Positions 1 to 64,000 of a DNA stretch of 64,000 nt are shown one piece after another. The notes under the pieces are model-generated. The model searched no databases. It was given only the letters and a program-made list of their open reading frames with translations, and had not been told where the DNA came from. The DNA is from Methanobacteriota archaeon. Its GTDB lineage: Archaea; Thermoplasmatota; E2; DHVEG-1. A program made the position numbers and the translations under genes. Within the stretch, counting starts at the first letter, position 1. Each line of letters opens with the position of its first letter. The stretch is from positions 140,495 to 204,494 of the forward strand of contig CAVYNH010000004.1 of assembly GCA_963769885.1 (NCBI GenBank). Direction: 5' to 3'.

Positions 1-191
1 AGCCCCTAAGGTTTTCCACCCATGGAGAATGACGATGATGAAAAAAAGCAAGATGAAACTTAGGATCACTCGCGTGTTCGAGAACGGGATGTAAAGGAGC
101 CAACCAAGAACAAGATACAATCCTATGACAGCAAGCACAAAGGTCATGATGATGTTAGAATTCATCTTTTGCATACGACCACGAAGGACTG

Positions 192-1460
192 TTATTTCAC
201 TCCTAATCTTTTATAGAACAGAGGAACATTATGACTCCTGCAGCTATGACAAAACTGAACAGATTTTTCAGGAGCTACAAACCCATCATCCAAATGATTT
301 GATAGAGAGGTATAATTTTGTAGCATGAAACAGTCTGTGGAAGGCACATTGAAGTTCGCATTCATTCGTCTCCAAATTACATGGATGTCTTCTTTGCGTG
401 CATTCCCAAATGAAAGAGGAGTAAACGAACAAGGACAGATGTTGCCGCTTGTGGAGACATGGAGGTATTGATATCCTGCGCAACACCCCATCACCTGTTT
501 GCTTTCCCGATACGGATAGGACAGCACTTTGAGGTGTTTGTTATTTTTATTGACCTTCTTTTGTATATGTGCCAGCTGCATCCTCTCATTCTCTGTAAGA
601 ATGACATCATGTTCTTCCATAATTTTTCCGACAGGGATCGGCTCAAGGATGAGCACCTCGTCTACCCTTTGTTTTTCAGCGAATTCGAGGAACTCCCAGA
701 TCTCCCCTGTTGCGATTCTCTCTTTTGTCGCTACGGTAGAAAGGCCGACGTATAATCCTGCATGCTTGGCATTTTTTATCCCCTCCAATGCTTGTTCAGA
801 GGATCCGTCGAAACTTCTCAGTGTGTCCTGAATCTTTTTATCGGTATGCTCTAGCCCAATCATCACTGCAAAAAGCCCTGCTTGTCTGAGGGCCTCTGCT
901 TTCTCCTTCGTCAAGCCGTAGCCTGTGGTGAACAAAACAACCGAGGATTTCTCGGTATCTATTTTTGAGATAATCTCACAGATATCGTTTCTTACGAGTG
1001 GTTCTCCGCCGGTCAATGCGATAACAGAGACTCCCAACTCCTGCAGTCTATCCACAATCTCTTCAGCATCCCGAGTTGACATGTCTTCTTCTTTTAAGTT
1101 ATGGAGATAACAATGCCAGCAGTGATACATGCATGTATTTGTGATGGAAAATGACGCATAGATGGGGATGACCTCGTGTCCTTGACTTGACCGTAATGCG
1201 GTAATCAGTCTATTAAATGCTCCACTTGGAAATGGGGGCAGATCAGAGGAAATGACGAACTTGCCGTCATGCAAGGTGAGCTTCTCATATCGTGAACGCA
1301 GGAGTAAATACAGGAGGAATTTTTTGGGGAATTGTGTGATGCTTTTTGTCGGTAAACTTTTAAACGCTTGATATCGAAGTCTCGTTTTTTCCCACATTGC
1401 TATGTAATCCCTAATTTTTTGTAAATACGAGGAATGCCACTTGAGGGACATCGTTGGCAC
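192..1460 (-). CDS. radical SAM enzyme with N-terminal ~95 aa extension and C-terminal twitch/SPASM-like Cys motifs (paralog 1)
   Basis: The CxxxCxxC motif is CMYHCWHCY at about aa 108. GGEPL is present. The C-terminal motif GCCAGYQYLHVSTSGNICPC and a CxxC are SPASM/twitch-like. It overlaps the 3' end of the upstream paralog, so the true start is probably an internal Met (1451 or 1397). Confidence 0.6.
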   Translation of the reverse strand: MPTMSLKWHSSYLQKIRDYIAMWEKTRLRYQAFKSLPTKSITQFPKKFLLYLLLRSRYEKLTLHDGKFVISSDLPPFPSGAFNRLITALRSSQGHEVIPIYASFSITNTCMYHCWHCYLHNLKEEDMSTRDAEEIVDRLQELGVSVIALTGGEPLVRNDICEIISKIDTEKSSVVLFTTGYGLTKEKAEALRQAGLFAVMIGLEHTDKKIQDTLRSFDGSSEQALEGIKNAKHAGLYVGLSTVATKERIATGEIWEFLEFAEKQRVDEVLILEPIPVGKIMEEHDVILTENERMQLAHIQKKVNKNNKHLKVLSYPYRESKQVMGCCAGYQYLHVSTSGNICPCSFTPLSFGNARKEDIHVIWRRMNANFNVPSTDCFMLQNYTSLSNHLDDGFVAPEKSVQFCHSCRSHNVPLFYKRLGVK

Positions 1461-2608
1461 ACCTCAAGAGATTTTTCATAGGAGAGAGGATATTCACCGT
1501 TTCCTATGTGTCTCATCAGTTTGTGGTTTTCCAGCATGAAACAGAAAGCACGTGGTTTTTGAAATAGGTGATTCATTTTTTGCCAGAGATCCTCGAGGGG
1601 TTCCTCATGAATGTTCCCGAAGATAAGTGGGACAAAATCGCATGGTCGGAGGTTTCCATCTGCATCAACATACACAAGACTATACCCTGCAGTGCATCCC
1701 TGGAATTCCTCACTTTCATAATAGGGGAATACCGATAGTTTTGGATACTTCTTGTATTTTCTGTTCGAATTTATTTGCTTATGAAATTCAATGAGCTGCC
1801 TTCGTTCGTCGGTACTCAAGACACAGGTATCGTCATTGAAGAGTTCACCAACTGGGGTCGGTTCAAACATCATGATTTCTTGAACAGAGAGGTTCTGGGC
1901 GGTTTCGAGCATCTTCCATTGTTCGTTGTTTTTTAATATATCCTTGGTAATGACACATGATACACCAACGTAGAGGCGTGCCTGTTGAGCATTTCTTACT
2001 CCGTTGATGAAATTGTCATATGCTCCTTTGTATCCTCTAAGGCGGTCATGAATTTCGGGTTTGTAATGATCCAAGCTTAGCATCACCCCGAAAAGACCCG
2101 CCTTTTTCAGCTCCCTGGCCTTTTCTTCTGTTAAACCATCGCCTGAGGTGAACACAAACACGGAGGAGCGATCATCGATACTGGCAATAATATCTACGAG
2201 ATCCTCTCGGAGAAGTGGTTCTCCCCCGGTGATAGAAAACAGATATGTTCCCATGTCTTGAAATTTTTGGATCGCATTAATTATCGTTGGAAGCGGTAAA
2301 TCTGTTCCGTTTTTTGGAGAGGCGCTGCAATGCCAACAGTGGTACCTGCAATGATGCGTGACGGCGATGTTGACGATCCCTGGGATGTTCACTCCCTCTA
2401 TTGCTCTGGTCCCTGCTTCAAAAAACCTGTCTAGGGCTTTACTTGGGTACGGGGGGAGATGGAGGGAAAAAAGAATCTTGTCATCAAAGGTGATGAATCT
2501 TTCATTTTTGAAAACGGCAAGGAGGCTTAAGACGGTTTTTTTTGGAATTTTTTTTATTTGTTTGTTACGCATCATTTTTAGTGAGGTGATGAGGAGAGAC
2601 GATTGCAT
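1400..2608 (-). CDS. radical SAM enzyme, twitch/SPASM-like (paralog 2 of tandem pair)
   Basis: Motifs are CRYHCWHC (CxxxCxxC), GGEPLL and GCTAGYSLVYVDADGNLRPC. The architecture is clearly the same as 192..1460. Confidence 0.6.
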   Translation of the reverse strand: MQSSLLITSLKMMRNKQIKKIPKKTVLSLLAVFKNERFITFDDKILFSLHLPPYPSKALDRFFEAGTRAIEGVNIPGIVNIAVTHHCRYHCWHCSASPKNGTDLPLPTIINAIQKFQDMGTYLFSITGGEPLLREDLVDIIASIDDRSSVFVFTSGDGLTEEKARELKKAGLFGVMLSLDHYKPEIHDRLRGYKGAYDNFINGVRNAQQARLYVGVSCVITKDILKNNEQWKMLETAQNLSVQEIMMFEPTPVGELFNDDTCVLSTDERRQLIEFHKQINSNRKYKKYPKLSVFPYYESEEFQGCTAGYSLVYVDADGNLRPCDFVPLIFGNIHEEPLEDLWQKMNHLFQKPRAFCFMLENHKLMRHIGNGEYPLSYEKSLEVCQRCPSSGIPRIYKKLGIT

Positions 2609-2664
2609 GGTGCTATCGCCAGCATTGTTGGCTATCCTATCTCTTTGTGTTATCTGAAAGAAAT

Positions 2665-2678
2665 CTTTATATAATAAT
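2665..2678 (+). promoter_or_regulatory. archaeal TATA-box-like element (ctttatataataat) about 20-30 nt upstream of the ATG at 2696, in the divergent intergenic region
   Basis: An AT-rich TTTATATA motif sits at the typical archaeal spacing for a leaderless or short-leader transcript. Confidence 0.3.
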
Positions 2679-2695
2679 CTTATCGATGTCTAGAT

Positions 2696-3388
2696 ATGAA
2701 TATTAAAATATTGATGTCAATCATAATAATTTTTTTAGTCATGGGGTTTGTCTTCATTATTTTTGGTTTTTCGTCCCATCAAACCATTCTTTCCCATTGG
2801 TTCATCATCGTGGACATCTGTATTCTTTTAGGTATCACAACAAAAATCATGGATCAGCTGATTGATGACATCAACCTGAAATCATATCGGTTGTGGGTCA
2901 TCCCGCTTGCCGTGTTTATCCCAGGTTCCATGGCGTACCTTGCATTGACAGAAGGCCCCGTCATCGGTATGGTAATCGGCACCGTGATCGGGTTAATCAT
3001 CGCCGGGAAAATAGATCATCCAGCGTACGTCGCAAGCATCATTTTGTTTATCGCCCTCATCTTATTTGCCTTCGTTTTGGGTTTCATTCATATCGAGGTG
3101 ACAACGTTTTACATTATCCCGGTGGCTGCAGCCGGCTCGTTTTTGGATGAGTTCGGGCATGAACGATGGCGAAGTAACAACAAAACTGTCACCTTCATTT
3201 TTCAGCACAGGCTTTTCCTGAAAACGTTTGCCTTTTTTGGGGTCGTCTTCGGGTTCGCTCTGCCGATTCAATTTATCGGATTTCTTTGTTTTGATATTTG
3301 TTACGATCTGGTCGACACAACGAGTCGATCTGAGGAGAAGAGCAAAAAGTATGTTCCCGCTGGGCTTTCTTCAAACGGAATGAAGTAA
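2696..3388 (+). CDS. polytopic integral membrane protein of unknown function
   Basis: A 230 aa ORF with about 6 hydrophobic helices, embedded between radical SAM genes. No recognisable catalytic motif. Confidence 0.5.
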   Translation: MNIKILMSIIIIFLVMGFVFIIFGFSSHQTILSHWFIIVDICILLGITTKIMDQLIDDINLKSYRLWVIPLAVFIPGSMAYLALTEGPVIGMVIGTVIGLIIAGKIDHPAYVASIILFIALILFAFVLGFIHIEVTTFYIIPVAAAGSFLDEFGHERWRSNNKTVTFIFQHRLFLKTFAFFGVVFGFALPIQFIGFLCFDICYDLVDTTSRSEEKSKKYVPAGLSSNGMK

Positions 3389-3401
3389 AACGAGGTTCAC
3401 A

Positions 3402-4700
3402 ATGCGGAATCCTTTTGTAAAGCCCATCGCGGCGTGGTACTCCAACCAATGCTCCAGGTGTGGCACCCCCCGCATCGAAGCTCTCCTGCGTAGTTATCAC
3501 GAAACAATAATCTGCCCAGAATGCAGTACGCGCCTTCTTTTCGGAAGCATGCTGTTCAAGATACTCATGAGGTCTATGAAAATAGACGATGTCGAGCTAA
3601 GCGAGTTATCCTCCGATGCTGAAGCGATGGCCTCTATCAACGCATTTTTGCGCAGTATCAGGAGCCAAGGGCGTCTCGCGATTGAATTCGGTATCCCAAT
3701 CTATGCGGTCTTTGATGTCACGAGCAAATGTAACCTTGCCTGTATCCATTGTTACGCCTCAGGGCAACAAGAGGAGTTACCGACGACAGCGGTGACTCGT
3801 ATCTTAGACAAGCTTGCTTACGCAGGCGTGGGGATGGTTGATTTTGGAGGAGGGGAGCCTCTCCTACGAGCAGATATCTTTGATATTTTGGCGCATTCAA
3901 AACACAAGGGGCTGTATACATCGATTTCAACCAATGGGGTACTCCTTGATGAGTTCTGTGCGAGGCGCTTGAAAGAACTTGGTATCGATCACGTCTGCGT
4001 CAGCCTCGATGGCGCAACACCAGAGACCCATGATCGCATCCGGAATAAAAAAGGAACGTACGAGGAAGCAATCAGAGGTATTAAGCACTGTCGCAACGCC
4101 GGGATATCGACACAGATTTCAACGGTGTTTATGAGGAGCAACATCGATGAATTAGAGGACCTTACCAGGCTCTTAAAAGGGCTTCGTGTCGATGGATGGT
4201 ATCTGTATGATTTCGTTCCCGCTGGACAAGGGAAAGAACTGCTTCAGGAGGTTCTCTCCCAAGAGCAACGCAAGCATCTCTTTGACTATTTGGCGGACAT
4301 CGCGCCTTCAAGCACGATGACGCTGAAACCCTATCCGTATCTAATAACGATCAACTCCGTCTCTTGTACGGATACATATTTCTATAAAAAATATGGGCGG
4401 CTCACCGAGTTTTTTAAAGGGTGTTTATCAGGGCGATGGGTCTGTCATATCTCGAGCAACGGAGACCTCCATCCGTGCCATCTTTTACCCCAGACGCTCG
4501 GGAATCTTACCCAAGAAACCATCGAAGAAATCTGGTTCAACAAGAAGAACCGTGTTCTGCAGGAACTACGAGAAAGACGATTGGTAAAGGGAACCTGTGG
4601 AGAATGCACCCATCGAGACGTGTGCGGCGGATGCCGGGCACAAGCATTCTGGAAAACAGGCGATTATCTTGAAGGGGATTGCTGCTGGATTAAAAATTAA
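3402..4700 (+). CDS. radical SAM/SPASM-domain enzyme with N-terminal zinc-ribbon
   Basis: An N-terminal CxxC...CxxC ribbon precedes CNLACIHCY (CxxxCxxC) and GGGEPLL. The C-terminal motifs GCLSGRWVCHISSNGDLHPC and CGECTHRDVCGGC are canonical SPASM. Confidence 0.65.
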   Translation: MRNPFVKPIAAWYSNQCSRCGTPRIEALLRSYHETIICPECSTRLLFGSMLFKILMRSMKIDDVELSELSSDAEAMASINAFLRSIRSQGRLAIEFGIPIYAVFDVTSKCNLACIHCYASGQQEELPTTAVTRILDKLAYAGVGMVDFGGGEPLLRADIFDILAHSKHKGLYTSISTNGVLLDEFCARRLKELGIDHVCVSLDGATPETHDRIRNKKGTYEEAIRGIKHCRNAGISTQISTVFMRSNIDELEDLTRLLKGLRVDGWYLYDFVPAGQGKELLQEVLSQEQRKHLFDYLADIAPSSTMTLKPYPYLITINSVSCTDTYFYKKYGRLTEFFKGCLSGRWVCHISSNGDLHPCHLLPQTLGNLTQETIEEIWFNKKNRVLQELRERRLVKGTCGECTHRDVCGGCRAQAFWKTGDYLEGDCCWIKN

Positions 4701-4811
4701 ATACGTTCAAGGAAAAAAATTACCTCCGAAGTGATAACCAATACCCTTCAATGTCGATACTGAAGATCTGTTATCATAAGATATATTAATGTCCAACTCA
4801 CTTATTTTTTA

Positions 4812-5873
4812 TTGATGACTTCTCGCGATGTTCAGATTTATGGTGCCGGCGTATCCGGCCTTGTTTCCGGAATCCATCTCGCAAGAAAAGGGTACCATGT
4901 CACGATCTATGAAAAAGAACAGAAAATAGGGGGGAGCATGCACTGTCATCCATCGGTTCAAATGACTCCGATGCATATGTACCAGATGGAAGAGTATGTC
5001 GGAATAAAATTGAAATCATGTTTCTCGGAATTACGTGAGTTCCTGGGGTATATCGGTCCCAAAAAACTTGTCTTTTCCACCAAAGATCTTTACGTGGTCG
5101 AACGAGGACCACAACCGTCATCCCTCGATCATTTTCTCTATGAAAAAGCGGTAGAAGAAGGTGTTGAGGTCAAATTTTCACATCCGCTTACCTCAGAAGA
5201 GTTGAAAAGCATCCCGGAATATTCGATCATCGCAACCGCGGGATATTCACAGATAGTAAAAGCGCTCCATCTTTCGTATGTGGCTTTCAAACAATTTGAC
5301 ACACACATCAAGACTGATCTTGAGAATGTTTCCATCGCATACTTCGGTGATTTTACCTCTGACTACGGGTATATTTCAACGAAAAACGGGCTTCTGTCCG
5401 CGCAGCTTTCAGGCCCGTTAAATCTTTCTTCAGAAAAGTTGCATCGGTTTATGAAGGTGGTACAAGAAACCAAGGGTATTGACCTGGACGGATGGTCCTC
5501 TATTATCTCCTATTTCCCGAAAAAAGCACGATTGTTTACATCCTTTGCGGGAAAAACTCTTGTGCTGGCTGGGGACGTTGCAGGCTTTTTAGATCCGTTT
5601 TTTGGGTTTGGGGCGACCGGTGCCCTGATGTCTGGGAAAATTGCTGCGATGGGCATCCTGTCGAAGCAGAAGGCGTTACAAAAATTTACACAATGCACCT
5701 CTCATCTCAACAAGGACCTTTTCGTTCACACGCTGTACTGGCATCTCCCTTTTAAAAAATTCATCCTCTCCCAAGTCATGAAACTTCAAGACACGCATCT
5801 CACGTTTCTCAAACGAAGCATCCCAGGGTTCACCAATGAAGAGTGGGTAAAGATTATTTCGAGTGTTGATTAA
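4812..5873 (+). CDS. FAD/NAD(P)-binding oxidoreductase (geranylgeranyl-reductase-like Rossmann protein)
   Basis: The N-terminal dinucleotide-binding motif is IYGAGVSGLVSGIHLA...YEKE. Length is 353 aa. Confidence 0.5.
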   Translation: MMTSRDVQIYGAGVSGLVSGIHLARKGYHVTIYEKEQKIGGSMHCHPSVQMTPMHMYQMEEYVGIKLKSCFSELREFLGYIGPKKLVFSTKDLYVVERGPQPSSLDHFLYEKAVEEGVEVKFSHPLTSEELKSIPEYSIIATAGYSQIVKALHLSYVAFKQFDTHIKTDLENVSIAYFGDFTSDYGYISTKNGLLSAQLSGPLNLSSEKLHRFMKVVQETKGIDLDGWSSIISYFPKKARLFTSFAGKTLVLAGDVAGFLDPFFGFGATGALMSGKIAAMGILSKQKALQKFTQCTSHLNKDLFVHTLYWHLPFKKFILSQVMKLQDTHLTFLKRSIPGFTNEEWVKIISSVD

Positions 5874-6180
5874 ATTTTATTTTATCTTAAAGGTCTCATT
5901 GTCTGGGCATTCATTATAAATAAAAAAAAACTGATTCTATTGAGTAAAATCTTTATTTAGAAAAAGAAAAAAGAAGGATTTTAGAGAGTAATGCAGGCGG
6001 ATTAAGAACGTGGTTTCTAAGCCGTTTGTTAAGACTTTCAACAGGAAGGAAAAAGTCTTAACCCCGACAGGAGCACATATTTTCCATAAAAAAACAATAT
6101 TGCTAGAGATTAGCACGAAGGTTGGGTTAGGTTTATATATCAGGAAAATCATGCTACATTATAACACGATTTTGACTGTT

Positions 6181-6228
6181 TTAGGGGTGGGGAACTGAAC
6201 AATAAGCACTCATGTCCGCCCCCGACAT
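6181..6228. repeat. conserved intergenic element, family A copy 1 (ttagg..gggaactgaacaataagcactcatgtccgcccccgacat), followed by a 7-bp GC hairpin at 6218..6250
   Basis: A near-identical copy lies at 9931..9977. The element shares the core cgcccccgacat with family B copies at 8781..8840 and 12146..12200. Confidence 0.6.
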
Positions 6229-6279
6229 TGACGAATCCTGAGGCGGGGGCTGAGAAGAGTATAGGGAGCGGTCGTACAT

Positions 6280-8604
6280 CTAAGAGGGTGCTATCCGGAT
6301 AAAGATAAGGAAAGCGTAACCGGCTGCGTTTTTAGTGATGGTGGGGATACCATCGGCGCAGACGGTGAAGGTGACGGTGAGGGGGCCGAAGGCGATGAAG
6401 GGGATGAAGGTTGCGGAAGCAGTTTTACCGGCGTCGATAGAGCTGATGTTGCCACATCGGAAGGTGCCAGAAAAGTTGAGCCAGGCTCCTTGGATGGTAT
6501 AGGTATAGACGATGTTGTTGGTAGTGCGGTTGCCGGGGTTGCTGAGGGTGGCTCGGAGTTGCATGAGGCCGCCTCTGATCTTGGTGATCTCGAGTTTGCC
6601 GCCTGCGGGGATAACATTCGCGGTGGTGGTATAAGGGAGGTAGTTGTGTTTGGTTACTGTGACGATCATGGTGCCGGTGGTGGTGGGTGCGACGGTGAAG
6701 GATACGATGCCTGAAATGCTAGTGGTGCCGACTTGGTAGACTTCAGTATTAAGAGTATCGCCTTTCCAGAGGCAGACGGTGGCACCTTCGATGGGGTTAT
6801 TGTTGCTGTCGGCGACGGTGACGTTGTAGGTGGAGGAGCCAACGGTGATACAGGATGGGTAGGTAACACGAAGCGTTCTTGGTGTTGCCGTCCAGATGGG
6901 TGTGCTAGGGTCGCCGAGGAGGGTGAGTTCGGTGTAGATGTATTGGTCGAGGTTGTCGCTGGAGATGCCGTCGTTCTTGTGATTTGAGAGGGCGGCGCCG
7001 ACCGTGTTTTGGTTGTGGGTAAAGATGGATCGAAAGAAGAGGCGGTCGAATTTGAGGCTGAGGCCGTTTTGGCTGCCTATATAGTACCAGCCGTAGCGGC
7101 TGTTGCCAATGAAGGCGATGCCGCCGCCGTGGGCGTTCCGGACAAAATGTTCGCCAATGCAAATATTCGCATCATATGCGCAGGGGTCGCAGCCCATGCT
7201 GTAGTAGATGCCTTGGCGTTGGGCGTTGGCGAGGCCGTCCATGTCGCCGCTGTCGATATACCAGCCGTGGTTGACCGACCCGGTGCCCATGGTGTAGATG
7301 CTGGAGTGGTCGGCGTGGTTCATGAGGTTCTGGCCGGCGTTGAGGGATTTGATGACGTTGTCGCGATGGTTGCCGCTTTCGCTGTCGTATACATGGGTCG
7401 TGTTCCAGCTGTGGGGGATGTAGGCGTCTTTAATGTTTTGTTTGCAGATCTCGACGTGGGTGCTGTTGTCGAGGTCGAAGCCGTACATGGCGGCGTTGGT
7501 GGCGAAGTTGTCGGCGGGGTGTTGTTCGTAGGCGAGGGTTTTGTTGATAAAGTTGCCGATCTGGCCGTTGCCGTCGCCGGAGCCGGTGACGCTGGCGCGG
7601 CCGACGTTGACTTCGATGGTCCAGTCTTCGTCGAAGTCAGCGTAGTAGGTGTCGTTGGGGACGGGGTCGGGGTCGACGGCGGGGAAGCTGTGGTAGTTGC
7701 AGGGGATGGTGCTGGTGTCGCCGCCGAGGAGGATATAGGTGGTGCCCCAATTGTCGTACACGTCTTTGGCGAAGGCGTTGATTTTCTGGTCCTTGCTGCC
7801 ATTGTAGCCGCTTTGGTTGTAGATCCAATCCGTGGTCATGATAATGGTGGGGATGCCGCATTGGGTGCGCCAGTCGGCGAGCGGTTGGAAGGCGTTGACC
7901 CAGTCGGGTTTGGTGATGATGACGTACTCGTAATGTCCGGGTGGGAGGCCTGTGGTGCGTGGTTTGGGGTTGTGTTGGAGGGCGATGTCGGGGGGGTTGA
8001 TGACTAGGTGTTGAACCTTGGCGATGCGTTGTTGGGTCTCGGTTGATGTGAGGCCGGTGGGGAGGTAGTCTCCGTAAGTATGGGTTGGCGTGCCGGTGAG
8101 GGTAATGGTGAGGCTGGTGGTGAGGGTGAGTGTTTTGTCGGCAGGGATGTAATGGATGGGGTAGATGGTGATGAGGGCGATGGCTTGACCTGCAAGGTCG
8201 GTCTCTGCGGTTAGTACGGCGGTCTGGGTTGGATAGGGTGTAGTGGAGTGGTAGGCTGTTTCGTCTGGTGATGTGAAGGTGTTGGTATCATCGTTGGTGG
8301 TGCGTGGTGTCTGTGTGGGCCAAATATTATAGGTGCCGATGAGGGGTTGGGTTCGTTGGTTGAGGATTTGGATGGCGGTGGCTTGAAGGTTGGGCGGGAG
8401 GGCTATTTTGAGGGTGATGGCGGGAAGGCTGGGTTTGCCTGGTTCGGTGGTGGTGCTGCCGTTTGTTGTGGTGATTTGGTCGTAGCCGTTGTATGTACTG
8501 AAGTCAAAGTCGTCGGATGTGAAGGTGATGGTGATTGTCTTGGTGGGGGTTGTGGTGGTTGCGGGTACGGTGGTCGTGAAGACGAGGCTGCCGATAATTA
8601 TCAA
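6280..8604 (-). CDS. secreted C25 (gingipain)-like cysteine peptidase with Thr-rich N-terminal linker
   Basis: A signal/TM and TTTTPTKT linker precede motifs YILLGGDTSTIPC, a His in MNHADHSS and a Cys in YYSMGCDPCAYD, which are C25-like. Closest paralog in window is 16082..18034. Confidence 0.55.
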   Translation of the reverse strand: MIIIGSLVFTTTVPATTTTPTKTITITFTSDDFDFSTYNGYDQITTTNGSTTTEPGKPSLPAITLKIALPPNLQATAIQILNQRTQPLIGTYNIWPTQTPRTTNDDTNTFTSPDETAYHSTTPYPTQTAVLTAETDLAGQAIALITIYPIHYIPADKTLTLTTSLTITLTGTPTHTYGDYLPTGLTSTETQQRIAKVQHLVINPPDIALQHNPKPRTTGLPPGHYEYVIITKPDWVNAFQPLADWRTQCGIPTIIMTTDWIYNQSGYNGSKDQKINAFAKDVYDNWGTTYILLGGDTSTIPCNYHSFPAVDPDPVPNDTYYADFDEDWTIEVNVGRASVTGSGDGNGQIGNFINKTLAYEQHPADNFATNAAMYGFDLDNSTHVEICKQNIKDAYIPHSWNTTHVYDSESGNHRDNVIKSLNAGQNLMNHADHSSIYTMGTGSVNHGWYIDSGDMDGLANAQRQGIYYSMGCDPCAYDANICIGEHFVRNAHGGGIAFIGNSRYGWYYIGSQNGLSLKFDRLFFRSIFTHNQNTVGAALSNHKNDGISSDNLDQYIYTELTLLGDPSTPIWTATPRTLRVTYPSCITVGSSTYNVTVADSNNNPIEGATVCLWKGDTLNTEVYQVGTTSISGIVSFTVAPTTTGTMIVTVTKHNYLPYTTTANVIPAGGKLEITKIRGGLMQLRATLSNPGNRTTNNIVYTYTIQGAWLNFSGTFRCGNISSIDAGKTASATFIPFIAFGPLTVTFTVCADGIPTITKNAAGYAFLIFIRIAPS

Positions 8605-8780
8605 AATTAAAGGGCAGCACAGGTGGTTTGTTTGAATACTTTTATTCCCCCTTTTTCTGGTGTTGAGAAGAGTTATACTTGCATGGTACTTTTAAAGGTT
8701 TTCCTGAAGTGTGCCTGAGGCTTCTCTTGAGTATGCCTGGGGGAAATATCCGGTGTAATATGTCAACTCAAATTGAAAGG

Positions 8781-8840
8781 ACCTAGAACGAAATCTGAAC
8801 CCCAGGGACTTATTCTCGCCCCCGACATCTTGTTGTACTA
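8781..8840. repeat. conserved intergenic element, family B copy 1 (aatctgaaccccagggacttattctcgcccccgacatcttgttgtactacgattcg)
   Basis: It aligns at about 75% over about 55 nt with 12146..12200. Both copies lie 110-170 nt upstream of secreted-protein genes. Confidence 0.55.
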
Positions 8841-8999
8841 CGATTCGCCTTTTCGGTGGAGGATTTGTTAGCACCTTGATATGCTCCGACCTGTAGATGC
8901 CGTCAACAGATGTTGTTATAAATAGTATAAATATAATTGAAATAGAGAAATATTTTTAAGAAGATGTCTTATACATAACAATGAAGAGGGAGGAAATCC

Positions 9000-9800
9000 A
9001 TGGCGAGATATCACCTTTTGAAGAAAAGTATAGCTGTTGGCATTATTAGCCTGTTCATTGGAGGATTAGCGACCTCAAGCGTCACCGTCAGGTGCGTGCA
9101 CGCATCTCAGGAACACACTCTTGTGACTGTGACTTCGGAGGTATGCGGTGCCCCAGGACTTGCCACACATACAGCCCTGATAACGGCACAGCAGTACCAG
9201 GAACTCGAGCAACAACTCGAAGCCATAAAGGAACGGCTAACACGCGGACTCTCGTATCAACAGACCATCGCAAGCATCCAGGAAATCGTGCGTGCGCTCA
9301 AGACCTATCAATTATTGCCACAAGGGGCGTCCATTGACCAAGTCCAACAGGCGATCGCAGGCCCATACGAGAATCCAACAGCGTTTATGGTGAGAGGAAA
9401 GGTAGCCCAGAGGAACGAGTTTTCCAGTAATCAAAGCAATTCCCTTTGTCTCATCAGCGGTACCGTTCAGGACGGGTCTGTCACTGGACCACTGGGGCTT
9501 GCGGGAGCAGCGATTGCGGCGTTAGGATTGATCCTCAAACAGAACCTCACAGCGGCCATCGGATTACTGCTGTTGGGTATAAGTCATTATATCACGACAC
9601 TTTCCCCCGTCTCACTCTTGCAACGAGTGACAATAAAATCAGGCAACATCACATCGGTCGGACTCAACGGTGTACAAATTTTCAATATCAGCAGCGAAAC
9701 TGGCGAAGGGGTGATATCCGGCTTCTCTGGGATTAAAATTACACGAGATGACACAAGCCAGATGAGCCTCCTTGGGTTCGCACTTGGCATCAAAGTATAG
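9000..9800 (+). CDS. membrane-anchored hypothetical protein (paralog of 57259..58107)
   Basis: An N-terminal TM anchor is followed by a conserved block VTVTSEVCGAPG...ITAQQYQELEQQLEAIKERL...YQLLPQGAS, matching VEVTTQACGIQG...LTRQQYQNLQQYL...YGLLPKGMS in the distant paralog. Confidence 0.5.
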   Translation: MARYHLLKKSIAVGIISLFIGGLATSSVTVRCVHASQEHTLVTVTSEVCGAPGLATHTALITAQQYQELEQQLEAIKERLTRGLSYQQTIASIQEIVRALKTYQLLPQGASIDQVQQAIAGPYENPTAFMVRGKVAQRNEFSSNQSNSLCLISGTVQDGSVTGPLGLAGAAIAALGLILKQNLTAAIGLLLLGISHYITTLSPVSLLQRVTIKSGNITSVGLNGVQIFNISSETGEGVISGFSGIKITRDDTSQMSLLGFALGIKV

Positions 9801-9930
9801 AACCAGAGGCTGCGCGCGGCGTCCGAGCGCTATCTGACAGGAAGCGCTTCTTGCCGTACATCGCACCAGCAGCTGAAAGCACCGATTTGCAACTGGTTCT
9901 CCTTAAACCAATTAAAAAAACCTGTGGTCA

Positions 9931-9977
9931 TTAGGAAAGGGAACTGAACAATACACACTCATGTCCGTCCTCGACAT
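9931..9977. repeat. conserved intergenic element, family A copy 2
   Basis: ttaggaaagggaactgaacaatacacactcatgtccgtcctcgacat differs from the 6181..6228 copy at only a few positions. Confidence 0.6.
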
Positions 9978-10086
9978 ATTTCATAATTAATTTGTTGTTT
10001 TTCCTTGGTGTTCTCCTGGTACAATTAAATATTACTATTCCAATACTCATAAATAGAGCAAGGACTTATAATGTTGAGGGGTTGCT

Positions 10087-11940
10087 ATGGCTCATCACGA
10101 CAAATCCCGGATCCTCATTTTATTAACGGCCCTAGTCATGATCAGTGCCTGCAGCGCCCAAGGATCATCACCAAAAGCCTCCAATATGGGTGAAGCCGGA
10201 GGGAAAGTTTTTGACGGGCAGATCCTGTTCTCCCCCTATTATACGACGACCACCTATTTGATCGATAGCAGCGGGACAGTGAATCATACGTGGCCAAGCG
10301 CGTATCGTCCCTTCACGGAGCCCTATTGGCTGGGGAATGGGACCATCCTTCGCCCCATCAGCTCCGGCGGCGGAGGCGTGCAAGAAATCCGCTGGGATGG
10401 GACCCTGGCATGGGACTATCGGTATACCGTCTCCGGGTGCACCTGCCACCATGACATCAAGTACCTCCCGAACGGAAACGTGCTCATGATCGTGTGGGAG
10501 ACAAAAACGAAGAACGAGGCCATTGCCGCCGGTCGGAATCCGGCGACCATCTCAGGGAGCACATTTACCTCCGATAAAATCATCGAGGTGCAGCCGACCG
10601 GCCCGACAAGCGGGACGGTCGTCTGGGAGTGGCACGTCTGGGACCATCTCATCCAGGATTTCGACGCCTCAAAGGCGAATTACGGGGTGGTCGGCGATCA
10701 CCCTGAACTGATTGACGTGAATTTTGGCGACGATTTCGTCGGCGACTGGCTGCATACCAATTCCGTTGATTACGACCCCCAGTTCAATCAACTCCTCATT
10801 GACAGCCATAACTTTGACGAGGTCTGGGTCATCGACCATAACACGACCACGGCGGAGGCCGCGGGCCACAGCGGTGGGCACTACGGGCATGGCGGAGACT
10901 TGCTCTACCGATGGGGAAATCCGCAAGCGTACCGACGGGGCACCTCCAGTGATCAAAAGTTATACTGGCAGCATGACGCCTCATGGATAGAACCTGGGTA
11001 TCCCGGTGCGGGACATGTCCTGGTGTTCAACAACGGCTACAACCGCCCGGGCACGAAATATTCGACCGTGGATGAGTTCGCGCCGCCGATCGATTCTAAC
11101 GGTGTGTATTATCTCGCGCCAGGGTCTTCCTATGGGCCTGCTGATTTCTTCTGGGACTTTACCGCGACTCCGCCCACCTCGCTGTATTCAACCGTGTTCG
11201 GCGGCGCCCTGCGCCTCACGAACGGGAATACGTTGATCTGCGATGGGATCCCGGGGAAGTTCTTGGAGGTGACCCCGGATAAGACCGTGGTCTGGCAGTG
11301 GACGAACCCGTATCCGAGTGCAGGTCAGAACAGCGTGTTCAAGATCGATTATATTCCCCATGATATCCCACCAAGTCCACCCCAAATAACAGGCCCGACG
11401 ACGGGAAAAGTCGGGGTTGCGGCACAGTATAATTTCACGGCCATTGACCCTGACGGGGAGGACATCTTCTACTGCATCGATTGGGGCGACCAGACGACTC
11501 CTACCTGGCTTGGCCCCTACCACTCTGGCCATGAGATACCCATGAATCACACCTGGGCTCAGACAGGGTTGTACTCGATCAGGGCGAAGGCGAAGGATGG
11601 CCACGGGGAAAGCGACTGGTCGGACCCGTTCGTGGTCACTATTATTGGTTCGATGCTCGAAACCAACATCGTGGGAGGCATTGGCGTCAAGGCAGTCATC
11701 GCGAACACGGGGGCATCGGACGCCATCGGTGTGCAATGGAAAATCAACGTTGAAGGCGGTGTCGCTGGGAGTATCAATAAGACGATGACCGGCACAGTGG
11801 ACATCCCGTCGCAACAATCGAAGACGGTGAGGACAGGCGTGTTCTTTGGGTTTGGGCCAATTAGCATAACAGTGATCGTCGATGGCGAGGAAACGACTGC
11901 AGAAGGAGCATATCTATTCGTCTTTTCGACGATAAAATGA
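10087..11940 (+). CDS. secreted lipoprotein-like aryl-sulfotransferase (ASST)-like beta-propeller protein with C-terminal PKD-variant (IDWGD) domain
   Basis: A signal peptide with a Cys precedes propeller-type repeats (HHDIKYLPNGN, WEWHVWDH, LHTNSVDYDP). The C-terminal module is DPDGEDIFYCIDWGDQTT..WLGPYHSG..HTW..GLYSIRAKAKDGHGESDWS. The ASST assignment is tentative. Confidence 0.45.
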   Translation: MAHHDKSRILILLTALVMISACSAQGSSPKASNMGEAGGKVFDGQILFSPYYTTTTYLIDSSGTVNHTWPSAYRPFTEPYWLGNGTILRPISSGGGGVQEIRWDGTLAWDYRYTVSGCTCHHDIKYLPNGNVLMIVWETKTKNEAIAAGRNPATISGSTFTSDKIIEVQPTGPTSGTVVWEWHVWDHLIQDFDASKANYGVVGDHPELIDVNFGDDFVGDWLHTNSVDYDPQFNQLLIDSHNFDEVWVIDHNTTTAEAAGHSGGHYGHGGDLLYRWGNPQAYRRGTSSDQKLYWQHDASWIEPGYPGAGHVLVFNNGYNRPGTKYSTVDEFAPPIDSNGVYYLAPGSSYGPADFFWDFTATPPTSLYSTVFGGALRLTNGNTLICDGIPGKFLEVTPDKTVVWQWTNPYPSAGQNSVFKIDYIPHDIPPSPPQITGPTTGKVGVAAQYNFTAIDPDGEDIFYCIDWGDQTTPTWLGPYHSGHEIPMNHTWAQTGLYSIRAKAKDGHGESDWSDPFVVTIIGSMLETNIVGGIGVKAVIANTGASDAIGVQWKINVEGGVAGSINKTMTGTVDIPSQQSKTVRTGVFFGFGPISITVIVDGEETTAEGAYLFVFSTIK

Positions 11941-12145
11941 AAAAAGGTTCAGTCATCCGTTGACCCGTTGGAATCTGGGAAGCATCTGAAGTCTCAGGGG
12001 CTCCTTCCGATTTCTGGCATGCTTCGATTTTTGGGGAATAATTTCAAGCGTACCCAATATCGCAATATTCAATAGATCACTTTTAAACCCTGCAAGGCAT
12101 ATTATACTTCGAGCTAGGTAAGCGCATTCATCTGTTAATCCTCAA

Positions 12146-12200
12146 AGAATCTGAACCCAGGGCTTAGCTCTTGCCCCCTACTCTCTAGTACAATTATCAA
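12146..12200. repeat. conserved intergenic element, family B copy 2
   Basis: aatctgaacccagggcttagctcttgccccctactctctagtacaattatc aligns with 8781..8840. Confidence 0.55.
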
Positions 12201-12290
12201 ATTTTATTACCTGTGTGAATCCGGTTCGTAGATAGGTAGATTAATAAATGAAATCTTCTATTTTAATTAACAACATACGGGGGATACTTC

Positions 12291-14234
12291 ATGAACAAGA
12301 AATGGTTCAGTCTCGTGGTATTGTTCCTATTATGCACGACGAGCTATGTCTGCGTCACCGCCAGCCAACCAGCAAGCTCTGACCCAGGAACGTCCTATAG
12401 GCTTCGTCTACACACTAAGGATGCACCTCGAGTCGCCGCTCAATTCATCAAAGAAGGATACGACGTCCTGGATGGAACCGTCACCGAAAACTCTTTTGAA
12501 CTCATCTGCCAGCCGCCTGTCTATCAGCGATTGCAGGCGCTGCAATACAACATGGATGTGCTTGCTCGTGGACAACCATTCAGCGAGATCCAACGCGAAC
12601 TGAACCAAGGGTCGACGCTTCCAGTGCCCCCCGGGTATCCAACGCTGGCTGAAATCCTCAATCAACTGAACACTACCGCGGCCGCGAACCCCTCCATCTG
12701 CAAGGTCTACAACCTCACGACAACCTACGGCACCAACGTGACCTATGAAGGCAGACATATGTGGGCGTTGAAGATCTCGGACAACGTCGCCGTCGATGAA
12801 GACGAGCCGAACTTCCTCAACGTCGGCAACTACCATGCCCGTGAAATCGTCACCCCGGTGCTCATCCTCTACGCCATTAACCAAATGGTCAGCGGCTATG
12901 GGACGAACCCGACAATCACCGGCATCGTCGACAATTATGAGCTCTGGTATGCTCCCACATGGAACCCCGACGGCTACAACTACGTCTACAACGTCGACAA
13001 CATGTGGCGGAAGAACCGCCATCCCTACCCGCCTGGTGTCGGTGTCGACCTGAACCGGAACTATAATATCGGCTGGAACGTCGCTGGCAGCACCGATCCT
13101 ACCTCTGAGGAGTACCGGGGTCCATTTGTTGCCTCGGAATCCGAGACGCAGACGATGGTCGCCTTCAACAACAACCGGCATTTCGCGAAAGTCCTGGATT
13201 ACCACTCCTCCGGCCGCGAGACCCTCTATGGTTACCTGACGTTGACCCACCCCTTCATCAGCTGGCTGCAGTCTGAGGCGGTGCAACTCTCGACACAGTC
13301 TGGGTATGGTGGTTCGGTTCGCCCGCCAAGTTCCGAAGGTGAAAACTACGAATGGCAGCTTGCCTGCAACGGCTCGTATTCGAACCTGATCGAGACCGCG
13401 ACCGATTTCCAGCCGTCCTACGCCAGCGCGCAGGCAGAGGCGGTCATGGTGTGGCCCGGGCAGTTGTGGATGCTGCAGCGGCCAATCTCCGTCAGCGGCC
13501 ATGTGACGAACGCGGTGACGGGCGCGCCCGTCGTCGCCTCCATCGTCCTTCAAGGCGTGAACTTCCAGAACGGGGAGTATTACCGCAGCGAGCATCGCTT
13601 TGGACGGTACCATCTTTTCCTGCCTCCAGCGACGTATACCCTCAATATTTCTGCCCCCGGGTACTTCTCGCAGACGCAGCAGGTGACGGTCACGCAGTCT
13701 AGTGCTGAAATCATCGAGATTCACCTTGCTCCGCTGAACGCGCCGCCGTCCAAGCCTGATATTACAGGTCCTACCTCTGGGCTTACCGACGAGCAGTTGG
13801 AGTACCGGTTCTCCTCCATTGACCCCGATAACGACACGATTTCTTACTCGATTGATTGGGGCGATGGGACCGCGCCGGTCTGGCTTGGCCCGTATCCATC
13901 CGGGTTCGAGGCGAATACGACGCATCAGTGGGTCTCTGCGGGAACGTACCCGGTGAAGGTCAAGGCCAAGGACCAAGTGGGTGCCGAGAGCAACTGGTCC
14001 ACGTCATTGTACGTGCATATCAACGCCTTCAAGCGGGCATTCGTCTTCGGGCTCATCTCGGAGAAGAACCAGACTAGTGAACTGATTACCTTCAAGGCGA
14101 AGTTCCTCCTGGTGCTGCCGTCGACGTCGATGCTGTACCATGCCGGTCAGACCATCGAGGTCTCCACTGATGGGAAGCTTGGCTTCATCGGTGAACATTT
14201 CGCCGCCGGATTCTTCAAGACATTGGTTCTTTGA
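12291..14234 (+). CDS. secreted zinc carboxypeptidase, peptidase family M14, with carboxypeptidase-regulatory-like and PKD-variant C-terminal domains
   Basis: A signal peptide is followed by the HxxE motif YHAREIV, NPDGY and DLNRNY, which are M14 signatures. A transthyretin-like block (SGHVTNAVTGAPV...) follows. The C-terminal module is IDPDNDTISYSIDWGDGTAPVWLGPYPSG...VKVKAKD. Confidence 0.7.
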   Translation: MNKKWFSLVVLFLLCTTSYVCVTASQPASSDPGTSYRLRLHTKDAPRVAAQFIKEGYDVLDGTVTENSFELICQPPVYQRLQALQYNMDVLARGQPFSEIQRELNQGSTLPVPPGYPTLAEILNQLNTTAAANPSICKVYNLTTTYGTNVTYEGRHMWALKISDNVAVDEDEPNFLNVGNYHAREIVTPVLILYAINQMVSGYGTNPTITGIVDNYELWYAPTWNPDGYNYVYNVDNMWRKNRHPYPPGVGVDLNRNYNIGWNVAGSTDPTSEEYRGPFVASESETQTMVAFNNNRHFAKVLDYHSSGRETLYGYLTLTHPFISWLQSEAVQLSTQSGYGGSVRPPSSEGENYEWQLACNGSYSNLIETATDFQPSYASAQAEAVMVWPGQLWMLQRPISVSGHVTNAVTGAPVVASIVLQGVNFQNGEYYRSEHRFGRYHLFLPPATYTLNISAPGYFSQTQQVTVTQSSAEIIEIHLAPLNAPPSKPDITGPTSGLTDEQLEYRFSSIDPDNDTISYSIDWGDGTAPVWLGPYPSGFEANTTHQWVSAGTYPVKVKAKDQVGAESNWSTSLYVHINAFKRAFVFGLISEKNQTSELITFKAKFLLVLPSTSMLYHAGQTIEVSTDGKLGFIGEHFAAGFFKTLVL

Positions 14235-14327
14235 AGAAAAAAATTTGACTCGAAGGATTGATACCCTTAGATCTAAATGGATAGAATTCATAATGAATTA
14301 ACACCCTGAGCGAGGGAGGGAGAACGT

Positions 14328-15974
14328 ATGAAAAAGAATCTCTGGGTCTTGATTGTCTGCCTGCTGCTGATAACATCGACTTTCACCTTCATCTCTTCGA
14401 CCATTGAGCCTGAAAAGAACGTCCGCGCCAATGAGGCGGCCGTGACCAAGGACTGCGGATGCGGTTTGGAGGATGAATCCGTTAGTCAAGAACCGGTTCG
14501 CACTCAGATTCTTGTGGATGAAACTGTCGGCGAGTCCGGAAGACCCGCGCCAGCCAGCGACTTACCCGCGTCTTTCAGCTGGTTAGACATGAATGGATCA
14601 GACTGGACGACGCCTGCCAAAGACCAAGGGAGCTGCGGCAGCTGCTGGGACTTCGCCGCGATCGGGGCGCTGGAAAGCATCATCCAGATCCAGGAGGGAT
14701 GCCCCGGGCTGCGGCTCGACCTCTCCGAGCAATACGTGCTGTCCTGCCTGCATGCGGCGGGAAGCTGCAAGGGCGGATGGGCGTATAACGCGTTCAAGTA
14801 CATCAAGAGCAACTCCTCAGCCGGGAATTTCTGCAATGGCATCATCCCAGAGTTTTGCTTCCCCTATCAGGTCAATGACGATGTCCCCTGTGCGAACGCC
14901 AGCCCCGACTGGAGATCGTTTCTCATCCCGATCACGAACTATGGCCGATGGGCTGCGAACGGCAGCGCTCAGGCCCGCGACGTGATAAAGACTCAGGTCA
15001 TGACTTTTGGGCCGGTTGCCGCCACGATGCTGTGCACCTATTATATCCATGGCGATGGAAATCTGGAGGAATGGGGCTATATGCACCATGATCCGACGGA
15101 GTACTATGCCTATCCGGGGCCATACACGGGCACGAACCACCAGGTGGTCATCGTCGGCTGGAAGGACGACGCCTCCATCCCGCACGGTGGCTATTGGATC
15201 GTGAAGAACAGTTTCGGCCCGGAATGGGGGTATGACGGGTTCTTCAACCTCGAGTACGGCAGCCTGCGGATCGATGCGGCGGATATCGACTGGGTGGAGT
15301 ACAACCCGGCGAACTACAGTAACTGGGTGCCGGTCGCCCAAATCGTGACCCAAGGGGCTGCATCCATGGACCAAGCGATCACGTTCAATGGGAGCACCAG
15401 TTTTGACCATGAAGGCAGCATCGTTTCATATCAATGGGACCTGGGCGATGGGACGAGCCAGCCCGGTCCGGTTGTCTCGCATTTGTATGCGAGCCCGGGG
15501 ATCTATCGGGTGACGCTGACGGTTACAGATAATGATAACAATACGGGGTCGCAGTCGGTGTGGGCGTATGTCGACAAGGTGAACCATCCACCAAAGACGC
15601 CGACGCTGCGAGGCCGGCGGTACGTGCAGCCGAATGAGACGTATTCGTATACGTTTTTCTCTGCTGATCCGGACGGCGACGACGTTTCCTATTATCTCAA
15701 TTGGGGGGATACGTACTGGTTTGGTGGAGCGGCGGGGTGGCTTGGCCCGTATCATAGCGGTCAGAAGGTGACCTTGGACAAGAACTGGACGGATAAGGCG
15801 AATTATACGGTGCGCGTCAAAGCCGCTGATCAGTACGGGGCGAAGAGCGGGTGGGCGACTCTGAAGGTCTCCAGTTCCGCTGTCTCAGTGGTCCCGGAGA
15901 ACGGGTTCTGGGCGCAGTTCTTCGAGCGGTTCCCGCATGCGTTCCCGGTCCTGCGGCGCCTCTTGGGGTATTGA
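14328..15974 (+). CDS. secreted papain-like cysteine peptidase (family C1) with canonical PKD plus PKD-variant C-terminal domains
   Basis: A signal peptide is followed by QGSCGSCWDFAAIGALES (catalytic Cys), His in NHQVVIVGW and Asn in YWIVKNSFGPEWG. One PKD domain follows (WDLGDGTS...YRVTLTVTD), then ADPDGDDVSYYLNWGD...WLGPYHSG...VRVKAAD. Confidence 0.7.
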   Translation: MKKNLWVLIVCLLLITSTFTFISSTIEPEKNVRANEAAVTKDCGCGLEDESVSQEPVRTQILVDETVGESGRPAPASDLPASFSWLDMNGSDWTTPAKDQGSCGSCWDFAAIGALESIIQIQEGCPGLRLDLSEQYVLSCLHAAGSCKGGWAYNAFKYIKSNSSAGNFCNGIIPEFCFPYQVNDDVPCANASPDWRSFLIPITNYGRWAANGSAQARDVIKTQVMTFGPVAATMLCTYYIHGDGNLEEWGYMHHDPTEYYAYPGPYTGTNHQVVIVGWKDDASIPHGGYWIVKNSFGPEWGYDGFFNLEYGSLRIDAADIDWVEYNPANYSNWVPVAQIVTQGAASMDQAITFNGSTSFDHEGSIVSYQWDLGDGTSQPGPVVSHLYASPGIYRVTLTVTDNDNNTGSQSVWAYVDKVNHPPKTPTLRGRRYVQPNETYSYTFFSADPDGDDVSYYLNWGDTYWFGGAAGWLGPYHSGQKVTLDKNWTDKANYTVRVKAADQYGAKSGWATLKVSSSAVSVVPENGFWAQFFERFPHAFPVLRRLLGY

Positions 15975-15976
15975 GA

Positions 15977-16065
15977 CCCCCCTTTCTTTTTTTCCTTTTC
16001 CTTGATGAGAGTTGATGAACGAGCAAGAAAAAGGGGGAAGTCCCCGGGTTTAGCGGCCGGGGGAC
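15977..16065. terminator. bidirectional terminator region: oligo-T tract immediately after the stop at 15974, plus GC hairpin gtccccgg/ccgggggac at 16040..16065, between convergent genes
   Basis: A T-rich run (ctttctttttttccttttcc) sits next to an 8-9 bp GC stem between convergent ORFs. Confidence 0.4.
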
Positions 16066-16081
16066 TGCGGGGGTGATCTCG

Positions 16082-18034
16082 TTATTGGGCGTAGCCGCCG
16101 ATCATGAGGCTGGGGTCGCCGAGGGCGAGCCATTCCTCGACGGTTTTGGTGTCTGCCTGGTCTGCCATGCCTGGGTAGACGTTCAGGTATCGGGTTATGG
16201 AACCGCTCCAGGCGTTGCCGAGGGTCTTAATCGTGCTGGCGTTGTAGGCTTGCAGGAAAGTGCGTTCGATGAAACCGCCGAGTACTTGGTAGCAGGCTGG
16301 TTCCCCGTTCACGTCTCCGATGCCGCCATAGCCGAGGCCGGTGTTGCCCATCACCGCGATGGCGCCGCCGCCTATTTTCGCCATCATCCATTCGCTCCAG
16401 CACCGCGGTGTAGGTGATCCATGGGTCCAGCTGTGGGTGTTATTCTTGTCCAGGGACCACAGGAGGGAGATGTTAATCATGCTGTTGTGGCAGCCGCCGA
16501 CGAGGCAAATCGGGAGTTTTTCGCGGTTGAACAGGGTCATCATATTGTAGATGTGGAGTCCGCCGGGGGTGTGTCCGCTTTTCCAGGTAAATTCGTCATG
16601 CCAGTGGGTGTTCCAGGCGGTGGGGCTGCCGTGGCCGTCGAAGTGGAGGAATCCGCAGCCTGCCGTGATTTCCCGCTCGATGTTCCTTGGGGTGGGCGTC
16701 GAGGTGTTGGTGATGTTACGGTTGGAGGCAAAAAGGTTGATGGCGGTGAAGGTGGGGAGGGATTCGTTGTGGCAGTAAAGGGTTGCGACTTCTCCTTCGT
16801 TGTAGTCGCCGGTGGTGGTGTCATTGAAGGAGTCGCCGCCGACGAGAACCTCTTTGTTGAACCAGGTGGGGTCCGCTTGGGTTGCCTCGTAGGTGATGAT
16901 CTTTTTAACCATAATTTTGAGTTCCGGTGCGTTGCGGCAGGCGAGTCGTCCGACGGCGACGTCCGGGTAGAGGTCGAGGATATCTTTGCCGGCGCCGTTC
17001 CATTTGGCGTAGATGTGGTCGCCATTGGTGTCCCAGCTGGAGAAGTTGCCGTTGCTGTCGTAGATGTCTGCGAAGTAGAGGTCGCTGACGAGGCCGGGGT
17101 CGTAGACGGTGCCGCCTTCGTTAATGTTGGCGTAACGGACGGGGCAGTACCAGGTTTTGACGCCGGCGTTGGCGTTGTCGCGGCCGCCCTTGCCGAAGAT
17201 GTAGCCTTTCATGCCGCCGATGAGCAGGACGTAGGAGGTGTTCCAGGCGTCCACGGCGTGTTTGATGAAGTACTTGATCTTCTCGGGTTTGTCGTAGCCC
17301 GTGTATTGTTTGTAGATATCCTCGAGGGTCATGATGGTGGTGTTGACGCCGTGGCCGATCTTCGCGGTGGCGAGGGGTTCGAGGATGTTAGTGAATTTCT
17401 TGGGGGTGATGATGACGAGGTCGTAGCCGGTGCCGAAGGTCTTCGGGGTGGTTGGGGTTTGGTAGGTGATGGTGATAGTGGCATCCTGGAAGTATTGGAG
17501 GGTGTTGGCAGCGGGGTTGACGCCGGTGGGGAAGGTGCGGATGACGAGGAAGGTGGTGTGTGCGCCGTTGGCGTTCAGTCCGCAGCCGGTGCTATAGTCG
17601 AACCAGGCTGCGGGGTAGTACTGGTTAGATGTGTAGGCTTCGGGGTCCGCGTAGACTGTGAGAGGAGTGATTTGGTCTTCAGGGACGGCTTGTGGTGAGG
17701 GTTTGAGTGGTGCGGTGAGGGTGAGGGTTTCGGTGGTGTGTGGTGTGAGGGTGACGCTGGCGATGGTGGTGCCGAAGGGGAGTTCGAGGGTGGTGGTGGT
17801 CATGGGGATGGCGGGTTTGCCGTCGGCGATGAGGGCGTTGTCGGCGCCGGCGACGGTGAGTTCGGTGTAAGTGTGTGAGTCAATTGTGGTTAAGGCTGTG
17901 GTGGGCGTGGAGAAATGGAGGTTGATTGATTCTGTGGTGGTGGTCTGCTGGCCTGTTGTTAGTATGGTGAGTCCTCCGATGAGGAGTAGGACTACCGCTA
18001 GACAGGAGAGAGTTTTGCTCTGTATTTTTATCAC
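16082..18034 (-). CDS. secreted C25 (gingipain)-like cysteine peptidase with Thr-rich N-terminal linker
   Basis: Motifs are a signal peptide, YVLLIGG, FDGHGSP (His) and LVGGCHNS (Cys). It is a paralog of 6280..8604. Confidence 0.55.
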   Translation of the reverse strand: MIKIQSKTLSCLAVVLLLIGGLTILTTGQQTTTTESINLHFSTPTTALTTIDSHTYTELTVAGADNALIADGKPAIPMTTTTLELPFGTTIASVTLTPHTTETLTLTAPLKPSPQAVPEDQITPLTVYADPEAYTSNQYYPAAWFDYSTGCGLNANGAHTTFLVIRTFPTGVNPAANTLQYFQDATITITYQTPTTPKTFGTGYDLVIITPKKFTNILEPLATAKIGHGVNTTIMTLEDIYKQYTGYDKPEKIKYFIKHAVDAWNTSYVLLIGGMKGYIFGKGGRDNANAGVKTWYCPVRYANINEGGTVYDPGLVSDLYFADIYDSNGNFSSWDTNGDHIYAKWNGAGKDILDLYPDVAVGRLACRNAPELKIMVKKIITYEATQADPTWFNKEVLVGGDSFNDTTTGDYNEGEVATLYCHNESLPTFTAINLFASNRNITNTSTPTPRNIEREITAGCGFLHFDGHGSPTAWNTHWHDEFTWKSGHTPGGLHIYNMMTLFNREKLPICLVGGCHNSMINISLLWSLDKNNTHSWTHGSPTPRCWSEWMMAKIGGGAIAVMGNTGLGYGGIGDVNGEPACYQVLGGFIERTFLQAYNASTIKTLGNAWSGSITRYLNVYPGMADQADTKTVEEWLALGDPSLMIGGYAQ

Positions 18035-18123
18035 CCCTTGTACTGAGATACAGGTAGTTGAAGGAGATATAAATATTTATGTGAGAGATAAAATCTAGGG
18101 AGGGGGGATGTTTTATATTTCTC

Positions 18124-18666
18124 GTGGCGGATGCTGGGGGGATGGTGAAGTCGTCGTTGCCGTCGCCGGAGTCGTTTGTGAGGCGTGCGAGGGCTTTGGG
18201 GGCGGCGGATGCGAAAATCGTCGCTCCGAAGGACGTGTTCACGGCGGAGTGGGTGCGGGTGAAGTGCCAGTTCGGCTGCGACGGGTATGGGGAGCATTTG
18301 ACGTGCCCGCCGTTTTCGCCGACGCCGGCGCAGACTCGGAGGATCCTGGATGAGTACGAGGTCGCGGTGTTAATCCATTACGACTCGGAGGATTGGGAGG
18401 ACATCACGGGGGTCGTGGTGACGCTGGAGCGGGAGGCGTTCCTGGCCGGGTATTATAAGGCGTTGGGGCTGGGCTCTGGGCCGTGTACGCTGTGCGAGAC
18501 CTGTGATATCAAGAGGAGGTGCCGGCATCCTGAGGAGGCGCGGCCGTCGATGGAGGCGTGCGGCATCGATGTTTTTAAGACGGCGCGGGCGGCGGGGTTT
18601 CCCATCGAGGTTGTTAAGGATTATTCATGCCCGCAGAACTACTACGGGCTGCTGCTCCTCCAGTAA
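18124..18666 (+). CDS. predicted metal-binding protein (DUF2284-like, C-x-x-G...C-P-P motif)
   Basis: Motifs KCQFGCDGYGEHLTCPPF and CTLCETCD are present. The actual start is possibly the Met at 18142. Confidence 0.45.
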   Translation: MADAGGMVKSSLPSPESFVRRARALGAADAKIVAPKDVFTAEWVRVKCQFGCDGYGEHLTCPPFSPTPAQTRRILDEYEVAVLIHYDSEDWEDITGVVVTLEREAFLAGYYKALGLGSGPCTLCETCDIKRRCRHPEEARPSMEACGIDVFKTARAAGFPIEVVKDYSCPQNYYGLLLLQ

Positions 18667-18729
18667 ACCGCGGGGGGCAATCTTTAAATCCTGTTCTGAA
18701 TTGATGGCTGGTGGAGGTCGAATAGAAAT

Positions 18730-19707
18730 ATGTGGCTTCAATTGAGATTGTACTTGCTCGTCGCCTTGTTATTCGCCATCCTGTATGGGATTATCTTCGC
18801 GATCGGATGGCTCTTGGGGTTGACGGGATATTCGTTTTTCATCTTCTCCGGTTTCGCCGCGTTCGTGATGGTCCTGATCCAGTTCTTGATCGGGCCGAAG
18901 ATCGTGCAGTGGACGATGCGGGTTAAGTACGTGACCCCGGAGCAGTACCCCAAGCTGTACGCGATGGTCGGGGACCTGGCGAAGCAGGCGGGGCTGCCGA
19001 ACACGCCGAAGGTCGGCATCTCGCAGCTGCGGATTCCCAACGCGTTCGCCTTCGGGCGGACGAAGCGGGGCGCGCGCGTCTGCGTCACCCAGGGGATCCT
19101 GGACCTGTTGACCGATGATGAGCTGAAGGCGGTGCTGGGCCATGAAATCTCACACGTGCGCCACCGGGACGTCGCCGTGATCACGATGCTGAGCGTCATC
19201 CCGATGATCTTCTACATGATCTACATCTCGTTTTTCTGGGGCGGGATGGGGAATCGGGATCGCAACGGCGGCGGGACCGTGCTCGTCGGATTAGTCGCAT
19301 TGGCGGTGTACTTCATCACGAACCTCTTAGTCATGTACGGTTCGCGGATCCGGGAGTACTACGCGGACCAGGGCAGCGCGGAGCTCGGCTGCCAGCCGCG
19401 GTACCTCGCCACCGCGTTATACAAGTTGACGACGTGGAGTGCGAAGGCGCCCAAGCAGCTGATCAAGCAGACGGACGGGATGAAGGCGTTCTTCATCAAC
19501 AACCCGGGCCGGGCGATGGAGGAAGTCCGCGACTTCCAGGAGATCGACGTCACCAAGGACGGCGTCATCGACCAGAACAACCTGATGATGCTGGCCGGCA
19601 AGAAGATCAACCTGCGGGCGGGTGCCCGGTTCCTGGAGATCTTCGGGACGCATCCGAACGTGGTGAAGCGCATCAAGCACCTCGCCAGCCTGCAGTACGC
19701 CTCCTAA
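18730..19707 (+). CDS. htpX: zinc metalloprotease HtpX (peptidase M48)
   Basis: The HExxH motif GHEISHVRHRD sits between TM helices, and a downstream glutamate is present. Confidence 0.75.
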   Translation: MWLQLRLYLLVALLFAILYGIIFAIGWLLGLTGYSFFIFSGFAAFVMVLIQFLIGPKIVQWTMRVKYVTPEQYPKLYAMVGDLAKQAGLPNTPKVGISQLRIPNAFAFGRTKRGARVCVTQGILDLLTDDELKAVLGHEISHVRHRDVAVITMLSVIPMIFYMIYISFFWGGMGNRDRNGGGTVLVGLVALAVYFITNLLVMYGSRIREYYADQGSAELGCQPRYLATALYKLTTWSAKAPKQLIKQTDGMKAFFINNPGRAMEEVRDFQEIDVTKDGVIDQNNLMMLAGKKINLRAGARFLEIFGTHPNVVKRIKHLASLQYAS

Positions 19708-19714
19708 AGGCTAC

Positions 19715-20010
19715 ATGCGGATCTGGGATGTCCCGCCTCGTGATTTGTGCCGTAGCCATCTCCTCGGTGATCACCGGGAGCTGCATGCGATCTGGTCCAT
19801 TCTCGTTCATCAGAACAAAGGGTACGCCAATCATCCAGAAACACTGCGCTGGAAGGGGAAATAACGCGCGTTGTACCTGCGACATGAGCAAATAGTAAAC
19901 GAGATGGTACAGCGGGGGTACCGCCATTTCAGCCCCATTGGACAAATCATTTGCTCCAGGGGAGAGCCAGCAGGACGTCTTTGTCGATTCGCCTGATGAG
20001 CAAGTTCGTT
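19715..20010 (+). pseudogene. disrupted pyrimidine-dimer DNA glycosylase (T4 endoV-like family) remnant
   Basis: The N-terminal segment MRIWDVPPRDLCRSHLLGDHRELHAIWSILVHQNKGYANHPETLRWKGK is typical of the family and then hits a stop. The C-terminal-like segment EMVQRGYRHFSPIG continues in another frame. Confidence 0.4.
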
Positions 20011-20078
20011 TGCTACGACAGAAAAAATGTGGATGCACTGTGTGACTTCAGAGAAAAAAAATAGAAAAGGGGATGGTT

Positions 20079-20327
20079 CTACTTTTGTCCGACGCCACCC
20101 CATTTTGAGATATATATGATTCCGAGAACAGATACAAGTGTTATAACCACTGCTACGATTATTGCATAAGCTGCACCGGTCCATGTTGTTGGTCCAGTCG
20201 CAAGCCAAAGTCCTGCAAGTGTCATTATCCCAACTATGATATCTTTCCAGATTAGAGCTATGATAAAACCAAATGCCGCTGCTATTGCTACTGCTATCGT
20301 GCTCTTGATTTCTTTTATGGTTACCAT
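20079..20327 (-). CDS. small membrane protein (2 TM)
   Basis: An 82 aa hydrophobic ORF. Low confidence. Confidence 0.3.
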   Translation of the reverse strand: MVTIKEIKSTIAVAIAAAFGFIIALIWKDIIVGIMTLAGLWLATGPTTWTGAAYAIIVAVVITLVSVLGIIYISKWGGVGQK

Positions 20328-20402
20328 CTCTCACCTCTCTCCTTTTTGCTACTAGAAACAATTTCTTTCTATATAATCGTTATGGATTTAGAAAAACACA
20401 CG

Positions 20403-21413
20403 TTATTCGAGGGGTATCAATGTTTTTCCATACAGGAGGCGGAACCAGCAGAGCGGCCAGACAATGATGGCGCCGAGAATGAGGAGCAAGCCGCCGGGTC
20501 CGATGGCGGAGAGCAGCATAACCGAAAGGACCAGGGGGACGAGCAGGAGGCTGAGCCCCTCGTGAACCCCGGTGATACGCAGGAAGGTGTTCCGTGAGGG
20601 TGACGGGCCACGCAGGAGGAGTGCCGTGGTCACCAGAAGGAGCATTGAAATAATGATGTAGCAGACGAGTGGGATTGGGAGCCCATCAATACTGCTTGCG
20701 ACCAGACCCAATGCGAACGGCAGGCCGAGAACCACGAGAAAGGCGACAGAGATGCCGGCAGCGTAGACGCGGAACACCCAGGGAATCGTGGTCTTCCCGT
20801 TTGTCGCGGTGACACCGAAGACGGTCGGTGAGGTGTAGACCTTGCTCTTAGCGTCCTCCTCGACGTCCTTGAGATTCGCGGTGATGCCGACACTGAAGAC
20901 CCACTGCAGGTAGAATGCGGTGGCGACGAGCCATACCACAAGGTTCACCGAGCCCTGAGTGTAAACTGCGCCTGCAAGTGTGAGGACGAACACCCCAAGG
21001 CCCAAGACGCACTCCAGAAACGGGAGGCGTTTGTTCAGTATGTTGTAAGTCACGGCGCACCCGATCGCGGCCATGACAAGCCCGAGGGAGAGCAAAGACT
21101 CCACGGACAAAGAGAGGATCAGCATACCGATGAAGGCGAATATAGTGATGATGACCGCATGACGTTTTGGGACCCTGCCCTCAAGCAGCGGGCGTGCAGC
21201 GACATATCGAGAGCGGGCGTCGACCGCCATATCCACGATGTCGTTCTGCACGAATGTGAACACATGATACAGGCAGCCCATGAGCAGCAGCAGCAAAAGG
21301 ACCGGCGGATGCGCCTCATGATTCGCCACCGCCCCGAACACCGGCGCAAGCCCCAGAAACAGCATACCGTAGGGACGGATCAACCGCAGGTACTGCCCGA
21401 GCCTGCCGACCAT
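20403..21413 (-). CDS. UbiA-family prenyltransferase
   Basis: About 8 TM helices, with an Asp-rich NDIVDMAVD motif and a second Asp-rich loop. Confidence 0.65.
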   Translation of the reverse strand: MVGRLGQYLRLIRPYGMLFLGLAPVFGAVANHEAHPPVLLLLLLMGCLYHVFTFVQNDIVDMAVDARSRYVAARPLLEGRVPKRHAVIITIFAFIGMLILSLSVESLLSLGLVMAAIGCAVTYNILNKRLPFLECVLGLGVFVLTLAGAVYTQGSVNLVVWLVATAFYLQWVFSVGITANLKDVEEDAKSKVYTSPTVFGVTATNGKTTIPWVFRVYAAGISVAFLVVLGLPFALGLVASSIDGLPIPLVCYIIISMLLLVTTALLLRGPSPSRNTFLRITGVHEGLSLLLVPLVLSVMLLSAIGPGGLLLILGAIIVWPLCWFRLLYGKTLIPLE

Positions 21414-21417
21414 CCCA

Positions 21418-21786
21418 CTACCTCAACGCAGTTTTCTCCACCCACTTCCCCTCGCCCTCCCACAGCCGCACTGAGGCCAGGGGTAGCTTGTCCTGCAGTC
21501 GCGCCCAGATCCACTCGATCAACGACTCCGCCGTCGGATTTGCGACCACGTCGTTTAACAGCTGATGGTCCAAGACTGAGATGACCTCATGGCGGACGAT
21601 GTCCTTGACCGCGGAGAAGTCCATGACCATTCCGTTCTTCCCCACCGGACCCTCGGCGACGACCTCCAGGCGGTAGGTATGCCCATGCGTCTGCCGGCAG
21701 GGCCCCTCATGGCCGGGGATGGAATGCCCGGCGTCAAACACGAACTCGCAGCCGATCCGCATCGTACTCATACCCGGCCACAACAC
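21418..21786 (-). CDS. queD: 6-pyruvoyl-tetrahydropterin synthase / QueD-like
   Basis: The CxxxHGH motif CRQTHGHTY is present. Length is 122 aa. Confidence 0.65.
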   Translation of the reverse strand: MLWPGMSTMRIGCEFVFDAGHSIPGHEGPCRQTHGHTYRLEVVAEGPVGKNGMVMDFSAVKDIVRHEVISVLDHQLLNDVVANPTAESLIEWIWARLQDKLPLASVRLWEGEGKWVEKTALR

Positions 21787-22049
21787 ACACCTGCGATATT
21801 AACAATTCGGACCCACAAAATTAGAGGAATCCAGGATAGGGCTGTACAACAAGCCTTTATAAGCATGAGCCCAACCCTATCCCTGATGATGGTCATCGGA
21901 CTGCTCACCAGCGAGGAAGAAGCCAACGAACTGCAATACATCGCCACGGTCTGCACCCTCGAAGAGCGCATCCACCGCATCGTCCACATCGCTAGAATCA
22001 AAAACATCAGCACAAACTACTAAAATAAAACCCTCGTTTTCTCCCAACG

Positions 22050-22913
22050 ATGACGATCCTCCTGGTCTCCTCCAGCGAAGACCCCGCCAGCACCAACATC
22101 AAAGACGGCCTCCTACAGCAACATGCTTGGCAGCAGACCGCCACCTTCTCCAACGCCCCCGCCTACACCTCCCCTACCCTCTACGACATCGTCCTCCTCA
22201 CCATCCCCGACAGAAAGATCCGCCATGAACACCTCCAAGACGAAGTCACCGCAAGCCTCGGCATCACCCCAACCCTCGCCATCTTCCTCAGCCGCCACCG
22301 CAGCAAGACCGGCCCACCCACCCTCACCGTCCACCCCATCGGCAACTACGCCGCCGCCGAGTTCGGCGGCCGCCCCCAGACCCTCGTCCCCGCCGCCCCC
22401 CACATCCAGACCCAACTCCTCCGACTCATCAACACCCGCGTCGCCCAGACACAACTCCCGTACAAGGTCTGCTTCGAAGTCACCCACCACGGCCCCTACC
22501 TCACCATCCCCACCCTCTTCGTCGAAGTCGGCAGCACCGAGACCCAATGGCAAGAAAAACCACCCGCCGACCTCATCGCCAGCGCCCTCCTCGACCTTCT
22601 CCCTACCATCCCTATACTTAAACCCGATGTCCCGGTCCTCGTCGGCATCGGCGGCGGCCACTACGCCCCCCGCTTCACTGACATCGCCCTCCAACGACAG
22701 GCCAGCTTCGGCCACATGCTTCCCACCTACCACATCCAAGACGCAATCGATGAGCACATGCTCGAGCTCGCCTTCGCCGAGACCCCAAGCGTCACGGGCG
22801 CCTACCTGCACCGCAAGGAACTCAAGAAATCACAGGCCACCGCGCTGACGAAATGGTGCGACGCGCATGGCATCCCGGTCGTCTCGAGCAACAACCTGCC
22901 CCTGCTTCAGTAA
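22050..22913 (+). CDS. dtdA: D-aminoacyl-tRNA deacylase, archaeal type
   Basis: The N-terminus MTILLVSSSEDPASTNI..., SRHRSKTGPPTLTVHPIGN and a length of about 287 aa fit archaeal DtdA. Confidence 0.55.
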   Translation: MTILLVSSSEDPASTNIKDGLLQQHAWQQTATFSNAPAYTSPTLYDIVLLTIPDRKIRHEHLQDEVTASLGITPTLAIFLSRHRSKTGPPTLTVHPIGNYAAAEFGGRPQTLVPAAPHIQTQLLRLINTRVAQTQLPYKVCFEVTHHGPYLTIPTLFVEVGSTETQWQEKPPADLIASALLDLLPTIPILKPDVPVLVGIGGGHYAPRFTDIALQRQASFGHMLPTYHIQDAIDEHMLELAFAETPSVTGAYLHRKELKKSQATALTKWCDAHGIPVVSSNNLPLLQ

Positions 22914-23829
22914 CCCCACCCCCGCCAGCACATGCGCCAGCCGCAACGGCTCTGGATGTTTCACCCGCGACGTCTTCTTCACGATTTCCACACACGACTC
23001 AAGCGACATCCGATGCCCCGGCGAGACGTACAACGGCCGCGTCGCCGACCCCGAACACACCGCGACACCACGACGCTCCCCATCCACAAACACATCCGTC
23101 CCCCGGACCTCCCCGCAGAGACGACTCTTCGCCACCCCGACCGTCGGCGTATCACAGACGACGCCGGCATGGCTCGCGAACCCACAGCGCGCCGGATGCA
23201 GGATCCCCTGACCATCCAGGAGCACCACAGACGGCGGTGAAGACGCCATCTTCAGCAGCCGCTCCACGAACGGCACCTCACGATACGAGAAATACGTCGG
23301 GATGAACGGAAACCGCGTCGACAACGACACCGTCCGCTCCTCCACCACGGCCCCCGTCTTATAATCCACCGCCACATACGCCCCACACGCCTTCGCAAAC
23401 TCACTCCTTGGATACGCCACGTCGATCCCCGCGACAACCTCCAGCGGCGGGAAATCATCCTCGACCCGCACCCGCTCACCGAGTTTCTGCTGCTCACGCC
23501 GCAGCCGACGCAAGGGAAACTCCGTCGAAAACTCATTGAAGAACACCCGATGAAAATCAACAATCATTCCATCCTGGACCTGCACATTCTCACGCGCAAG
23601 CCGACGCACCTTCTCCTCAAGCCCCAGACCGAACCCCCCGAGCCGACCATCGGAATGCACAACCTTGAAACACGGCATCCCCTCCGGATCCGGGTTCTGG
23701 TTCATCATCCGCCCCACCGCCCGAGACGCCACAATGTCCCCCAACGCCGCGGCCACCGCCCCATACGACGTCACATGACCAGCCGGCACCTGACGCACCA
23801 AATCATACGTATACGCAATCAAATCCATA
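22830..23829 (-). CDS. nfi: fusion protein: alkyltransferase-like (MGMT-fold, PCFK variant of PCHR) N-domain + endonuclease V (Nfi) C-domain
   Basis: The MGMT-like block is YGAVAAALG...MPCFKVVHSDGRLGG. The EndoV motifs are AGIDVAY, LLDGQGILHPARCGFASHAGV and PTVGVAKS. The start is placed at the Met of MDLIAYTY, since the track ORF extends spuriously upstream. Confidence 0.6.
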
Positions 23830-23909
23830 AACAACACAAGGATACCAGGAGAGGCGCTAAAAACCTTTCCCACCAAGTTTAAACCACCACCACCCAATCC
23901 CCCCACCCA

Positions 23910-24686
23910 ATGGGATTCCTCAAATTCCTCGGCACCGCCGGCGCCCGCTTCGTCGTCATGCGCCAGCTCCGCGCCAGCGGCGGCCTCTGGCTCAACCTCG
24001 ACGACACCACCCTCCTCATCGACCCCGGCCCCGGCTGCCTCCTCCGCTGCCTCCACAGCCACCCACCCCTCGACCCACGCACCCTCGACGGCATCCTCCT
24101 CACCCACCGCCACCTCGACCACTCAAACGACATCAACATCATGATCGAAGCCATGACCAACGGCGGCTACCACAAAAAAGGCACCGTCTACGCCCCCCAG
24201 GATGCCCTCACCGACGACCCCGTCATCCTCAGACACGCCCAACACCAAGTCAACACCCTCCAAACCCTCCACCCCACCCACACCTACACCCTCAACACCC
24301 TCACCCTCACCACCTCACCACCCCTCCACCACAGCGTCGAAACCTACGGCCTCACCATCCACGGAAAAACCCAAAGCATCGCCCTCATCACCGACACCGC
24401 CTACTACCCCGACCTCACCACCCAATTCCCCGCCGACATCCTCATCATCAACGTCGTCCTCCAAGACAAAAAAGACGGCATCCAACACCTCAGCCTCCCC
24501 GACGCCGAAACCATCATCGCCGGCAACCACCCCCACCTCGCCGTCCTCACCCACTTCGGTATGACCCTCGTCAAAGCCCAGCCCCACACCGTCGCCCAAG
24601 CCATGGCCGAACGCCTCGGCATCCCCGTCATCGCCGCCACCGACGACCTCACCCTCCCCCTCCCCTACACCCACCCAACACCCTGA
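23910..24686 (+). CDS. MBL-fold metallo-hydrolase
   Basis: The HxHxDH motif LLTHRHLDHSNDI is present. Confidence 0.6.
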   Translation: MGFLKFLGTAGARFVVMRQLRASGGLWLNLDDTTLLIDPGPGCLLRCLHSHPPLDPRTLDGILLTHRHLDHSNDINIMIEAMTNGGYHKKGTVYAPQDALTDDPVILRHAQHQVNTLQTLHPTHTYTLNTLTLTTSPPLHHSVETYGLTIHGKTQSIALITDTAYYPDLTTQFPADILIINVVLQDKKDGIQHLSLPDAETIIAGNHPHLAVLTHFGMTLVKAQPHTVAQAMAERLGIPVIAATDDLTLPLPYTHPTP

Positions 24687-24721
24687 AAAGACCCACCACA
24701 TTCCCTTCACCCAAAGACCCT

Positions 24722-25708
24722 ATGGACACCAGCCTCACCCACCTCCCCCGCTACAAAAACATCCTCTCTGGCAATGGCATCGCCGCCTACCTCACCACCA
24801 AACACCAGACTGTCGCTTATACCGACACCATGACCATTGACGAACTCTGGAAACAACACGACATCCCAGACCACTCCCCACCTCCCACTGATTCCTCACA
24901 CAGCCTCCTCGGCCTCAAATGCACCATCGCACAGCGCATCCTCACCTCCTGCACCCTCTGCGAACGCCGCTGCCACACCAACCGACGACAACACCAGGGC
25001 CCCTGTCACACCCAACACTCCCACATCACCACCGAATTCCTGCACACCGGCGAAGAACCACCACTCATCCCCTCCCACACCATCTTCTTCTCCGGCTGCC
25101 CCCTCCACTGCGCCTTCTGCCAAAACCACGACATCAGCCAGACCACCACCGGCACCACCATCCCACCACAAGAGCTTGCCCGCATCATCGCCGAACGCCA
25201 TATCCACGGCGCCCGCAACGTCAACTGGGTCGGCGGCGACCCCACCCCTAACCTCCCTTATATCCTCACCGTCCTCACCCATCTCATCACCAACACCCCC
25301 CAGATCTGGAACTCAAACATGTACTACAGCACCGAGACGATGCGCCTCCTCGACGGCATCATCGACCTCTACCTCACCGACTACAAGTTCGGCAACGACG
25401 CCTGCGCCATACGCCTCGCCGACGCCACCAACTATACCGCTGTCGTCCAGCGTAACCATCTTCATGCCGCAGAGACTGCGGATGTCCTCATCCGCCACCT
25501 CCTTCTTCCAAATCATTTCGAGTGCTGTACCATCCCTGCTCTCGATTGGATTGCCTCCAACATCCCCTCTGCTGTCGTCAACATCATGGCGCAATATCAT
25601 CCTGACTACCACGCCAATGAGTACCCCGATATCGCCAACACCATCGCTATCCAGGATTACCGTACCGCACTGAACTACGCTGAAACCCTCGGCCTGCATC
25701 TCATTTGA
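24722..25708 (+). CDS. radical SAM protein, PflA/AmmeMemoRadiSam-like
   Basis: An upstream Cys cluster CTLCERRCHTN...GPCHTQ precedes FFSGCPLHCAFCQNHDIS (CxxxCxxC). Confidence 0.5.
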   Translation: MDTSLTHLPRYKNILSGNGIAAYLTTKHQTVAYTDTMTIDELWKQHDIPDHSPPPTDSSHSLLGLKCTIAQRILTSCTLCERRCHTNRRQHQGPCHTQHSHITTEFLHTGEEPPLIPSHTIFFSGCPLHCAFCQNHDISQTTTGTTIPPQELARIIAERHIHGARNVNWVGGDPTPNLPYILTVLTHLITNTPQIWNSNMYYSTETMRLLDGIIDLYLTDYKFGNDACAIRLADATNYTAVVQRNHLHAAETADVLIRHLLLPNHFECCTIPALDWIASNIPSAVVNIMAQYHPDYHANEYPDIANTIAIQDYRTALNYAETLGLHLI

Positions 25709-25744
25709 AAAACAACCGAGAAAAAACAGAGGAGAGGAGCGGGG

Positions 25745-26518
25745 TTATCGACGATGGTTCCAGGCCGGGTCGTCGAACATCTCTCGACGGTACCTTCTGG
25801 CGTACGCGGATTCCTCCGATGTGAGATAGCCGGGGTTGAAGGTGACGTCGAATTCTTCCTCGAAGCCCTTTCGCATGGCCAGGGCCGTCTCGTCGAAGGA
25901 GACGTCACGGCCGAGGACAGCTTTCATCGAGGTGACCCTTTGCCGGGCATCGGTGATCAGTTTGTCCTTCAGCTTCTCATCGGGGACTTTGAGCAGCGAG
26001 AACATAGTGTCGACGTCGACATCGAGGAGGATGGTCCCGTGCTGGAGGACGACGCCCTGTTTACGCGTCTGGGCGTTCCCTGAGATTTTCTTGCCCCCTG
26101 CGAGGATATCGTTGATTGGGGCGAAGCTGCTGTCGATATTGAGCTGTCTGAAACCGAGGATAAGGGCGTTGCAGATTCGTTCATAGCTTTGGATGATGTT
26201 CTGTGGCATCGCAGGATTGTTCTCCTCGATGACGATGCTGTATGTTAGTTCCGCGTCGTGGTAGACGGCGCCCCCGCCGGTGATGCGTCGGACGACGTCG
26301 ACATGGTGCTGGTGGCAGGCCTGGAGGTCGACTTCCTCTTCGAGGCTTTGGAAGTAGCCTATGGAGATGGCGGGCGGCTGCCAGCGGTAGAAGCGGACGG
26401 TGGGGGGGACGAGGTGGCGGCGGTGTGCCTCAAGGATGGCACGGTCAATGGCCATGTTGGCAGATGCGGTGTTCGCACCTGTTTGAAGGAGTCGCCAGGG
26501 TTCGGTCATGGGAGGCAC
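25745..26518 (-). CDS. lplA: lipoate-protein ligase A, catalytic subunit
   Basis: Motifs RWQPPAISIGYFQ and VVRRITGGGAVYHD are present. At 257 aa it lacks a C-terminal domain. Confidence 0.65.
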   Translation of the reverse strand: MPPMTEPWRLLQTGANTASANMAIDRAILEAHRRHLVPPTVRFYRWQPPAISIGYFQSLEEEVDLQACHQHHVDVVRRITGGGAVYHDAELTYSIVIEENNPAMPQNIIQSYERICNALILGFRQLNIDSSFAPINDILAGGKKISGNAQTRKQGVVLQHGTILLDVDVDTMFSLLKVPDEKLKDKLITDARQRVTSMKAVLGRDVSFDETALAMRKGFEEEFDVTFNPGYLTSEESAYARRYRREMFDDPAWNHRR

Positions 26519-26802
26519 TTCAAGATGGCTTGGGTGAGGCCTTCGGGGGTGAGGCCGATGAGTTGGAGGTGGTGGGTGTCGATGAGGGAGGTTATTTTCT
26601 GGTGGAGGTCGTGCTGGGTGATAGGGGTGCCGGGGAGGCCGGTTTCGAGGATGTCGATGGCTTCTTCGGGGTAGGCGAAGAAGTCGCCGGTGATCTGGAT
26701 GGTGGTGATGGTGTTGGTGGCGGGGTCGGTGGTGAGGGTGAGTTTGATGAGTTTGCCGTGGGGGTCTTTGTAGGTGATCTTGGTTGGGGTGGGTGTGGTC
26801 AT
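26506..26802 (-). CDS. lplB: lipoate-protein ligase accessory/C-terminal-domain protein
   Basis: A 98 aa ORF immediately upstream of and overlapping lplA. The size and position match split archaeal LplB. Confidence 0.45.
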   Translation of the reverse strand: MTTPTPTKITYKDPHGKLIKLTLTTDPATNTITTIQITGDFFAYPEEAIDILETGLPGTPITQHDLHQKITSLIDTHHLQLIGLTPEGLTQAILKCLP

Positions 26803-27668
26803 GGGGTGGCCTTGCGGGCGTGGGTGTAGGTTTGGTGGGCGTGGTAGGAGCTGCGGACGAGGGGGCCGGCTTCGATGGTGTGGATGCCGAGGGTGTGGGC
26901 GTAGGTTTTGAGGGCGTGGAATTCGGTGGGGGTGTAGTAGTGGTGGATGGGTTCGTGGTGTGTGGTGGGTTGGAGGTATTGGCCGATGGTGAGGATGTCG
27001 ATGTTGGCGGTGTTGAGGTCGTGGAGGGTGTGGTGGATTTGTGCTGTAGTTTCGCCGAGGCCGATCATGAGGCCGGATTTGGTGGTGATGGTGGGGGCGA
27101 TTGTTTTGGTGGTTTTGAGGAGGGTGAGGCTGGTGGTGTAGTTGCCTTGGGGGCGGATGGTGGGGAAGAGGGGTTGGACGGTTTCGATGTTGTGGTTGAG
27201 GATGTCGGGGTTGGCGTCAAGGATGGTGGTGAGGTGGGTGATGTTGCCTTGGAGGTCGGGGATGAGGGCTTCGATGGTGGTGAGTGGGTTGCGTTCACGG
27301 ATTGCGGTGATGGTGGTGGCGAAGTGCTGGGCGCCGCCGTCCGGGAGGTTGTCGCGGGTGACGCTGGTGATGACGGCGTGGGTGAGGCTGAGGGTTTTGA
27401 CTGCGGTGGCGACGTTAGTAGGTTCGGTGGGGTCTAGGGGGGTGGGGGTGCCGTGGTGGACGTGGCAGTAGCGGCAGTGTCTGGTGCAGGTGTCGCCGAG
27501 GATGAGGAAGACGGCGGTGCCAGCGGCGTAGCATTCGGCGAGGTTGGGGCATTTGGCTTCGTGGCAGATGGTGTGGAGGTTGGCGGATTTAAGGAGGGTA
27601 GTGATGGTCTGGTAGGTGGGGCCGCCGGGGATGGGGGTTTTGAGCCAGTCGGGGTGTCGTCTTGGCAT
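26799..27668 (-). CDS. lipA: lipoyl synthase
   Basis: The auxiliary cluster CHEAKCPNLAEC and the radical SAM motif CTRHCRYC are both present. Confidence 0.75.
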   Translation of the reverse strand: MPRRHPDWLKTPIPGGPTYQTITTLLKSANLHTICHEAKCPNLAECYAAGTAVFLILGDTCTRHCRYCHVHHGTPTPLDPTEPTNVATAVKTLSLTHAVITSVTRDNLPDGGAQHFATTITAIRERNPLTTIEALIPDLQGNITHLTTILDANPDILNHNIETVQPLFPTIRPQGNYTTSLTLLKTTKTIAPTITTKSGLMIGLGETTAQIHHTLHDLNTANIDILTIGQYLQPTTHHEPIHHYYTPTEFHALKTYAHTLGIHTIEAGPLVRSSYHAHQTYTHARKATP

Positions 27669-27719
27669 AGGTGTGGGATGTTTAGGGGTGGGGTGGTTTT
27701 TGAGGTTTATGGTTTGTGG

Positions 27720-28934
27720 TTAGACGCCGATGGTGACTCTGAGGAGGTCGCGGAGTCCTGGGCTGGCGCCGAGGATGAGGATGCCGATTTTGAGGAGGTT
27801 GATGAGGCGGGGGTAGCGGTCGGTCTCGTGTTTGTAGGCGATGTCGAAGAGGTAGATGATGAGGAGGATGAGGAGGATTTTGATGAGAGGGTAGAGGGGG
27901 GGCCAGATCGTGAGGAGGGCGTTGGAGGCGGGGTGTTTTTCGAGGTAGGGGGGGAGGCCGAGGTGGAGGGGGTCGGAGATGCTGAGGTAGCTGCTGACGC
28001 CGTCGAGGGTGTGGCCGGCGAGCATGGCGAGGTTGAGGGGGTTGGCGTAGGCTTTGAGGGGGGTGTTGCGGTAGTGGCGGCCGATGGCCCAGGTTGTTGT
28101 GGTGACGAGGGTGACGATGAGAAGGTCGGCGGCGAGGACGGCGAGGTAGGTGCCTTGGGTGGGGCTCCAGGGGGTGAGGATGTAGTGGGCGATGAGGGCG
28201 GTGGAGGGGAGCAGGACGAGGAGGCCGCCGGAGAAGACAATGAGGTTGAGGCTTGGAATCCGATTTTTATATCCGGTCCAGGCGAGGGGGAGGAAGGCGA
28301 GGAGGGAGAGGGCGGTGAAGACGAGGGGGTGGAGGGGGGCGACGCCGCCGGTGTTCCCAGTGAGCCAGAGGAGGGTGTAGATGAGGTCGCCGAGGAGGAA
28401 GACGCCGAGCAGAAGGAGGGTGATGGCGCGGGGGGAGTGGTTCTTTGAGAGACGTCGTTCGGCGTAGAGGCCGAGGAAGAGGAAGACGAAGACGTAGAGG
28501 GCGGTCTGGACATAGAGGAGGGGGGAGATGAAGACGTAGACTGCGGGCGGGGTGAAGAAGGCAGTGTCTTCCAGGACTCTGGTAACCGGGCCGAAGAGGA
28601 TGTAAGGCAGCAGGGCGAGGCAGAATCTCCAGTCGATTTGAATCTCGAGGCGTTTGAGGAGCTTATAAATGCCCAGGATGGCGAGGATGAGGATGATGCC
28701 GTAGGTGATCTCGGAGACGAGGGTGTAGCCTTCGTAGGCGGCCACGCCATGATAGACGGCAGGGTGGCTTTGGGCGTCCGCCATGACCGGGCCCCAGTAG
28801 TACTGCCAGATCCAGTGGTCGTAGAACACCGAGGGGAACAGGAGGCAGCCGGCGACGACGATAAGGACGACAAGGAGGGTGAGAAGGAGGCTGAGGCTGA
28901 GGAGGTGGCGGCGGAGGAGCGCGGGGGTCCTCAT
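27720..28934 (-). CDS. polytopic integral membrane protein (about 10 TM), unknown function
   Basis: A hydrophobic 404 aa ORF. Confidence 0.45.
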   Translation of the reverse strand: MRTPALLRRHLLSLSLLLTLLVVLIVVAGCLLFPSVFYDHWIWQYYWGPVMADAQSHPAVYHGVAAYEGYTLVSEITYGIILILAILGIYKLLKRLEIQIDWRFCLALLPYILFGPVTRVLEDTAFFTPPAVYVFISPLLYVQTALYVFVFLFLGLYAERRLSKNHSPRAITLLLLGVFLLGDLIYTLLWLTGNTGGVAPLHPLVFTALSLLAFLPLAWTGYKNRIPSLNLIVFSGGLLVLLPSTALIAHYILTPWSPTQGTYLAVLAADLLIVTLVTTTTWAIGRHYRNTPLKAYANPLNLAMLAGHTLDGVSSYLSISDPLHLGLPPYLEKHPASNALLTIWPPLYPLIKILLILLIIYLFDIAYKHETDRYPRLINLLKIGILILGASPGLRDLLRVTIGV

Positions 28935-29073
28935 GAGGCGGGCAAAGCCCCAGGCGGTTTATAAAGGCTGGCACGTGGCATCGTCGGCAGAATCCAGGAG
29001 GAGGTAGGGGTCTATAGGGAGGGGGGGATAAAAAAGTAATATAACGAACCTCCGGTTTACCTACTAGAGGCTC

Positions 29074-30171
29074 ATGGAGCGATTTAGTAAGCTGAAGTCC
29101 ATGATTTTCCCCCGGGAGGTCGTCGTCGGGCATAACACGACAGACCAGATCAAGGGGATGTGCAACCGGTTGCTCATCGGCAACAAGGTCCTGCTCGTCT
29201 GCGATCGGAACACGCGGAAAATCTCCGGGGATAAGATCCATAAGATCCTCGCGGGCTCCGGCTATGAGGTTGAAAACGTTATCCTAGCGCAGCCGCTGCT
29301 GGCGAGGCGCCGTCGGCCGGTCGCCTGGCCGACCGTGCGGGAGGTCGCCAAGGTCGTGAAGGCCGCGGAGAAGACGGACTCCGAGATGCTCTTGGGCATC
29401 GGCGGCGGCTCGGTCATCGACGTCACCAAATTGGCTGCGTATGAATTATCCAAGAATTTTATCAGCATCCCGACGGTCGCATCCCACGACGGGATTGCGT
29501 CCCCGCGTGCCTCGCTGAAGGATCGGAAGGGATCCCTGTCGAAGACCGCGGTTTCCCCGATTGCGGTGCTGGCGGACACGGCGGTCATCTCCAAGGCGCC
29601 GTACCAGATGCTGGCGTCCGGATGCGCGGACGTGATCTCGAACCTGTCCGCAATCAAGGACTGGGAGCTGGCCCATCGATTGAAGAACGAGGAGTTCAGC
29701 AACTTCGCCGCGTCACTGTCGCAGACGTCGTCACAGCTCTTACTGGAGAAGGCGGAGGACATCCGCAGCGGGCTTGAGGAGGCGGTCTGGCAGGCGGTGA
29801 AATGCATGATCGTTTCTGGCGTCGCGATGAGCGTGGCCGGGACAACGCGTCCGGCGTCCGGCGCGGAGCACATGTTTAGCCACATGCTGGATATGATTGC
29901 ACCGGGGAAGGCCCTGCACGGGGAGCAGTGTGGGGTGGGCGCGATCATGATGATGTATCTCCATGGTGAGGACTGGGAGCGAATCAGGGATAGCCTCAAG
30001 ACCATCGGGGCTCCGGTGAACGCTAAGGAGCTGGACATCCCGAAGAAGAAGATCATCCAGGCGCTGCTGGGGGCGCCGAAGATCCGCCCGGAGCGGTACA
30101 CCATCCTCGGCGACCAGGGGTTGACTGAGGAGGCCGCGAAGAAGCTGGCGAAGATTACGGGGGTGATCTAA
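29074..30171 (+). CDS. egsA: sn-glycerol-1-phosphate dehydrogenase (archaeal lipid backbone)
   Basis: A DHQS/Fe-ADH fold with GIGGGSVIDVTKLAAY and ASHDGIASPRAS. Length is about 365 aa. Confidence 0.55.
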   Translation: MERFSKLKSMIFPREVVVGHNTTDQIKGMCNRLLIGNKVLLVCDRNTRKISGDKIHKILAGSGYEVENVILAQPLLARRRRPVAWPTVREVAKVVKAAEKTDSEMLLGIGGGSVIDVTKLAAYELSKNFISIPTVASHDGIASPRASLKDRKGSLSKTAVSPIAVLADTAVISKAPYQMLASGCADVISNLSAIKDWELAHRLKNEEFSNFAASLSQTSSQLLLEKAEDIRSGLEEAVWQAVKCMIVSGVAMSVAGTTRPASGAEHMFSHMLDMIAPGKALHGEQCGVGAIMMMYLHGEDWERIRDSLKTIGAPVNAKELDIPKKKIIQALLGAPKIRPERYTILGDQGLTEEAAKKLAKITGVI

Positions 30172-30173
30172 CC

Positions 30174-30599
30174 GTGGTGATCGTCACGCTGATCGGTGAG
30201 GACCTGGCGGTGGAAGGCACGGAGTTCACGTACCTCGGGGCCAACAGCGAGTGCCGCAACTGCCAACTGAAGACCGTGTGTTTTAACCTGAAGCCGGGTC
30301 GGAGTTACCGGATCATGAAACTGCGGGACAAGCGGCATGCCTGCTCGGTGCATGAAGGGCAAGTCGTCGTCGCTGAGGTTGAAGAACTCCCGATCCTTGG
30401 GATGACCGACCAAGAGGTGACGCCGGGCGTGACGATGCGGCTGTATAAGTATAATTGCCGGAATCTCTCGTGTCCGTACCTCGAGGCGTGTACGAACCCG
30501 GTGATTCAGCCGGACCGCAGCTACGTCGTCAACCAGGTGCGGGGGAAGGTGGACTGCCCGCGGGGCGCCACCCTGTACCGAGTCGAAGTCAAAGAATAG
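30174..30599 (+). CDS. conserved archaeal Cys-rich protein (UPF0179-like)
   Basis: A 141 aa ORF with CRNCQLKTVC and CPYLEAC motifs. The start overlaps the egsA stop. Confidence 0.4.
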   Translation: MVIVTLIGEDLAVEGTEFTYLGANSECRNCQLKTVCFNLKPGRSYRIMKLRDKRHACSVHEGQVVVAEVEELPILGMTDQEVTPGVTMRLYKYNCRNLSCPYLEACTNPVIQPDRSYVVNQVRGKVDCPRGATLYRVEVKE

Positions 30600-30613
30600 A
30601 AAAGAAGCTGTTT

Positions 30614-31780
30614 TTATTTCGTGGCGATTTCTCTGCTGAGGAGCTTGACCTTGTCGAGTTTTTCCCAGGTGAAGTCCGGGTCGTTGCGGCCGAAGTGGCC
30701 GTAGGCCGCGGTCTTCTTGTAGATCGGGCGGCGCAGGTCCAGGACCTCGATGATCTCCCGGGGTTTGAGGGGGAAGAACTGGCGGATTAGCGGCTCGATG
30801 GAGTCGAGGGGGACTTTGTTGGTGCCGAAGCAGTCGATGTTGATGCTGACGGGCTCGGCGACGCCGATGGCGTAGGCGATCTGCAGCTCGCATTTGTCGG
30901 CGAGCCCAGCGGCGACGATGTTCTTGGCGATGTACCGCGTGGCGTAGGCGCCGCTGCGGTCGACTTTAGAGGGGTCCTTGCCGCTAAAGGCGCCGCCGCC
31001 GTGCCGTCCGATGCCGCCATAGGTGTCGACGATGATCTTGCGGCCGGTGAGTCCGGCGTCGGCGTAGGGGCCACCGCGGACGAAGGAGCCGGTGGGGTTG
31101 ACGAAGAACTTGGTGTCCGCGTCGATCCACTCCTGGCAGATGGGGGCGATGATGGTGTCAACCACATCTTTTTTGATGCGGTCATAGGCGACGCCGGCGT
31201 CGTGCTGGGTGGAGACGACGATGGCCTCGGCGCGCTCCGGTTTGCCGGTCTCGTTGTATTCGATGCTGACCTGGGATTTGCCGTCGGGGCGCAGGTAGGG
31301 GATCTCGGTTTTCTTGCGGGCCTCGGCGAGGCGTTTGGTGAGCTTATGGGCGAGGCAGATGGGCAGCGGCATGTATTCCTTGGTCTCGTTGGAGGCGTAG
31401 CCGTACATCATGCCTTGGTCGCCGGCGCCTTGTTCGTGGTGGGCTTTTTCGGTGACGCCTTGGCTGATGTCGGGGCTCTGTTCGGTGATCTGGACCCAGA
31501 CGCTGCAGGTCTCCCATTCGATGCCGTACTCGGATTTGGTGTAGCCGATGCCTTTGATGGTGTCGCGGACGACGTGGGGGATGTCGACGTAGCCGGCGGT
31601 GGTCATTTCGCCGAAGACCATGACGCCGCCGTTCTTGGTGGCGGTTTCGATGGCGACGCGGCTGTTTTTGTCCTGGCGGATGGCCTCGTCGAGGATGGCG
31701 TCGGAGATGAGGTCGCACATCTTGTCGGGGTGTCCTTCGGTTACGGATTCTGAGCTGAGGATGATCTTGCGTTTGGCCAT
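30614..31780 (-). CDS. metK: S-adenosylmethionine synthetase, bacterial/eukaryotic type
   Basis: The hallmark [22 protein letters not shown] is present along with [12 protein letters not shown]. The start is placed at the Met of MAKRKI. Confidence 0.8.
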
Positions 31781-31931
31781 AAGGGATTTTGCCTCCTCCT
31801 TGGCGTTGGATGAGCCAAAGACAATGCTCAGAGGCTTATAAATATTTTTTAAAAACAAAAAAGGCCGACAGGAGAAGATGGCTGCTAAGACTTACGAATG
31901 AATGGGGAGAAAAAAAGGATGAACCGTTGAG

Positions 31932-32387
31932 TTATCCCGTTTTCCTTGTCGTCCAGGTATCCTCATCCAACCCGTTGTACAAATCGTCGAACGAGACGTT
32001 CTTCACCTGCTTCTTATCCATGAGCTGCCCATGGTCCCCGCCGCGCTCCTTGGAGTACCGGGCGATGGTGTCCTTCTTCAGCCGCCAGTAATGCGTCCGC
32101 CATTCCCGGCCGTCGTACAGCGTCGTCTCCTCCCGCTCCGTCGTCAACATCCCCTCTTCCTCAAGGATGTAGAACAGCTGACGGTCCTCGGGGTCCAACA
32201 CGTTGTCAATAACACGGTCGTCAAACCCGAAAATATCCATGACGAACCCTGCGTCCCGGCGCGCCTCCTCGATGTCGATGCCGACGCGGTTCGCTATAGC
32301 CTTCGATAAGTCATCCAACGTAATAAGGGTCATCCTAAAATCTCCATTCCTGCTTTCTCTTCCTTCAACTCGGACGTTCCGCCGCAC
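31932..32387 (-). CDS. hypothetical protein
   Basis: A 151 aa ORF with coding-like periodicity and no motif. Confidence 0.3.
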   Translation of the reverse strand: MRRNVRVEGRESRNGDFRMTLITLDDLSKAIANRVGIDIEEARRDAGFVMDIFGFDDRVIDNVLDPEDRQLFYILEEEGMLTTEREETTLYDGREWRTHYWRLKKDTIARYSKERGGDHGQLMDKKQVKNVSFDDLYNGLDEDTWTTRKTG

Positions 32388-32532
32388 CCCACCGCACTGG
32401 GATGCGCCGTACTATTTGCACAGACCTTTTATTTAAACCTTTGCCCCACGCTTGGGAAGAACGTGGGAACCCCCACGACCTCCAAGAAGCAACAACGCAA
32501 ATAAATCGCCACGCCCATCCCCCCAACCACAC

Positions 32533-33577
32533 ATGCAACCACCACTTGCATCGGCACTCTATAAAAGGCTTTCGGACCTCACAAAAAAGGACCTGAACCT
32601 CCATATCGTCCTGCTCCCCGACTTCTTCCTTGACCACTTCCTCAGCATCACCAACCCCGCCGACGTCGAAGCACAAATCCGCCGGCTCGCCGCCCAAGGC
32701 GGCGGCAACTACCCCAACATCCCCCAGTTCGTCCAGCAAGGAGGCAACGCGGCCAACACCGCCCTCGGACTCGCCAGACTCGGCGCCCACCCCAGCCTCA
32801 TCTGCCGCACCAACCGGTTTGGCCACCACCTCCTCCACTACTTCCTCGCCCCCAGCGGCGTCGACCTTACCCACGTCAAAACCGATGGTACCCTCGCCAT
32901 CACCACCGCCCTGGAACTCGGCGACCAGCGCACCAACGTCATGCTCGGCGACCCCGGATCCGTCGCCGACTTCTCACCCGATGTCCTCACTGATCAAGAC
33001 TACGACTGCATCACCGAATCTGACCTCGTCGCCGTCCTCAACTGGAACCTCAACCACTACGGCACCAGCCTCGCCACCGACGTCTTCCGCCACGCCCGAC
33101 GCCACCACGTCACCACCTTCTTCGACACCGGAGACCCCTCGCCGAAGCTCCACGAAGTCCCCACGCTGCTTCGCGAGGTCCTCACAGCGCCGCTCGTTGA
33201 CGTCTTCGGCCTCGACGAAAACGAACTGCGCCATTACAGCGGACGAACACCCTCAACACAGGAGGAAATGATCGATGCGGCACAGTACCCTAAAGAACAG
33301 AATCCCGGCACGGCTTGACCTGCACACCAGCGCCTTCTCCTGCTCACTGGACGGCGGCTGCACCGTCGTCCCCACCGAGACACTGCCTCGAATCGTCCGG
33401 GCAACGGGCGCCGGCGACTCCTGGAACGCCGCGAACCTGCTCGCCAGCCTGCTGCAGTTCCCCACCGAAGAACGCCTGGCCTTCGCGAACCTCGTCGCCG
33501 GCCTCTACATCTCGTCTGCGGACCAGCAGCCCCCGACCTTGGACCAGGCAAAAGCCTGCCTCAAGTCACAAATATAA
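32533..33577 (+). pseudogene. PfkB-family carbohydrate/nucleoside kinase interrupted by a frameshift near 33250-33320
   Basis: The N-part in one frame carries GGNAANTALGLARLG. The C-part in another frame carries TGAGDSWNAANL, the PfkB anion-hole motif. Confidence 0.45.
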
Positions 33578-33767
33578 TAATCCCGCGGGCAGACTGACAC
33601 TCGTCAGGAGGCATCGTGTTTTATCTTAAAAAGTGATAGAATTTTCACTATTTATATAATAAAATTTAAATACCTATCTCCTCTTCGGTTATCTAGAATG
33701 GGGGAGTCGGACATTTTCTCTTAAATCTCTCCTCACCACCTTCAAACATCCCCCCATTCTCTCCTTC

Positions 33768-35021
33768 TTACGAGAAGAGATAATTTGCCGCTCGCTTCGA
33801 CACTTGCGCCCGATGCCGTTCATCGGTGATGACCATGACCGCCCAGTCAGGGGCGAGTCGGGAGCGGATCGCGGAGGCGATTGGGGTGAACTCGTCCAGT
33901 GACCGTCTCTTCTTGTTGTCTTCGACGCCGATCTCGGTGAGGTTGATGCGCGGCTCGGTCCTCAGGATCTCCTGGCGGGGGACGTCGAGGATCAGGTGGC
34001 CGGCGGGGATTTTCAGGGCGTCCTCAAGGTCGCGTTCCTTGGCCTTGCAGGCGGCAGCGTCCTCCAGGCCTCTGACGACCTTCTGCTGTGGTTGAGAGAG
34101 GTCGTTGAAGGAGGCGGCGTACGCCTGTTTGAACAGGGCGCGGTACTTCAAGCGCGTCATGATCTCGTCTTGGTACGGCCCTTTGCCTTTGAGGGCGTGG
34201 ATGATCTCCGCGTCGGTCATGCGGTAGAAGAGGAACGGCTTCTTGTCCGGCGCGGTCTCCAGAGCTTTGAGCAGCATCAGCTCTGCGATGCGGACGGTCT
34301 TGTTGAAGTAGACGGAGGAGTACATGAGGCCGCGTGCCATGAGGATGTTTTCGACGGCGCTGACGCCCTTGCGTTTCACCATGATCGTGTTGCGCAGGAT
34401 GGTGATCGTCTGGAGGAGGCGTTGCAGGTCGATCATGCCGTAGGCGACCCCCGTGTAGTAGGCGTCCCGCATGAGGTAATCCAGCTGGTCGACGTCGATG
34501 GTGCTGCAGAGGAGCTGGCCGAGGTACGGCATCTTTGGGGTGTGGCCTTGGATGATCTTGCCGATGAGCTTCGTGTCTAAGTTTGCTTTGGTGAGGACGG
34601 TGTGGACGGTGGGTGAGGGCAGGTATTTTTTTTCGCGTGGTTCGAAGACGTCGTAGTCGCCGTTGATGAGGCGGAGGGTGAGGCCGACGTGGTCGATGCC
34701 GAACCGGGTCATGAGGATGGATTCGAGGGTGTGGCTGAAAGGTCCATGGCCGATGTCGTGGAGGAGGGCGGCGGCGGTGAGGGTGTCGCGGTCGTCTTTG
34801 AGGTTGAGGGTGTCGCAGAGTCTGGTCATGATGGCGGCGGCGCCGAGGGAGTGTTCGAAGCGGGTGTGGTGGGCGCCGGGGAAGACGAGCTGGGCGAAGC
34901 CGAGTTGTTTGATGAGGTGGAGGCGTTGGATTTCGGGGGTCTGGAGGAGTTTGAGGAGGAGTCCGGTGACTTTGATGTCGCCATGGATCGGGTCTCTGAC
35001 GTACTTGGAATTATTGTTCAT
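33768..35021 (-). CDS. HD-domain phosphohydrolase (dGTPase/SAMHD1-like)
   Basis: Motifs VRDPIHGDI, HTRFEHSLG and LLHDIGHGPFSH are present. Confidence 0.65.
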   Translation of the reverse strand: MNNNSKYVRDPIHGDIKVTGLLLKLLQTPEIQRLHLIKQLGFAQLVFPGAHHTRFEHSLGAAAIMTRLCDTLNLKDDRDTLTAAALLHDIGHGPFSHTLESILMTRFGIDHVGLTLRLINGDYDVFEPREKKYLPSPTVHTVLTKANLDTKLIGKIIQGHTPKMPYLGQLLCSTIDVDQLDYLMRDAYYTGVAYGMIDLQRLLQTITILRNTIMVKRKGVSAVENILMARGLMYSSVYFNKTVRIAELMLLKALETAPDKKPFLFYRMTDAEIIHALKGKGPYQDEIMTRLKYRALFKQAYAASFNDLSQPQQKVVRGLEDAAACKAKERDLEDALKIPAGHLILDVPRQEILRTEPRINLTEIGVEDNKKRRSLDEFTPIASAIRSRLAPDWAVMVITDERHRAQVSKRAANYLFS

Positions 35022-35074
35022 TGGTGTCGGGTGGGAAAATCGGGCGGCGGCTTAAGAATACTTGTGTCTGGTTT

Positions 35075-35912
35075 TCAATAAGTGTCTGGCAGGAGGTAGA
35101 TATCGATCCATGTTGGTGTAATAGTTCCGATGGGATTGTGGAAGGTAAATTTTCGGGGTAAAAGGAGCCGGGGGAATGGTAGGAGTCCCAGTGGAACCCC
35201 ACTCGCTCCATCATATATGGTTAGTATTGCTCGGAACGTGATGGATTCACTGTTGTTAACGACTTCTTTGACTAAGCCCCAAACGTGGGTGATGTCGGGT
35301 GGGATTCCATCGCATACACACATAGAGAGGCCTGCATTATCGTAGGCGAGTATTTTGAATGTAAAATTTCCATTTGGCAGAGGGTGATGGAGGATGCAAT
35401 AGTACGGAGGCTCTGAATCATTTCCGATGAGCTCTTGACCTTGGTAGAACTCGATGCGGTTGACACCACTCGTAGCGTCGTCGGCAACCACGTAGGAGCA
35501 GAAGTTATTCCTTGACACATGCCGGCATTTTTCAACATAAACGGGTACTATCGTATCCATCTTGAAAGGCTGTTGTTTGTATGGTTCGTAGTTGCCTGCG
35601 TTGTCAATCGACCAATACGTAATCAAATGTTGTCCATCCCCTGAGACGTTAAATGGATAATGGTAAGTCATCTCTTCGCCGCCATCGACTTTATATTTAG
35701 TACCTGCAGACCCCTGATTCGTTGTCGATGGCCGTCAAGGTCACACGGACTTGCGAGACATACCAGTCGTTTTCCCCCATCGTACCGTACAAGGAACAGG
35801 TTGTGAACGGCGGCGTCACGTCATCCCGCGGCGGCATCCCTGAGCTCGTGAAAATAATAGGTTCAGTAACGAGGAGTAGCAGAATGAGCATCGCGGTGTT
35901 TCGTTGTCTCAT
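35075..35912 (-). pseudogene. frameshifted member of the secreted OmpL47/Ig-like domain paralog family
   Basis: The N-terminal fragment (35697..35912) carries the signal and GMPPRDDVTPPFTT. The body (35075..35671) carries DGQHLITYWSIDNAGNYEP. A single frameshift near 35700 joins them: TKYKVDGGEEMTYHYPF matches TFYRFDGGSFLVYTAPF of the neighbour. Confidence 0.45.
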
Positions 35913-35936
35913 TTTTTACCAGCTATCCTTTTCTTT

Positions 35937-36764
35937 TCAAGTAGGGAGTGGGAAGAGGTAGATGTCGATCCAGTGGGGGCTGACCTCGCCGTCGTAGTAG
36001 GAGAAGGTGTAATTACGGGGTAGGAGGAGCCGAGGGAGAGGGAAGAGAGAAAACGGATGTCTATTCGCGGGGTCGTACATGGTGAAGACCGCCCGGAAGG
36101 TGACCAATGTGTTGGTGGAGTTGATGTCGGTGACGATCCTTTTGACGTGGGTGATGTCTTTGGGGGTGGGGCCTAAAATAAAACATGAGAGCCCAGCGTT
36201 GTTATAGGCGATACCTTTCACCGATATATTCCTCTGTGGATGATGAAGGATGTAACAATAAGGAGGCGTTGAATCGATCTTGACGAGTTCTCCGTTACAG
36301 AAAAACTCTACCCTATTTACTCCACTTGTGTGGTCCTGAGAATCGACGCCAAAGCAAACCTCATTCAAGGAGACGTGTTGGCTTGAATTGTAGGTTGGCA
36401 CAGTCGTATCAATCTTGACTTCTTGGACATGCCACGGCTCGACGTTGCCCGCATTGTCAACAGAGTAATAGAATATTTGGTGAACACCGTCCCATGCGAT
36501 GTCGAACGGCGCGGTGTAGACGAGGAAGGAGCCGCCGTCGAATCTGTAGAACGTGGCGTTCACGCCCGACTCGTTATCGACCGCGGTCAAGGTGATGCGA
36601 ACCGACGATATGTACCAGCCGTTGTCCCCCAGCGTCCCGCTCAACATGATGGTCGTGACCGGCGGCGTCACGTCATCGCGCGGAGGCATCCCTGAACTCG
36701 TGAAAATAATGGGGTCGGCTACGAGGAGCAGAAGAATAAGCATAACGATATTTCGGTGCTTCAT
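35937..36764 (-). CDS. secreted OmpL47-type/Ig-like domain protein (paralog)
   Basis: A signal peptide precedes the GMPPRDDVTPPVTT motif and FYRFDGGSFLVYTAPFDIAWDGVHQIFYYSVDNAGNVEP. Confidence 0.5.
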   Translation of the reverse strand: MKHRNIVMLILLLLVADPIIFTSSGMPPRDDVTPPVTTIMLSGTLGDNGWYISSVRITLTAVDNESGVNATFYRFDGGSFLVYTAPFDIAWDGVHQIFYYSVDNAGNVEPWHVQEVKIDTTVPTYNSSQHVSLNEVCFGVDSQDHTSGVNRVEFFCNGELVKIDSTPPYCYILHHPQRNISVKGIAYNNAGLSCFILGPTPKDITHVKRIVTDINSTNTLVTFRAVFTMYDPANRHPFSLFPLPRLLLPRNYTFSYYDGEVSPHWIDIYLFPLPT

Positions 36765-36787
36765 TTTTTACCAACCATCCTTTCCTT

Positions 36788-37624
36788 TCATGGAGGGAGC
36801 GGGAAGAGATAGATATCAATCCAATGCTGCTTGATTTCCCCGTCATAATTGGTGTAGGTGTACATTTTGGGAAGCAGGAGCCGTGGGAGTGGCAGGGGAG
36901 AACATGGATTCCGGTTCGCCGGGTTGTACAAAGTGAAGATTGCCCTGAACGTGATCGAGGTATTTGTGCAGTTCACGTCGGTGACGATTCCTTTGATATG
37001 GGTCAGATCGAATTCGATAGTCCCGACGGAGATTGACAGCCCAGCATTGTCAAAGGCGATGATTCTCATTGTCGAATTTTTTGGGAATAACCATTTAGGG
37101 TGTATAATACAACAATATGGTGGGTCTGAATCATTTTGGACTAGTTCTCCATTAAAATAGAACTCGACCCTGTTCACACCGCTTCCATAGTCGTCTGCAT
37201 CCGCTCCAAAACAGTATTCTGTCAAGGAAACATGCTTGTAAGGAGTATAGGTTGGTGGGGTTGTATCGATCTTCACGTTTTGTGTATGCCACGGCTCGAC
37301 GTTGCCCGCATTGTCCACAGAATAGAATTCGAACGTATGAATTCCATCCCCAACAACGGTGAAAGGACCCGTATAAATGTGGATGTCCCCTGAATCAATC
37401 CGGTAAAAGGTGGCGTTCACCCCGGATTCGTTGTCGATGGCAGTCAAGGTGACATTGACGTTCGAGATGTACCAGTTATTTGCCCCGTTTGGAGCAGGTG
37501 GGTTCAAGGTCGCGGTGGTGACCGGCGGCGTCACGTCGTCACGCGGTGGCGTCCCCATGACGAACCCAGCCGACAGCAGACTACCGAGAAAGCACAGGAC
37601 CAGGATCTTTTTTGATGCAGGCAT
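36788..37624 (-). CDS. secreted OmpL47-type/Ig-like domain protein (paralog)
   Basis: The same architecture: GTPPRDDVTPPVTT and FYRIDSGDIHIYTGPFTVVGDGIHTFEFYSVDNAGNVEP. Confidence 0.5.
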   Translation of the reverse strand: MPASKKILVLCFLGSLLSAGFVMGTPPRDDVTPPVTTATLNPPAPNGANNWYISNVNVTLTAIDNESGVNATFYRIDSGDIHIYTGPFTVVGDGIHTFEFYSVDNAGNVEPWHTQNVKIDTTPPTYTPYKHVSLTEYCFGADADDYGSGVNRVEFYFNGELVQNDSDPPYCCIIHPKWLFPKNSTMRIIAFDNAGLSISVGTIEFDLTHIKGIVTDVNCTNTSITFRAIFTLYNPANRNPCSPLPLPRLLLPKMYTYTNYDGEIKQHWIDIYLFPLPP

Positions 37625-37645
37625 CGGACCTCCTTCTATTTTCCC

Positions 37646-38095
37646 TTAAAGGTTGATCCATCGGACGACGACAGATGCGTTTTCATTCCCATCATCGACC
37701 GAGAGCGTGAACTTCCAGAACTTCGAGCTACCGCGAGTAAGTGTCCATTCAAAGGGCCCTGATGTAGCCGTGTATTGAAGAACGCCATTTATGAAAAACT
37801 CGACTCGGGTAACGCCTGGACATCCCGACACGTTTGCGACAAACGTCATCGCGGGGCTATGAAAAATGAGAAGCACCGGAAACGGCAGGATCTTGCTCAT
37901 ATTGTAATAGATACCATTCCGAGGCTCAATCGAGATGTTCCCGCCCAAGGACGCGCCAGTACATAGCGCAGTCCCCGTCCGAACCGCCAACCGACCGCCA
38001 ACCAGTCCCACGATTAATGTTACAAAAACCAGAACCAAAAGCACCGCACGGGCACTTCGCCTAAGGGTATTGTGCATATGATACCTCCCTCTCAT
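37646..38095 (-). CDS. small secreted protein related to the C-terminal half of the OmpL47-like paralogs
   Basis: VTRVEFFINGVLQYTATSGPFEW resembles VNRVEFFCNGELV of the paralogs. Confidence 0.35.
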   Translation of the reverse strand: MRGRYHMHNTLRRSARAVLLVLVFVTLIVGLVGGRLAVRTGTALCTGASLGGNISIEPRNGIYYNMSKILPFPVLLIFHSPAMTFVANVSGCPGVTRVEFFINGVLQYTATSGPFEWTLTRGSSKFWKFTLSVDDGNENASVVVRWINL

Positions 38096-38233
38096 AGAAA
38101 ATAAGCACTAAGCGATTAATAAGACTATCGACCACGCCTTATCAACAGGAGCACCACGCCCGGACCACAACGCTCAAAAATCACGAACCCATTTGCACAT
38201 AAAACCCGTGAAGATGGAAGGAGGGAACCGCCA

Positions 38234-38509
38234 GTGACGAAGCCAATCCTGTTTTCACTTGAACACTGCCCGAAATGCGACCAGACCAAACACCTCCTCG
38301 CCACCCGCACCGACATCGACATCATCACCTTCCCCCATGACCTCTCCGCCTGGACCAGCCAGGACCGCCAGTTCGCTGAAACCCACGACGTCCTCGAAGA
38401 CCTCAAAATCACCGCCCCGATTCTCTGGAAAGACGGCGAAAAAACCATCGGCTACCTCAGAATCAAAAAATGGCTCCAAGACACCGCCACCCAGACAGAA
38501 ACTATTTAG
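38234..38509 (+). CDS. glutaredoxin/NrdH-like small redox protein (CPKC)
   Basis: A CxxC motif sits in a thioredoxin-fold-sized 91 aa ORF. Confidence 0.5.
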   Translation: MTKPILFSLEHCPKCDQTKHLLATRTDIDIITFPHDLSAWTSQDRQFAETHDVLEDLKITAPILWKDGEKTIGYLRIKKWLQDTATQTETI

Positions 38510-38597
38510 CCACCCCTCTCTTTTCAGAAAAATACCCTGATGACTGAGCCTCGATGAGATTCGAAAACGCAAACTCCAGGACCTCAGCCGTCGCTAC

Positions 38598-38942
38598 ATG
38601 AAAGGAGAACCCCAAATGGCCACCGCCCCCAACGCCCCGATCCACATCACAGACGAGGAATTCGACGCGGCCATCAAGAAATACCCGAACCTCGTCATCG
38701 ACTGCTGGGCCCCCTGGTGCGGCCCCTGCCGCATGCTCGGCCCCGTCATCGACGACCTCGCCAAAGAACTCCAAGGAAAAATCACCTTCGCCAAACTCAA
38801 CGTCGACGAAAACCCGCAGACCAGCATGAAACACCAGATCATGAGCATCCCCACCCTCCTCCACTTCAAAAACGGCCAGCTCGTCAACCGCCTCGTCGGC
38901 GCCCTCTCAAAGGAAACGCTTAAACAGCAGCTCGGCGTATAA
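38598..38942 (+). CDS. trxA: thioredoxin
   Basis: The WCGPC active site is present. Length is 114 aa. Confidence 0.8.
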   Translation: MKGEPQMATAPNAPIHITDEEFDAAIKKYPNLVIDCWAPWCGPCRMLGPVIDDLAKELQGKITFAKLNVDENPQTSMKHQIMSIPTLLHFKNGQLVNRLVGALSKETLKQQLGV

Positions 38943-38949
38943 ACCCCCT

Positions 38950-39483
38950 GTGACAACTACCACGGAACCACCCCTCAAGCCGCTCCTTCTCTTCATCCTC
39001 CTGCTCACCCTCATCACGGTCACGGTCGGCTGCACCCAGACCACCACACCGCCGGTCTGGGACGACTTCACCTTCACCACCATCCTCGGTGAAACCAGGA
39101 ACCTCTCCGATTACCGCGGCAGCCCCGTCCTCCTCGACTTCATGGGCGTCGGCTGCGACCCCTGCCGACGAGAAATGAACGTCCTCTCCCAACTCCACCA
39201 CGACTACCCCACCCTCACCATCATCTCCATCGACGTCTGGACCACCCAAGGCGAGACCGCCCAGAGCATCCAACAACTCAAAAAAGACTTCCTCCTCCAA
39301 AACATCACCCTGGACTGGACCTTCGCCCTCGACGACGCCCAAGGCAGCCTCGCAAAAAAATACGCGATCACCGCCGTCCCCTACCTTGTCCTGTACACAA
39401 AACAGGGAAACCTTTATTACTCGCACCTTGGTTATGAGGAATATTCGACCCTAGCGCCCAAGGTCGAGGCAATCACCAGTTGA
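38950..39483 (+). CDS. TlpA/ResA-like thiol-disulfide oxidoreductase lipoprotein (CDPC)
   Basis: A lipobox-like VGC precedes a thioredoxin-like fold with CxxC. Confidence 0.55.
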   Translation: MTTTTEPPLKPLLLFILLLTLITVTVGCTQTTTPPVWDDFTFTTILGETRNLSDYRGSPVLLDFMGVGCDPCRREMNVLSQLHHDYPTLTIISIDVWTTQGETAQSIQQLKKDFLLQNITLDWTFALDDAQGSLAKKYAITAVPYLVLYTKQGNLYYSHLGYEEYSTLAPKVEAITS

Positions 39484-39493
39484 GGGAGATACT

Positions 39494-39985
39494 ATGAAGA
39501 AATTTATCCTAGGAATCCTCCTAATCTCAACACTGACTATCGCTATGAGCGCCGCCGCCGCCGAAACCAAGATCCCCATCCAAGTCGGACCACTCCACTA
39601 CAGCCCCACCACCCCGGCAGCGAAATCCACCGTCACCTTCTCTGCGAACGTCACCGGAGCCCCCACCCAAGTCAACCTCTGGTACCACGAATGCAAACCC
39701 GGCATGTGCTACAGCGACCAAAACATCACCATGACCAAGAACAACGCCTCCCTCACCCTCTTCGAAGCCATCGTCACCTTCAGCCACGCTGACGCCACCT
39801 TCGTCATCGCCCACGTCCTCATCAGCGATAACGGGAGCTGGTTCGCTGGCGACGACGTCAACATCACCCTCACCCCTCCACAAAACGGAAACAACTCAGG
39901 GAAGAAGAGCCCCGGCTTCGAGGTCGTCCCCGTCATCGCCGCCGTAGCAGTTGCTCTTATCATCCTCCGTAAAAAGCGATCCTAA
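39494..39985 (+). CDS. secreted protein with PGF-CTERM archaeal sorting signal
   Basis: A signal peptide is present. The C-terminus is SPGFEVVPVIAAVAVALIILRKKRS (PGF + TM + basic tail). Confidence 0.5.
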   Translation: MKKFILGILLISTLTIAMSAAAAETKIPIQVGPLHYSPTTPAAKSTVTFSANVTGAPTQVNLWYHECKPGMCYSDQNITMTKNNASLTLFEAIVTFSHADATFVIAHVLISDNGSWFAGDDVNITLTPPQNGNNSGKKSPGFEVVPVIAAVAVALIILRKKRS

Positions 39986-40797
39986 TGAAGATCCAGCCAA
40001 AACGACTAATCTCTGAGTTCAGCCTCCTCATCGCAGCGAACCTCGGCGCCTTCGGCATCAAGACCGGGTTCTGCTATCCTTTTTTTTACTGTCAAGCCTG
40101 CCCGGCCGCCGACGCCGCCTGCCCCCTGCGCGCCCTTGAACAAAGCGTCTTCCGCGGCTCCATCACCTGGAAACTCCTCGTCTACCCCCTCATGATCCTC
40201 GGCGCCGTCGGCATCGCCACAGGGCGCGCCGTCTGCGCCTGGGCCTGCCCAATCGGATTACTCCAACGCGGCACCGGCCACGTCGCCCGAAGGGTAAAAA
40301 AACACCCCATCGCAAAGCGACTCGGCTCCTGGAAATACGAGAAATACCTCCGCTACAACAAATACGCCATGGTCGTCGTCTTCGTCTTCCTCACCTCCCT
40401 ACTCATCGGGTTCATCTTCACCGACATCTGCCCCGTCGGCGTCCTCGTCGGCACCCTCCCCATCCTAGCCCTGAACCCCGGCAAGTTCGTCCCCAACTAC
40501 TTCTTCCCCATCGCCATGATCATCTTCGCCCTTTTCCTCATCCTCATCTTCACCGTCGAACGCGGCTGGTGCCGCTACTTCTGCCCCGTCGGCGCCCTCC
40601 TCGCCCCGATGAATAAGGTCAGCATGCTCCACATGGAGGTCGACACCGCCGGCTGCAAACACTGCAACCTCTGCATCAACATCTGTCCCATGGGCATCGA
40701 CGTTCCCTCCATGCACCGGGACCCCGAATGCATCCTCTGCGGCAAATGCGTCGATGCCTGCCCCCACCACCTCGTCAAGTACAAGGTGAAATCATGA
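39985..40797 (+). CDS. membrane-bound polyferredoxin-like protein (NapH/MauN-type Cys-rich)
   Basis: TM helices carry CAWACPIG, CRYFCPVG, CKHCNLCINICP and CILCGKCVDACP motifs. Confidence 0.5.
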   Translation: MKIQPKRLISEFSLLIAANLGAFGIKTGFCYPFFYCQACPAADAACPLRALEQSVFRGSITWKLLVYPLMILGAVGIATGRAVCAWACPIGLLQRGTGHVARRVKKHPIAKRLGSWKYEKYLRYNKYAMVVVFVFLTSLLIGFIFTDICPVGVLVGTLPILALNPGKFVPNYFFPIAMIIFALFLILIFTVERGWCRYFCPVGALLAPMNKVSMLHMEVDTAGCKHCNLCINICPMGIDVPSMHRDPECILCGKCVDACPHHLVKYKVKS

Positions 40798-41414
40798 AAC
40801 GATTACTCGCCGTCCAAATCGGCATCATCCTCGTCCTCGCCGGAGGCATCCTCTACTCCTCCGGCGTCTACACCGCGGTCCAGGACAACATCGTTGAGGT
40901 TCTCTGCCTCAGCTGCATCAAACTCGAGCCGAAGACCTCCGTAGCCTTCACCTTCCTGACCGCCACCGGCGCCCCACACCCCCTCTTCATCCGCGAGAAC
41001 CTCACGGCCGCCCCCATCATGATTATGTACAGCGAGGACGTCTGCGCCGCCTGCGAAGAGATGTACCCCGTCGTCAAACACATGCTGAACGTCACCTTCG
41101 ACAAAGACGACATGGTCTACACCCACACGACTTTCCAAGGGGAGAATGTCACCTTCTTCTTCATCAACATCGACCACACCACCGCCCAGCTCCGCGACAC
41201 CCGGCCGCTCTACGACAAGGAACACGTCGACGGCCTCCCGATGTTCACCTTCATCACGCTCCGATACGACGAAGGCACCGTCCACCCCTACTACACCAGC
41301 GTCTACGGGACCCTGACTCTTCCGAATTCAGCCGAACGCGAGGCTTTCCTCGCCAACATCCTCACCGACAGCATCCACCTCTACCACGAAAACAGAATCG
41401 GCTACCAGCCATAG
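40794..41414 (+). CDS. membrane-anchored CxxC protein (thiol-disulfide system component?)
   Basis: The ATGA start overlaps the stop of the upstream gene. A TM anchor is followed by CLSC and CAAC motifs. Confidence 0.4.
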   Translation: MKRLLAVQIGIILVLAGGILYSSGVYTAVQDNIVEVLCLSCIKLEPKTSVAFTFLTATGAPHPLFIRENLTAAPIMIMYSEDVCAACEEMYPVVKHMLNVTFDKDDMVYTHTTFQGENVTFFFINIDHTTAQLRDTRPLYDKEHVDGLPMFTFITLRYDEGTVHPYYTSVYGTLTLPNSAEREAFLANILTDSIHLYHENRIGYQP

Positions 41415-41458
41415 AAAAGAGAAAAAGGAAAAAAAGGGGAAAATGAACGCGCTTTCCC

Positions 41459-41623
41459 TTACAACTCGCCGCTTCTGATTTTTTGTCTTAGGATGTCAAA
41501 CTGAGCGCGGGTCAGGGTGCAGATGTTGTTCTTTTCACCGATTATCACGCGGTCTTCGCGCACGTCGACAACCGGGCATTTTGGAGGCGTACATACGCCA
41601 TCGTGGCAGAGAACGACTTTCAT
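41459..41623 (-). CDS. small Cys-rich protein (54 aa), not in ORF track
   Basis: The ORF reads MKVVLCHDGVCTPPKCPVV...RSGEL, and the C-x4-C-x4-C pattern suggests metal binding. Confidence 0.25.
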   Translation of the reverse strand: MKVVLCHDGVCTPPKCPVVDVREDRVIIGEKNNICTLTRAQFDILRQKIRSGEL

Positions 41624-41899
41624 AGTTATCCCCTTACTTATTGGTGTTTATTAAAGCTCTTGAACTTTATAAAGATTATGGTTGTCTCTATCCTAAAACG
41701 CATTATGTTTAATTAAAATCGGGCTTGTTATTGGGTCTTTTCGTTAAACAGACTTAATCTTTTCTTTGCACAGGAATATATGTAAAACGAACATTACGGG
41801 TAAAACGGTGAAAAAAATCCAACACATAAGAACATTATTTCAATCATATACTTTTTAAACAGATTCATCATATGAGATTTTATTGATGAGGGTATTATT

Positions 41900-42505
41900 A
41901 TGAGTGAATATCCATATTGTCAGGCAAGAAACAAAATTAAGCCATTTTTTGAGAAAATACAAAGTATAGGAAAGCCAGATAAAGTAACTGTAAAATGGTT
42001 AACTAGCATTGGTTATAAATCATCCAATGACCGCACGATATTATCAGTTTTAAAATTTATCAATTTTACTGATGAAGCAGGAGTTCCCACCAATAAATGG
42101 CAACAATATAAGAATAAGTCAAAATCAAAAATAGTAATGGCTCAAGGAATTCAAATGGGTTATTCTGAACTATTTAAAATATATCCAGATGCTAATAGCC
42201 AAGGAAGAGTAGAATTAACTAATTTCTTCTCAGAAAAAACAGAAGGCGGAAGTGCGGTAGTAGAAAAAATGGTTAGTACATTTACGGAATTATGCTCCTT
42301 GGCCGATTTCGGTTCGGTTGGAGAAGTATCAACAGAAGACGAAAAGACTACCGATACTGAACAAAAAACAAAAAAGGGAGATACCAGCTATAGTGGAAAA
42401 GGATACATCATCAATATCAATATTCAATTAACTGTGCCGGAGACTACTGATGGTGATGTATACGAAAAATTTTTTGCAGCAATGAAAAAGCATCTTTTCT
42501 CTTGA
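41900..42505 (+). CDS. hypothetical protein in AT-rich island (partner of HEPN gene)
   Basis: A 201 aa ORF at about 33% GC, 6 nt upstream of the next ORF. Confidence 0.4.
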   Translation: MSEYPYCQARNKIKPFFEKIQSIGKPDKVTVKWLTSIGYKSSNDRTILSVLKFINFTDEAGVPTNKWQQYKNKSKSKIVMAQGIQMGYSELFKIYPDANSQGRVELTNFFSEKTEGGSAVVEKMVSTFTELCSLADFGSVGEVSTEDEKTTDTEQKTKKGDTSYSGKGYIININIQLTVPETTDGDVYEKFFAAMKKHLFS

Positions 42506-42511
42506 GCAAAT

Positions 42512-43045
42512 ATGAAATCTTTACAAGAAATTCTCGATAAAACAAACAAGTTTGAAGAAGAAGCACATAGAATTTTTTCTAAACATGAAGGAACAAAATC
42601 AGGAACAGTCACACTTACCCAAACTCAAAAAAGACTAACTTGTTTATCTCTTAAACAAAATGAATTATTACAAGAAGCTATAAAAAGTATAAAAAATGAA
42701 TTATATCGAGGAGCCTATGTTCTTGCCTGGGCAGCGTTTATAGATTTTTTAGAAGAAAAACTTGCATCAGATGGATTGGTCAAAGTCAAACAACATAGAC
42801 CTAATTGGAGTAAGTTTAAAACAATCGAAGAGTTAAGAGAAAACGTTCCCGAATTTCAATTAATTGATGTGGCACACGATGTTAATCTCTTGACAAAAGC
42901 TGAGACTAAAACTATACAGGGTTTACTATCAAAAAGAAATGAATGTGCTCATCCAAGTTCTTATACTCCTCGTTTTGCTGAGAGTCTTGGATACCTTGAC
43001 GAAATATTCAATCGCATTGAACAGATACAAAAAAGAAATATGTGA
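42512..43045 (+). CDS. HEPN-domain protein (Rx4-6H motif RNECAH)
   Basis: The C-terminal LSKRNECAHPSSY matches the HEPN R-x4-H signature in an alpha-helical 177 aa protein. Confidence 0.4.
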   Translation: MKSLQEILDKTNKFEEEAHRIFSKHEGTKSGTVTLTQTQKRLTCLSLKQNELLQEAIKSIKNELYRGAYVLAWAAFIDFLEEKLASDGLVKVKQHRPNWSKFKTIEELRENVPEFQLIDVAHDVNLLTKAETKTIQGLLSKRNECAHPSSYTPRFAESLGYLDEIFNRIEQIQKRNM

Positions 43046-43144
43046 AACTATACAAACAAAAAAAGAATCTCTCTTCTGAGAAGTTTTCTAATTTCTCTAG
43101 AAGATTTAGTAATTCGTCCGTTTATCCATTAATCAAAAAATGTT

Positions 43145-43651
43145 CTATCGTCTAGACCTTCTTGCCCTCCTTGGTCTCCTTTCTGTAACACAACTGCATT
43201 TGGTATATCCTTCTTTCTCTAACAGTTCAATAGCATGAGAGTCTTTAATCCCCACTAATTTCGTCTTTTCGCCTTGATAGTGGCTGCATTTGGATATGTG
43301 AATAATTCTTTTCCCTTCATCAACAAGATATGTTGAAAGTCTTGAGTTTCTTTCTGCTCGAAGAAAAACTGTTGCTGCTAATACAACGAAAAAAAACATT
43401 GCTACAAGCAGGATAGCTGTCTCCGCAATTTTTGTTTCGAGCGGGGTTTGCTCATTTAGAATAGTATTTAATTGACCTCCGATCCAAACTACCATACCAC
43501 CAGCAATACCAGCAATAAATCTCTTTGCAAAATCATGATAGACCTTACGTTCCTGTTCAGCAAATTTACGCAAAGTCAATATGTAGTAAGCAGAAATTGC
43601 TGAAGTAGTTATTAGAAGTATAGCTAACGAGGCTAGCGTTATAATTTCCAT
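43145..43651 (-). CDS. membrane protein with C-terminal Cys/His-containing domain
   Basis: Three TM helices are followed by ISKCSHYQG...KCSCV. Confidence 0.35.
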   Translation of the reverse strand: MEIITLASLAILLITTSAISAYYILTLRKFAEQERKVYHDFAKRFIAGIAGGMVVWIGGQLNTILNEQTPLETKIAETAILLVAMFFFVVLAATVFLRAERNSRLSTYLVDEGKRIIHISKCSHYQGEKTKLVGIKDSHAIELLEKEGYTKCSCVTERRPRRARRSRR

Positions 43652-43926
43652 GCTTCAGGTATTCTATTGAGCTGTAAAATATCTTTCCTTAATTCACAGT
43701 CATACCCAGGCGGAGAGTTGGGTGGCGTGATGGGGTCTAACTTCCCTGCAAGTTGTTCCAACGCCTCAGTCTGAGTCAAAGATATAGAAGGAAGTCATGT
43801 GTAGAAAATTATACCTGGATGGAGATATGGAAATATAGATTATGCTGTTTCTATACAAAATTTTATTATGTTGAATCAAAAACCGACCCTCTTGTAAAGC
43901 AGTTTGGAAGTGGTTTTTCGTCTTTG

Positions 43927-45807
43927 TTACCGTCGGGTCTGCATGATCCATTGCAGAATGTTTTGGAACGGATGCAGGGACAGTGCTTTCTGCAAGAGTA
44001 GATAATGGAATGTAGGCTCTAGCACCGGCGTCGCAAGACTGACCGGGATGATCTCGTAGTCCGAGACATTATCGATATTGATAATCTTTATCTGACCTGA
44101 AAACTGGGACTTAGGTTCATCGGGAGCAACCATGGAAACATGAACCGTCAGAGCACCGGCATCCGGTGTAAGATTAGTACCCGATGAGGGAGTAAACGTC
44201 CATGTCCCCCACGTCGGGTAGGAGTCAACCTTCCAATTGAGGAAGGAAAGCTCGTCGCCGATGTTCGCAACGGTGAAACTCCCCTCAACCGTCGCCCCCG
44301 GCTTGATGTTCGACCAGGACAGCGATCCAGTGCACTTTAAATCAGGAATATACTCGACGTGGATTTGATTGTAGTAGAGATAATTGCCAATGGTCAGGTC
44401 CCAATTGGAAACCCCCATGTCAAGCGATTTTGAAAACGTGTACTTTATCTGCACAGAGCTCGCCGGGACAACGCCGACGGTCACAAAGCCCTGGTCCCGG
44501 CTGTACATATACTGCGAAAAATCCAACGTAACTCCATCGACCTTCACGCTATCAATCCGTTGAATATTCCTATTTTTAAGATAAAACAGTCGGCTGCCAG
44601 CGTCGAACGTTTCGGTCACGGTATAGTCGTCTCGGGTTGGGCCAACGTTGCCGAACACGATCTTTTCGACGACGCTGGTACCGCCAGAGGTCCATGATGA
44701 GCTCGTCGGAAGTCCGGTTCCATTATTGAGAAAGATCCAGGTGTTCGTCCACCAGCCTCCAGTTGCAAGGTCAAGCTTGTTATCCCAGTTGACATCTGCC
44801 AACTCGACCGCCGATCCGTACCCCACATAATGGCTCCAGGAATGGGTCGTGGCGAAAAACCCGCTAGGAAGTCCGCTGTACTGCTTAATTAGACCGCTGC
44901 CTCCCTGCTGCGTGTTGTCTGCCGTGAAGAGGTCGCGAAGGCCATCGGCATTGACATCGCCGGAGGTCATCAAATTCCCAAACTGGTTTGCGCTATCGCT
45001 TGTGAACCAGCTTGCCGTCGTCTCAAGGACTCCCCCCAAGTTCCTATAGACCCGAGTTTGGGCGTACGAGGCGACTCCTGCGAGATCGAGCCATCCATCA
45101 GTGTCAGCATCAACCCAATGGACAGACTCCATGATATCTTGGTCGCTGGATTGCCAGCTCGGAGTTGACTCAAGAGTACCACCGATATTACGATACACCA
45201 GGGTGTGGTAGTGGACCCCTGAATAGGAGTCTCCTGTTGCCACTGCCAGGTCGGGGCGTCCGTCGTTGTTCATGTCGCCGAAGTCCACGACAAAGGCATG
45301 ACCGATCAAGGTCGCACTCCAATTTGCCTGAGAGGACAAGGTGCCATGGTTGTTCAGGTAGACGCGAGCAACGTGGCCTGTCGAGCTTCCGGATCCCAGG
45401 TATGCGACAGCGACGTCGAGCCACCCATCGCCGTTCACATCAGCCACATCCAAATGCCCGTTGTATCCGACATCAGCTGATTGCCAGTTCGCCGTTGATG
45501 AAAGCGCTCCGTCCCCGTTATTCAAGTACACATTGACGTGGCCCATTGCCATGTCGTTCCCATCTGAGATGACGAGGTCGAGCCAGCCGTCGTTGTTGAT
45601 GTCAGCAAACTCCGCTCCCGTGGAATAACTTGGGTTACTCGAGATCCAGTCTGGCGTCGTATGATACGGACCATCCACTGGCGATGATCTTTGTGAGGGA
45701 GTACCCTGCGATGGTTGTCCCATGACGAATAGTGGTAAGAAACCGACGATGGATACGGCAATGAATGCGCTGAGAATCTTTCTGTTTTTCATATTGTTCC
45801 CCCACAA
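43927..45807 (-). CDS. secreted FG-GAP/VCBS repeat (integrin-alpha-like) protein
   Basis: A signal peptide precedes repeated DxNxDGxxD motifs (DINNDGWLDLVISDGN, ADVNGDGWLDVAVAY, GDMNNDGRPDLAVATG, etc.). Confidence 0.6.
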   Translation of the reverse strand: MWGNNMKNRKILSAFIAVSIVGFLPLFVMGQPSQGTPSQRSSPVDGPYHTTPDWISSNPSYSTGAEFADINNDGWLDLVISDGNDMAMGHVNVYLNNGDGALSSTANWQSADVGYNGHLDVADVNGDGWLDVAVAYLGSGSSTGHVARVYLNNHGTLSSQANWSATLIGHAFVVDFGDMNNDGRPDLAVATGDSYSGVHYHTLVYRNIGGTLESTPSWQSSDQDIMESVHWVDADTDGWLDLAGVASYAQTRVYRNLGGVLETTASWFTSDSANQFGNLMTSGDVNADGLRDLFTADNTQQGGSGLIKQYSGLPSGFFATTHSWSHYVGYGSAVELADVNWDNKLDLATGGWWTNTWIFLNNGTGLPTSSSWTSGGTSVVEKIVFGNVGPTRDDYTVTETFDAGSRLFYLKNRNIQRIDSVKVDGVTLDFSQYMYSRDQGFVTVGVVPASSVQIKYTFSKSLDMGVSNWDLTIGNYLYYNQIHVEYIPDLKCTGSLSWSNIKPGATVEGSFTVANIGDELSFLNWKVDSYPTWGTWTFTPSSGTNLTPDAGALTVHVSMVAPDEPKSQFSGQIKIINIDNVSDYEIIPVSLATPVLEPTFHYLLLQKALSLHPFQNILQWIMQTRR

Positions 45808-45896
45808 ACTACACGTTTGAAATGACTGAACCTATTAATAAGACCTCAGATACCAGGAAATCCCCCTAACAGAATAATATAGATTATGACTCCTGC

Positions 45897-47267
45897 TTAA
45901 ATATAATCAGCAACGATAATCGACCCTCGATCCACGTTTGAGATAATTCTCAGGCGTCCCTTCTCGATCTGCGCCACCGGCCGCACCGAGACCGTGACTT
46001 CTGGCCCGACCTTCTGTAAGAACTGCGCCTGCAGGAATCGACAGACCTCCTCATCCGACGGCATGGTAATCGTCGGGTCCAACTCCACGAGAATCTCAAT
46101 GGACCGGAGATCGTGCTGGACAATCTTCGTGTTTTTCACCTTTCGCGTCCGCATCTCATAGAGCAGCTTGCTGAAGATCTCCGCAAAAGAAGCCGGCAAC
46201 AGCATCCGGCCGCCGGGCAGAATCAACGACAGGTCGTCCCGACCATAAATCCGGTTAATCAACTGCCCTGACTGCCCGCAGGGACAGGAAGCCTCCTTAA
46301 GGCTGACGATGTCGTTGACTGCATTGTACCGAATTATCGGTGTCCCTGCACCATAGAGTTTGGTAACCACTAAGTTCCCAGCTGTGCCAACGGGAACCGA
46401 CTGCCCTTGACGGACAACCTCGAGGAAGAGGAGATCGGAGAGCACATGATAGCCGCCATGCGTGCATTGGAACGCGATCGGCCCGGTTTCTGTCGCCCCG
46501 TACACTTCGTACACCTGTGCGTTAAAAGCCTGCTGGAGGATCTTCTTCAATGAAGGGTCGAGGATGGAGCCAGTCGCCGTGATGATACGTGGAACCACCT
46601 GGGCGCCTTGCCCCTGCTCCTTGAGTAAGGCGAGATGCCCCAACATGCCGACGTAGCCCCAGATGCAGTCCGGCTGGAACCGTTCGAGTGCATTCATGAC
46701 TTCATCGGGTGGTGAGTTGGTGTCCAGCCATTGGACGTTTTTGAACAACAATGCGTTCGTGCGACCGACGCCGCGGTTCACATACCCGCTCTCCGCGGTA
46801 TGGGGCGCGAAGTCTCCGATGATGCTGATGCGGTCGCGGCGCCAGCGAATGCCATAATGCTGCAGCATCCGCAGGTACCCTAAAAGTCCGATGACGACTT
46901 CGGAGAGGTCCACGTACACGGTGAGGGATTTCCCGGTCGTCCCGGAGGTTGCGACCTGGATCAGCCGGTCTCGATGGGTCTTTGTGGAGACGATACCGTC
47001 AGGGGAGTAATCCGTGATATCGGTCTTGGAGATCATGGGCAGTCTGGTGATGTCAGAGATTCCATTAATGGAAGGGGGATCAATGCCAGCCTTGGTGTAG
47101 ATCGACTGGTACATGGGTACGGTTTGGGCGAAGGCGAGGAGGCGGCGGAGCTGCCGGTCTTGGTAGCGGTGGAGTCGGTCCTCGTCCCAGCGGGAGAGCC
47201 GTCCCATGTCCATCGCGTAGCTTTTCAGCATCCGTGACAGGAAGATAGGATTGCGGAAGGGATCCAT
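45897..47267 (-). CDS. adenylate-forming enzyme, phenylacetate-CoA ligase (PaaK)/F390-synthetase family
   Basis: The TSGTTGK P-loop is present. Length is about 456 aa. Confidence 0.55.
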   Translation of the reverse strand: MDPFRNPIFLSRMLKSYAMDMGRLSRWDEDRLHRYQDRQLRRLLAFAQTVPMYQSIYTKAGIDPPSINGISDITRLPMISKTDITDYSPDGIVSTKTHRDRLIQVATSGTTGKSLTVYVDLSEVVIGLLGYLRMLQHYGIRWRRDRISIIGDFAPHTAESGYVNRGVGRTNALLFKNVQWLDTNSPPDEVMNALERFQPDCIWGYVGMLGHLALLKEQGQGAQVVPRIITATGSILDPSLKKILQQAFNAQVYEVYGATETGPIAFQCTHGGYHVLSDLLFLEVVRQGQSVPVGTAGNLVVTKLYGAGTPIIRYNAVNDIVSLKEASCPCGQSGQLINRIYGRDDLSLILPGGRMLLPASFAEIFSKLLYEMRTRKVKNTKIVQHDLRSIEILVELDPTITMPSDEEVCRFLQAQFLQKVGPEVTVSVRPVAQIEKGRLRIISNVDRGSIIVADYI

Positions 47268-47335
47268 GGGATAGGTAGGGATTGAACCGATTACTTAAAT
47301 AGCTGTCCCTTATTAGACCGGCGTGTAGGCTGCCA

Positions 47336-48679
47336 ATGAATATCCTGATCGTCGAGACGGTGTGGATGGGACGCGAGCGCTACGGGGTATTCGATACGGC
47401 GTTGTTGACCGCGTTTTCGATTCTGCCCACGCTGCAGGCGCGGCAGTTGGCGGCGATTACGCCCAAGCAGCATGCGGTTACGCTCATCAACGAACGATAC
47501 CAGCAGATTGACTTTGATTGCGGGTATGATGTGGTGTTGATAAATTTCACGACACCCACGGCTCCCCGGGCGTATGCGATTGCGGATGCGTTCCGATCGC
47601 GGCATGTCCCGGTAGTGCTCAGCGGGATCCATGCCTCGGCGGTCCCGCAGGAGGCCAAGGAGCATGCGGACGCGGTGCTGCTCGGACGCGGGGAGCCGGC
47701 CTGGCCTGGGGTGCTTGAGGATCTCAAGAAGAGGTCATTGAAACCGTTCTATCCGCCGGTCCCGTATCCTGCGGAGGGGTCGCTGCCGGATTCGAAGGTA
47801 GAGCTACCTGGGTTCGTGGTGATGGGCGCGGTGGAGGCGTCCCGGGGATGTCCGTATCGGTGTGAGTTCTGCCCGGAGTCGCATCTCTCAGCGGATCAAC
47901 CGTTCGTTCAGCGGCCGGCGGAGGAGGTCGTGGAGGAGGTCCGTCGGCTTCCGCAGCGGATCGTCATGTTCTATGATGGAACGTTGACGGCGGATCCGGG
48001 GTATGCGAAGGCGTTGTTTTTCAAATTAAGGGGCGTGGGGAAGCGGTTTTTTGTGAATGGGAACGTGGATGTGTTGGCGCGTGACCCTGAGCTGGTACGG
48101 TTGTCTCGGGAGGCAGGGTGTCTGGGCTGGTTCATCGGGTTTGAGTCGGTGTGTGAGGCGTCGTTGGCGTCGTATCGGAAACGGACGAATCGGCTCGCGG
48201 AGTATCGTGCGGCGGTCGAGTCAATCCATCGGTATGGGATGGTAGTGTTCGGGAGTTTCATGTTTGGGGCGGATGCGGAGTCCACCTCGGTTTTCGAGGA
48301 GACGCGGCGGGTGATCGAGGAGCTGGGTCTGGATGTGGTCGATTTTTGCGTGTTGACGCCGCTGCCGGGGACGCCGTTGTTTACGCGGTTGGAGAAGGAA
48401 GGGCGGATTCTGACCCGGGATTGGTCTCGGTATACGTTGAACCAGGTCGTGTTTGTACCGAAGCAGATGACGGCTGAACAGTTGCTTCGGGGGACGCAGG
48501 GGTTGTTCGCCTGGTTCTATAGTCCGAAGAACACGGTACGGCGGTTGGCGCGGAGCCTGCGGCTGGGGCTGTTGCCGTTTTGGGTGGTCGCGGGGCGTAA
48601 TCTTGTGGCGACCATGGGGGCGCGACGGCTGCTACAAAAAGATGCGGTTTTAGAGGCCGAGGACGCGGAGCGTCAGTGA
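47336..48679 (+). CDS. B12-binding-domain radical SAM protein
   Basis: An N-terminal B12-binding-like Rossmann domain precedes CPYRCEFC (CxxxCxxC). Confidence 0.6.
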   Translation: MNILIVETVWMGRERYGVFDTALLTAFSILPTLQARQLAAITPKQHAVTLINERYQQIDFDCGYDVVLINFTTPTAPRAYAIADAFRSRHVPVVLSGIHASAVPQEAKEHADAVLLGRGEPAWPGVLEDLKKRSLKPFYPPVPYPAEGSLPDSKVELPGFVVMGAVEASRGCPYRCEFCPESHLSADQPFVQRPAEEVVEEVRRLPQRIVMFYDGTLTADPGYAKALFFKLRGVGKRFFVNGNVDVLARDPELVRLSREAGCLGWFIGFESVCEASLASYRKRTNRLAEYRAAVESIHRYGMVVFGSFMFGADAESTSVFEETRRVIEELGLDVVDFCVLTPLPGTPLFTRLEKEGRILTRDWSRYTLNQVVFVPKQMTAEQLLRGTQGLFAWFYSPKNTVRRLARSLRLGLLPFWVVAGRNLVATMGARRLLQKDAVLEAEDAERQ

Positions 48680-50107
48680 GGTTGTCGCGTTTTTGCCTGT
48701 CGTGTCGTAGGCGATGGCGGTCACGGTGTGGGTCTGGAGACCGAGGGAGATTTTCTTAATCGGCCATTTATAGGAGAATGGTTCGCTGGTGAAGTTCTTG
48801 ACGTGTTTGCCGTCGATGTAGAGTTCAACGCTAGCGATGCCGGAGTCGGTGTCGGTTGCCTTGACCGTGATGGTGGGGCGGCCGAGGCAGAGGGTGACCT
48901 TGGGCTTGAATTTTGTGAGAATGTGCCGGTTCATCAGGTTTAGGGTGTTGGCGACGGGGAAGGTGATGCCGACTGCGGGTGGGAGGTTGCCGCCGGGGAC
49001 GATGAGGGTGGCGTTGCTGGCGTCGATGAAGTAGGCGGTGAACGGCCCTTTTTCCTCTTCGGAGGCACCGCTGGGGTTTGAGTACTCCTTGGTCCCGGAG
49101 CGGCTGTAGAGGGCGGCCAGGATCGCGGTGTTGTCGAAGTCGGTGGTATTCCCGGTGATGGTGTAGTTTTTCATCCATTGCCCATAGGGCTGGATCGTGA
49201 TGGTCTCGTTGGCCAGGATTTTCGTGAGGCCGTAGTGGTAGATGCCGGTGCCGCCGTGGTAGGCCCAGCTGTTGCGGTCGGTGTTGAAGACGCGGAGGGT
49301 CCCAGTATAGGTAGAGTCCGTGTAGCTTGTGATGTTCACCGTGATGGTGGCCATGCTTGAGGTGTTTGTGGCGGTGATGATGAGCTGGAGGGCTGGCACG
49401 CTGCGGTTGGCGGCTTCGGCGATAGCCGCGGCGATGGTTTCTTTGGTCTGGGTGCCGACGAGGATCTTGTAGCCGCCGTCGACGAAGAGCGCTGGGTAGG
49501 CCTTGACGTTGTAGGCGGTGGTGCGGGCCTCGGCGTCGCTGCTCATGTCGTCCACGTACGCGATGTAGGAGAACGCCTTGTCCTCTTCTTCGAGGGCGTG
49601 CAGGGCATCGGCCACGGTGGGGCAGTAGACGCAGCCCGTGTAGGTCGCCTCCTCGATGAAGACATGGTGTGCCAGCGACACGTTCTGCTGCTTGACGGTG
49701 ATGACATAGAAGGTGCTGCCGTCGCTGGAGGGGTTGCCGGCCTGGTTACCGGCCGCGTCTTCCACGAGGACGTAGTATTCGTAGTTCACCGCGAGGCCTC
49801 GTGGGATCGCGATGAGGGCGCTGCCGTTGAGCAGTGAGGTGCTCGTCCAGTTCTTCTCGCCGGCCTTGCGATAGTTCAAGGTCGCGTTCGTTACCTCAAT
49901 ATCGTCGCTGAATGTCGCCTTGATCTGAACGGTCTTCCCCGTGAATGCGGTGGTGTTTCCGGTGACGAAGGAGATGATCGGCGGCGTCGTATCGGAGTTC
50001 GCATTGTTCTGCATGTTCGCGTATAGGTAGACGTAGACGGAGGAACCGGCGAGGGCCGCGATGACGACGACTACGAGGACACGTTTCAGGAGACGCTGCA
50101 TAAGCAA
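48650..50107 (-). CDS. secreted/surface-anchored hypothetical protein with Ig-like C-terminal domain
   Basis: An N-terminal TM/signal, an internal GCVYCP motif and a C-terminal IDGKHVKNFTSEPFSYKW Ig-like segment. Confidence 0.4.
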   Translation of the reverse strand: MLMQRLLKRVLVVVVIAALAGSSVYVYLYANMQNNANSDTTPPIISFVTGNTTAFTGKTVQIKATFSDDIEVTNATLNYRKAGEKNWTSTSLLNGSALIAIPRGLAVNYEYYVLVEDAAGNQAGNPSSDGSTFYVITVKQQNVSLAHHVFIEEATYTGCVYCPTVADALHALEEEDKAFSYIAYVDDMSSDAEARTTAYNVKAYPALFVDGGYKILVGTQTKETIAAAIAEAANRSVPALQLIITATNTSSMATITVNITSYTDSTYTGTLRVFNTDRNSWAYHGGTGIYHYGLTKILANETITIQPYGQWMKNYTITGNTTDFDNTAILAALYSRSGTKEYSNPSGASEEEKGPFTAYFIDASNATLIVPGGNLPPAVGITFPVANTLNLMNRHILTKFKPKVTLCLGRPTITVKATDTDSGIASVELYIDGKHVKNFTSEPFSYKWPIKKISLGLQTHTVTAIAYDTTGKNATTSLTLRVLGL

Positions 50108-50283
50108 AATTAATATTATTCTATGAGATATTTAAAACCTCCTGTGGCGTCTCCGAGAAATCCGGATGGAGACCAAGCACAATGTTCTTAATGGCCCGTA
50201 TTATTGCCCATCCTCAAGACCGTCACCCTTGACTCACTCACGGTTCACGACCTTCCCAGGGAGCAATTAGGATCCACCGGACT

Positions 50284-51195
50284 ATGACCAGCTACGCCGT
50301 CAGCCACCTTGAGAAACTCGAATCCGAGGCCATCTTCGTCCTCCGCGAGGTCGCCGCCCAGTTCCACCGCCCCGCCCTCCTCTTCAGCGGCGGCAAAGAC
50401 AGCATCGTCCTTTCTCACCTCAGCAAGAAGGCCTTCCAGCCTGCCCCCATCCCCTACCCCTTCCTGCACATCGACACTGGCCACAACTTCCCCGAGACCC
50501 TCGTCTTCCGTGATAATCTCATCAAACGTCTCGGCGTCCACCTCATGGTCGGCAGCGTCCAACACAGCATCGACACCGGCAGAGTCGTCGAAGAAAAAGG
50601 CCGCTACGCCAGCCGCAACCTCCTGCAGACCACCACCTTACTTGACAGCATCCGTGACCACAACTTCGACGCCGCCATCGGCGGCGGACGACGCGACGAA
50701 GAAAAAGCACGGGCCAAAGAACGCTTCTTCAGCCACCGCAACGAGTTCGGCCAATGGGACCCCAAGAACCAACGCCCCGAACTCTGGGACCTCTACAACG
50801 GCCGCCACCACCACGGCGAACACTTCAGAATCTTCCCCCTCAGCAACTGGACCGAACTGGACGTCTGGCAGTACATCCTGCAAGAACACATCGAGATCCC
50901 CTCCATCTACTTCGCCCACAAACGCCTCGTCCTCGAAAGAAACGGCGTCCTCCTCGCCTACTCCGAATACCTCAATCTCAACGACACCGACCGTAAGCAC
51001 ATCAGCGAACGGCTCGTCCGCTGCCGCACCGTCGGCGACATGACCTGCACCGGCGTCGTCGAATCCACCGCCACCACCGTCGAAGACATCATCTCTGAAG
51101 TCGCAGCCAGCCGACGCAGCGAACGCGTCAGCCGCGCCGACGACCTCAGATCAGACACCAGCATGGAAGACCGCAAACGAGAAGGCTACTTCTAA
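50284..51195 (+). CDS. cysD: sulfate adenylyltransferase subunit 2
   Basis: The PAPS-reductase-fold motif SGGKDS and CysD-like length. Confidence 0.8.
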   Translation: MTSYAVSHLEKLESEAIFVLREVAAQFHRPALLFSGGKDSIVLSHLSKKAFQPAPIPYPFLHIDTGHNFPETLVFRDNLIKRLGVHLMVGSVQHSIDTGRVVEEKGRYASRNLLQTTTLLDSIRDHNFDAAIGGGRRDEEKARAKERFFSHRNEFGQWDPKNQRPELWDLYNGRHHHGEHFRIFPLSNWTELDVWQYILQEHIEIPSIYFAHKRLVLERNGVLLAYSEYLNLNDTDRKHISERLVRCRTVGDMTCTGVVESTATTVEDIISEVAASRRSERVSRADDLRSDTSMEDRKREGYF

Positions 51196-51196
51196 T

Positions 51197-52465
51197 ATGA
51201 CCGACCACCCCACCACCAAAGAAATGGAGCTCCTCCGCTTCACCACCGCCGGCAGCGTCGACGACGGCAAAAGCACCCTCATCGGCCGCCTCCTCTACGA
51301 CACCAAAACCATCTTCCAAGACCAGCTCGACAGCCTCCACCGCTTCGCCGTCCAACGCGGTGAAACCATGAACCTCGCCTTGCTCACCGACGGACTGCGA
51401 GCCGAACGCGAACAAGGCATCACCATCGACGTCGCCTACCGCTACTTCTCCACCCCCCACCGCAAATTCATCATCGCCGACACCCCCGGCCACGTCCAGT
51501 ACACCCGCAACATGGTCACCGGCGCCAGCACCGCGAATCTGGCCGTCATCCTCATCGACGCCCGAAACGGCGTCGTCGAACAGACCCACCGCCACCTCTT
51601 CATCGCCAGCCTGCTAGGCATCCCCCACTTCGTCATCTGCATCAACAAAATGGACCTCGTCGACTTCAAAGAAGATACCTACGAAGAAATCAAAGACGAC
51701 CTCAAAGGCTTCACCGCCAAACTCAATATCCCCGACGTCACCTACATCCCCATCAGCGCCCTCCTCGGCGACAACGTCGTCAACACCTCCACACACATGC
51801 CCTGGTACAAAGGACCCACCCTCCTCTACACCCTCGAAAACATCAACATCACCAGCGACGAAAACCTCGTCGACTGCCGCTTCCCCGTCCAATACGTCAT
51901 CCGCCCCCGCAACGACACCTACCACGACTACCGCGGCTACGCCGGCAAAATCGCCGGCGGCATCTTCAAGCCCGGCGATACCGTCACCGTCCTGCCCGCC
52001 GACCTCACCACCGAAATCACCAGCATCGAAACCCCCACGGGCCCCGTCACCGAAGCCTTCCCCCCCATGTCCGCCGTCATGCAACTCAAAGACGACATCG
52101 ACATCAGCCGCGGCGACATGATCGTCCGCGAACACAACCAACCAAAAGTCGGCCAGGACATCGACCTCATGGTCTGCTGGATGAATGCAACCCCGCTGCA
52201 GCCCATGAAAACCTACATCCTCCGCCACACCACACGAGAAACCAAGGCCATCGTCCGCACCCTCTACTATAAACTCGACATCAACACCCTCCACCGCATC
52301 GAAAACGTCCCCGAACTCGGCCTCAACGAAATCGGACGCATCTCCGTACGCACCGCCCAGCCCCTCCTTTACGACAGCTACCGCCGCAACCGCGTCACCG
52401 GCAGCCTCATCCTCATCGACGAACGCACCAACGAAACCGTCGGGGCAGGGATGATCCGTGACTAA
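51197..52465 (+). CDS. cysN: sulfate adenylyltransferase subunit 1 (GTPase)
   Basis: The G1 motif GSVDDGKSTLIGRLL, DTPGH and NKMD are present. Confidence 0.8.
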   Translation: MTDHPTTKEMELLRFTTAGSVDDGKSTLIGRLLYDTKTIFQDQLDSLHRFAVQRGETMNLALLTDGLRAEREQGITIDVAYRYFSTPHRKFIIADTPGHVQYTRNMVTGASTANLAVILIDARNGVVEQTHRHLFIASLLGIPHFVICINKMDLVDFKEDTYEEIKDDLKGFTAKLNIPDVTYIPISALLGDNVVNTSTHMPWYKGPTLLYTLENINITSDENLVDCRFPVQYVIRPRNDTYHDYRGYAGKIAGGIFKPGDTVTVLPADLTTEITSIETPTGPVTEAFPPMSAVMQLKDDIDISRGDMIVREHNQPKVGQDIDLMVCWMNATPLQPMKTYILRHTTRETKAIVRTLYYKLDINTLHRIENVPELGLNEIGRISVRTAQPLLYDSYRRNRVTGSLILIDERTNETVGAGMIRD

Positions 52466-52997
52466 ACACCCATCACGCGGCGTCACCGTCTGGTTCACCG
52501 GACTGCCCTGCAGTGGCAAGACCACCGTCGCCGACCACGTCGCCGACCGTCTCAAAATCCAAGGCTACCCCATCGAACGACTCGACGGCGACATCGTCCG
52601 TAAAGACCTCACCAAAGACCTCGGATTCTCCAGACAAGACCGCGACGAAAACCTCAATCGCGTCACCGCCCTCGCCGCCAGTCTCACCACCCAAGGCAAA
52701 ATCGTCCTCGCCACCTTCGTCTCCCCCTACCGCGACCGCCGCGAAAAAAGCCGCGCCGCCATCCCCGACTTCCTCGAAATCTACGCCCGCTGCCCCATCG
52801 AAGTCTGCATCCAGCGCGACGTCAAAGGCATGTACAAGCAAGCCCTCGCCGGCCGCCTCAAAGGCTTCACCGGCATCGACAACCCCTACGAAGAACCACA
52901 ACAACCCGACCTCATCCTCGACACCGACAAAGAAACCATCCAAGAAAGCACCGAAAAAGTCATCGCCCTCCTTAAAACCAAAGGCTACCTCAAGTAG
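52458..52997 (+). CDS. cysC: adenylyl-sulfate (APS) kinase
   Basis: The P-loop GLPCSGKTT is present. Length is about 179 aa. Confidence 0.75.
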   Translation: MTKHPSRGVTVWFTGLPCSGKTTVADHVADRLKIQGYPIERLDGDIVRKDLTKDLGFSRQDRDENLNRVTALAASLTTQGKIVLATFVSPYRDRREKSRAAIPDFLEIYARCPIEVCIQRDVKGMYKQALAGRLKGFTGIDNPYEEPQQPDLILDTDKETIQESTEKVIALLKTKGYLK

Positions 52998-53005
52998 CCC
53001 TCCCG

Positions 53006-53824
53006 CTACTCCTCATTCACCCGATAAACCCCACGGCGATATTCAATGAGGCCCTCATCCGCCATCTTCTTAAGAATCTCCTGGGCCCGGTGCACCGGTG
53101 TCCCTGCCTTTTCCGCAAGCACGACCGCCGAAGCCGGACTCTGAAGCAGCAGTCGAAGAAGCTGGGCGCGCATCTGCCGATCCGAACCCTCGAATCGGGA
53201 CTGACGCGTCCGAGGCGCGATCCCAGTCCGCCGCGCCGTCACCACCAACGCCCCGTAATCCATGAGCGCATTATGCCACTCCCGACTCCGCCCCCGCGGC
53301 AGACACCGTGATGCGAGAGTCCATAACTCATGATCCGACGCCGACTCCGGCACCTCAAACTCAGCCACCAGAATCCGCCGGATGTTTGTATCCACCGTCA
53401 CCAGGTCCTCGTTCGCCGCAAAGATACGCACCGCCGAAGCAGTATATCGCCCTACCCCGGGGACCGCATGATAGTTCCGCATCGCCTCCAACACATCCCC
53501 ATCAAACCGCTCCACGATGACACCCGCGGCCCGATGCAGGTTCACCCCCCGAGAATTATACCCCAGACCCATCCACGCCCGCAGGACCGCCTCCCGGGAG
53601 GCCGCGGCCAGCGCCTCCACCGCCGGCCAGGCCTGCACCCACCGGACATAATACGAGACGACCCTGGCAACCTGCGTCTGCTGCAACATCACCTCCGAGA
53701 CCAGGATACGGTACGGATCCGTGGTCTCGCGCCACGGCAGCGACCTGCCATGCTCCCGATAAAACCCTAAAACCCGTTCCTGAAACCCTTGAATCAGCTC
53801 CTCCGAGACCCCCTCGAGCGCCAT
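53006..53824 (-). CDS. HhH-GPD DNA glycosylase (Nth/MutY lineage) lacking the Fe-S cluster cysteines, with C-terminal winged-helix
   Basis: Motifs LPWRETTDPYRILVSEVMLQQT and VPGVGRYTASAV are present. No Cys quartet follows WHNALMDYGA. The C-terminal block is AEKAGTPVHRAQEIL. Confidence 0.6.
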   Translation of the reverse strand: MALEGVSEELIQGFQERVLGFYREHGRSLPWRETTDPYRILVSEVMLQQTQVARVVSYYVRWVQAWPAVEALAAASREAVLRAWMGLGYNSRGVNLHRAAGVIVERFDGDVLEAMRNYHAVPGVGRYTASAVRIFAANEDLVTVDTNIRRILVAEFEVPESASDHELWTLASRCLPRGRSREWHNALMDYGALVVTARRTGIAPRTRQSRFEGSDRQMRAQLLRLLLQSPASAVVLAEKAGTPVHRAQEILKKMADEGLIEYRRGVYRVNEE

Positions 53825-54011
53825 GTCAAATGCAGGAAAAAGGGTAGAAGTCTATCAAGTTTTGCCCAAAAAAGGAGAGTATTAAATCCGGATCACGAAG
53901 AAACCGACAACGAAGGCATCAATGTTCGCCTCAGTCCGTCCCACCCGAACGCGGATCGTCGGCTCACCCAGACCAAAGACAAGCGACCGCAGAATCTGCG
54001 TCTCCCCAGCC

Positions 54012-54578
54012 TTAATCGAAATCGTCCCGTTCCGGGTACTGCCCCAGGAGGTAGATCCCGTTATCCAGGGAAATCGAAAACGGCGTTTCAACCAGATCCT
54101 CAGTCCCGATGTTCGTGACCCTGGCCACCGGACCGATGCCGCCGGTAATCTCAATCGAGACCGGGCTTGCCAGGATGATGGTGAAACTCGCGTTCTTCGG
54201 AAACTCCACATTGCCCGCCTTGTCATCAGAATAATACGTCACCGTGTGCAGACCATTCCCCGAGACAATGAACTGCCCCCCATACACCGAGAAATTCCCA
54301 GAATCAATCTGATAATACGTGGCATTGACCCCGGACAGATCATCCGAGGCGTTCAATAACACCGTCACATTACTGATATAGTTCTGCCCCTGCATGATAC
54401 CTTGGAGAACACAGGTCGTGACCGGTGGGGTCGTATCGTTCCCGCTGAGACGTGCACCGCCCCCTATTTGTGATGGTGGGGATGGGGTAGCGGCCATCGA
54501 CCAGCCCGAAAGGCTAGCCACGAGAAAACAAAGTAGGATGAAAGTGCGTAGTGGCATAGTCTTCATTAGACTCCCCAC
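54012..54578 (-). CDS. secreted OmpL47-type/Ig-like domain protein (distant paralog)
   Basis: Signal peptide. Motifs DTTPPVTT and YYQIDSGNFSVYGGQFIVSGNGLHTVTYYSDDKAGNVE. Confidence 0.45.
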   Translation of the reverse strand: MGSLMKTMPLRTFILLCFLVASLSGWSMAATPSPPSQIGGGARLSGNDTTPPVTTCVLQGIMQGQNYISNVTVLLNASDDLSGVNATYYQIDSGNFSVYGGQFIVSGNGLHTVTYYSDDKAGNVEFPKNASFTIILASPVSIEITGGIGPVARVTNIGTEDLVETPFSISLDNGIYLLGQYPERDDFD

Positions 54579-54736
54579 GTATCTATACCAGAGGGAATTA
54601 ATAAGGTTTCTCCTTCAAGTCTTACCAGAACAACCGTTACACACCATGCAGTGTAGTGAAGGCCAGAGACTGTGCTGACTGAGACGTTTCTCCCGTAAAC
54701 GCGCGTTTCCAGGGTCAAAAGAGGGGCACCATCTCG

Positions 54737-56896
54737 TCATTGAAGAATCTGCACTCGGAAATGCCATAGAATCCCGATATGGTCCAGGAGCCAGTGTAAT
54801 AGAGGAAACACGGGTCGTTCGACGATGAACGGCATCCGGACATGGAGGCTCCCCCAGTCGCTTTCGACGCCGTACACATCCCGGGCTTTGCATCTAATCG
54901 TATAGGCACCACGTTTCGCCCAGGTATGGGCGATGGTTTGGATCTGCCCAGAAGGAAATGGTCCGATCCAGCCACTCGTAGTATTGTCTCCCCAGTCGAT
55001 GAAATAGGAGAGGGTATCGTTGTTTGAATCGGTTGCGACCACCGTATAGTTGTAAGACCTGCCTGGTTTTCCGGTCGCGGGCCCGTCAATGGTTGGGGTC
55101 GTTGGTGGGATGTTGTCTCCGGCAATGAACGCCCAGGTGGAGTCGCAGGCGATGATACCCACGCCGTCAGTGACCGTGAGGGTGACGGTGTAGTTTCCGG
55201 CGGTGTGGTAGGTGTGGGTGGGGTTCTGCTCGTCAGATGTCGCGCCGTCGCCGAAGGTCCAGTGGTACTGATAGGGTGGTGTGCCGTTCTCGGCTGATCC
55301 GGTGAAGTGGAGGGGGGTTTCGACGGCGCCATGATAGGGGCCGTGGGCGTGGGCGATGCAGCCGCCGATGATCGTGAAGTCTGCGGGGGAGATGGCGGTG
55401 GCGCTGGTGGTGCTGGTGGTGACCGTGATTTTGACGCGGCAGTGGGTTGATCCGGTGCCAGCGACGAGCCATTGGTAGCAGCCGTTGTCTAGCAGATCCG
55501 TGGCAATGGGATACCAGGGTCCTGAAGGACCAGTGAGGGAATAGAAGAGGTCGACTGTGGCATCGCCTTGGGCTAGGGGGACGGCGGAAAGCCAACGGAT
55601 GTTGCGGATGGCGTTGCCAGTGAAGGTTTCACCGCCGTAAGGGGATCTGAGGTGGACCGACAATGCGGTCGGCTCTTGCCAAGGGGAGATGGCGCATAGG
55701 ACGTTGTGCGATTGTTCGATGACGAAGATGACGTCTTCGCGGCCGTCGTGGTCGAAGTCGCCGTCGACGCGCAACATGACGCAGTCTCCGGTCATGAAGA
55801 AGGTAGCATCGGCAGACCAGTATCCTGTACCGTAACCGAGGTAGACTTGGGCGACGTTGGTGGTAAAGGTCATGATGTCTAGGTATCCGTCGGCGTTGAG
55901 GTCGCCGCATTGAACGCGGTAGTCTCCGGTTGTCGGGAGGCCGGTGGAGGCTTGGGTCCAGGTGTTATTGTTTTTATGGTAGAGGTAGGCGCGGACGCCT
56001 TGGTTGTCGTAGGAGATGGCGAGGTCGTCGGTGCCGTCGTTATTGAGGTCGCCGTGATCGAGGCCGACGGCGACGGCGGTGGGGAGTCCGTTTTGGCTGA
56101 GGGTGAAGTTGAAGTGGCCGTCGCCGAGGTAGACGTTGGTGTTGTATTTAGTCCCGATGAAGTCCATGTTTCCGTCGGCGTTGATGTCGCAGGTTTTGAG
56201 GTCGTCGTTGGTGTTGTCGATGGTGTTGGTCCATTTGTGGGTCCAGGTGCCGTTGCCGTTGTTTTTGTAGACGTGGTAGCCGTTGCCGTAGCCGAAGGAT
56301 TGGCTGACGAGGTCGAGGAGGCCGTCGTTGTTGAAGTCGGCGAAGTCGGTGGCGCCCATGCCCCAGGTTTCGCCGCCTGTTCCGAGTCCGGTGGCCCAGC
56401 CGGTCCAGTTGATGCCGGTGCCGTCGCCGAGGGCGGCGCCGATGAGGGTGTCGCCGAAGCCGGGTGTTGAGCTGTAGTCGTGGTGGATGCCCCAGGCGAT
56501 GTCGGGGTGGCCGTCAAGGTTGAGGTCGCCGATGGCGCAGCCGCCGTAGCCGAAGTCGCCGGTTTGGTGGATGGTCCAGGTGCCGGTGCCGTCGCCGAGC
56601 CAGGCCATGATGCCGTGTTCTTGGGTGTTGATGTAGGGGTTGCCGTGGTCGCCGACGCTGAGGATGTCGAGGTGGCCGTCTTGGTTGATGTCGGCGAGTT
56701 CGACTTCCATGGGGCCGCCGTCAAGGCTGGGGGTGTTGAGGCCGGTGGATTTGGGGATGAAGGTGAGTTGGTTCGAGGAGGGGCGTGCCCCGGCGTTGGA
56801 TGATCGGGCGGTCCAAGGGGTCAGAGATGTTGAGCAGAGGAGGATTGTTAAGACGCCCGCGAAAAGGATGCGGTGAAGCGGTGTGTGGTGGTTCAA
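54737..56896 (-). CDS. secreted FG-GAP repeat protein with PKD and PKD-variant (IDWGD) C-terminal domains
   Basis: A signal peptide precedes DxNxDGxxD repeats. A canonical PKD follows (WTFGDGATS..YTVTLTVTD), then ATDSNNDTLSYFIDWGDNTTSGWIGPFPSG...IRCKARD. Confidence 0.6.
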   Translation of the reverse strand: MNHHTPLHRILFAGVLTILLCSTSLTPWTARSSNAGARPSSNQLTFIPKSTGLNTPSLDGGPMEVELADINQDGHLDILSVGDHGNPYINTQEHGIMAWLGDGTGTWTIHQTGDFGYGGCAIGDLNLDGHPDIAWGIHHDYSSTPGFGDTLIGAALGDGTGINWTGWATGLGTGGETWGMGATDFADFNNDGLLDLVSQSFGYGNGYHVYKNNGNGTWTHKWTNTIDNTNDDLKTCDINADGNMDFIGTKYNTNVYLGDGHFNFTLSQNGLPTAVAVGLDHGDLNNDGTDDLAISYDNQGVRAYLYHKNNNTWTQASTGLPTTGDYRVQCGDLNADGYLDIMTFTTNVAQVYLGYGTGYWSADATFFMTGDCVMLRVDGDFDHDGREDVIFVIEQSHNVLCAISPWQEPTALSVHLRSPYGGETFTGNAIRNIRWLSAVPLAQGDATVDLFYSLTGPSGPWYPIATDLLDNGCYQWLVAGTGSTHCRVKITVTTSTTSATAISPADFTIIGGCIAHAHGPYHGAVETPLHFTGSAENGTPPYQYHWTFGDGATSDEQNPTHTYHTAGNYTVTLTVTDGVGIIACDSTWAFIAGDNIPPTTPTIDGPATGKPGRSYNYTVVATDSNNDTLSYFIDWGDNTTSGWIGPFPSGQIQTIAHTWAKRGAYTIRCKARDVYGVESDWGSLHVRMPFIVERPVFPLLHWLLDHIGILWHFRVQILQ

Positions 56897-57208
56897 CCTC
56901 TGTTCCCCCGTTCAGATTCATTAGGTGGTGCCGTATTTTAATGTTGTGCTAAGGAGGGGTGGGTTATCCTTGGTTCTTTTGGTGTGGTAGTAGGTGTAAC
57001 CCGAGGAAGTCAGCCTGGTTTTCGTCTGCTCGCAGGGGGAATCCGGGTCGCCGACGCAGCACAGACCGTGCCCCGGATATTCTACCATTAATTTCCTATT
57101 CCCAATCTGTAACTTAAGTAAGTCTCGCTATTCAAAACTATGTTAGAAGGAATTCTATATTATTATATCTGCAAGAAATAGAAATGACGTATGAAGGATG
57201 AAAAAAGC

Positions 57209-57235
57209 GCAGGGGAAGGGATTTGAACCCTTGTT
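57209..57235 (-). other. partial copy of tRNA 3' end (T-arm + acceptor 3' strand; gcgcaggggaagggatttgaaccc)
   Basis: A 22-24 nt identity to the 3' part of the tRNA-Leu at 59533..59617. No 5' half was found. Confidence 0.5.
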
Positions 57236-57258
57236 TATCGGTACATAGGCGATTTTTA

Positions 57259-58107
57259 CTAGGGAACATATGTTGCTGTTGCAAGAGCTTGACCAAGGTA
57301 AAAACTTATTTTATCAAATTGATTAACGGGGAACCAAATCCTGAGTCCTTTAAAACCAATTAGCCAGTTCAAATTATCATTTATTGATTGCAACCCTTTT
57401 AATCCGAAAGACACCCCTCGGTAGCCGGAATTAATTGTTACCACTGTCCACAGTAAAAGAGGGCTAAACAAATTGAAAATCAACGAAGGAATCCCTACGA
57501 CAGCAGACAGTAATAATGGAATAGCCACCAACATTGCAAGATTAAGATTATTAAAATGAAACATCCCATAGGTAAAAAGCATAAAAAGAATTATCATAGG
57601 TAAAGTCAGCAACCCAAATATTACATCATTTCCTGCTAACACCGAATACATGGACAGCAAACAAAAGACATTGCTAAACGCTAAATGAAATTGAGAAAAC
57701 CTAAGAGAGCCCACCAGTTTTTCAACAGCAGGATGAACTTGATCTGCCGTCACCAACTTCTGTGCCTTTTCAACACTCATACCTTTTGGCAATAGACCAT
57801 ACTTATTGAACTCCACGACTGCTTCCTTGAAGATAGGAACCGCTTCTTCCCTGGTTGTCGTCTGGTTCAATCGTGCTTTGAAATCAACAAGATACTGCTG
57901 TAGGTTCTGATACTGTTGCCTGGTGAGTTTCACAGTGGTATCCCCAAATCCCTGGATACCACAGGCTTGAGTAGTCACTTCAACAAGGTCATTAGTTAGT
58001 GATGCTTTGGCCACATTGAAGTTGATGCTTGGTGCGACTGCAACACCAATGAACAAAAGAATGATACCAATTGCAGAACATTTCCCAATCAGAGGATATT
58101 TTTTCAT
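57259..58107 (-). CDS. membrane protein, paralog of 9000..9800
   Basis: The conserved N-terminal block is shared with 9000..9800. A C-terminal multi-TM region is present. GC is low. Confidence 0.5.
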   Translation of the reverse strand: MKKYPLIGKCSAIGIILLFIGVAVAPSINFNVAKASLTNDLVEVTTQACGIQGFGDTTVKLTRQQYQNLQQYLVDFKARLNQTTTREEAVPIFKEAVVEFNKYGLLPKGMSVEKAQKLVTADQVHPAVEKLVGSLRFSQFHLAFSNVFCLLSMYSVLAGNDVIFGLLTLPMIILFMLFTYGMFHFNNLNLAMLVAIPLLLSAVVGIPSLIFNLFSPLLLWTVVTINSGYRGVSFGLKGLQSINDNLNWLIGFKGLRIWFPVNQFDKISFYLGQALATATYVP

Positions 58108-58400
58108 CTATTCTGCCCCATTTGAAAATGAAGAATACTTCTCTATTTAAAATCTCCGTTAACGTGATTTCTCCAGAAATGAACCGGTATTTCGGAGTTC
58201 AAATCATTTTTTTGTATTCTAGAATTCTTCTCCAGTAAAAATAAGAAAAAAGTGCAGGGGAAGTGATACCAACCTCAAGTTTAAATCTCACGGATCCGTG
58301 GGGGGGTACCTGGTTCCCTCCTAGTGGATTGTTCAATATTGGCCTGTTCTTTGGTTTGTTGAGCAAAGCGGGACTGCTCGTCTTAAATCAGCGAAACAAG

Positions 58401-58423
58401 GGACCGAGGGTGATTTGAACCCA
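58401..58423 (-). other. second tRNA-3'-end-like fragment (gggaccgagggtgatttgaaccc)
   Basis: The T-loop signature TTCAAAT plus an acceptor-like 3' strand. No 5' half was found. Confidence 0.35.
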
Positions 58424-58508
58424 TCTCATATATCCGATATAGTAAAACCCAAAACAACCAAATCAGAATGAACTTCAGCCTTAAAAAAACGACAGGCACA
58501 ATAAGAAT

Positions 58509-59291
58509 TTGTTGGAAGTGCAGAACATGAACGAGAATGCGTTGTACGAGGCTATTTTCAAACGAAAATCGGTTAGAGATTATGACCCAACGCCCATTGA
58601 CTCCAAGCCCCTCGAAGAGATTTCAACGAATTTGCAGTCCTTAAAGCCAATGGTGACAGGGATTAAGACAGAGTTCAGGATTATTTCGCCAAATCAAGTA
58701 ACCAGAAAGTTTAGCAACAAAGCGCCCCACTTCATTGCGGCGTTCTCAGAAGCAAAAGACGCTTACAAAGTCAATATTGGGTTTATGCTTCAACAAATGG
58801 ACCTTTATTTCTCGTCGAATGGGTTAGGCAGTTGTTGGTTGGGGATTCCGCAACCGACCAAAGACGTGGTAGATTCTTCAGATCTTGAGTTTATTATTCT
58901 GATGTCATTCGTAAATTCAAAAGAAACACTTCACAGGACGAACGTTTCGGAGTTCAAAAGAAAGCTCCTTTCGGATATTACCAACATCAAAGATGCTGAC
59001 GAGTTGTTAGAACCAGCTCGTCTTGCTCCGTCAGCGGTAAACATGCAGAACTGGTATTTTACTGGCAATAAGAGCGCAATCCATGCCTATTCAAACAGGG
59101 CTGGATTTCCTATTACTTTCGTTGGGGGAAGTTATTATCCTGTCAACATGGGCATTGCTCTTTACCATTTGCAGCTAGCGGGACAGCACTTTGGGTGGAA
59201 AACCAAATTCGTCTTCGACAAGTCAAAAGATAAAAGTCCCCCTAAGAATCTGGATTACGTTGCAACCGTAGAGAGGGCATTTAACCTATAG
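58509..59291 (+). CDS. nitroreductase-family protein
   Basis: The N-terminal LYEAIFKRKSVRDY motif is typical of NAD(P)H nitroreductases. Confidence 0.5.
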   Translation: MLEVQNMNENALYEAIFKRKSVRDYDPTPIDSKPLEEISTNLQSLKPMVTGIKTEFRIISPNQVTRKFSNKAPHFIAAFSEAKDAYKVNIGFMLQQMDLYFSSNGLGSCWLGIPQPTKDVVDSSDLEFIILMSFVNSKETLHRTNVSEFKRKLLSDITNIKDADELLEPARLAPSAVNMQNWYFTGNKSAIHAYSNRAGFPITFVGGSYYPVNMGIALYHLQLAGQHFGWKTKFVFDKSKDKSPPKNLDYVATVERAFNL

Positions 59292-59532
59292 TGAAATGCC
59301 CAGGGCGGGTATTTGATTTTAAGTCATCCAGACAAGAAAAAAGAATCAGAGTGCCGCAGGAGGGGATACTGAGCCGGGTTAAATACCCCCGTCCTATTAT
59401 AGCTGAATCTGTGTGGGTCTGGAGGCAGCTATAGGAGGTTTTTTTCAGACTGAAAGGTTCAAATCTCTTTTTTTAACCACAATAGCATTCATTGTGGTTT
59501 CACTAAGGTTTTCTCCTGTAGAACGGTAAAAG

Positions 59533-59617
59533 TGCAGGGGAAGGGATTTGAACCCCCGAACCTCTACAGGAACAGATCTTGAGTCTGTCGCCGTTGACCG
59601 AGCTTGGCTACCCCTGC
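59533..59617 (-). tRNA. tRNA-Leu (anticodon CAA), type II with long variable arm
   Basis: GCAGGGG...CCCCTGC acceptor. D-arm AGCCAAGCTCGGTCAACGG. Anticodon stem-loop ACAGA-CTCAAGA-TCTGT. Variable arm TCCTGTAGAGGTTC. T-arm GGGGGTTCAAATCCCTTC. Confidence 0.7.
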
Positions 59618-59745
59618 ACTCTCCACCGTCAATCCATCGAACCATAATAAATATTTAGGTAAACACCCACCAGCAGACAAATACAATCAAAAATCCTTTT
59701 AAACCAACAACAAGCTACCATCCCCCAACCAAAACGAGGAGACGG

Positions 59746-60768
59746 GTGAGAACCATCGAAACCAAAACCATCGGAGTACTCTCCAGCGGCGGCGACGCCC
59801 CCGGCATGAACGCCGCCCTCCGCGCCATCGTCAGAACCGCACTCAACTACGGCCACACCCTCTACGGCATCAGACGCGGCTACGAAGGCCTCATCAACGA
59901 CAACCTCGAACCCCTCACCCACTACTCCGTCAGCAACATCATCAAAAACGGCGGCACCATCATCCAAACCGCCCGCAGCCCCGAATTCCTCACCCCACAA
60001 GGACGACAAAAAGCCTACGACACCATTAAAAAACACGGCATCACCAGCCTCATCGTCATCGGCGGCGACGGCAGTTTCCACGGACTCCACGAACTCATCC
60101 TCGAACACGGCATCCAAGGAATCGGCGTCCCCGGCACCATCGACAACAACCTCTATGGCACCGACTACACCATCGGCTTCGACACCGCAGTCAACACCGC
60201 CCTCGACGCCATCGACAAAATCCGCGACACCGCCACCAGCCATAGCAGGCTCTTCATCATCGAAGTCATGGGGCACACCTCCGGTTACATCGCCCTCTAC
60301 ACCGGCGTCGGCGGCGGTGCTGAGGAAATCGTCCTCCCCGAATCCCCCGTTGACCTCAGCAAAATCTGGGCACGCCTCAACATGGGACGCGCCCACGGCA
60401 AAAAAAGCAGCATCGTCGTCGTCGCCGAGGGAGAACGCACCGGCGGCGCCGCAGCCGTCAAAGCCCACATCGAAAAATACAGCGACTGGGAAGTCAAAGT
60501 CAGCATCCTGGGCCACATCCAACGCGGCGGCGACCCCACCGCCTTCGACCGCCTCCTCGCCAGCAGACTCGGCTACGAGGCAGTCTACGCCATCATGCGC
60601 AACGAGACCGACAAAATGGTCGGCATCATCGATAAAACCGTCACTCTCACCCCACTGGCCGATACCTGGACGAAGAAAAAAGAACTCGACCTCTCCTACC
60701 TCTCCATGAATGACATGCTTTCTTCGTACCATGAACCGCTTCAACAGACGAGCCGAATCATGATATAG
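59746..60768 (+). CDS. pfkA: 6-phosphofructokinase (PfkA family)
   Basis: Motifs GVLSSGGDAPGMNAALRA, GGDGS and MGR are present. Confidence 0.8.
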   Translation: MRTIETKTIGVLSSGGDAPGMNAALRAIVRTALNYGHTLYGIRRGYEGLINDNLEPLTHYSVSNIIKNGGTIIQTARSPEFLTPQGRQKAYDTIKKHGITSLIVIGGDGSFHGLHELILEHGIQGIGVPGTIDNNLYGTDYTIGFDTAVNTALDAIDKIRDTATSHSRLFIIEVMGHTSGYIALYTGVGGGAEEIVLPESPVDLSKIWARLNMGRAHGKKSSIVVVAEGERTGGAAAVKAHIEKYSDWEVKVSILGHIQRGGDPTAFDRLLASRLGYEAVYAIMRNETDKMVGIIDKTVTLTPLADTWTKKKELDLSYLSMNDMLSSYHEPLQQTSRIMI

Positions 60769-60919
60769 GCGAGCAGGCGCGGGCACCCATGGCGGACCAA
60801 GTGAACATAGAGGGCGTCCCGATACAGCTTCTCAACCAGTTTCTTTGCCATAAGAAGCACAGTGCCCCCAGGACTATAAATATCCTCGAAATACGTTCGG
60901 CCACAACCAAACAAACCCA

Positions 60920-61675
60920 TCAGAAACGCTGGACGATCCTCTGTTCGAGATTCGAGAGTAACGTCTCCGTATCAGGGAGCTCCTCAAACGAAAAAGGATA
61001 GCGGACCTCGACAAGCACCAGCGGTTCCGCAGGCGCCAAGCCAAAATCCACGCGCGCGTCCGGTCTTTCGAACGCCATTCGGATATCAGACTCCGTCAAC
61101 TTCCCAAACCCAATACGGATCAATGCGGCCACGATCCGTCGGACCTGATGCCATAAAAACGTCTGCGCACAGAATTCCAATATCAGGAACTGCCCCGACG
61201 GGACGATTGAGAGGTGATCAAGCCGCCGAATGGGGTCCTTGCCTTTCTCCAGCTTCGCGAAATTCCGGAAATCATGCACCCCCAGGAACAGGGGGGCCGC
61301 ATGCTCAATCGCCGCACAATCCAGACCCTGAGTCCGGAGATAGTACCGATACCGTCGTACTTCAGCATACCGGGGATAAAACGACTCCTCTACCTCGCGG
61401 GCACCGTAGACAATGATCTCTGTTCCAGGACCAGGCATGTGCGCCCGCAGCTGCTTGACGGTCATTGGAGTGGAGAACGCCACGACGTTGCCGAGCGCTG
61501 AGACGCCGCGGTCGGTTCTGCTCCCGGAGCGATACCGCGCCGCCTCCAGACTTTGGATGGCGCCCCACTCCTGGAGCATGGATACAAGGTCGCCTTCGAC
61601 TGTGCGACGCCCAGGCTGCCTGGCGAATCCTGAGAAGTCCCGGCCATCATATGCGAACTTCACAGCCACCCGCAT
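60920..61675 (-). CDS. truA: tRNA pseudouridine(38-40) synthase
   Basis: Motifs KFAYDGRDFSGFARQ, TVEG and the catalytic region SRTDRGVSA (RTDxGV) are present. Confidence 0.6.
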   Translation of the reverse strand: MRVAVKFAYDGRDFSGFARQPGRRTVEGDLVSMLQEWGAIQSLEAARYRSGSRTDRGVSALGNVVAFSTPMTVKQLRAHMPGPGTEIIVYGAREVEESFYPRYAEVRRYRYYLRTQGLDCAAIEHAAPLFLGVHDFRNFAKLEKGKDPIRRLDHLSIVPSGQFLILEFCAQTFLWHQVRRIVAALIRIGFGKLTESDIRMAFERPDARVDFGLAPAEPLVLVEVRYPFSFEELPDTETLLSNLEQRIVQRF

Positions 61676-61677
61676 AG

Positions 61678-62730
61678 TTAGTCTTTCTCAGGAAGCAGAT
61701 AATCAAGGTCGTTGATGCGGATGACCGCGGTTTTTTCCTTGGAAAACGTGTGCTTTTTCGGCTTGGGGATCGTCGTGATCTTATATGAGTCCGGATCCAT
61801 GAGCTGGACCTCGGTCGGCGTCTGGCTGACCACAATCATCTCTTTTCTCCGGATGGAATCGGTAATCGGCGTCGCCTGCTGCAGAGTCTTGGCGTCGACG
61901 GTTTCATCCACCCAGGTGGCGAGGTTCTGTAGCTTGGCTTTTGTCCCGTGGATGCTGCGGACCCGCATGGGTTTGCGCTGGTAGAGGAGGAAGTCCCCAG
62001 GTTGGTACCGGGGGAGGCGAACCAAGTAGGTGATCCGGTAGAGCTGTCTGCTGTCCTTCATGCCGACGTTGGAGGCGGATTGCTTGAACTCGCCGCCGTA
62101 CTGGTCTTGGAGTCGGCGGGCGATGGTCTGGGCGACGGCCTTGTCGCTGAGGAAGAAGTCGAGGCCTTCGCGTTTGATTTCGTAGTCGGTGATGTAGACG
62201 TTGCGTTTGCCTTTTTGGGCGTTGCCGACCTGGGTGGCGACTTGGGCCTCGAGGCGTTCGAGTTCCTCAGGGGTGAAGGTGCGTTGGTCCGCGCGGATCT
62301 GCAGGATGGCTTCGTAGTAGCCGCCGGCCTCTCGGCTGCAGACGTCGCAGGTGATTTTTTTGAGGCGGACGGTGAGCGGGTGCTGCTCGTGGACGGTCTT
62401 GCCGCCGACGGTCCCGGAGACGGTGATGAGGCAGGAGAGCATGCGGTCCTGTTCCTTGCAGTCGGCCTGGAACGCGGGGTTGTGCAGTTCCGGGGCGACG
62501 GTGAAGGCGCCTTTGAGGTGCCGTTGGAGGGCCTCTTCGAAGGTCTCCTGGATCCAGGTATTCTTGTATTTGTAGGCGTCGCAGCGGGGACAGGTGGTGA
62601 TGTCCAGGATGGCGGGTCCTTTTGAGAACCTGGTTGTCTTAAGGTAGCAGGCGAGGCAGACGCCGTTTTTGTAGAGCGGGCCTTCGGTGCCGCATTCGAC
62701 GCAAAACATACTCTTTCCTAGCTGATTCAA
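61678..62730 (-). CDS. NMD3-family protein (archaeal homolog of 60S export adaptor)
   Basis: N-terminal zinc ribbons CVECG...CLAC...CPRCD. Length is about 350 aa. Confidence 0.5.
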   Translation of the reverse strand: MNQLGKSMFCVECGTEGPLYKNGVCLACYLKTTRFSKGPAILDITTCPRCDAYKYKNTWIQETFEEALQRHLKGAFTVAPELHNPAFQADCKEQDRMLSCLITVSGTVGGKTVHEQHPLTVRLKKITCDVCSREAGGYYEAILQIRADQRTFTPEELERLEAQVATQVGNAQKGKRNVYITDYEIKREGLDFFLSDKAVAQTIARRLQDQYGGEFKQSASNVGMKDSRQLYRITYLVRLPRYQPGDFLLYQRKPMRVRSIHGTKAKLQNLATWVDETVDAKTLQQATPITDSIRRKEMIVVSQTPTEVQLMDPDSYKITTIPKPKKHTFSKEKTAVIRINDLDYLLPEKD

Positions 62731-63605
62731 TGCCGCTGGGTGAGGTATACGCCGTAGATTATTAAGCCTGCGCCGAGGAAAAACACGGGAGTCATGTGTT
62801 CTCCGAGGGGGATGGCGATGAGGAGGGTGAACAGGGGGATGAAGGTGAGGTACACGCCCGCCTGGCTGGCGTCCATGTGGGCTAGGGCGTAGTTCCAGGC
62901 GAGATAGGCAACGATGGTGCTGCCGACGGCGAGGTAGAGGATCGCGCTCCAGCCGAGCAGCGAGGTCTGCTGGAGGCTGGGGATGAGGCTGCCGGCGACG
63001 ATGGGCAGGTAGAAAAGGGTGCCGAGGGCGAAGCTGTAGGTGGTCACGGTGATCATGTCGTAGGTCTGGAAGAGACGCTTACTAATGATAGAGAAGATGC
63101 CCCAGCACAGCGAGGAGAGGATGACGAGGCCTGCGCCCAACAGGAAGAGGCTATTGACCGTGACGGTGGCGAAGTCGAGGTTCGAGAGGATGACGATGAC
63201 GACGCCGGCGAAGGACAACAGGATGCCCAGGATTCGGAGACGCGCCGCGGCCTCTCTGAGGAAGAGGATCGAGAAGAGGGCGATGAACAGGACGTCGGTC
63301 TCGGTGAGGACGGAGGAGATGGAGGCGTTGGTGTACGCGATCCCGACGTACTGGAAGACGTACAGGAAGGTGACGCCGGTGAGGCCGAGGACCGCCAGCC
63401 AGACCCATTCCTTGCGCGGGATCCGCGGATTGGACCGTCTGACGAAGAAAATCAGCAACATCAGAGGCGTCGCGACAAGGAATCGCGCAGCGCCCAGGAC
63501 CACCGGATCCATCTCCGCGACCGCGAACCTCACGACCACAAACGAGCCACCCCAGACGAGGGCGGCGAGCAGGAGGAGGCTAGAGAGGAGTGCCTTGCCG
63601 GGCAT
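62727..63605 (-). CDS. EamA/DMT-family transporter
   Basis: Ten TM helices in two EamA-like halves. Length is 292 aa. Confidence 0.55.
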   Translation of the reverse strand: MPGKALLSSLLLLAALVWGGSFVVVRFAVAEMDPVVLGAARFLVATPLMLLIFFVRRSNPRIPRKEWVWLAVLGLTGVTFLYVFQYVGIAYTNASISSVLTETDVLFIALFSILFLREAAARLRILGILLSFAGVVIVILSNLDFATVTVNSLFLLGAGLVILSSLCWGIFSIISKRLFQTYDMITVTTYSFALGTLFYLPIVAGSLIPSLQQTSLLGWSAILYLAVGSTIVAYLAWNYALAHMDASQAGVYLTFIPLFTLLIAIPLGEHMTPVFFLGAGLIIYGVYLTQRH

Positions 63606-64000
63606 AGCGCTTCTTCGAGCCTGGACAACATCGCAGGCTTATATTAACCAGCCGAGAAAAACCCGTTTGGGTACCGCGTGTACAGAAACTGGGCGAGGGG
63701 TGTACAACAACACCCTTTAAACAAAACGGAGAAAACAGGGGGTGAGGTGTGATGAGACATGATGATTGTCGGCCAGGTGGCAAGCAAGACGGAAGCCCTT
63801 GAGATTGAAGACATCGCGAAGTCCTTTGTCGTCGCGAACCGCGCCCGGACCCTCGCCCAGAAACTCCATGAGGCGTAAGACCATGACCGCAGCCACGCAG
63901 AAAAAGAAGAAGAACGTCCCGACGGACATCCCCATCGTCTGGGTCAATATCGTGGAGACTCCGGGCCCGTCCGACGCCTTCCTATAGCTGCTCGACACGA

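What the first reader, a model, noticed from the sequence alone, without database searches (positions are those of the whole stretch)
125..6280. Low-GC island encoding three radical-SAM SPASM/twitch enzymes, a polytopic membrane protein and a flavoprotein: candidate peptide- or lipid-modification system
Three radical SAM enzymes (192-1460, 1400-2608, 3402-4700) each carry about 90-100 residues upstream of the CxxxCxxC core. That position and size match the recognition-element domains of RiPP maturases. Each also has a C-terminal SPASM/twitch auxiliary-cluster motif. The first two are tandem paralogs with overlapping reading frames. The third has an extra N-terminal zinc ribbon and a complete SPASM (CxxCx5CxxC). 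They flank a 230-aa multi-TM protein and are followed by a flavin/NAD-binding oxidoreductase. The block is about 42% GC against about 60% in the neighbouring chromosome and ends abruptly at 6200, so it looks horizontally acquired. No precursor-peptide ORF is evident in the track. A short unannotated peptide gene, or a lipid or cofactor substrate, is plausible.
Basis: partly seen in the sequence, partly recalled or inferred. Interest (0 to 1): 0.8.

Follow-up and report, generated by a model that had tools for sequence, protein, structure and literature searches.

The report
Archaeal membrane-lipid tailoring gene cluster
This low-GC block in a sediment Thermoplasmata archaeon is most likely a horizontally acquired gene cluster that modifies the isoprenoid chains of archaeal membrane lipids, not a peptide-maturation system, and this combination of enzymes has not been described.

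Summary
The genes are real, with corrections. The first two radical SAM (rSAM) genes do not overlap. The cluster also runs off the left edge of the window into a CruF-like isoprenoid hydratase gene.

About 55 related Thermoplasmata loci share a fixed core: CruF-like hydratase | orphan membrane protein, rSAM-C, (dehydrogenase), GGR-like flavoprotein. The tandem rSAM-A/B pair is an optional insert.

rSAM-C has an AhbD-like SPASM core plus a ~109-aa N-terminal zinc-ribbon extension. This is the architecture published for GMGT synthase (Gms), which cross-links tetraether lipid chains.

rSAM-A/B belong to a large uncharacterised twitch-type family (327 species). Its usual neighbours are a SAM methyltransferase and isoprenoid enzymes.

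I found no RRE domain, no conserved small ORF, and no conserved protease or exporter, so the RiPP reading is not supported and the lipid reading is.

GC3 is 0.45-0.54 in the cluster against 0.75-0.90 in housekeeping genes, which supports horizontal acquisition.

The product is unknown. My best guess is cross-linked, hydroxylated or otherwise tailored GDGT/archaeol chains. I found no paper describing this enzyme combination.

The parts
1..174 (-). 5' end (58 codons) of a CruF-like / Caroten_synth integral-membrane isoprenoid hydratase gene. The rest lies beyond the window edge.
   Evidence: The translation MQKMNSNIIM... matches the L001 orthologue at 66% identity. The full-length orthologue hits Pfam PF04240 at 85.7 bits (cut-off 25) and NCBIfam CruF at 69 bits, below the equivalog cut-off of 154.7. 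The gene lies next to the cluster in 24 of 29 long loci.
192..1397 (-). rSAM-A: a 401-aa radical SAM enzyme with one twitch-like auxiliary cluster and a family-specific basic N-terminal domain of about 78 aa (PPFPS motif). It is an accessory gene of the cluster.
1400..2608 (-). rSAM-B: a 402-aa tandem paralogue of rSAM-A (37% identity) from the same family.
   Evidence: It always occurs together with rSAM-A, apart from L131, a 2-kb fragment where only A was detected.
2609..2695 (.). Divergent intergenic region with a TATA-like box (CTTTATATAA, about 2666-2675) roughly 25 nt upstream of the membrane-protein ATG.
   Evidence: Read directly from the sequence. The 3' half is conserved in L001, L007 and L010. 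Promoter function is inferred.
2696..3388 (+). Orphan polytopic membrane protein (230 aa, about 6-8 helices). It is always immediately upstream of rSAM-C and is probably its membrane partner or the lipid-handling subunit.
3402..4700 (+). rSAM-C: a 432-aa enzyme with an AhbD-like SPASM radical SAM core and a 109-aa N-terminal zinc-ribbon/helical extension. This is the Gms-like (GMGT synthase-like) architecture.
   Evidence: NCBIfam AhbD 249 bits over residues 104-426, below the cut-off of 500. It has a full SPASM Cys set. Its nearest relatives outside its own clade are 450-500-aa AhbD-like proteins with colinear 104-150-aa N-extensions, many carrying CxxC..CxxC. With the core alone, the top 8 non-self hits are all N-extended. 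Gms is defined as AhbD-like plus a ~100-aa COG4001 extension in PMC11214058.
4815..5873 (+). Divergent geranylgeranyl-reductase-like FAD flavoprotein (352 aa).
   Evidence: Pfam NAD_binding_8/DAO. NCBIfam GG-red-SF 53.9 bits, below the cut-off of 158.8. It aligns to a bona fide GGR (L003, 204.8 bits) over 283 aa with E 9e-11, including the GDxAG..P..G.G motif, but the YxWxFP motif is degenerate. The family is narrow. It is a core member of the cluster.

Best explanation
This is a horizontally acquired tailoring cluster for isoprenoid membrane lipids in a sediment-dwelling, peptide-degrading Thermoplasmata archaeon. The substrate is most probably GDGT or archaeol chains.

Shown:
- The conserved functional unit is CruF-like hydratase | orphan membrane protein, rSAM-C, (Sacchrp_dh-type dehydrogenase in about half of relatives, absent here), GGR-like flavoprotein.
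- The rSAM-A/B pair is an optional add-on.

Inferred mechanism:
1. rSAM-C is a Gms-like enzyme. Its N-terminal extension would form a lipid pocket. It abstracts a hydrogen from an unactivated carbon of a saturated isoprenoid chain, which leads to a C-C cross-link (GMGT-like) or a desaturation.
2. The adjacent membrane protein, probably co-transcribed with it, extracts or presents the lipid.
3. The GGR-like flavoprotein sets or removes a specific C=C.
4. The CruF-like protein adds water across an isoprenoid double bond to give a tertiary alcohol.
5. rSAM-A/B add a further radical modification whose nature is unknown.

The logic parallels the published Ted (rSAM desaturase) + Hgs (hydratase) pair that makes hydroxy-GDGTs, but uses non-homologous proteins.
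For: 1. Host and lipids. Homologues are named Thermoplasmata/Thermoplasmatales. The window encodes G1P dehydrogenase above its equivalog cut-off (472 > 413), so the host makes archaeal ether lipids.
2. Synteny. The core order is conserved in about 55 loci with unrelated flanks.
3. CruF-like partner. The orthologue passes the Pfam Caroten_synth threshold. To my knowledge, all characterised members of that family hydrate isoprenoid C=C bonds.
4. Flavoprotein. It aligns with a true GGR. A distant homologue in L139 sits beside a B12-rSAM, with an AttH hydratase gene about 3 kb away. That is the Ted/Hgs gene pairing.
5. rSAM-C. It has the architecture that defines Gms, an AhbD-like core plus a ~100-aa N-extension.
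6. rSAM-A/B relatives.
   - In L003 the neighbours are a bona fide GGR, a CruF-like protein and a methyltransferase.
   - In L054/L069/L083 a lycopene-cyclase-domain protein is nearby.
   - In 15 mainly planctomycete loci a DGGGPS-like UbiA is nearby.
Against: - No verified Gms sequence was available, so placement of rSAM-C inside the Gms clade is untested. It is only 30-38% identical to the N-extended relatives, and its core scores only slightly better against them than against short AhbD-like proteins (250 against 216 bits).
- Those N-extended relatives are themselves only presumed to be Gms-like.
- The flavoprotein and the CruF-like protein both fall below the NCBIfam equivalog cut-offs.
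- The membrane protein has no detectable relatives or fold match.
- No lipid-synthesis gene (tes, grs, GGGPS) is conserved next to the cluster.
- No chemistry has been observed.
- Characterised CruF enzymes act on carotenoids, not on membrane core lipids.
Confidence: 0.6

Rival explanations
1. The cluster tailors a non-membrane-core isoprenoid, such as a carotenoid-like pigment, a polyprenyl quinone side chain or a polyprenol. The model is the haloarchaeal bacterioruberin genes (CrtD desaturase, LyeJ prenyltransferase/hydratase, CruF hydratase), with the rSAMs replacing O2-dependent steps.
For: - The characterised CruF-family members I know of act on carotenoid end groups, and the orthologue passes the Caroten_synth threshold.
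- The flavoprotein N-terminus weakly hits CrtD/CrtI models.
- Lycopene-cyclase-domain proteins lie near rSAM-A-family genes in some Thermoplasmatales.
- The membrane protein carries two invariant DxxxD motifs, as prenyl-diphosphate enzymes do.
Against: - No phytoene synthase or desaturase is conserved near the cluster, and none was seen among the window ORFs scanned.
- The hosts come from anoxic sediments.
- The Gms-like architecture of rSAM-C points to tetraether substrates.
Confidence: 0.2
2. The cluster modifies a tetrapyrrole or another cofactor. rSAM-C would act like AhbD/NirJ (propionate to vinyl, or side-chain removal), followed by hydration, reduction and dehydrogenation of the side chain, analogous to BchF/BchC/BchP chemistry.
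For: The best curated matches for rSAM-C are AhbD (249 bits) and NirJ2 (237 bits). Of its 42 nearest relatives, 41 hit the AhbD model at E<=1e-60, the best at 8.9e-151.
Against: - The scores are half the equivalog cut-off of 500.
- rSAM-C carries the N-terminal extension that distinguishes lipid-acting Gms from AhbD.
- No heme, siroheme or chlorophyll gene is conserved nearby.
- The other conserved partners belong to isoprenoid-acting families.
Confidence: 0.1
3. This is a RiPP maturation system. The three rSAM enzymes would use their N-terminal extensions as RRE-like leader-binding domains to modify an unannotated precursor peptide.
For: - SPASM/twitch domains are present.
- The N-terminal extensions are about the size of an RRE.
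Against: - No PqqD/RRE hit even at E<=10.
- The N-terminal topology is alpha-alpha-alpha-beta-beta-alpha.
- The SkfB alignment excludes both N-termini.
- Intergenic space is only 2-111 nt apart from 5874-6279. The small ORFs there are not conserved beyond one close relative, and no small-ORF family recurs in 29 loci.
- No conserved peptidase or ABC exporter.
- The conserved partners are lipid-type enzymes.
Confidence: 0.05

Closest known systems
GMGT synthase Gms (Garcia et al., PNAS 2024, PMC11214058)
   Same: Like Gms, rSAM-C is an AhbD-like SPASM radical SAM enzyme with an N-terminal extension of about 100 aa that AhbD lacks. It is found in Thermoplasmata. Its nearest relatives are N-extended AhbD-like proteins from Bathyarchaeota, Thermoprotei, Methanofastidiosum and Thermotogota, a taxonomic spread similar to that reported for Gms.
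   Different: - It is only 30-38% identical to those relatives, and the extension is shorter.
- It could not be compared with a verified Gms.
- Published gms genes cluster with gmm or grs (B12-rSAMs). This gene is instead always fused in an operon with an orphan membrane protein, a CruF-like hydratase and a GGR-like flavoprotein.
Ted + Hgs (B12-rSAM tetraether desaturase plus AttH-like hydratase that make OH-GDGTs; bioRxiv 10.1101/2025.10.20.683597)
   Same: The gene-level logic is the same: a radical SAM enzyme acting on saturated isoprenoid chains is genetically coupled to an isoprenoid double-bond hydratase. A distant homologue of the flavoprotein lies beside a B12-rSAM, with an AttH gene about 3 kb away.
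   Different: The proteins are not homologous. Here the rSAM is SPASM-type with no B12 domain, and the hydratase is an integral-membrane CruF/Caroten_synth protein, not AttH.
Haloarchaeal bacterioruberin genes crtD-lyeJ-cruF and cyanobacterial CruF (from my own knowledge of the literature)
   Same: A CruF-family hydratase is combined with a FAD-dependent enzyme and a polytopic membrane protein that carries Asp-rich motifs.
   Different: - Those clusters contain no radical SAM enzymes.
- The membrane protein here is not a UbiA-family member.
- The flavoprotein is GGR-like rather than CrtD/CrtI-like over its full length.
SkfB / SuiB / PqqE-type SPASM-twitch RiPP maturases
   Different: The N-terminal domain is not an RRE. 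There is no precursor peptide. The genomic partners are methyltransferases and isoprenoid enzymes.
Tetraether synthase Tes / GDGT-MAS
   Different: The Tes model scores only 54.9 bits against a cut-off of 450. Domain organisation and length also differ.

Membership tests
RiPP radical SAM maturase with RRE | PqqD-like RiPP recognition element (beta3-alpha3 winged helix) fused to, or encoded beside, the rSAM | tested here: not met
   No Pfam hit to PqqD or any wHTH family for ten N-terminal segments at E<=10. The AF2 topology is H-H-H-E-E-H. The SkfB alignment starts at the rSAM core. RRE-Finder itself was not available.
RiPP radical SAM maturase with RRE | Adjacent precursor-peptide gene | tested here: not met
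   All ORFs of >=20 aa in 1-6300 were listed. The only free intergenic ORFs (5937-6279) are not conserved beyond one close relative. No small-ORF family recurs in 29 syntenic loci.
RiPP radical SAM maturase with RRE | SPASM/twitch auxiliary Fe-S domain | tested here: met
   Pfam SPASM scores above cut-off in all three proteins. This feature is not specific to RiPP enzymes.
GMGT synthase (Gms) | AhbD-like SPASM radical SAM core | tested here: met
   AhbD HMM 249 bits, E 6e-74, over residues 104-426. The full CxxCx5CxxC SPASM set is present.
GMGT synthase (Gms) | N-terminal extension of about 100 aa (COG4001) that AhbD lacks | tested here: inconclusive
   A 109-aa extension is present. It is colinear with the 104-150-aa extensions of the nearest relatives, including CxxC..CxxC. 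No COG4001 profile was available, so the COG assignment itself was not checked.
GMGT synthase (Gms) | Falls within the well-supported clade that contains verified Gms (PF0647, X802_RS00105), separate from AhbD | not testable with these tools
   Verified sequences could not be retrieved. The only proxy is that, with the core alone, the top 8 non-self hits are all N-extended proteins (217-250 bits against 216 for the best short one).
Heme/heme d1 enzymes AhbC, AhbD, NirJ; MoaA; anSME | Score at or above the curated equivalog cut-off | tested here: not met
   rSAM-C scores 249 for AhbD against a cut-off of 500. rSAM-A and rSAM-B score at most 120 against 500, and for MoaA 109 against 325.
CruF / Caroten_synth (PF04240) | Pfam gathering threshold; NCBIfam CruF equivalog threshold | tested here: inconclusive
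   The full-length orthologue (L001) scores 85.7 against the Pfam cut-off of 25, so that test is met. It scores 69 against 154.7 for the CruF equivalog, so that test is not met. Only 58 codons of the gene lie in the window.
Geranylgeranyl reductase family (TIGR02032) | Subfamily cut-off and the catalytic YxWxFP motif | tested here: not met
   53.9 bits against a cut-off of 158.8. The motif position reads DYGYIST. The fold-level relationship is supported by a 283-aa alignment to a true GGR (E 9e-11).
UbiA prenyltransferases (for the 230-aa membrane protein) | PF01040 match / NDxxDxxxD motif / UbiA fold | tested here: not met
B12-dependent lipid rSAMs (Grs, Gmm, Ted, GDGT methylases) | N-terminal B12-binding domain | tested here: not met
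   None of the three proteins hits PF02310.
Tetraether synthase Tes | NF045702 equivalog cut-off | tested here: not met
   54.9 bits against 450 for rSAM-A. Tes is not among the top matches for rSAM-B or rSAM-C.

The most novel reading that the evidence does not exclude
The core four genes (Gms-like rSAM-C, its obligatory orphan membrane partner, a CruF-like hydratase and a GGR-like flavoprotein) may encode a previously undescribed route to a tailored tetraether. Candidates are a bridged and/or hydroxylated GDGT made anaerobically from finished membrane lipids in uncultured sediment Thermoplasmata.

rSAM-A/B may represent a new lipid-modifying twitch-rSAM family. It is widespread (>300 species across Bacteria and Archaea), and its bacterial members work with a dedicated SAM methyltransferase. 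Both would give gene markers for orphan sedimentary lipid biomarkers.
Probability: 0.35. Interest if true: 0.7.

Novelty: new variant of a known kind. Interest (0 to 1): 0.55.

Why it matters
Archaeal tetraether lipids and their modified forms (GMGTs, OH-GDGTs, unsaturated or methylated GDGTs) are used as palaeoclimate and environmental proxies. For many sedimentary variants, neither the producers nor the enzymes are known.

Every lipid-tailoring enzyme identified so far has been a single rSAM, or an rSAM with one partner. This cluster links a Gms-like rSAM to a hydratase, a reductase-like flavoprotein, an entirely uncharacterised membrane protein and two further rSAMs, and it occurs in abundant uncultured sediment Thermoplasmata.

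The idea can be tested directly with the expression hosts already used for Gms and Ted/Hgs. It would also assign a first functional context to a large unannotated rSAM family (327 species), and it would correct a tempting mis-annotation of these proteins as RiPP maturases.

Tried and rejected
- **RRE hypothesis.** Rejected on Pfam scans of N-terminal segments at E<=10, the AF2 topology and the PDB sequence alignment ranges.
- **Precursor peptide.** I listed all ORFs of >=20 aa, ran tblastn and blastn of the intergenic ORFs against syntenic loci, and clustered ORFs of >=60 aa in 29 loci. Nothing is conserved.
- **N-terminal domain of rSAM-A/B related to the Gms-like extension.** hhalign probability is 1.7%, so rejected.
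- **rSAM-A/B as bacterial Mss or as Tes.** The Tes HMM score is far below its cut-off. Mss could not be tested because no sequence was available.
- **Known RNA in the block.** No Rfam match at E<=1 in 1-6400.
- **Retrieving the source contig beyond the left edge.** This failed because there was no exact record.
- **Contexts of two N-extended relatives of rSAM-C.** One lies next to a CDP-alcohol phosphatidyltransferase and the other was uninformative.
- **Supplementary Gms accession lists.** Not held.

Full report
**1. Observation**

The five ORFs exist as described.
- All three radical SAM (rSAM) proteins pass the Pfam Radical_SAM and SPASM thresholds.
- The 353-aa protein has an N-terminal FAD/NAD Rossmann motif.
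- The 230-aa protein has no Pfam or NCBIfam match.

Three corrections are needed.
- All 120 listed homologues of the first rSAM cover only 95% of the ORF, and most are about 401 aa. Its real start is therefore the ATG at 1397, 2 nt after the stop of the second rSAM. The same spacing is seen in the relative L001. The two genes abut and do not overlap.
- Positions 1-174 on the minus strand encode the first 58 residues of another gene (MQKMNSNIIM...). It is orthologous to a 290-aa Caroten_synth/CruF-like membrane protein that follows rSAM-A in relatives. The cluster is therefore truncated by the window edge.
- Across 120 family members, rSAM-A/B conserve CxxxCxxC plus only four C-terminal cysteines. 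This indicates one auxiliary cluster (twitch-like). rSAM-C has the full SPASM set and an N-terminal C17xxC20...C38xxC41 zinc ribbon.

**2. Composition**

- GC is 0.443 in 1-5873 against 0.555 in the rest of the window.
- At third codon positions the contrast is much sharper. GC3 is 0.45-0.54 for the cluster genes and 0.75-0.90 for housekeeping genes such as G1P dehydrogenase, MetK, lipoyl synthase, the EF-Tu-family GTPase and NMD3.
- In relatives, the cluster has 0.27-0.44 GC. It is below its flanks only in the higher-GC genomes, and the flanking genes are never the same.
- This fits acquisition from a lower-GC Thermoplasmata donor.
- The window has at least two other atypical patches, so this genome is a mosaic.

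**3. Host**

- Named homologues come from Thermoplasmata/Thermoplasmatales MAGs.
- The window encodes a G1P dehydrogenase above its equivalog cut-off, so the host makes archaeal ether lipids.
- It also encodes a battery of secreted peptidases: C25 (twice), M14, C1 and M48.

**4. Comparative anatomy**

I scanned metagenomes with the membrane protein and genomes with the rSAM-A family. This gave about 55 syntenic loci.
- The invariant core is: CruF-like (divergent) | membrane protein, rSAM-C, [Sacchrp_dh-type dehydrogenase on the opposite strand in about half; absent here], flavoprotein.
- The rSAM-A/B pair is inserted between the CruF-like gene and the membrane protein in only about 15 of 45 informative loci.
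- The membrane protein and rSAM-C are always adjacent (13 nt apart here).
- No other gene family recurs, and no small ORF recurs.

**5. The RiPP reading**

- The N-terminal segments of ten family members give no PqqD/RRE or winged-helix hit at E<=10.
- The AF2 model of rSAM-A (pLDDT 93.9) has an N-terminal domain ordered helix-helix-helix-hairpin-helix, with the conserved PPFPS loop. An RRE has the order beta3-alpha3.
- phmmer aligns rSAM-A residues 75-336 to SkfB residues 105-366, so SkfB's N-terminal ~104 residues are left out.
- Intergenic space inside the cluster is 2, 87, 13 and 111 nt.
- The only free small ORFs, at 5937-6279, are not conserved beyond partial similarity in one close relative.
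- No protease or exporter is conserved.
- I therefore reject the RiPP reading (about 5%).

**6. What the parts are**

*a. rSAM-C*
- Its best curated matches are AhbD (249 bits) and NirJ2, about half of the equivalog cut-offs.
- An exhaustive HMMER search of 1.84 billion representatives finds only its own clade above 50% identity.
- The next hits are 450-500-aa AhbD-like proteins at 30-38% identity that also align over the N-terminus.
- These proteins carry 104-150-aa N-terminal extensions, many with CxxC..CxxC. The extensions are colinear with that of rSAM-C.
- They come from Bathyarchaeota, Methanofastidiosum, Thermoprotei, Aigarchaeota, Methermicoccus and Thermotogota.
- With the core alone, the eight best non-self hits are all N-extended (217-250 bits). 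The best short AhbD-like protein scores 216.
- Garcia et al. (PMC11214058) identified GMGT synthase Gms as exactly this kind of protein. It is an AhbD homologue (36% identity) with a 100-aa N-terminal extension (COG4001) that is predicted to form a lipid pocket. It is widespread in Bathyarchaeota, TACK, Thermoplasmata and some bacteria.
- rSAM-C is therefore Gms-like in architecture. I could not obtain a verified Gms sequence, so clade membership is untested.

*b. The CruF-like protein*
- It passes the Pfam Caroten_synth threshold (85.7 against 25) but not the CruF equivalog cut-off.

*c. The flavoprotein*
- It belongs to a narrow family.
- It aligns over 283 residues with a bona fide geranylgeranyl reductase (E 9e-11). 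It keeps the GDxAG..P..G.G motif but has lost YxWxFP.
- A distant homologue in an actinomycete contig lies beside a B12-rSAM, with an AttH hydratase gene about 3 kb away.
- That pairing was shown in 2025 to make hydroxy-GDGTs: Ted desaturase plus Hgs hydratase.

*d. The membrane protein*
- It is restricted to this cluster (131 hits, all with >=47% identity).
- It has two invariant DxxxD motifs and a DExxH motif.

*e. rSAM-A/B*
- They belong to a large family found in 327 of the species-representative genomes scanned. It spans Planctomycetota, Omnitrophota, Kiritimatiellia, Verrucomicrobiota, gut Alphaproteobacteria, Clostridia, Thermotogae, Thermoplasmatota and Heimdallarchaeota.
- I clustered the neighbouring genes in these loci:
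  - A class-I SAM methyltransferase lies immediately adjacent in 51 loci.
  - A DGGGPS-like UbiA prenyltransferase is present in 15 loci, mainly Planctomycetota.
- In Thermoplasmata the partners are a true GGR, a CruF-like protein and a methyltransferase in L003, or a lycopene-cyclase-domain protein.
- Some members are fused to the methyltransferase.
- The family-specific N-terminal 45 residues carry a mean net charge of +6.3. This is compatible with binding an anionic membrane surface, which is an inference.
- This N-terminal domain is unrelated to the Gms-like extension.

**7. Mechanism**

Shown:
- a conserved operon that couples a Gms-like SPASM rSAM to an obligatory membrane protein, a CruF-family hydratase and a GGR-like flavoprotein;
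- an optional twitch-rSAM pair;
- a compositionally foreign origin.

Inferred:
- The substrate is the isoprenoid chain of archaeal membrane lipids.
- rSAM-C performs a radical H-abstraction that leads to a cross-link or a desaturation.
- The flavoprotein adjusts a double bond.
- The CruF-like protein hydrates it.
- rSAM-A/B add a further modification.

I give the general lipid-tailoring reading about 0.6. The specific chemistry is open.

The rivals are tailoring of a carotenoid, quinone or polyprenol (about 0.2), modification of a tetrapyrrole or cofactor (about 0.1) and RiPP maturation (about 0.05).

**8. Novelty**

- Full-text searches found no paper that links CruF-type proteins with rSAM enzymes in archaea, and none that describes this cluster.
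- The 2026 review of lipid-modifying rSAM enzymes lists Tes, Mss, Gms, Grs, Gmm, Cds, HpnH/J/P/R, Jaw5 and the ladderane candidates only.
- The cluster is therefore a new variant of a known kind: archaeal rSAM-based lipid tailoring. It includes one orphan membrane protein and one large uncharacterised rSAM family.

Noticed in passing
window 5987-6071 (intergenic, downstream of the flavoprotein gene); L001 4327-4411: An 87-nt stretch is 78% identical between the window and L001 at the same position downstream of the flavoprotein gene. It contains an 11-bp perfect hairpin (GTTAAGACTTT...AAAGTCTTAAC). Folding z-scores are weak (-1.1 to -2.1), and there is no Rfam match. It could be a terminator or 3' element, or a small RNA.
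   Followed up: partly
window 6280-19707: This is a run of secreted or surface hydrolase genes: two C25 gingipain-like peptidases with Thr/Pro-rich regions, an arylsulfotransferase, an M14 carboxypeptidase, a C1 papain-like peptidase with PKD domains and an M48 peptidase. GC skew is very strong here. It suggests a detrital-protein-degrading lifestyle.
   Followed up: partly
window 57259-59291 and tRNA-Leu(CAA) 59532-59617; also 41900-42505: Two further compositionally foreign patches were seen. GC3 is 0.38-0.50 at 57.2-59.3 kb, next to the only tRNA gene, and 0.25 at 41.9-42.5 kb, against about 0.8 in housekeeping genes. The ORFs there have no Pfam hits. They may be integrated elements, one of them at the tRNA.
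   Followed up: no
window 47336-48679 (+): A B12-binding + Radical_SAM + DUF4070 protein (447 aa) has the domain architecture of the Grs/Gmm/Ted class of archaeal lipid rSAMs. It has normal host GC. Its best NCBIfam hits (BchE, HpnR, HpnJ) are far below their cut-offs.
   Followed up: partly
window 29074-30171 (+), 20403-21413 (-), 30614-31858 (-): The G1P dehydrogenase is above its equivalog cut-off, which marks the archaeal lipid backbone. A UbiA-family prenyltransferase of unclear subtype is present. The S-adenosylmethionine synthetase is built from Pfam's three S-AdoMet_synt domains, which as far as I recall is the bacterial/eukaryotic MetK type rather than the archaeal type.
   Followed up: partly
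loci L007-L086 (genome-contig scan): The rSAM-A/B family occurs in 327 species across many anaerobic bacterial phyla and Asgard archaea. It almost always has an abutting ~290-aa BioC/UbiE-like methyltransferase and is sometimes fused to it. In Planctomycetota a DGGGPS-like UbiA and two small membrane proteins accompany it. In some Clostridia and candidate-phyla (Saccharibacteria, Paceibacterota) loci a second methyltransferase and an alpha/beta hydrolase are present. The module is conserved and uncharacterised.
   Followed up: partly
L139 (Actinomycetota, JAZDFZ010000015) 5938-12992: A distant homologue of the flavoprotein lies in a block with a second FAD protein, a flavodoxin-like protein, a rubredoxin, a B12-rSAM and an AttH-like hydratase. 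This may be a bacterial counterpart of the archaeal Ted/Hgs desaturase-hydratase pair.
   Followed up: no
L010 5461-6674; L117 6395-7478: In two relatives one cluster gene is split into two frames: rSAM-A in UBA33 and rSAM-C in an SMTZ contig. This is either a frameshift pseudogene or an assembly error. It hints that the cluster is dispensable in some lineages.
   Followed up: no

Follow-up and report, generated by a model that had tools for sequence, protein, structure and literature searches.

Integration at tRNA genes and known cassette systems

Those integrative elements and genomic islands of archaea and bacteria that reportedly insert into the 3′ ends of tRNA genes are flanked there by attL/attR direct repeats. 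The repeats described here, found in a 64-kb stretch of DNA from a sediment archaeon (the window, meaning the whole stretch analysed) and in contigs of its relatives, resemble such att sites in that the repeated sequence is a tRNA 3′ end, with an intact tRNA gene at one end and co-oriented partial copies downstream. As in those elements, the content between repeats varies, and one array in the window, at a tRNA-Leu gene, has a foreign base composition. The differences are that no integrase was found inside the intervals, that these span 0.3–2.6 kb and carry one ordinary cellular-type gene rather than a virus or plasmid, and that a conserved 25-nt arm is common to many unrelated cassettes and genomes.

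Integrons and CALINs have been reported in archaea, where CALINs are common and many arrays have no integrase nearby (PMC9668308). The arrays studied here are likewise built mostly of one-gene units, each ending in a putative recombination site, with the sites co-oriented, and they too vary in cassette content between close relatives, with no integrase found beside them. Unlike attC sites of 57–141 nt, however, our core is ~40 nt long and lacks RYYYAAC..GTTRRRY ends: by inspection, the + strand holds no GTT, and the GTTAATT and GTTCAGT of the – strand have no AAC partner. The anchor is a tRNA gene and not an attI site beside intI, the array head being a tRNA(CAU) gene preceded by the aIF2-gamma gene and a PIN-domain gene, and neither IntI nor any other tyrosine recombinase was found in the proteins examined. 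At least one cassette, carrying an ASST gene, has its own promoter.

Tandem islands at a small-RNA gene are described for the ssrA genomic islands of Dehalococcoides (PMC3146451), and cis-mobilisable elements for streptococci under the CIME/accretion model (PMC5704250). Both systems reportedly show what we propose here, serial site-specific insertion at a small-RNA 3′ end giving tandem units between short direct repeats, and CIMEs are reported to have no recombinase of their own and to depend on one in trans. Those systems are bacterial, with units of several to tens of kb, of which the active ones encode an integrase, whereas the units here hold one gene and belong to Thermoplasmatota archaea. 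REP/BIME and MITE repeats are similar in being short, GC-rich, partly palindromic and intergenic, often lying just after a stop codon. In contrast to these, our repeats keep a uniform orientation within each locus, have a tRNA end as their 3′ half and cluster downstream of a tRNA gene instead of being dispersed. They also lack terminal inverted repeats and target-site duplications at the five loci tested, and no inverted partner, as a MITE would have, lies near any of the five.

Repeat copies in the window

An earlier note, made from the letters of the window, had placed four copies of an intergenic element next to secreted-hydrolase genes. All four are present there on the + strand, and a weaker candidate lies upstream of them:

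6062..6069, + strand: weak candidate for the remains of one more 3′ box (CCCCGACA), read off the sequence and adjoining the trailer-like AACAGGAAGGAAAAAG (6040-6055)
6189..6228, + strand: core A, A-type, with arm GGGGAACTGAACAATAAGCACTCATG and 3′ box TCCGCCCCCGACAT (6215-6228); nhmmer E ~7e-14
8789..8828, + strand: core C, with C-type arm AATCTGAACCCCAGGGACTTATTCT and box CGCCCCCGACAT (8817-8828); left breakpoint of a swapped cassette
9938..9977, + strand: core B, with A-type arm and box CGTCCTCGACAT (9966-9977); right breakpoint of the swapped cassette
12145..12183, + strand: core D, a decayed C-type copy whose CTGAAC occupies 12151-12156 and whose box TTGCCCCCTAC occupies 12171-12181

Cores A, B and C all fit CTGAAC-N16-CGYCCYCGACAT with equal spacing; in D the 3′ box is decayed. 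Cores A and B are almost identical, as the note had said, agreeing at 35 of 39 positions over GGGAACTGAAC..CGACAT, and a G-rich extension of A begins at 6181. Cores C and D do align, with three 1-nt gaps, over ~40 columns rather than about 55 nt. The distances given to the downstream genes were about right: C stops 172 nt short of the start codon ATG at 9000, and D ~100 nt short of the gene at 12291. The GC hairpin thought to follow A amounts to GCCCCC (6218-6223) pairing with GGGGGC (6245-6250) and nothing more, and its left arm is inside the element. With the looser pattern CTGAAC-N15-35-CGACAT, four matches were obtained in the window where 0.20 were expected, and none of 100 shuffles reached four; the fourth match (41085) falls inside coding sequence and is a chance match.

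A repeat family built on a tRNA 3′ end

The family is conserved beyond the window, with ~30 additional copies across 22 other contigs, all AT-rich and from Thermoplasmatota. In each copy a 5′ arm is joined to a 3′ box. The box, TCC(C)GCCCCCGACA or more fully (T)CC(C)GCCCCCGACA(T), is invariant and is identical to the terminus of a tRNA(CAU) gene that carries an intron. It copies the last 13–17 nt of this gene, which supply the 3′ strands of both the T-stem and the acceptor stem together with the discriminator base. This identity holds for the box of core A (6215-6228). Within the AT-rich loci listed, the 12-mer CCGCCCCCGACA was counted 29 times, five times as the 3′ end of tRNA(CAU) (L155, L167, L174, L200 and L211) and 24 times in cores with a cassette arm. 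Assignment of the tRNA was confirmed with Rfam RF00005 at 53–59 bits in L155 (662-776), L174 (124-241) and L211 (9330-9444), where the intron is 42–45 nt long. In L155, L167, L174 and L200 the tRNA(CAU) 3′ end and the cores of the same contig are exactly alike over 12–17 nt, so that the repeat is the tRNA end of its own genome; cores of the L167 type have 17 nt in common with the tRNA, AACTCCCGCCCCCGACA, which extends into the T-loop.

The 5′ arms, ~25 nt long, fall into an A-type family (GGGAACTGAACAATTAACACTGATG) and a C-type family (CTGAACCCCRGGGA), and in all copies the arm meets the box at the same point. Downstream flanks beginning GCTATTTATTAGCACGG.. or CCTATTTATATACTCAACAGGAGAAAA.. are common to the tRNA gene and the cores, and are absent from the window copies. 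Identical 40-mers recur in differing contexts and metagenomes (L153, L189, L195, L196a), and the A-type arm is conserved far beyond what a passive footprint would leave, which implies some function. A scan of a genome collection with CTGAAC-N16-CGYCCYCGACAT returned at least 119 matches, nearly all of them chance matches in GC-rich bacteria, the pattern being too loose; among the matches listed, those in L080 and L104 alone are genuine. Viral-collection scans with the core and with the tRNA(CAU) end gave no genuine match, the single hit being a bacterial tRNA-Met, and therefore identify no virus or plasmid attP.

Arrays headed by tRNA genes

In five relatives (L155, L167, L174, L200 and L211), an intact tRNA(CAU) gene lies upstream of the repeats and in the same orientation, with co-oriented partial copies of its 3′ end beyond it. 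The order is tRNA, NosD-like gene, core, 186-aa gene, core in L155; tRNA, PQQ/PKD gene, core in L174; and tRNA, 370-aa gene, core, two genes, core in L167, with arrays of like build behind the tRNA in L200 and L211. Cores are co-oriented in all nine contigs with at least two of them; this count covers the window, as well as D and L178 1-22, which are decayed or partial copies. Intervals between cores measure 0.3–2.6 kb and mostly contain one gene, apart from one of 7.1 kb in L190, and the genes between successive repeats mostly encode secreted or surface proteins. At one chromosomal site the variable interval has conserved borders, with the aIF2-gamma gene, the PIN-domain gene and tRNA(CAU) on its left and a 192-aa gene and an FAD/FeS gene on its right, while the content between tRNA(CAU) and the 192-aa gene differs among L174, L144 and L211. 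The 64-kb window contains no intact tRNA(CAU) gene, so that no head can be seen for the array of cores A–D.

A further array of analogous build, also in the window, does have its head:

59532..59617, – strand: intact tRNA-Leu(CAA) gene, head of the array
58252..58289, – strand: direct repeat copying part of the tRNA-Leu 3′ end and carrying an arm of its own, GAGATTTAAACTTGAGGTTGGTATCACTTCCCCTGCAC
57208..57230, – strand: another direct repeat copying part of the tRNA-Leu 3′ end, GGGTTCAAATCCCTTCCCCTGCG

The 3′ end of tRNA-Leu and its two repeats are thus located on one and the same piece of DNA. The nearer repeat closes a first one-gene interval (nitroreductase gene, 58509-59291) and belongs to a family also carried by L174 and L195, and the farther one closes both a second one-gene interval (57259-58107) and a low-GC island with 35–46% GC inside against ~60% outside. 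This is an independent array of the same design as those at tRNA(CAU). Around another low-GC segment, at 41.4–44 kb, flanking direct repeats were looked for and none was found.

Cassettes and a box-exact swap

Cores A–D divide their part of the window into three cassettes:

6229..8828: cassette 1, peptidase C25 gene (6280-8604, – strand) and core C
8829..9977: cassette 2, gene for a 266-aa signal-peptide protein (9000-9800, + strand) and core B
9978..12183: cassette 3, ASST+PKD gene (10087-11940, + strand) and core D

Cassette 3 has a counterpart of the same layout in L202 (A-type core, ASST, C-type core), where the orthologous ASST protein is ~75% identical and the core downstream of its gene, L202b, is the intact counterpart of D. 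Across genomes, the ASST cassette sits behind both tRNA(CAU)-type and tRNA-Leu-type sites.

The contig L209 has flanks 89–97% identical to the window. Its positions 1-1745 match window positions 7084-8828 at 96.8%, and similarity ends at the last base of core C (8828) and is back at 9966, the first base of the core B box CGTCCTCGACAT. Between these breakpoints (8828/8829 and 9965/9966), 1137 nt in the window and 1175 nt in L209 are unrelated, and in place of cassette 2 L209 carries an unrelated 201-aa gene and a different arm. The content of two close relatives thus differs with breakpoints at the repeat, and the swap is recent, as the genomes concerned are 89–97% identical. It is the one clean swap seen. 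Elsewhere, a 294-nt window segment (11938-12231) that includes core D corresponds to 85 unrelated nt in L209, and a papain gene differs in presence between the two; boxes do not bound both sides of these differences.

Origin and possible functions of the repeats

We consider it likely, though well short of certain, that the elements are att-type recombination junctions of serially integrated, integrase-less one-gene cassettes. On this model, small segments, usually bringing a single gene whose product is secreted or on the cell surface, would be inserted one after another at the tRNA 3′ end by site-specific recombination, each event adding a copy of the box downstream in constant orientation. 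The 3′ box would be the copy of the tRNA(CAU) end and the 5′ arm a part of the incoming DNA. The recombinase, probably of the tyrosine or serine type and presumably encoded elsewhere, would cut within GCCCCCGACAT and bind the arm and the conserved flanks, and cassettes might be able to leave as circles, of which none, nor any empty-site sequence, was observed. No integrase or recombinase domain was found in the 47 window proteins, in 28 neighbouring proteins of relatives or in the precomputed Pfam lists of L203-L212. This counts against the model, as do the array of cores A–D without a visible head, the strong conservation of the A-type arm, the TATA-like box after many copies, the single clean swap and the failure to observe circles or empty sites. 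The same pattern could also arise if the short repeats recombined in the course of gene transfer. Because the repeats mark the borders of inserted or swapped cassettes, they are probably neither gene switches nor small RNAs. Of the origins suggested in the earlier note, mobile-element relics come closest: the copies have the character of recombination footprints, as att-type repeats of a tRNA 3′ end, but with terminal inverted repeats absent they are not MITEs. The association with secreted-hydrolase genes that it saw is real, and comes from cassette content rather than from regulation.

A promoter function would be compatible with a recombinational origin. The core and the TATA-like box after it would then form a module, either a binding site for a transcription factor or an upstream element of a promoter, that derives from the sequence downstream of the tRNA gene and drives or regulates the neighbouring genes for secreted proteins. 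Such a box (TATTTATA, TTTAAATA) does stand 2–3 nt past CGACAT in about two-thirds of copies (~20 of 30), followed by a conserved AACAG(G/A)AGAAAA, and for this reason the module may also be active in transcription. Most neighbours encode exported proteins, and the two halves of the core make up an imperfect inverted repeat (GGGAAC-T-GAACA / TGTCC-GCCCCC), the form favoured by dimeric DNA-binding proteins. However, the operators of a secretion or protease regulon that the earlier note envisaged would have a fixed position and orientation and be conserved with orthologous genes, and neither is seen: the core is ~50 nt from the conserved ASST promoter block in the window and ~135 nt from it in L202, the downstream gene is co-oriented in ~19 of 28 tallied cases, and roughly one copy in four faces a convergent gene. 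No TATA-like box follows window copies A and C, and the core is missing from six further genes for secreted proteins in the window. Conservation of the core with the 266-aa gene was considered and rejected, since its homologues in L203, L205 and L207 lie in other contexts and are core-free. Finally, ACAGGAGAAA is also found after ordinary tRNA genes, which makes it a tRNA trailer sequence and not a secretome signal. As the explanation of the repeats, we regard promoter function as unlikely.

It is rather improbable that the repeats are inert leftovers, whether decaying copies of old segmental duplications of the tRNA region or traces of dead integrated plasmids or viruses. The missing recombinase would suit this explanation, as would the window copies without conserved flanks and the decay of D, L178b, L190b and the C-type copy of L211. 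It accords poorly, however, with a constant arm/box junction, with a recent exchange between genomes as close as the window and L209, and with 40-mers that stay identical in varied contexts although the L202 and window ASST proteins have diverged as far as they have.

A role as RNA seems very improbable to us. The repeat would in that case be a hairpin or tRNA-like minihelix in transcripts that signals processing or stabilisation, with RNase P or Z or the CCA-adding enzyme acting on it, or else a small RNA with a C-rich seed. The 3′ box is indeed a tRNA acceptor end; on the + strand of A, B and many relatives an upstream G-rich stretch pairs with CCGCCCC, and on the – strand the 36-nt core forms a stem of 11 bp, three of them G-U, which has –12.9 kcal/mol for the main type, mean folding energies being –9.7 on the – strand and –4.4 on the + strand. 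Against this, the + strand hairpin was no weaker once 5′ arms had been exchanged among 28 copies (–7.0 kcal/mol for native copies and –7.2 for chimeras; p = 0.79), and by this permutation test the changes between B and A that had at first looked compensatory were ruled out as such. The – strand hairpin, or imperfect palindrome, is a real sequence symmetry but is lost in the arm variants: TCGACA, TCGGAA and CAGGAA have no compensating change on the opposite side. Six copies are almost hairpin-free, single-sequence z-scores are weak, the T-run comes before the + strand hairpin and not after it, and the 13–17 nt of tRNA are too short for a minihelix of T-arm and acceptor. RNAalifold over –45..+95 gave the local core stem and no larger structure. 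An Rfam search with the element found no match, either at the gathering score or at E<=10, and with neither a known model nor covariation, the 5′-UTR structure and small-RNA family of the earlier note lack support.

Other candidates were set aside: a micro-ORF from ATGTCG on the – strand (MSGADMSAYCSV..; by inspection, no synonymous bias, frame broken in D, varying lengths), no conserved ORF being found in the element; CUGA..UGAUG read as a C/D box, H/ACA or K-turn motif (by inspection, neither the order of the boxes nor their spacing nor the key-position G is conserved); and replication-origin (ORB) and attC readings, which failed on sequence features and arrangement.

Significance

Beyond the window, we put forward tentatively, as somewhat less than an even prospect, that sediment Thermoplasmatota (relatives of Thermoplasmatales archaeon SG8-52-1) have an integron-like cassette platform anchored at tRNA genes, with a recombinase acting in trans to capture, excise and exchange cassettes. 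Each cassette would comprise one gene, mostly for a secreted hydrolase or surface protein, with an A-type or C-type arm next to a tRNA-end box. If so, a second, non-attC cassette system would be added to the archaeal record. For the annotation of fragmented metagenome assemblies, the tRNA-end box with its conserved arm offers a simple tag that points to variable regions and to genes moved recently, and such repeats should not be annotated as regulatory RNAs or operators. Sediment archaea of this kind are thought to live largely on buried protein by means of secreted peptidases, and exchangeable cassettes of exported enzymes at tRNA genes would, if the platform exists, explain differences in extracellular enzymes among close relatives.

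Cores and the genes between them

The four intergenic copies of a repeat reported in the earlier note were all recovered from the window sequence, on the + strand and at the same positions, confirming that a repeat family is present. Each core comprises an arm of ~25 nt, of which there are two families (A-type and C-type), and a 3′ box. The cores set apart four genes, whose N-termini are signal-peptide-like in all but the C25 ORF.

6181-6228, + strand: core A, fits CTGAAC-N16-CGYCCYCGACAT
6280-8604, - strand: peptidase C25 gene, called N-terminus looks truncated
8789-8828, + strand: core C, fits CTGAAC-N16-CGYCCYCGACAT
9000-9800: gene for a 266-aa protein, family unassigned
9931-9977, + strand: core B, fits CTGAAC-N16-CGYCCYCGACAT
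10087-11940: ASST+PKD protein gene
12145-12183, + strand: core D, decayed 3′ box, aligned with C using small gaps
12291-14234: M14 carboxypeptidase gene

Cores A and B are identical at 35/39 positions over GGGAACTGAAC..CGACAT. Under the looser pattern CTGAAC-N15-35-CGACAT the window yields 4 matches where 0.20 would be expected; one of them (41085) lies inside coding sequence and is a chance match. The C25 ORF has no ATG; it begins at a TTG (8604) within an apparent signal-peptide end, with a stop 70 nt upstream (8600-8680, - strand), and on this reading the peptidase may have a truncated N-terminus or an unusual start.

The core family in relatives

A pattern search of the genome collection was too loose, with the matches listed mostly due to chance, though two among them (L080 and L104) are genuine relatives, both in Thermoplasmatota MAGs. 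A tighter pattern gave 23 matches in 21 AT-rich metagenome contigs (31-52% GC), its GC-rich matches being counted as chance, and a profile built on the 40-nt core then brought up additional copies, more diverged, within those AT-rich contigs, including the C-type L202b. No cores were found in the viral contigs searched. In contigs bearing at least two cores, the cores are co-oriented in 9/9 cases, a tally that takes in the window and also two copies that are decayed or partial, D and L178 1-22. From one core to the next the distance is 0.3-2.6 kb, usually with one gene in between; a single interval, in L190, measures 7.1 kb. The A-type arm is strongly conserved, as is a wider module of ~200 nt containing a T-run, ACGATTTT, TATA-like boxes and AACAGGAGAAAA; this conservation may reflect recombinase binding, promoter/terminator use, or both. 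Many A-type cores have as their far-upstream part a further module repeated between genes, GTCATTGATTCGCACAAAACATGAGTTAAACCGTGCTAATGCTTGACCGCT..TATATAAAG; this module flanks a homologue of the 266-aa gene on both sides in L207 (~7830-7880 and ~8990-9060) and lies downstream of ASST in L202 (reverse strand).

Neighbours of the cores are mainly exported proteins (NosD/beta-helix, PKD, fn3, PQQ propeller, GSDH, ASST and transglutaminase-like), many of which have in common a C-terminal module of ~90 aa. Secreted proteins of different families also share the C-terminal motif (R)FPHAFPxLRxLLGY, preceded by a PKD-containing module of ~90 aa (window 15930-15974, at the end of the papain-like protein; L178 418-2259; L189 9247-10482; the L202 ASST); the motif is a candidate lineage-specific signal for sorting or anchoring. 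AbiEii or AbiEi/AbiEii toxin-antitoxin genes adjoin the core arrays of L202 (4301-5248, - strand) and L189 (2437-4211, - strand), as fits a mobile neighbourhood, and a Cas4-like gene also lies beside the L189 array.

The box and the 3′ end of tRNA(CAU)

Loci encoding ASST homologues were fetched and the core profile was run on them. In one of these, L211, what matches (..GCGGGTTCAAATCCCGCCCCCGACA TGCTATTCTTTAGCAC) is the 3′ terminus of a tRNA(CAU) gene, identifying the invariant 3′ box as the T-stem 3′ strand, the acceptor-stem 3′ strand and the discriminator. In this gene a 42-45 nt intron follows the anticodon loop; ARAGORN missed this intron-bearing tRNA, which the Rfam tRNA model finds at 53-59 bits in three contigs.

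L155 662-776: tRNA(CAU), Rfam tRNA model
L174 124-241: tRNA(CAU), Rfam tRNA model
L211 9330-9444: tRNA(CAU), Rfam tRNA model
L167, reverse strand: tRNA(CAU)

Cores of the L167 type have 17 nt in common with tRNA(CAU), AACTCCCGCCCCCGACA, and the same flanks (GCTATTTATTAGCACGG.. or CCTATTTATATACTCAACAGGAGAAAA..) follow both the cores and the tRNA gene itself. In five contigs (L155, L167, L174, L200 and L211) the cores are preceded by an intact tRNA(CAU) that points the same way; the genes on its left, aIF2-gamma and one with a PIN domain, are conserved and of the housekeeping kind. No head of the A-D array is visible within the window.

A second array at tRNA-Leu

A further array in the window (57208-59617, - strand) is built like that of cores A-D, with one gene per interval, and forms a low-GC island of 35-46% GC against ~60% outside.

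59617-59532, - strand: tRNA-Leu(CAA)
58289-58252, - strand: first partial direct repeat of the tRNA-Leu 3′ end
57230-57208, - strand: second partial direct repeat of the tRNA-Leu 3′ end

The first repeat has its own conserved arm, GAGATTTAAACTTGAGG.., also present in L174 and L195. In two other contigs ASST is preceded by tRNA-Leu sequence: an intact gene, 148 nt away, in L212 and a 3′ fragment in L210. Downstream of tRNA genes of different identity, at a distance of 13-28 nt and past a T-rich stretch, there is a recurrent motif, ACAGGAGAAA(A), both in the window (59508-59518, - strand) and in L205, L174, L167 and L155.

Cassette exchange between close relatives

The contig L209 is closely related to the window (ASST proteins 90% identical), and BLASTN aligns the two in four collinear blocks of 89-97% identity. 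The first block runs to the final base of core C (window position 8828), and similarity restarts at 9966, where CGTCCTCGACAT of core B begins. Between these points the window has 1137 nt, holding the 266-aa gene and the A-type arm of B, without counterpart in L209, which has in their place 1175 unrelated nt with a 201-aa gene and a C-type-like arm. The stretch from tRNA(CAU) to a conserved 192-aa gene likewise differs in gene content among L174, L144 and L211, and ASST has an A-type core on its upstream side and a C-type core on its downstream side in both the window (B, D) and L202, with different upstream neighbours; both observations fit recombination at the box. Recombination between short repeats during gene transfer is another possible cause of the swap. 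Separately, the papain-like C1+PKD gene of the window (14269-16040) is absent from L209 (7026-7128), a change not bounded by cores.

Regulatory and RNA readings

The proposal that the elements are operators is not supported, gene orientation relative to the cores being loose (upstream gene co-oriented in ~23/28 cases, downstream gene in ~19/28). Nor did the suggested 5′-UTR structures or small RNAs find support: Rfam gave no match to the core at gathering score or E<=10. On the + strand, a hairpin initially looked compensatory (GGGG/CCCC in A versus AGGA/TCCT in B), but swapping 5′ arms among 28 copies left stability unchanged (native mean -7.0, chimeras -7.2 kcal/mol; p = 0.79), and the hairpin is essentially missing in six copies. 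In main-type cores the - strand folds into a stem of 11 bp, three of them G-U (-12.9 kcal/mol). As DNA, the core is an imperfect inverted repeat, GGGAAC-T-GAACA / TGTCC-GCCCCC. Left-arm variants show no compensation on the right side, indicating conservation of sequence, not structure.

Other features of the window

Two compositional gene classes run along the whole window. Genes of the first are very rich in C on the sense strand (GC skew per kb to -0.58, or +0.59 for genes on the - strand) and have ~60% GC, with examples at 22-25, 26-28, 38-41 and 50-54 kb; the second class, which includes the cassette genes at 9-15 kb, is unskewed at 50-55% GC. The DNA between genes is AT-rich. Three adjacent Big_7 (bacterial Ig) domain genes occupy 35075-37624 (- strand), two of them tandem paralogues (71-77% nucleotide identity, period ~852 nt). 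The very GC-poor region 41400-44000 (33-37%) holds a DUF5343 gene and two ORFs without family match; neither direct repeats nor a tRNA fragment were found flanking it.

Probable att-type junctions made from a tRNA 3′ end

The elements are best read as att-type junctions of recombination whose box comes from a tRNA 3′ end. Crossover would take place in the tRNA 3′-end box, probably within GCCCCCGACAT, since main-type cores lack one T-stem C and a crossover to the left of there would damage the tRNA gene. The arm beside the box would move along with the inserted DNA, and serial insertion at the tRNA would yield co-oriented arrays. One-gene cassette behaviour is shared with integrons, but the attC signature and IntI are absent, so the core system is not an integron. 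No recombinase was found in 47 window proteins, 28 neighbouring proteins or the precomputed Pfam lists. Given this and its one-gene units, the system behaves less like integrated viruses or plasmids and more like integron cassettes or cis-mobilisable islets.

Follow-up and report, generated by a model that had tools for sequence, protein, structure and literature searches.

Positions 6280 to 18034 of the window, i.e. the 64,000-nucleotide stretch of contig CAVYNH010000004.1 analysed here, probably represent a lineage-specific 'secretome island'. Judged from sequence, six separately placed genes appear to encode exported multidomain proteins, four of which are predicted to be catalytically competent peptidases, in an arrangement that is likely to be a mosaic and not an operon. 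The region comprises exactly six open reading frames (A to F), whose boundaries coincide with the ends chosen in the original prediction. Four of the six genes specify peptidases, namely A and F (family C25), D (M14) and E (C1), as assigned with Pfam, and the proposed clustering of peptidase genes is confirmed. The description as an arsenal of hydrolases holds for these four, but neither for C, a member of the ASST family, which comprises sulfuryl-group transferases and not hydrolases, nor for B, a non-hydrolase membrane protein that had been left out of the inventory. The source is an uncultured sediment-type archaeon of the Thermoplasmatota. In line with the assumed archaeal origin, an eEF1A-type elongation factor and a G1P-dehydrogenase-like gene are present, and the named homologues all belong to Thermoplasmata/Thermoplasmatota MAGs. 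The species itself is absent from the reference genomes, among which the best match to F reaches 64%.

Gene A (6280..8604, minus strand) encodes a gingipain-type C25 cysteine peptidase zymogen of 774 amino acids, as indicated by Pfam (Peptidase_C25, 3.2e-54; Propeptide_C25, 3.6e-12) and by alignment with RgpB. A short or ambiguous signal is followed by the prodomain (residues 41-170), the catalytic domain (227-569), an Ig-like domain (~583-672) and a CARDB-like C-terminal beta-sandwich, the CARDB and Ig matches being weak. The alignment (1cvr/4ief) equates the dyad His433 (codon 7306-7308) and Cys472 (codon 7189-7191) with His211 and Cys244 of RgpB. Gene F (16082..18034, minus strand) likewise encodes a gingipain-type C25 zymogen (650 amino acids; Peptidase_C25, 2.3e-56), consisting of signal, short Thr runs, prodomain and catalytic domain; its Propeptide_C25 match (1.3e-4, 21.5 bits) lies just below the 22-bit cut-off. 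His468 (codon 16631-16633) and Cys515 (codon 16490-16492) are invariant in an alignment of 26 sequences including A. Due to a large insertion between His and Cys in the F family, this Cys was not aligned directly to RgpB by HMMER. Moreover, Glu415 of F occupies the position of RgpB Asp163, in a low-confidence stretch of the profile alignment. The 'Thr-rich linkers' that had given rise to the idea of O-glycosylation turned out to be runs of 4-6 T/S/P residues.

The C25 profile matches RgpB, Kgp and PorU as well as both gingipain prodomains, and our homologue survey revealed over 570 C25 loci, with several paralogues per genome. With the P. gingivalis gingipains RgpB and Kgp (1cvr, 4ief, 4rbm, 5mun) the proteins share the inhibitory prodomain, the caspase-fold catalytic domain and the His/Cys dyad, and A also the Ig-like domain after the catalytic domain. 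However, the relation to RgpB is remote (single-sequence E ~1e-8), its S1 Asp163 is replaced by Glu, its Glu152 appears unconserved in A as read from the alignment, and the T9SS C-terminal domain and the haemagglutinin/adhesin domains of gingipains are missing.

Gene D (12291..14234, plus strand) encodes a carboxypeptidase-T-like M14 zinc carboxypeptidase of 647 amino acids (Peptidase_M14, 1.8e-48, plus CarboxypepD_reg and PKD), in which the signal and an N-terminal domain of ~85 amino acids precede the catalytic domain, CarboxypepD_reg (400-480), a 4XED-type PKD module (codons 13743-13994) and a C-terminal domain of ~70 amino acids. Its best solved relative is carboxypeptidase T of Thermoactinomyces vulgaris (M14A; 1obr; 7e-32 by single sequence, 1e-51 by profile). 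The HxxE, WRKNR and DLNRNY motifs align, comprising His182, Glu185, Arg243 and Asn255-Arg256, and His305 aligns with the third zinc ligand. In contrast, the final third of the catalytic M14 region, containing the equivalents of Tyr248 and Glu270, is too diverged for alignment, D carries CarboxypepD_reg, PKD and C-terminal domains in addition, and its N-terminal domain is not matched by Propep_M14 of Pfam. Across 21 homologues His182, Glu185, Arg243, Asn255, Arg256, His305 and Glu368 are invariant and Tyr353 nearly so (at least 90%). Though invariant, Glu368, the putative counterpart of Glu270, was not aligned to carboxypeptidase T by HMMER; its invariance and spacing suggest that it may serve as the general base, and the putative role of Tyr353 is assigned on the same grounds.

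Gene E (14328..15974, plus strand) encodes a papain-family C1 peptidase of 548 amino acids (Peptidase_C1, 5.3e-36, plus PKD). Signal, a spacer of ~50 amino acids and the catalytic domain are followed by a canonical PKD domain (15321-15578), a 4XED-type PKD domain (15585-15851) and a C-terminal tail ending in FFERFPHAFPVLRRLLGY (15900-15971), with the motif ERFPxAFPxLR. Gln100, Cys106 (codon 14643-14645), His271 and Asn294 all align to cathepsin C (1jqp, 1.4e-26). Unlike the C1A cathepsins C (DPP-I) and H (1jqp, 3pdf, 8pch), with which it shares these four residues, E has no exclusion domain and carries two PKD domains and the tail; an I29 prodomain was not found between signal and catalytic domain. 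Whether E is exo- or endo-specific cannot be read from its sequence. Taken together, the motifs named in the original prediction are present in the translations (NYHAREI, WNPDGY and DLNRNY in D, QGSCGSCWDF in E), and the catalytic residues of A, E and most of D align with solved holotypes, whereas the dyad of F is indicated by invariance and the M14 glutamate is a putative assignment.

Gene C (10087..11940, plus strand) encodes a 617-amino-acid ASST-family (PF05935) protein that is predicted to be mostly beta. The Pfam match (Arylsulfotrans, 7.4e-19) scores 68 bits against a cut-off of 24, and PKD is matched as well. A signal with a lipobox-like ISAC precedes the ASST-family domain (~45-425), a 4XED-type PKD module (codons 11368-11622) and a CARDB-like C-terminal beta-sandwich; its homologues reach 51-79% identity in the best BLASTP segment (65-78% in most cases), and 10 His residues are invariant among them. 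Thus, C resembles bacterial ASSTs such as the E. coli AssT beta-propeller in passing the Pfam gathering threshold, in being exported and predicted as mostly beta, and in its conserved His. It differs in its fusion to PKD and CARDB-like domains; moreover, even profile searches yielded no sequence match to solved ASST chains, and ASST was absent from the results of the fold search. Of the predicted 'ASST-like propeller', family membership stands, whereas neither a propeller fold nor an active site could be linked to those of solved ASSTs. The PKD modules of C, D and E are 30-51% identical to each other and match PDB 4xed, which originates from the MBG-D single-cell genome AB-540-F20, at 1e-20 to 1e-24 (3.7e-24 for C).

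Signal peptides had been predicted for all proteins. Using a crude hydropathy test, we observed a charged n-region followed by a hydrophobic core of 12-19 residues in B to F, and no further transmembrane segments in C to F. For A, with a TTG start, the protein begins MIIIGSLVF and lacks an n-region; an export signal would be present only if translation begins at a non-canonical codon.

The arrangement of the block is confined to one lineage: the clustering of peptidase genes was seen in this genome and in one relative of 96% identity only. The latter contains A, C, D and F, lacks E through a clean 1772-bp indel, and carries a different gene at the site of B. In relatives with 55-64% identity, F alone is kept, located beside an M48 gene and in some of them DUF2284 and/or UbiA (loci L001, L007, L009 and L012), and no other gene of the block shows conserved synteny. 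Elsewhere, C and D homologues lie in unrelated contexts, and neither an M14 domain nor an ASST propeller was seen near any other C25 locus among 80 genomes. The block is thus not a conserved operon, and a reading as one conserved or co-regulated unit is not supported. The spacers are large and AT-rich (286 and 350 bp), gene orientation is mixed and the C-termini differ, which argues for separate transcription units. Purifying selection acts on all genes comparable with the 96% relative, i.e. A, C, D and F (dN/dS 0.13-0.52; 0.52 for A and 0.13 for D). Synonymous divergence varies from 0.05 to 0.35 across the island; together with the indel at E and the exchange of B, this indicates a mosaic in which genes are being gained, lost and replaced.

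Drawn from family knowledge, and anchored in the signal-like segments of B to F, the prodomain homology and the His/Cys dyad seen directly, the proposed mechanism would be as follows. Each protein may be exported via its N-terminal Sec-type signal; A and F would be synthesised as zymogens, inhibited by their gingipain-type prodomain, and act as endopeptidases after its removal, and the conserved Glu at the S1 Asp163 position of RgpB faintly hints at cutting after basic residues. The fragments could then be shortened from their ends by E, which among solved structures is closest to the exo-acting cathepsins C and H, and by the carboxypeptidase-T-like D, yielding small peptides and amino acids that the cell would take up. 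The 4XED-type PKD modules, CARDB-like sandwiches and ERFPxAFPxLR tail probably anchor the enzymes to the cell surface or to particulate substrate, while C and B would be exported and co-located proteins outside the hydrolase set.

The block agrees with the published view of these archaea as protein scavengers, and this lifestyle, likewise suggested in the original prediction, has already been put forward for the phylum (PMC6461988, PMC9585477). The peptidase families of the island are already published as expressed and extracellular: Thermoprofundales MAGs contain and transcribe genes for C25, C01A and M14 peptidases that are predicted to be extracellular (Zhou et al. 2019, PMC6461988), genes for extracellular gingipains, clostripains and collagenases are said to be characteristic of the group (PMC9585477), and extracellular peptidases of MBG-D go back to Lloyd et al. 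2013 (Nature), as cited in PMC9585477. With the MBG-D/Thermoprofundales repertoire the block shares these three families, PKD-rich architectures and the 4xed-matching module, and the named homologues, including the study MAG M11B2D, are all from the same phylum; in contrast, four peptidase genes per 12-kb stretch were not seen around C25 genes in the 80 other genomes. In RNA-SIP, Thermoprofundales rich in such peptidase genes incorporated no 13C-protein (PMC9123169), and gene content thus does not prove protein catabolism.

The co-location might be without function, four of many secreted-protein genes having come together by recombination accident at a hotspot, and we give this somewhat less than an even chance. 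The composition of the cluster is seen in this lineage only, C and D homologues occur in unrelated contexts, the window and related genomes contain several C25 paralogues and further PKD/FG-GAP secreted genes at dispersed sites, and recombination breakpoints coincide with repeat elements. However, endopeptidases and both kinds of exopeptidases form a complementary set, and A, C, D and F were kept together in two lineages despite dS values of up to 0.35. As an accident would concern the clustering alone, it is compatible with the main reading given above.

Alternatively, the C25 proteins, and perhaps others, might process the own surface proteome in a PorU-like manner (S-layer or surface-protein maturation, shedding, attachment) and not serve nutrition. 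In NCBIfam, A and F score best against PorU-type sortase models, the C25 profile retrieves PorU (6za2) at 2e-9, F holds a fixed core-genome position by the membrane protease M48/HtpX in the 55-64% relatives, as no other gene does, and many neighbouring genes in related genomes encode PKD, FG-GAP or NosD surface proteins. We nevertheless consider this unlikely: the PorU scores are far under the cut-off (~60 versus 420 bits), RgpB and Kgp match much better (1e-24), including the cleavable prodomain typical of secreted zymogens, and several paralogues per genome with over 570 loci suit nutrient acquisition better. Moreover, Pfam and NCBIfam detected no CTD cargo signal, and Archaea are not known to possess a type IX secretion system. 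Gingipains act as virulence factors in Porphyromonas, and a strain-variable 'weapon' locus directed against competitor, viral or host-tissue proteins would fit the gene gain, loss and replacement at strain level and the mosaic divergence within the island. Predicted plasmids of 27 Thermoprofundales genomes have also been reported to carry C25 genes (PMC9585477). Yet toxin, immunity and secretion-system genes are missing from the window, gene composition is near that of the host core (GC3 0.69-0.78 versus 0.75-0.90), purifying selection on the hydrolases is ordinary, and the homologue MAGs come mostly from free-living sediment and lake sources, which makes antagonism or defence highly improbable.

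Gene B (9000..9800, plus strand) encodes a 266-amino-acid membrane protein in an exchangeable cassette, with an N-terminal transmembrane/signal segment and a hydrophobic helical hairpin (~160-200). It has 552 representative homologues; Pfam and NCBIfam searches gave no match, and its AF2 model (pLDDT 81) no significant fold match in the PDB. Its GC3 is 0.54 as compared to 0.69-0.78 in its neighbours, and its place is taken by an unrelated gene in L006. We further observed an intergenic repeat element of ~39 nucleotides (3 matches versus 0.01 expected), all copies being on the plus strand. Copy 1 (6190..6228; GGGAACTGAACAATAAGCACTCATGTCCGCCCCCGACAT) lies 52 nt past the A stop codon, copy 2 (8795..8828), with a degenerate 5' half and the identical 3' end CGCCCCCGACAT, in the divergent intergenic region between A and B, and copy 3 (9939..9977), which agrees with copy 1 at 35 of 39 positions, 110 nt upstream of the C start codon. 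A possible, degenerate copy 4 (12151..12184), similar to copy 2 by eye, is located ~105 nt upstream of the D start codon. A shared upstream element, as had been envisaged, thus precedes B, C and, as a degenerate version, D, but is absent before E and F. Homology with the 96% relative ends exactly at 8828, the last position of copy 2, and resumes at 9966 inside copy 3; the repeat exactly marks the breakpoints of the B-cassette exchange.

The block at 6280-18034 is delimited by the exact ends of two minus-strand ORFs and contains six long ORFs, here termed A to F. Genes A (6280-8604, minus strand, 774 aa) and F (16082-18034, minus strand, 650 aa) both match Peptidase_C25 in Pfam (3.2e-54 and 2.3e-56, respectively) and carry a gingipain propeptide domain. 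On the plus strand, C (10087-11940, 617 aa) matches the arylsulfotransferase (ASST) model Arylsulfotrans (PF05935, 7.4e-19) and bears a PKD domain, D (12291-14234, 647 aa) combines Peptidase_M14 (1.8e-48) with CarboxypepD_reg and PKD domains, and E (14328-15974, 548 aa) combines Peptidase_C1 (5.3e-36) with PKD domains. In these five cases Pfam agrees with the families named in the original prediction, which did not mention the sixth gene, B (9000-9800, plus strand, 266 aa), a membrane protein without a match in Pfam or NCBIfam. The description of the block as an arsenal of hydrolases applies to A, D, E, and F; the ASST family is not a hydrolase family, and C is therefore not to be counted among them. 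The observation of a secreted-peptidase block is thus confirmed, while the interpretation attached to it is partly supported.

Both C25 peptidases exceed the PF01364 (MEROPS C25) cut-off of 23 bits, A with 185 bits and F with 192 bits. His433 and Cys472 of A align directly with His211 and Cys244 of the gingipain RgpB (1cvr/4ief); the RgpB numbering was counted off the printed A alignment and reproduces the textbook positions of Glu152 and Asp163. His468 of F likewise aligns with RgpB His211, and its Cys515 is invariant in an alignment of 26 sequences, where it shares its column with the catalytic Cys of A. The profile of this alignment matches RgpB (5.5e-25), the gingipain Kgp, where the aligned stretch covers the Cys region, and the C25-family sortase PorU. 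The same C25 profile separately matches the prodomains of RgpB (4ief_A, 9e-7) and Kgp (5mun, 6e-9), and the prodomain model PF08126 scores 46 bits in A and 21.5 bits, just below the cut-off of 22, in F. Since both the prodomain and the catalytic domain match those of gingipains, A and F are predicted to be gingipain-style zymogens. In RgpB, Asp163 is the acidic S1 residue that determines Arg/Lys specificity. In the profile alignment, this position is taken by Glu415 in F, which is invariant, and by Glu385 in A, with low confidence in this stretch in both cases; the Glu of F is a weak hint that this peptidase might prefer a basic P1 residue. The Por/T9SS C-terminal sorting domain models of Pfam and NCBIfam did not match A or F, and in F the catalytic domain forms the immediate C-terminal end. 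In the Alinen sediment MAG, the closest species-representative genome, two tandem F-type C25 genes (L009, 10001-14175), each 63% identical to F, are located at a conserved UbiA-M48-DUF2284 position, which indicates a local duplication in the F family.

For the M14 peptidase D, the best solved relative is carboxypeptidase T (CPT), with 7e-32 for the single sequence and 1e-51 for the profile. M14 peptidases bind zinc via His69, Glu72, and His196 and the substrate carboxylate via Arg127, Asn144, and Arg145 (CPA numbering). In D, His182 and Glu185 within HAREI align with HAREH of CPT, and His305 (DYHS) aligns with the third zinc ligand of CPT (tfHtY), whereas Arg243 in WRKNR and Asn255 and Arg256 in DLNRNY are identically aligned; all six residues are invariant in 21 homologues. 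The HMMER alignments stop before the Glu270/Tyr248 region, leaving the final third of the M14 domain unaligned. In this part, Glu368 (LIET) is invariant and Tyr353 is conserved in at least 90% of the sequences, and they follow His305 by 63 and 48 residues, respectively. In the established CPA numbering the corresponding distances from the third zinc ligand to Glu270 and Tyr248 are 74 and 52. From their conservation and this similar spacing we infer that Glu368 and Tyr353 could be the counterparts of Glu270 and Tyr248.

The C1 peptidase E scores 125 bits with PF00112 (cut-off 20.7). The papain family employs the catalytic set Gln19, Cys25, His159, and Asn175. Gln100, Cys106, His271, and Asn294 of E align with cathepsin C (1jqp, 1.4e-26). 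Inhibitor_I29, the model of the I29 prodomain, did not match E, in which the stretch between signal and mature domain is only about 50 residues long. Taken together, substituted catalytic residues, named beforehand as an argument against the original prediction, were found in the alignments of none of the four peptidases, and the residue-level comparison suggests that the enzymes are probably active.

The assignment of C (domain at 10087-11370) to the ASST family is indicated by 68-70 bits with PF05935 (cut-off 24.2), and homologues of C also bear PF14269. In ASST catalysis a His carries the sulfuryl group, assisted by a helper His and an Arg, and the E. coli enzyme AssT is a six-bladed beta-propeller. 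When compared with solved structures, the ASST-family profile retrieved designed Kelch propellers only and no ASST, and yielded no characterised ASST with which C could be aligned. Ten His residues are invariant among the homologues of C and represent candidate catalytic residues; the spacing of His122, His223, His241, and His296 resembles that of what we take to be residues 252, 356, 374, and 436 of the E. coli enzyme. Conservation among the homologues (more than 100 clusters) is unusually high: in their best BLASTP segments they are 51-79% identical to C, most of them 65-78%.

The membrane protein B belongs to a family of 552 representative homologues for which there is no Pfam model; none of 31 members tested yielded a Pfam match. 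Its AF2 model (pLDDT 81) gave no match with E < 0.1 in the PDB. Over residues 145-266, where the pLDDT is about 97, the model predicts a beta-sheet around a hydrophobic helical hairpin. In other Thermoplasmata (L003), a homologue of B is located downstream of FG-GAP and NosD genes.

A crude analysis of hydropathy and charge was used to assess export. The claim that all of the proteins have signal peptides held by this measure for B to F, the N-termini of which show a basic n-region followed by a hydrophobic core of 12-19 residues; C to F contain no further TM-like segment, and C has the lipobox-like sequence ISAC. The exception among the block genes is A, which from its TTG start reads MIIIGSLVF and thereby has a truncated signal. 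The in-frame sequence upstream of A (8605-8720, minus strand), RKRGNKSIQTNHLCCPLILIIIGSLVF, would form a textbook signal. This stretch contains no ATG, GTG, or TTG in the window and likewise none in the relative with an F gene 96% identical (Logan assembly contig L006), and three of the five substitutions between the two are synonymous. As a signal-like stretch is thus conserved without any of these codons, a non-canonical start of A at ATA, ATT, or CTG is plausible. The Thr-rich linkers ascribed to the C25 proteins proved to be T/S/P runs of only 4-6 residues, mostly just past the signal.

Three of the predicted exported proteins, C, D, and E, have a PKD-like module in common, with a mutual identity of 30-51%. 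This module matches PDB 4xed in sequence (1e-20 to 1e-24) as well as in structure (target-normalised TM-score 0.89); 4xed is the PKD domain of a peptidase of the M14-like type encoded in AB-540-F20, a single-cell genome of MBG-D. The C-termini of A and C are weakly CARDB-like beta-sandwiches, and E terminates (15900-15971) with FFERFPHAFPVLRRLLGY. The tail ERFP[HN]AFP[ILV]LR.LLG likewise ends nine further ORFs, all from related loci of Thermoplasmata, and in each of them it adjoins the PKD module directly; the extended pattern [FL][FL]ERFP[HN]AFP[ILV]LR.LLG, followed by the stop, was located at ORF ends in L003, L014, L015, L016, L022, L036, and L060. No family model matched this tail. It occurs in exported proteins that otherwise differ and is a candidate sorting or anchoring signal.

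Judged from the gene content, the most likely function of the block is extracellular proteolysis, which is also the published interpretation for MBG-D/Thermoprofundales. A and F would act as endopeptidases activated via their prodomains. The ends of the resulting fragments would be trimmed by the M14 carboxypeptidase D and by E, whose nearest relatives are cathepsins C and H, both exo-acting, and the PKD, CARDB-like, and tail modules might anchor the enzymes. C25, C01A, and M14 peptidases in MBG-D/Thermoprofundales MAGs are predicted to be extracellular and are transcribed (PMC6461988), and gingipain-type genes are typical of Thermoprofundales, sometimes on predicted plasmids (PMC9585477, citing Lloyd et al. 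2013). Thermoprofundales rich in such peptidase genes showed no uptake of 13C-protein in SIP (PMC9123169). The second role originally proposed, processing of the S-layer or the cell surface, is less well supported; by analogy to PorU it could apply to F, in favour of which speaks that F is the only block gene with conserved synteny. The block peptidases are new members of known families, and the same repertoire is already known in the phylum. They provide one more well-resolved example of intact exported C25, C1, and M14 peptidases of sediment and lake Thermoplasmatota, and possible new leads are limited to the ERFPxAFPxLR tail, the widespread B family, and a repeat located at breakpoints, the latter being the most novel.

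The synteny of F is seen in relatives in which F is 55-64% identical (L001, L007, L009, and L012). Here, F adjoins M48/HtpX, in some of them with DUF2284 and/or UbiA nearby, a setting equal to the right-hand side of the window, and none of the genes A to E is found beyond F. The best species-representative genome has F with only 64% identity. We further compared 80 genome loci, each with a C25 gene at its centre, with the near-identical L006 set apart. In none of 78 other C25 loci was an M14 catalytic domain or an ASST propeller present within 10 kb; a C1 domain is nearby in four (L015, L036, L039, and L081), a second C25 gene occurs in about ten of the 80, and the PKD module alone is common to many. 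Homologues of C and D elsewhere reside in unrelated neighbourhoods. The only contig with the block is L006, with the gene order F-D-C-x-A, where E is lacking and the place of B is occupied by a gene unrelated to it, which encodes a multi-TM protein of 201 aa. The same gene set and order, as expected for a conserved operon or utilisation locus, is thus absent from the independent lineages compared. Within the block, the gene orientation is mixed, the spacers between B and C (286 bp) and between C and D (350 bp) are AT-rich, and a sigma-70 promoter and terminator scan, a model not suited to archaea, remained at background level.

Synonymous divergence from L006 (6280-18666) varies from gene to gene, with dS values of 0.05 for A, 0.09 for F, 0.21 for DUF2284, 0.26 for C, and 0.35 for D; dN/dS is 0.13-0.52 throughout A, C, D, and F. 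These ratios together with the mosaic dS indicate that the genes are functional and that the region recombines between strains. Pseudo-enzymes were rejected in view of the same dN/dS values and the conserved catalytic residues. The block is therefore not a unit, its clustering being lineage-specific, strain-level, and mosaic, and it should neither be annotated as an operon nor serve as a marker locus. The gene E represents a clean presence/absence difference of 1772 bp, window 14269-16040 corresponding to 103 bp in L006 (2861-2963). No repeats flanking this indel were found in the comparison of the two, and the GC3 of E (0.73) is like that of the neighbouring genes. This points to loss of the gene in the relative or to its relocation within the genome, and less to an import of foreign DNA.

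The GC3 values of the hydrolase genes (0.69-0.78) are near those of core genes, which speaks against a recent foreign origin; compositionally odd are only B (0.54) and the radical-SAM cluster of the left flank (0.45-0.54). All named homologues of F, D, and C derive from Thermoplasmata/Thermoplasmatota MAGs, including SG8-52, SM1-50, and the Thermoprofundales MAG M11B2D, with two exceptions. One is an M14 homologue of D from Zixibacteria and the other a 68% identical homologue of C (L091), the contig of which looks bacterial and also bears genes for PTS, GPAT, and ATP-synthase-I. These two cases suggest cross-domain transfer of C and M14 homologues. Among the genes of the window itself are one for an elongation factor of the eEF1A type and one for a G1P-dehydrogenase-like protein.

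The original prediction mentioned upstream elements common to the genes, and a sequence of about 39 nt indeed qualifies as such an element. One copy, GGGAACTGAACAATAAGCACTCATGTCCGCCCCCGACAT, follows A (6190-6228, plus strand), and a second, identical to it at 35 of 39 positions, is located 110 nt before the start of C (9939-9977, plus strand). A variant sharing CTGAAC...CGCCCCCGACAT precedes the start of B by 172 nt (8795-8828, plus strand), and an eroded copy that of D by about 105 nt (12151-12184, plus strand); no copy was found before E or F. The degenerate pattern CTGAAC...CG.CC.CGACAT has three matches, compared to 0.01 expected. L006 is homologous to the window up to precisely the final base of the copy at 8795-8828 and then again from a point within the copy at 9939-9977, and the alternative cassette of L006 has copies on both sides (about 7050-7090 and 8240-8277). 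The location of the breakpoints at repeat copies suggests that the B cassette was exchanged between them.

By its sequence context, the repeat may be either a recombination boundary or a promoter-proximal protein-binding site. The extension of the former to a modular "secretome island", in which the repeat delimits exchangeable cassettes and exported-protein genes are swapped between strains, appears rather improbable. Instead, or in addition, the repeat could serve as a shared operator just upstream of the promoters of neighbouring genes. Near-identical copies on two unrelated metagenome contigs (L089, 633-666; L090, 2988-3021) precede a NosD/beta-helix gene for an exported protein in one case and a transglutaminase-like gene in the other, and an AT-rich stretch of TATA-like sequence comes after each copy. 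Viral contigs contained no match to the repeat and its RNA-folding signal was absent, with z-scores of -0.9 to +2.0, which disfavours both a viral att site and an RNA element; Rfam likewise returned nothing in the block, repeat included, at the gathering or E<=1 threshold. A tRNA-fragment origin was rejected by inspection, as the loop is unlike a T-loop, and a match in L012 with eight mismatches, not located beside a secreted-protein gene, was set aside.

Outside the block, the left flank (192-5873) has a GC content of 43-45%, compared to 55-60% elsewhere, and contains genes for three radical SAM/SPASM proteins and a FAD oxidoreductase as well as an ORF of 230 aa with no family assignment; from its gene content and composition it looks like a compositionally foreign, RiPP-like peptide-modification cluster. 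A low-GC patch and further exported-looking genes are located at 42001-44000, 43927-45807, 54737-56896, 35937-37624, and 48650-50107. The patch, with 35% GC, contains three ORFs, one of them a DUF5343 gene and the other two with no family assignment. The exported-looking proteins elsewhere in the window include FG-GAP/PKD and Big_7 proteins, among them a tandem pair of Big_7 paralogues, indicating that the richness in secreted proteins is not limited to the block.
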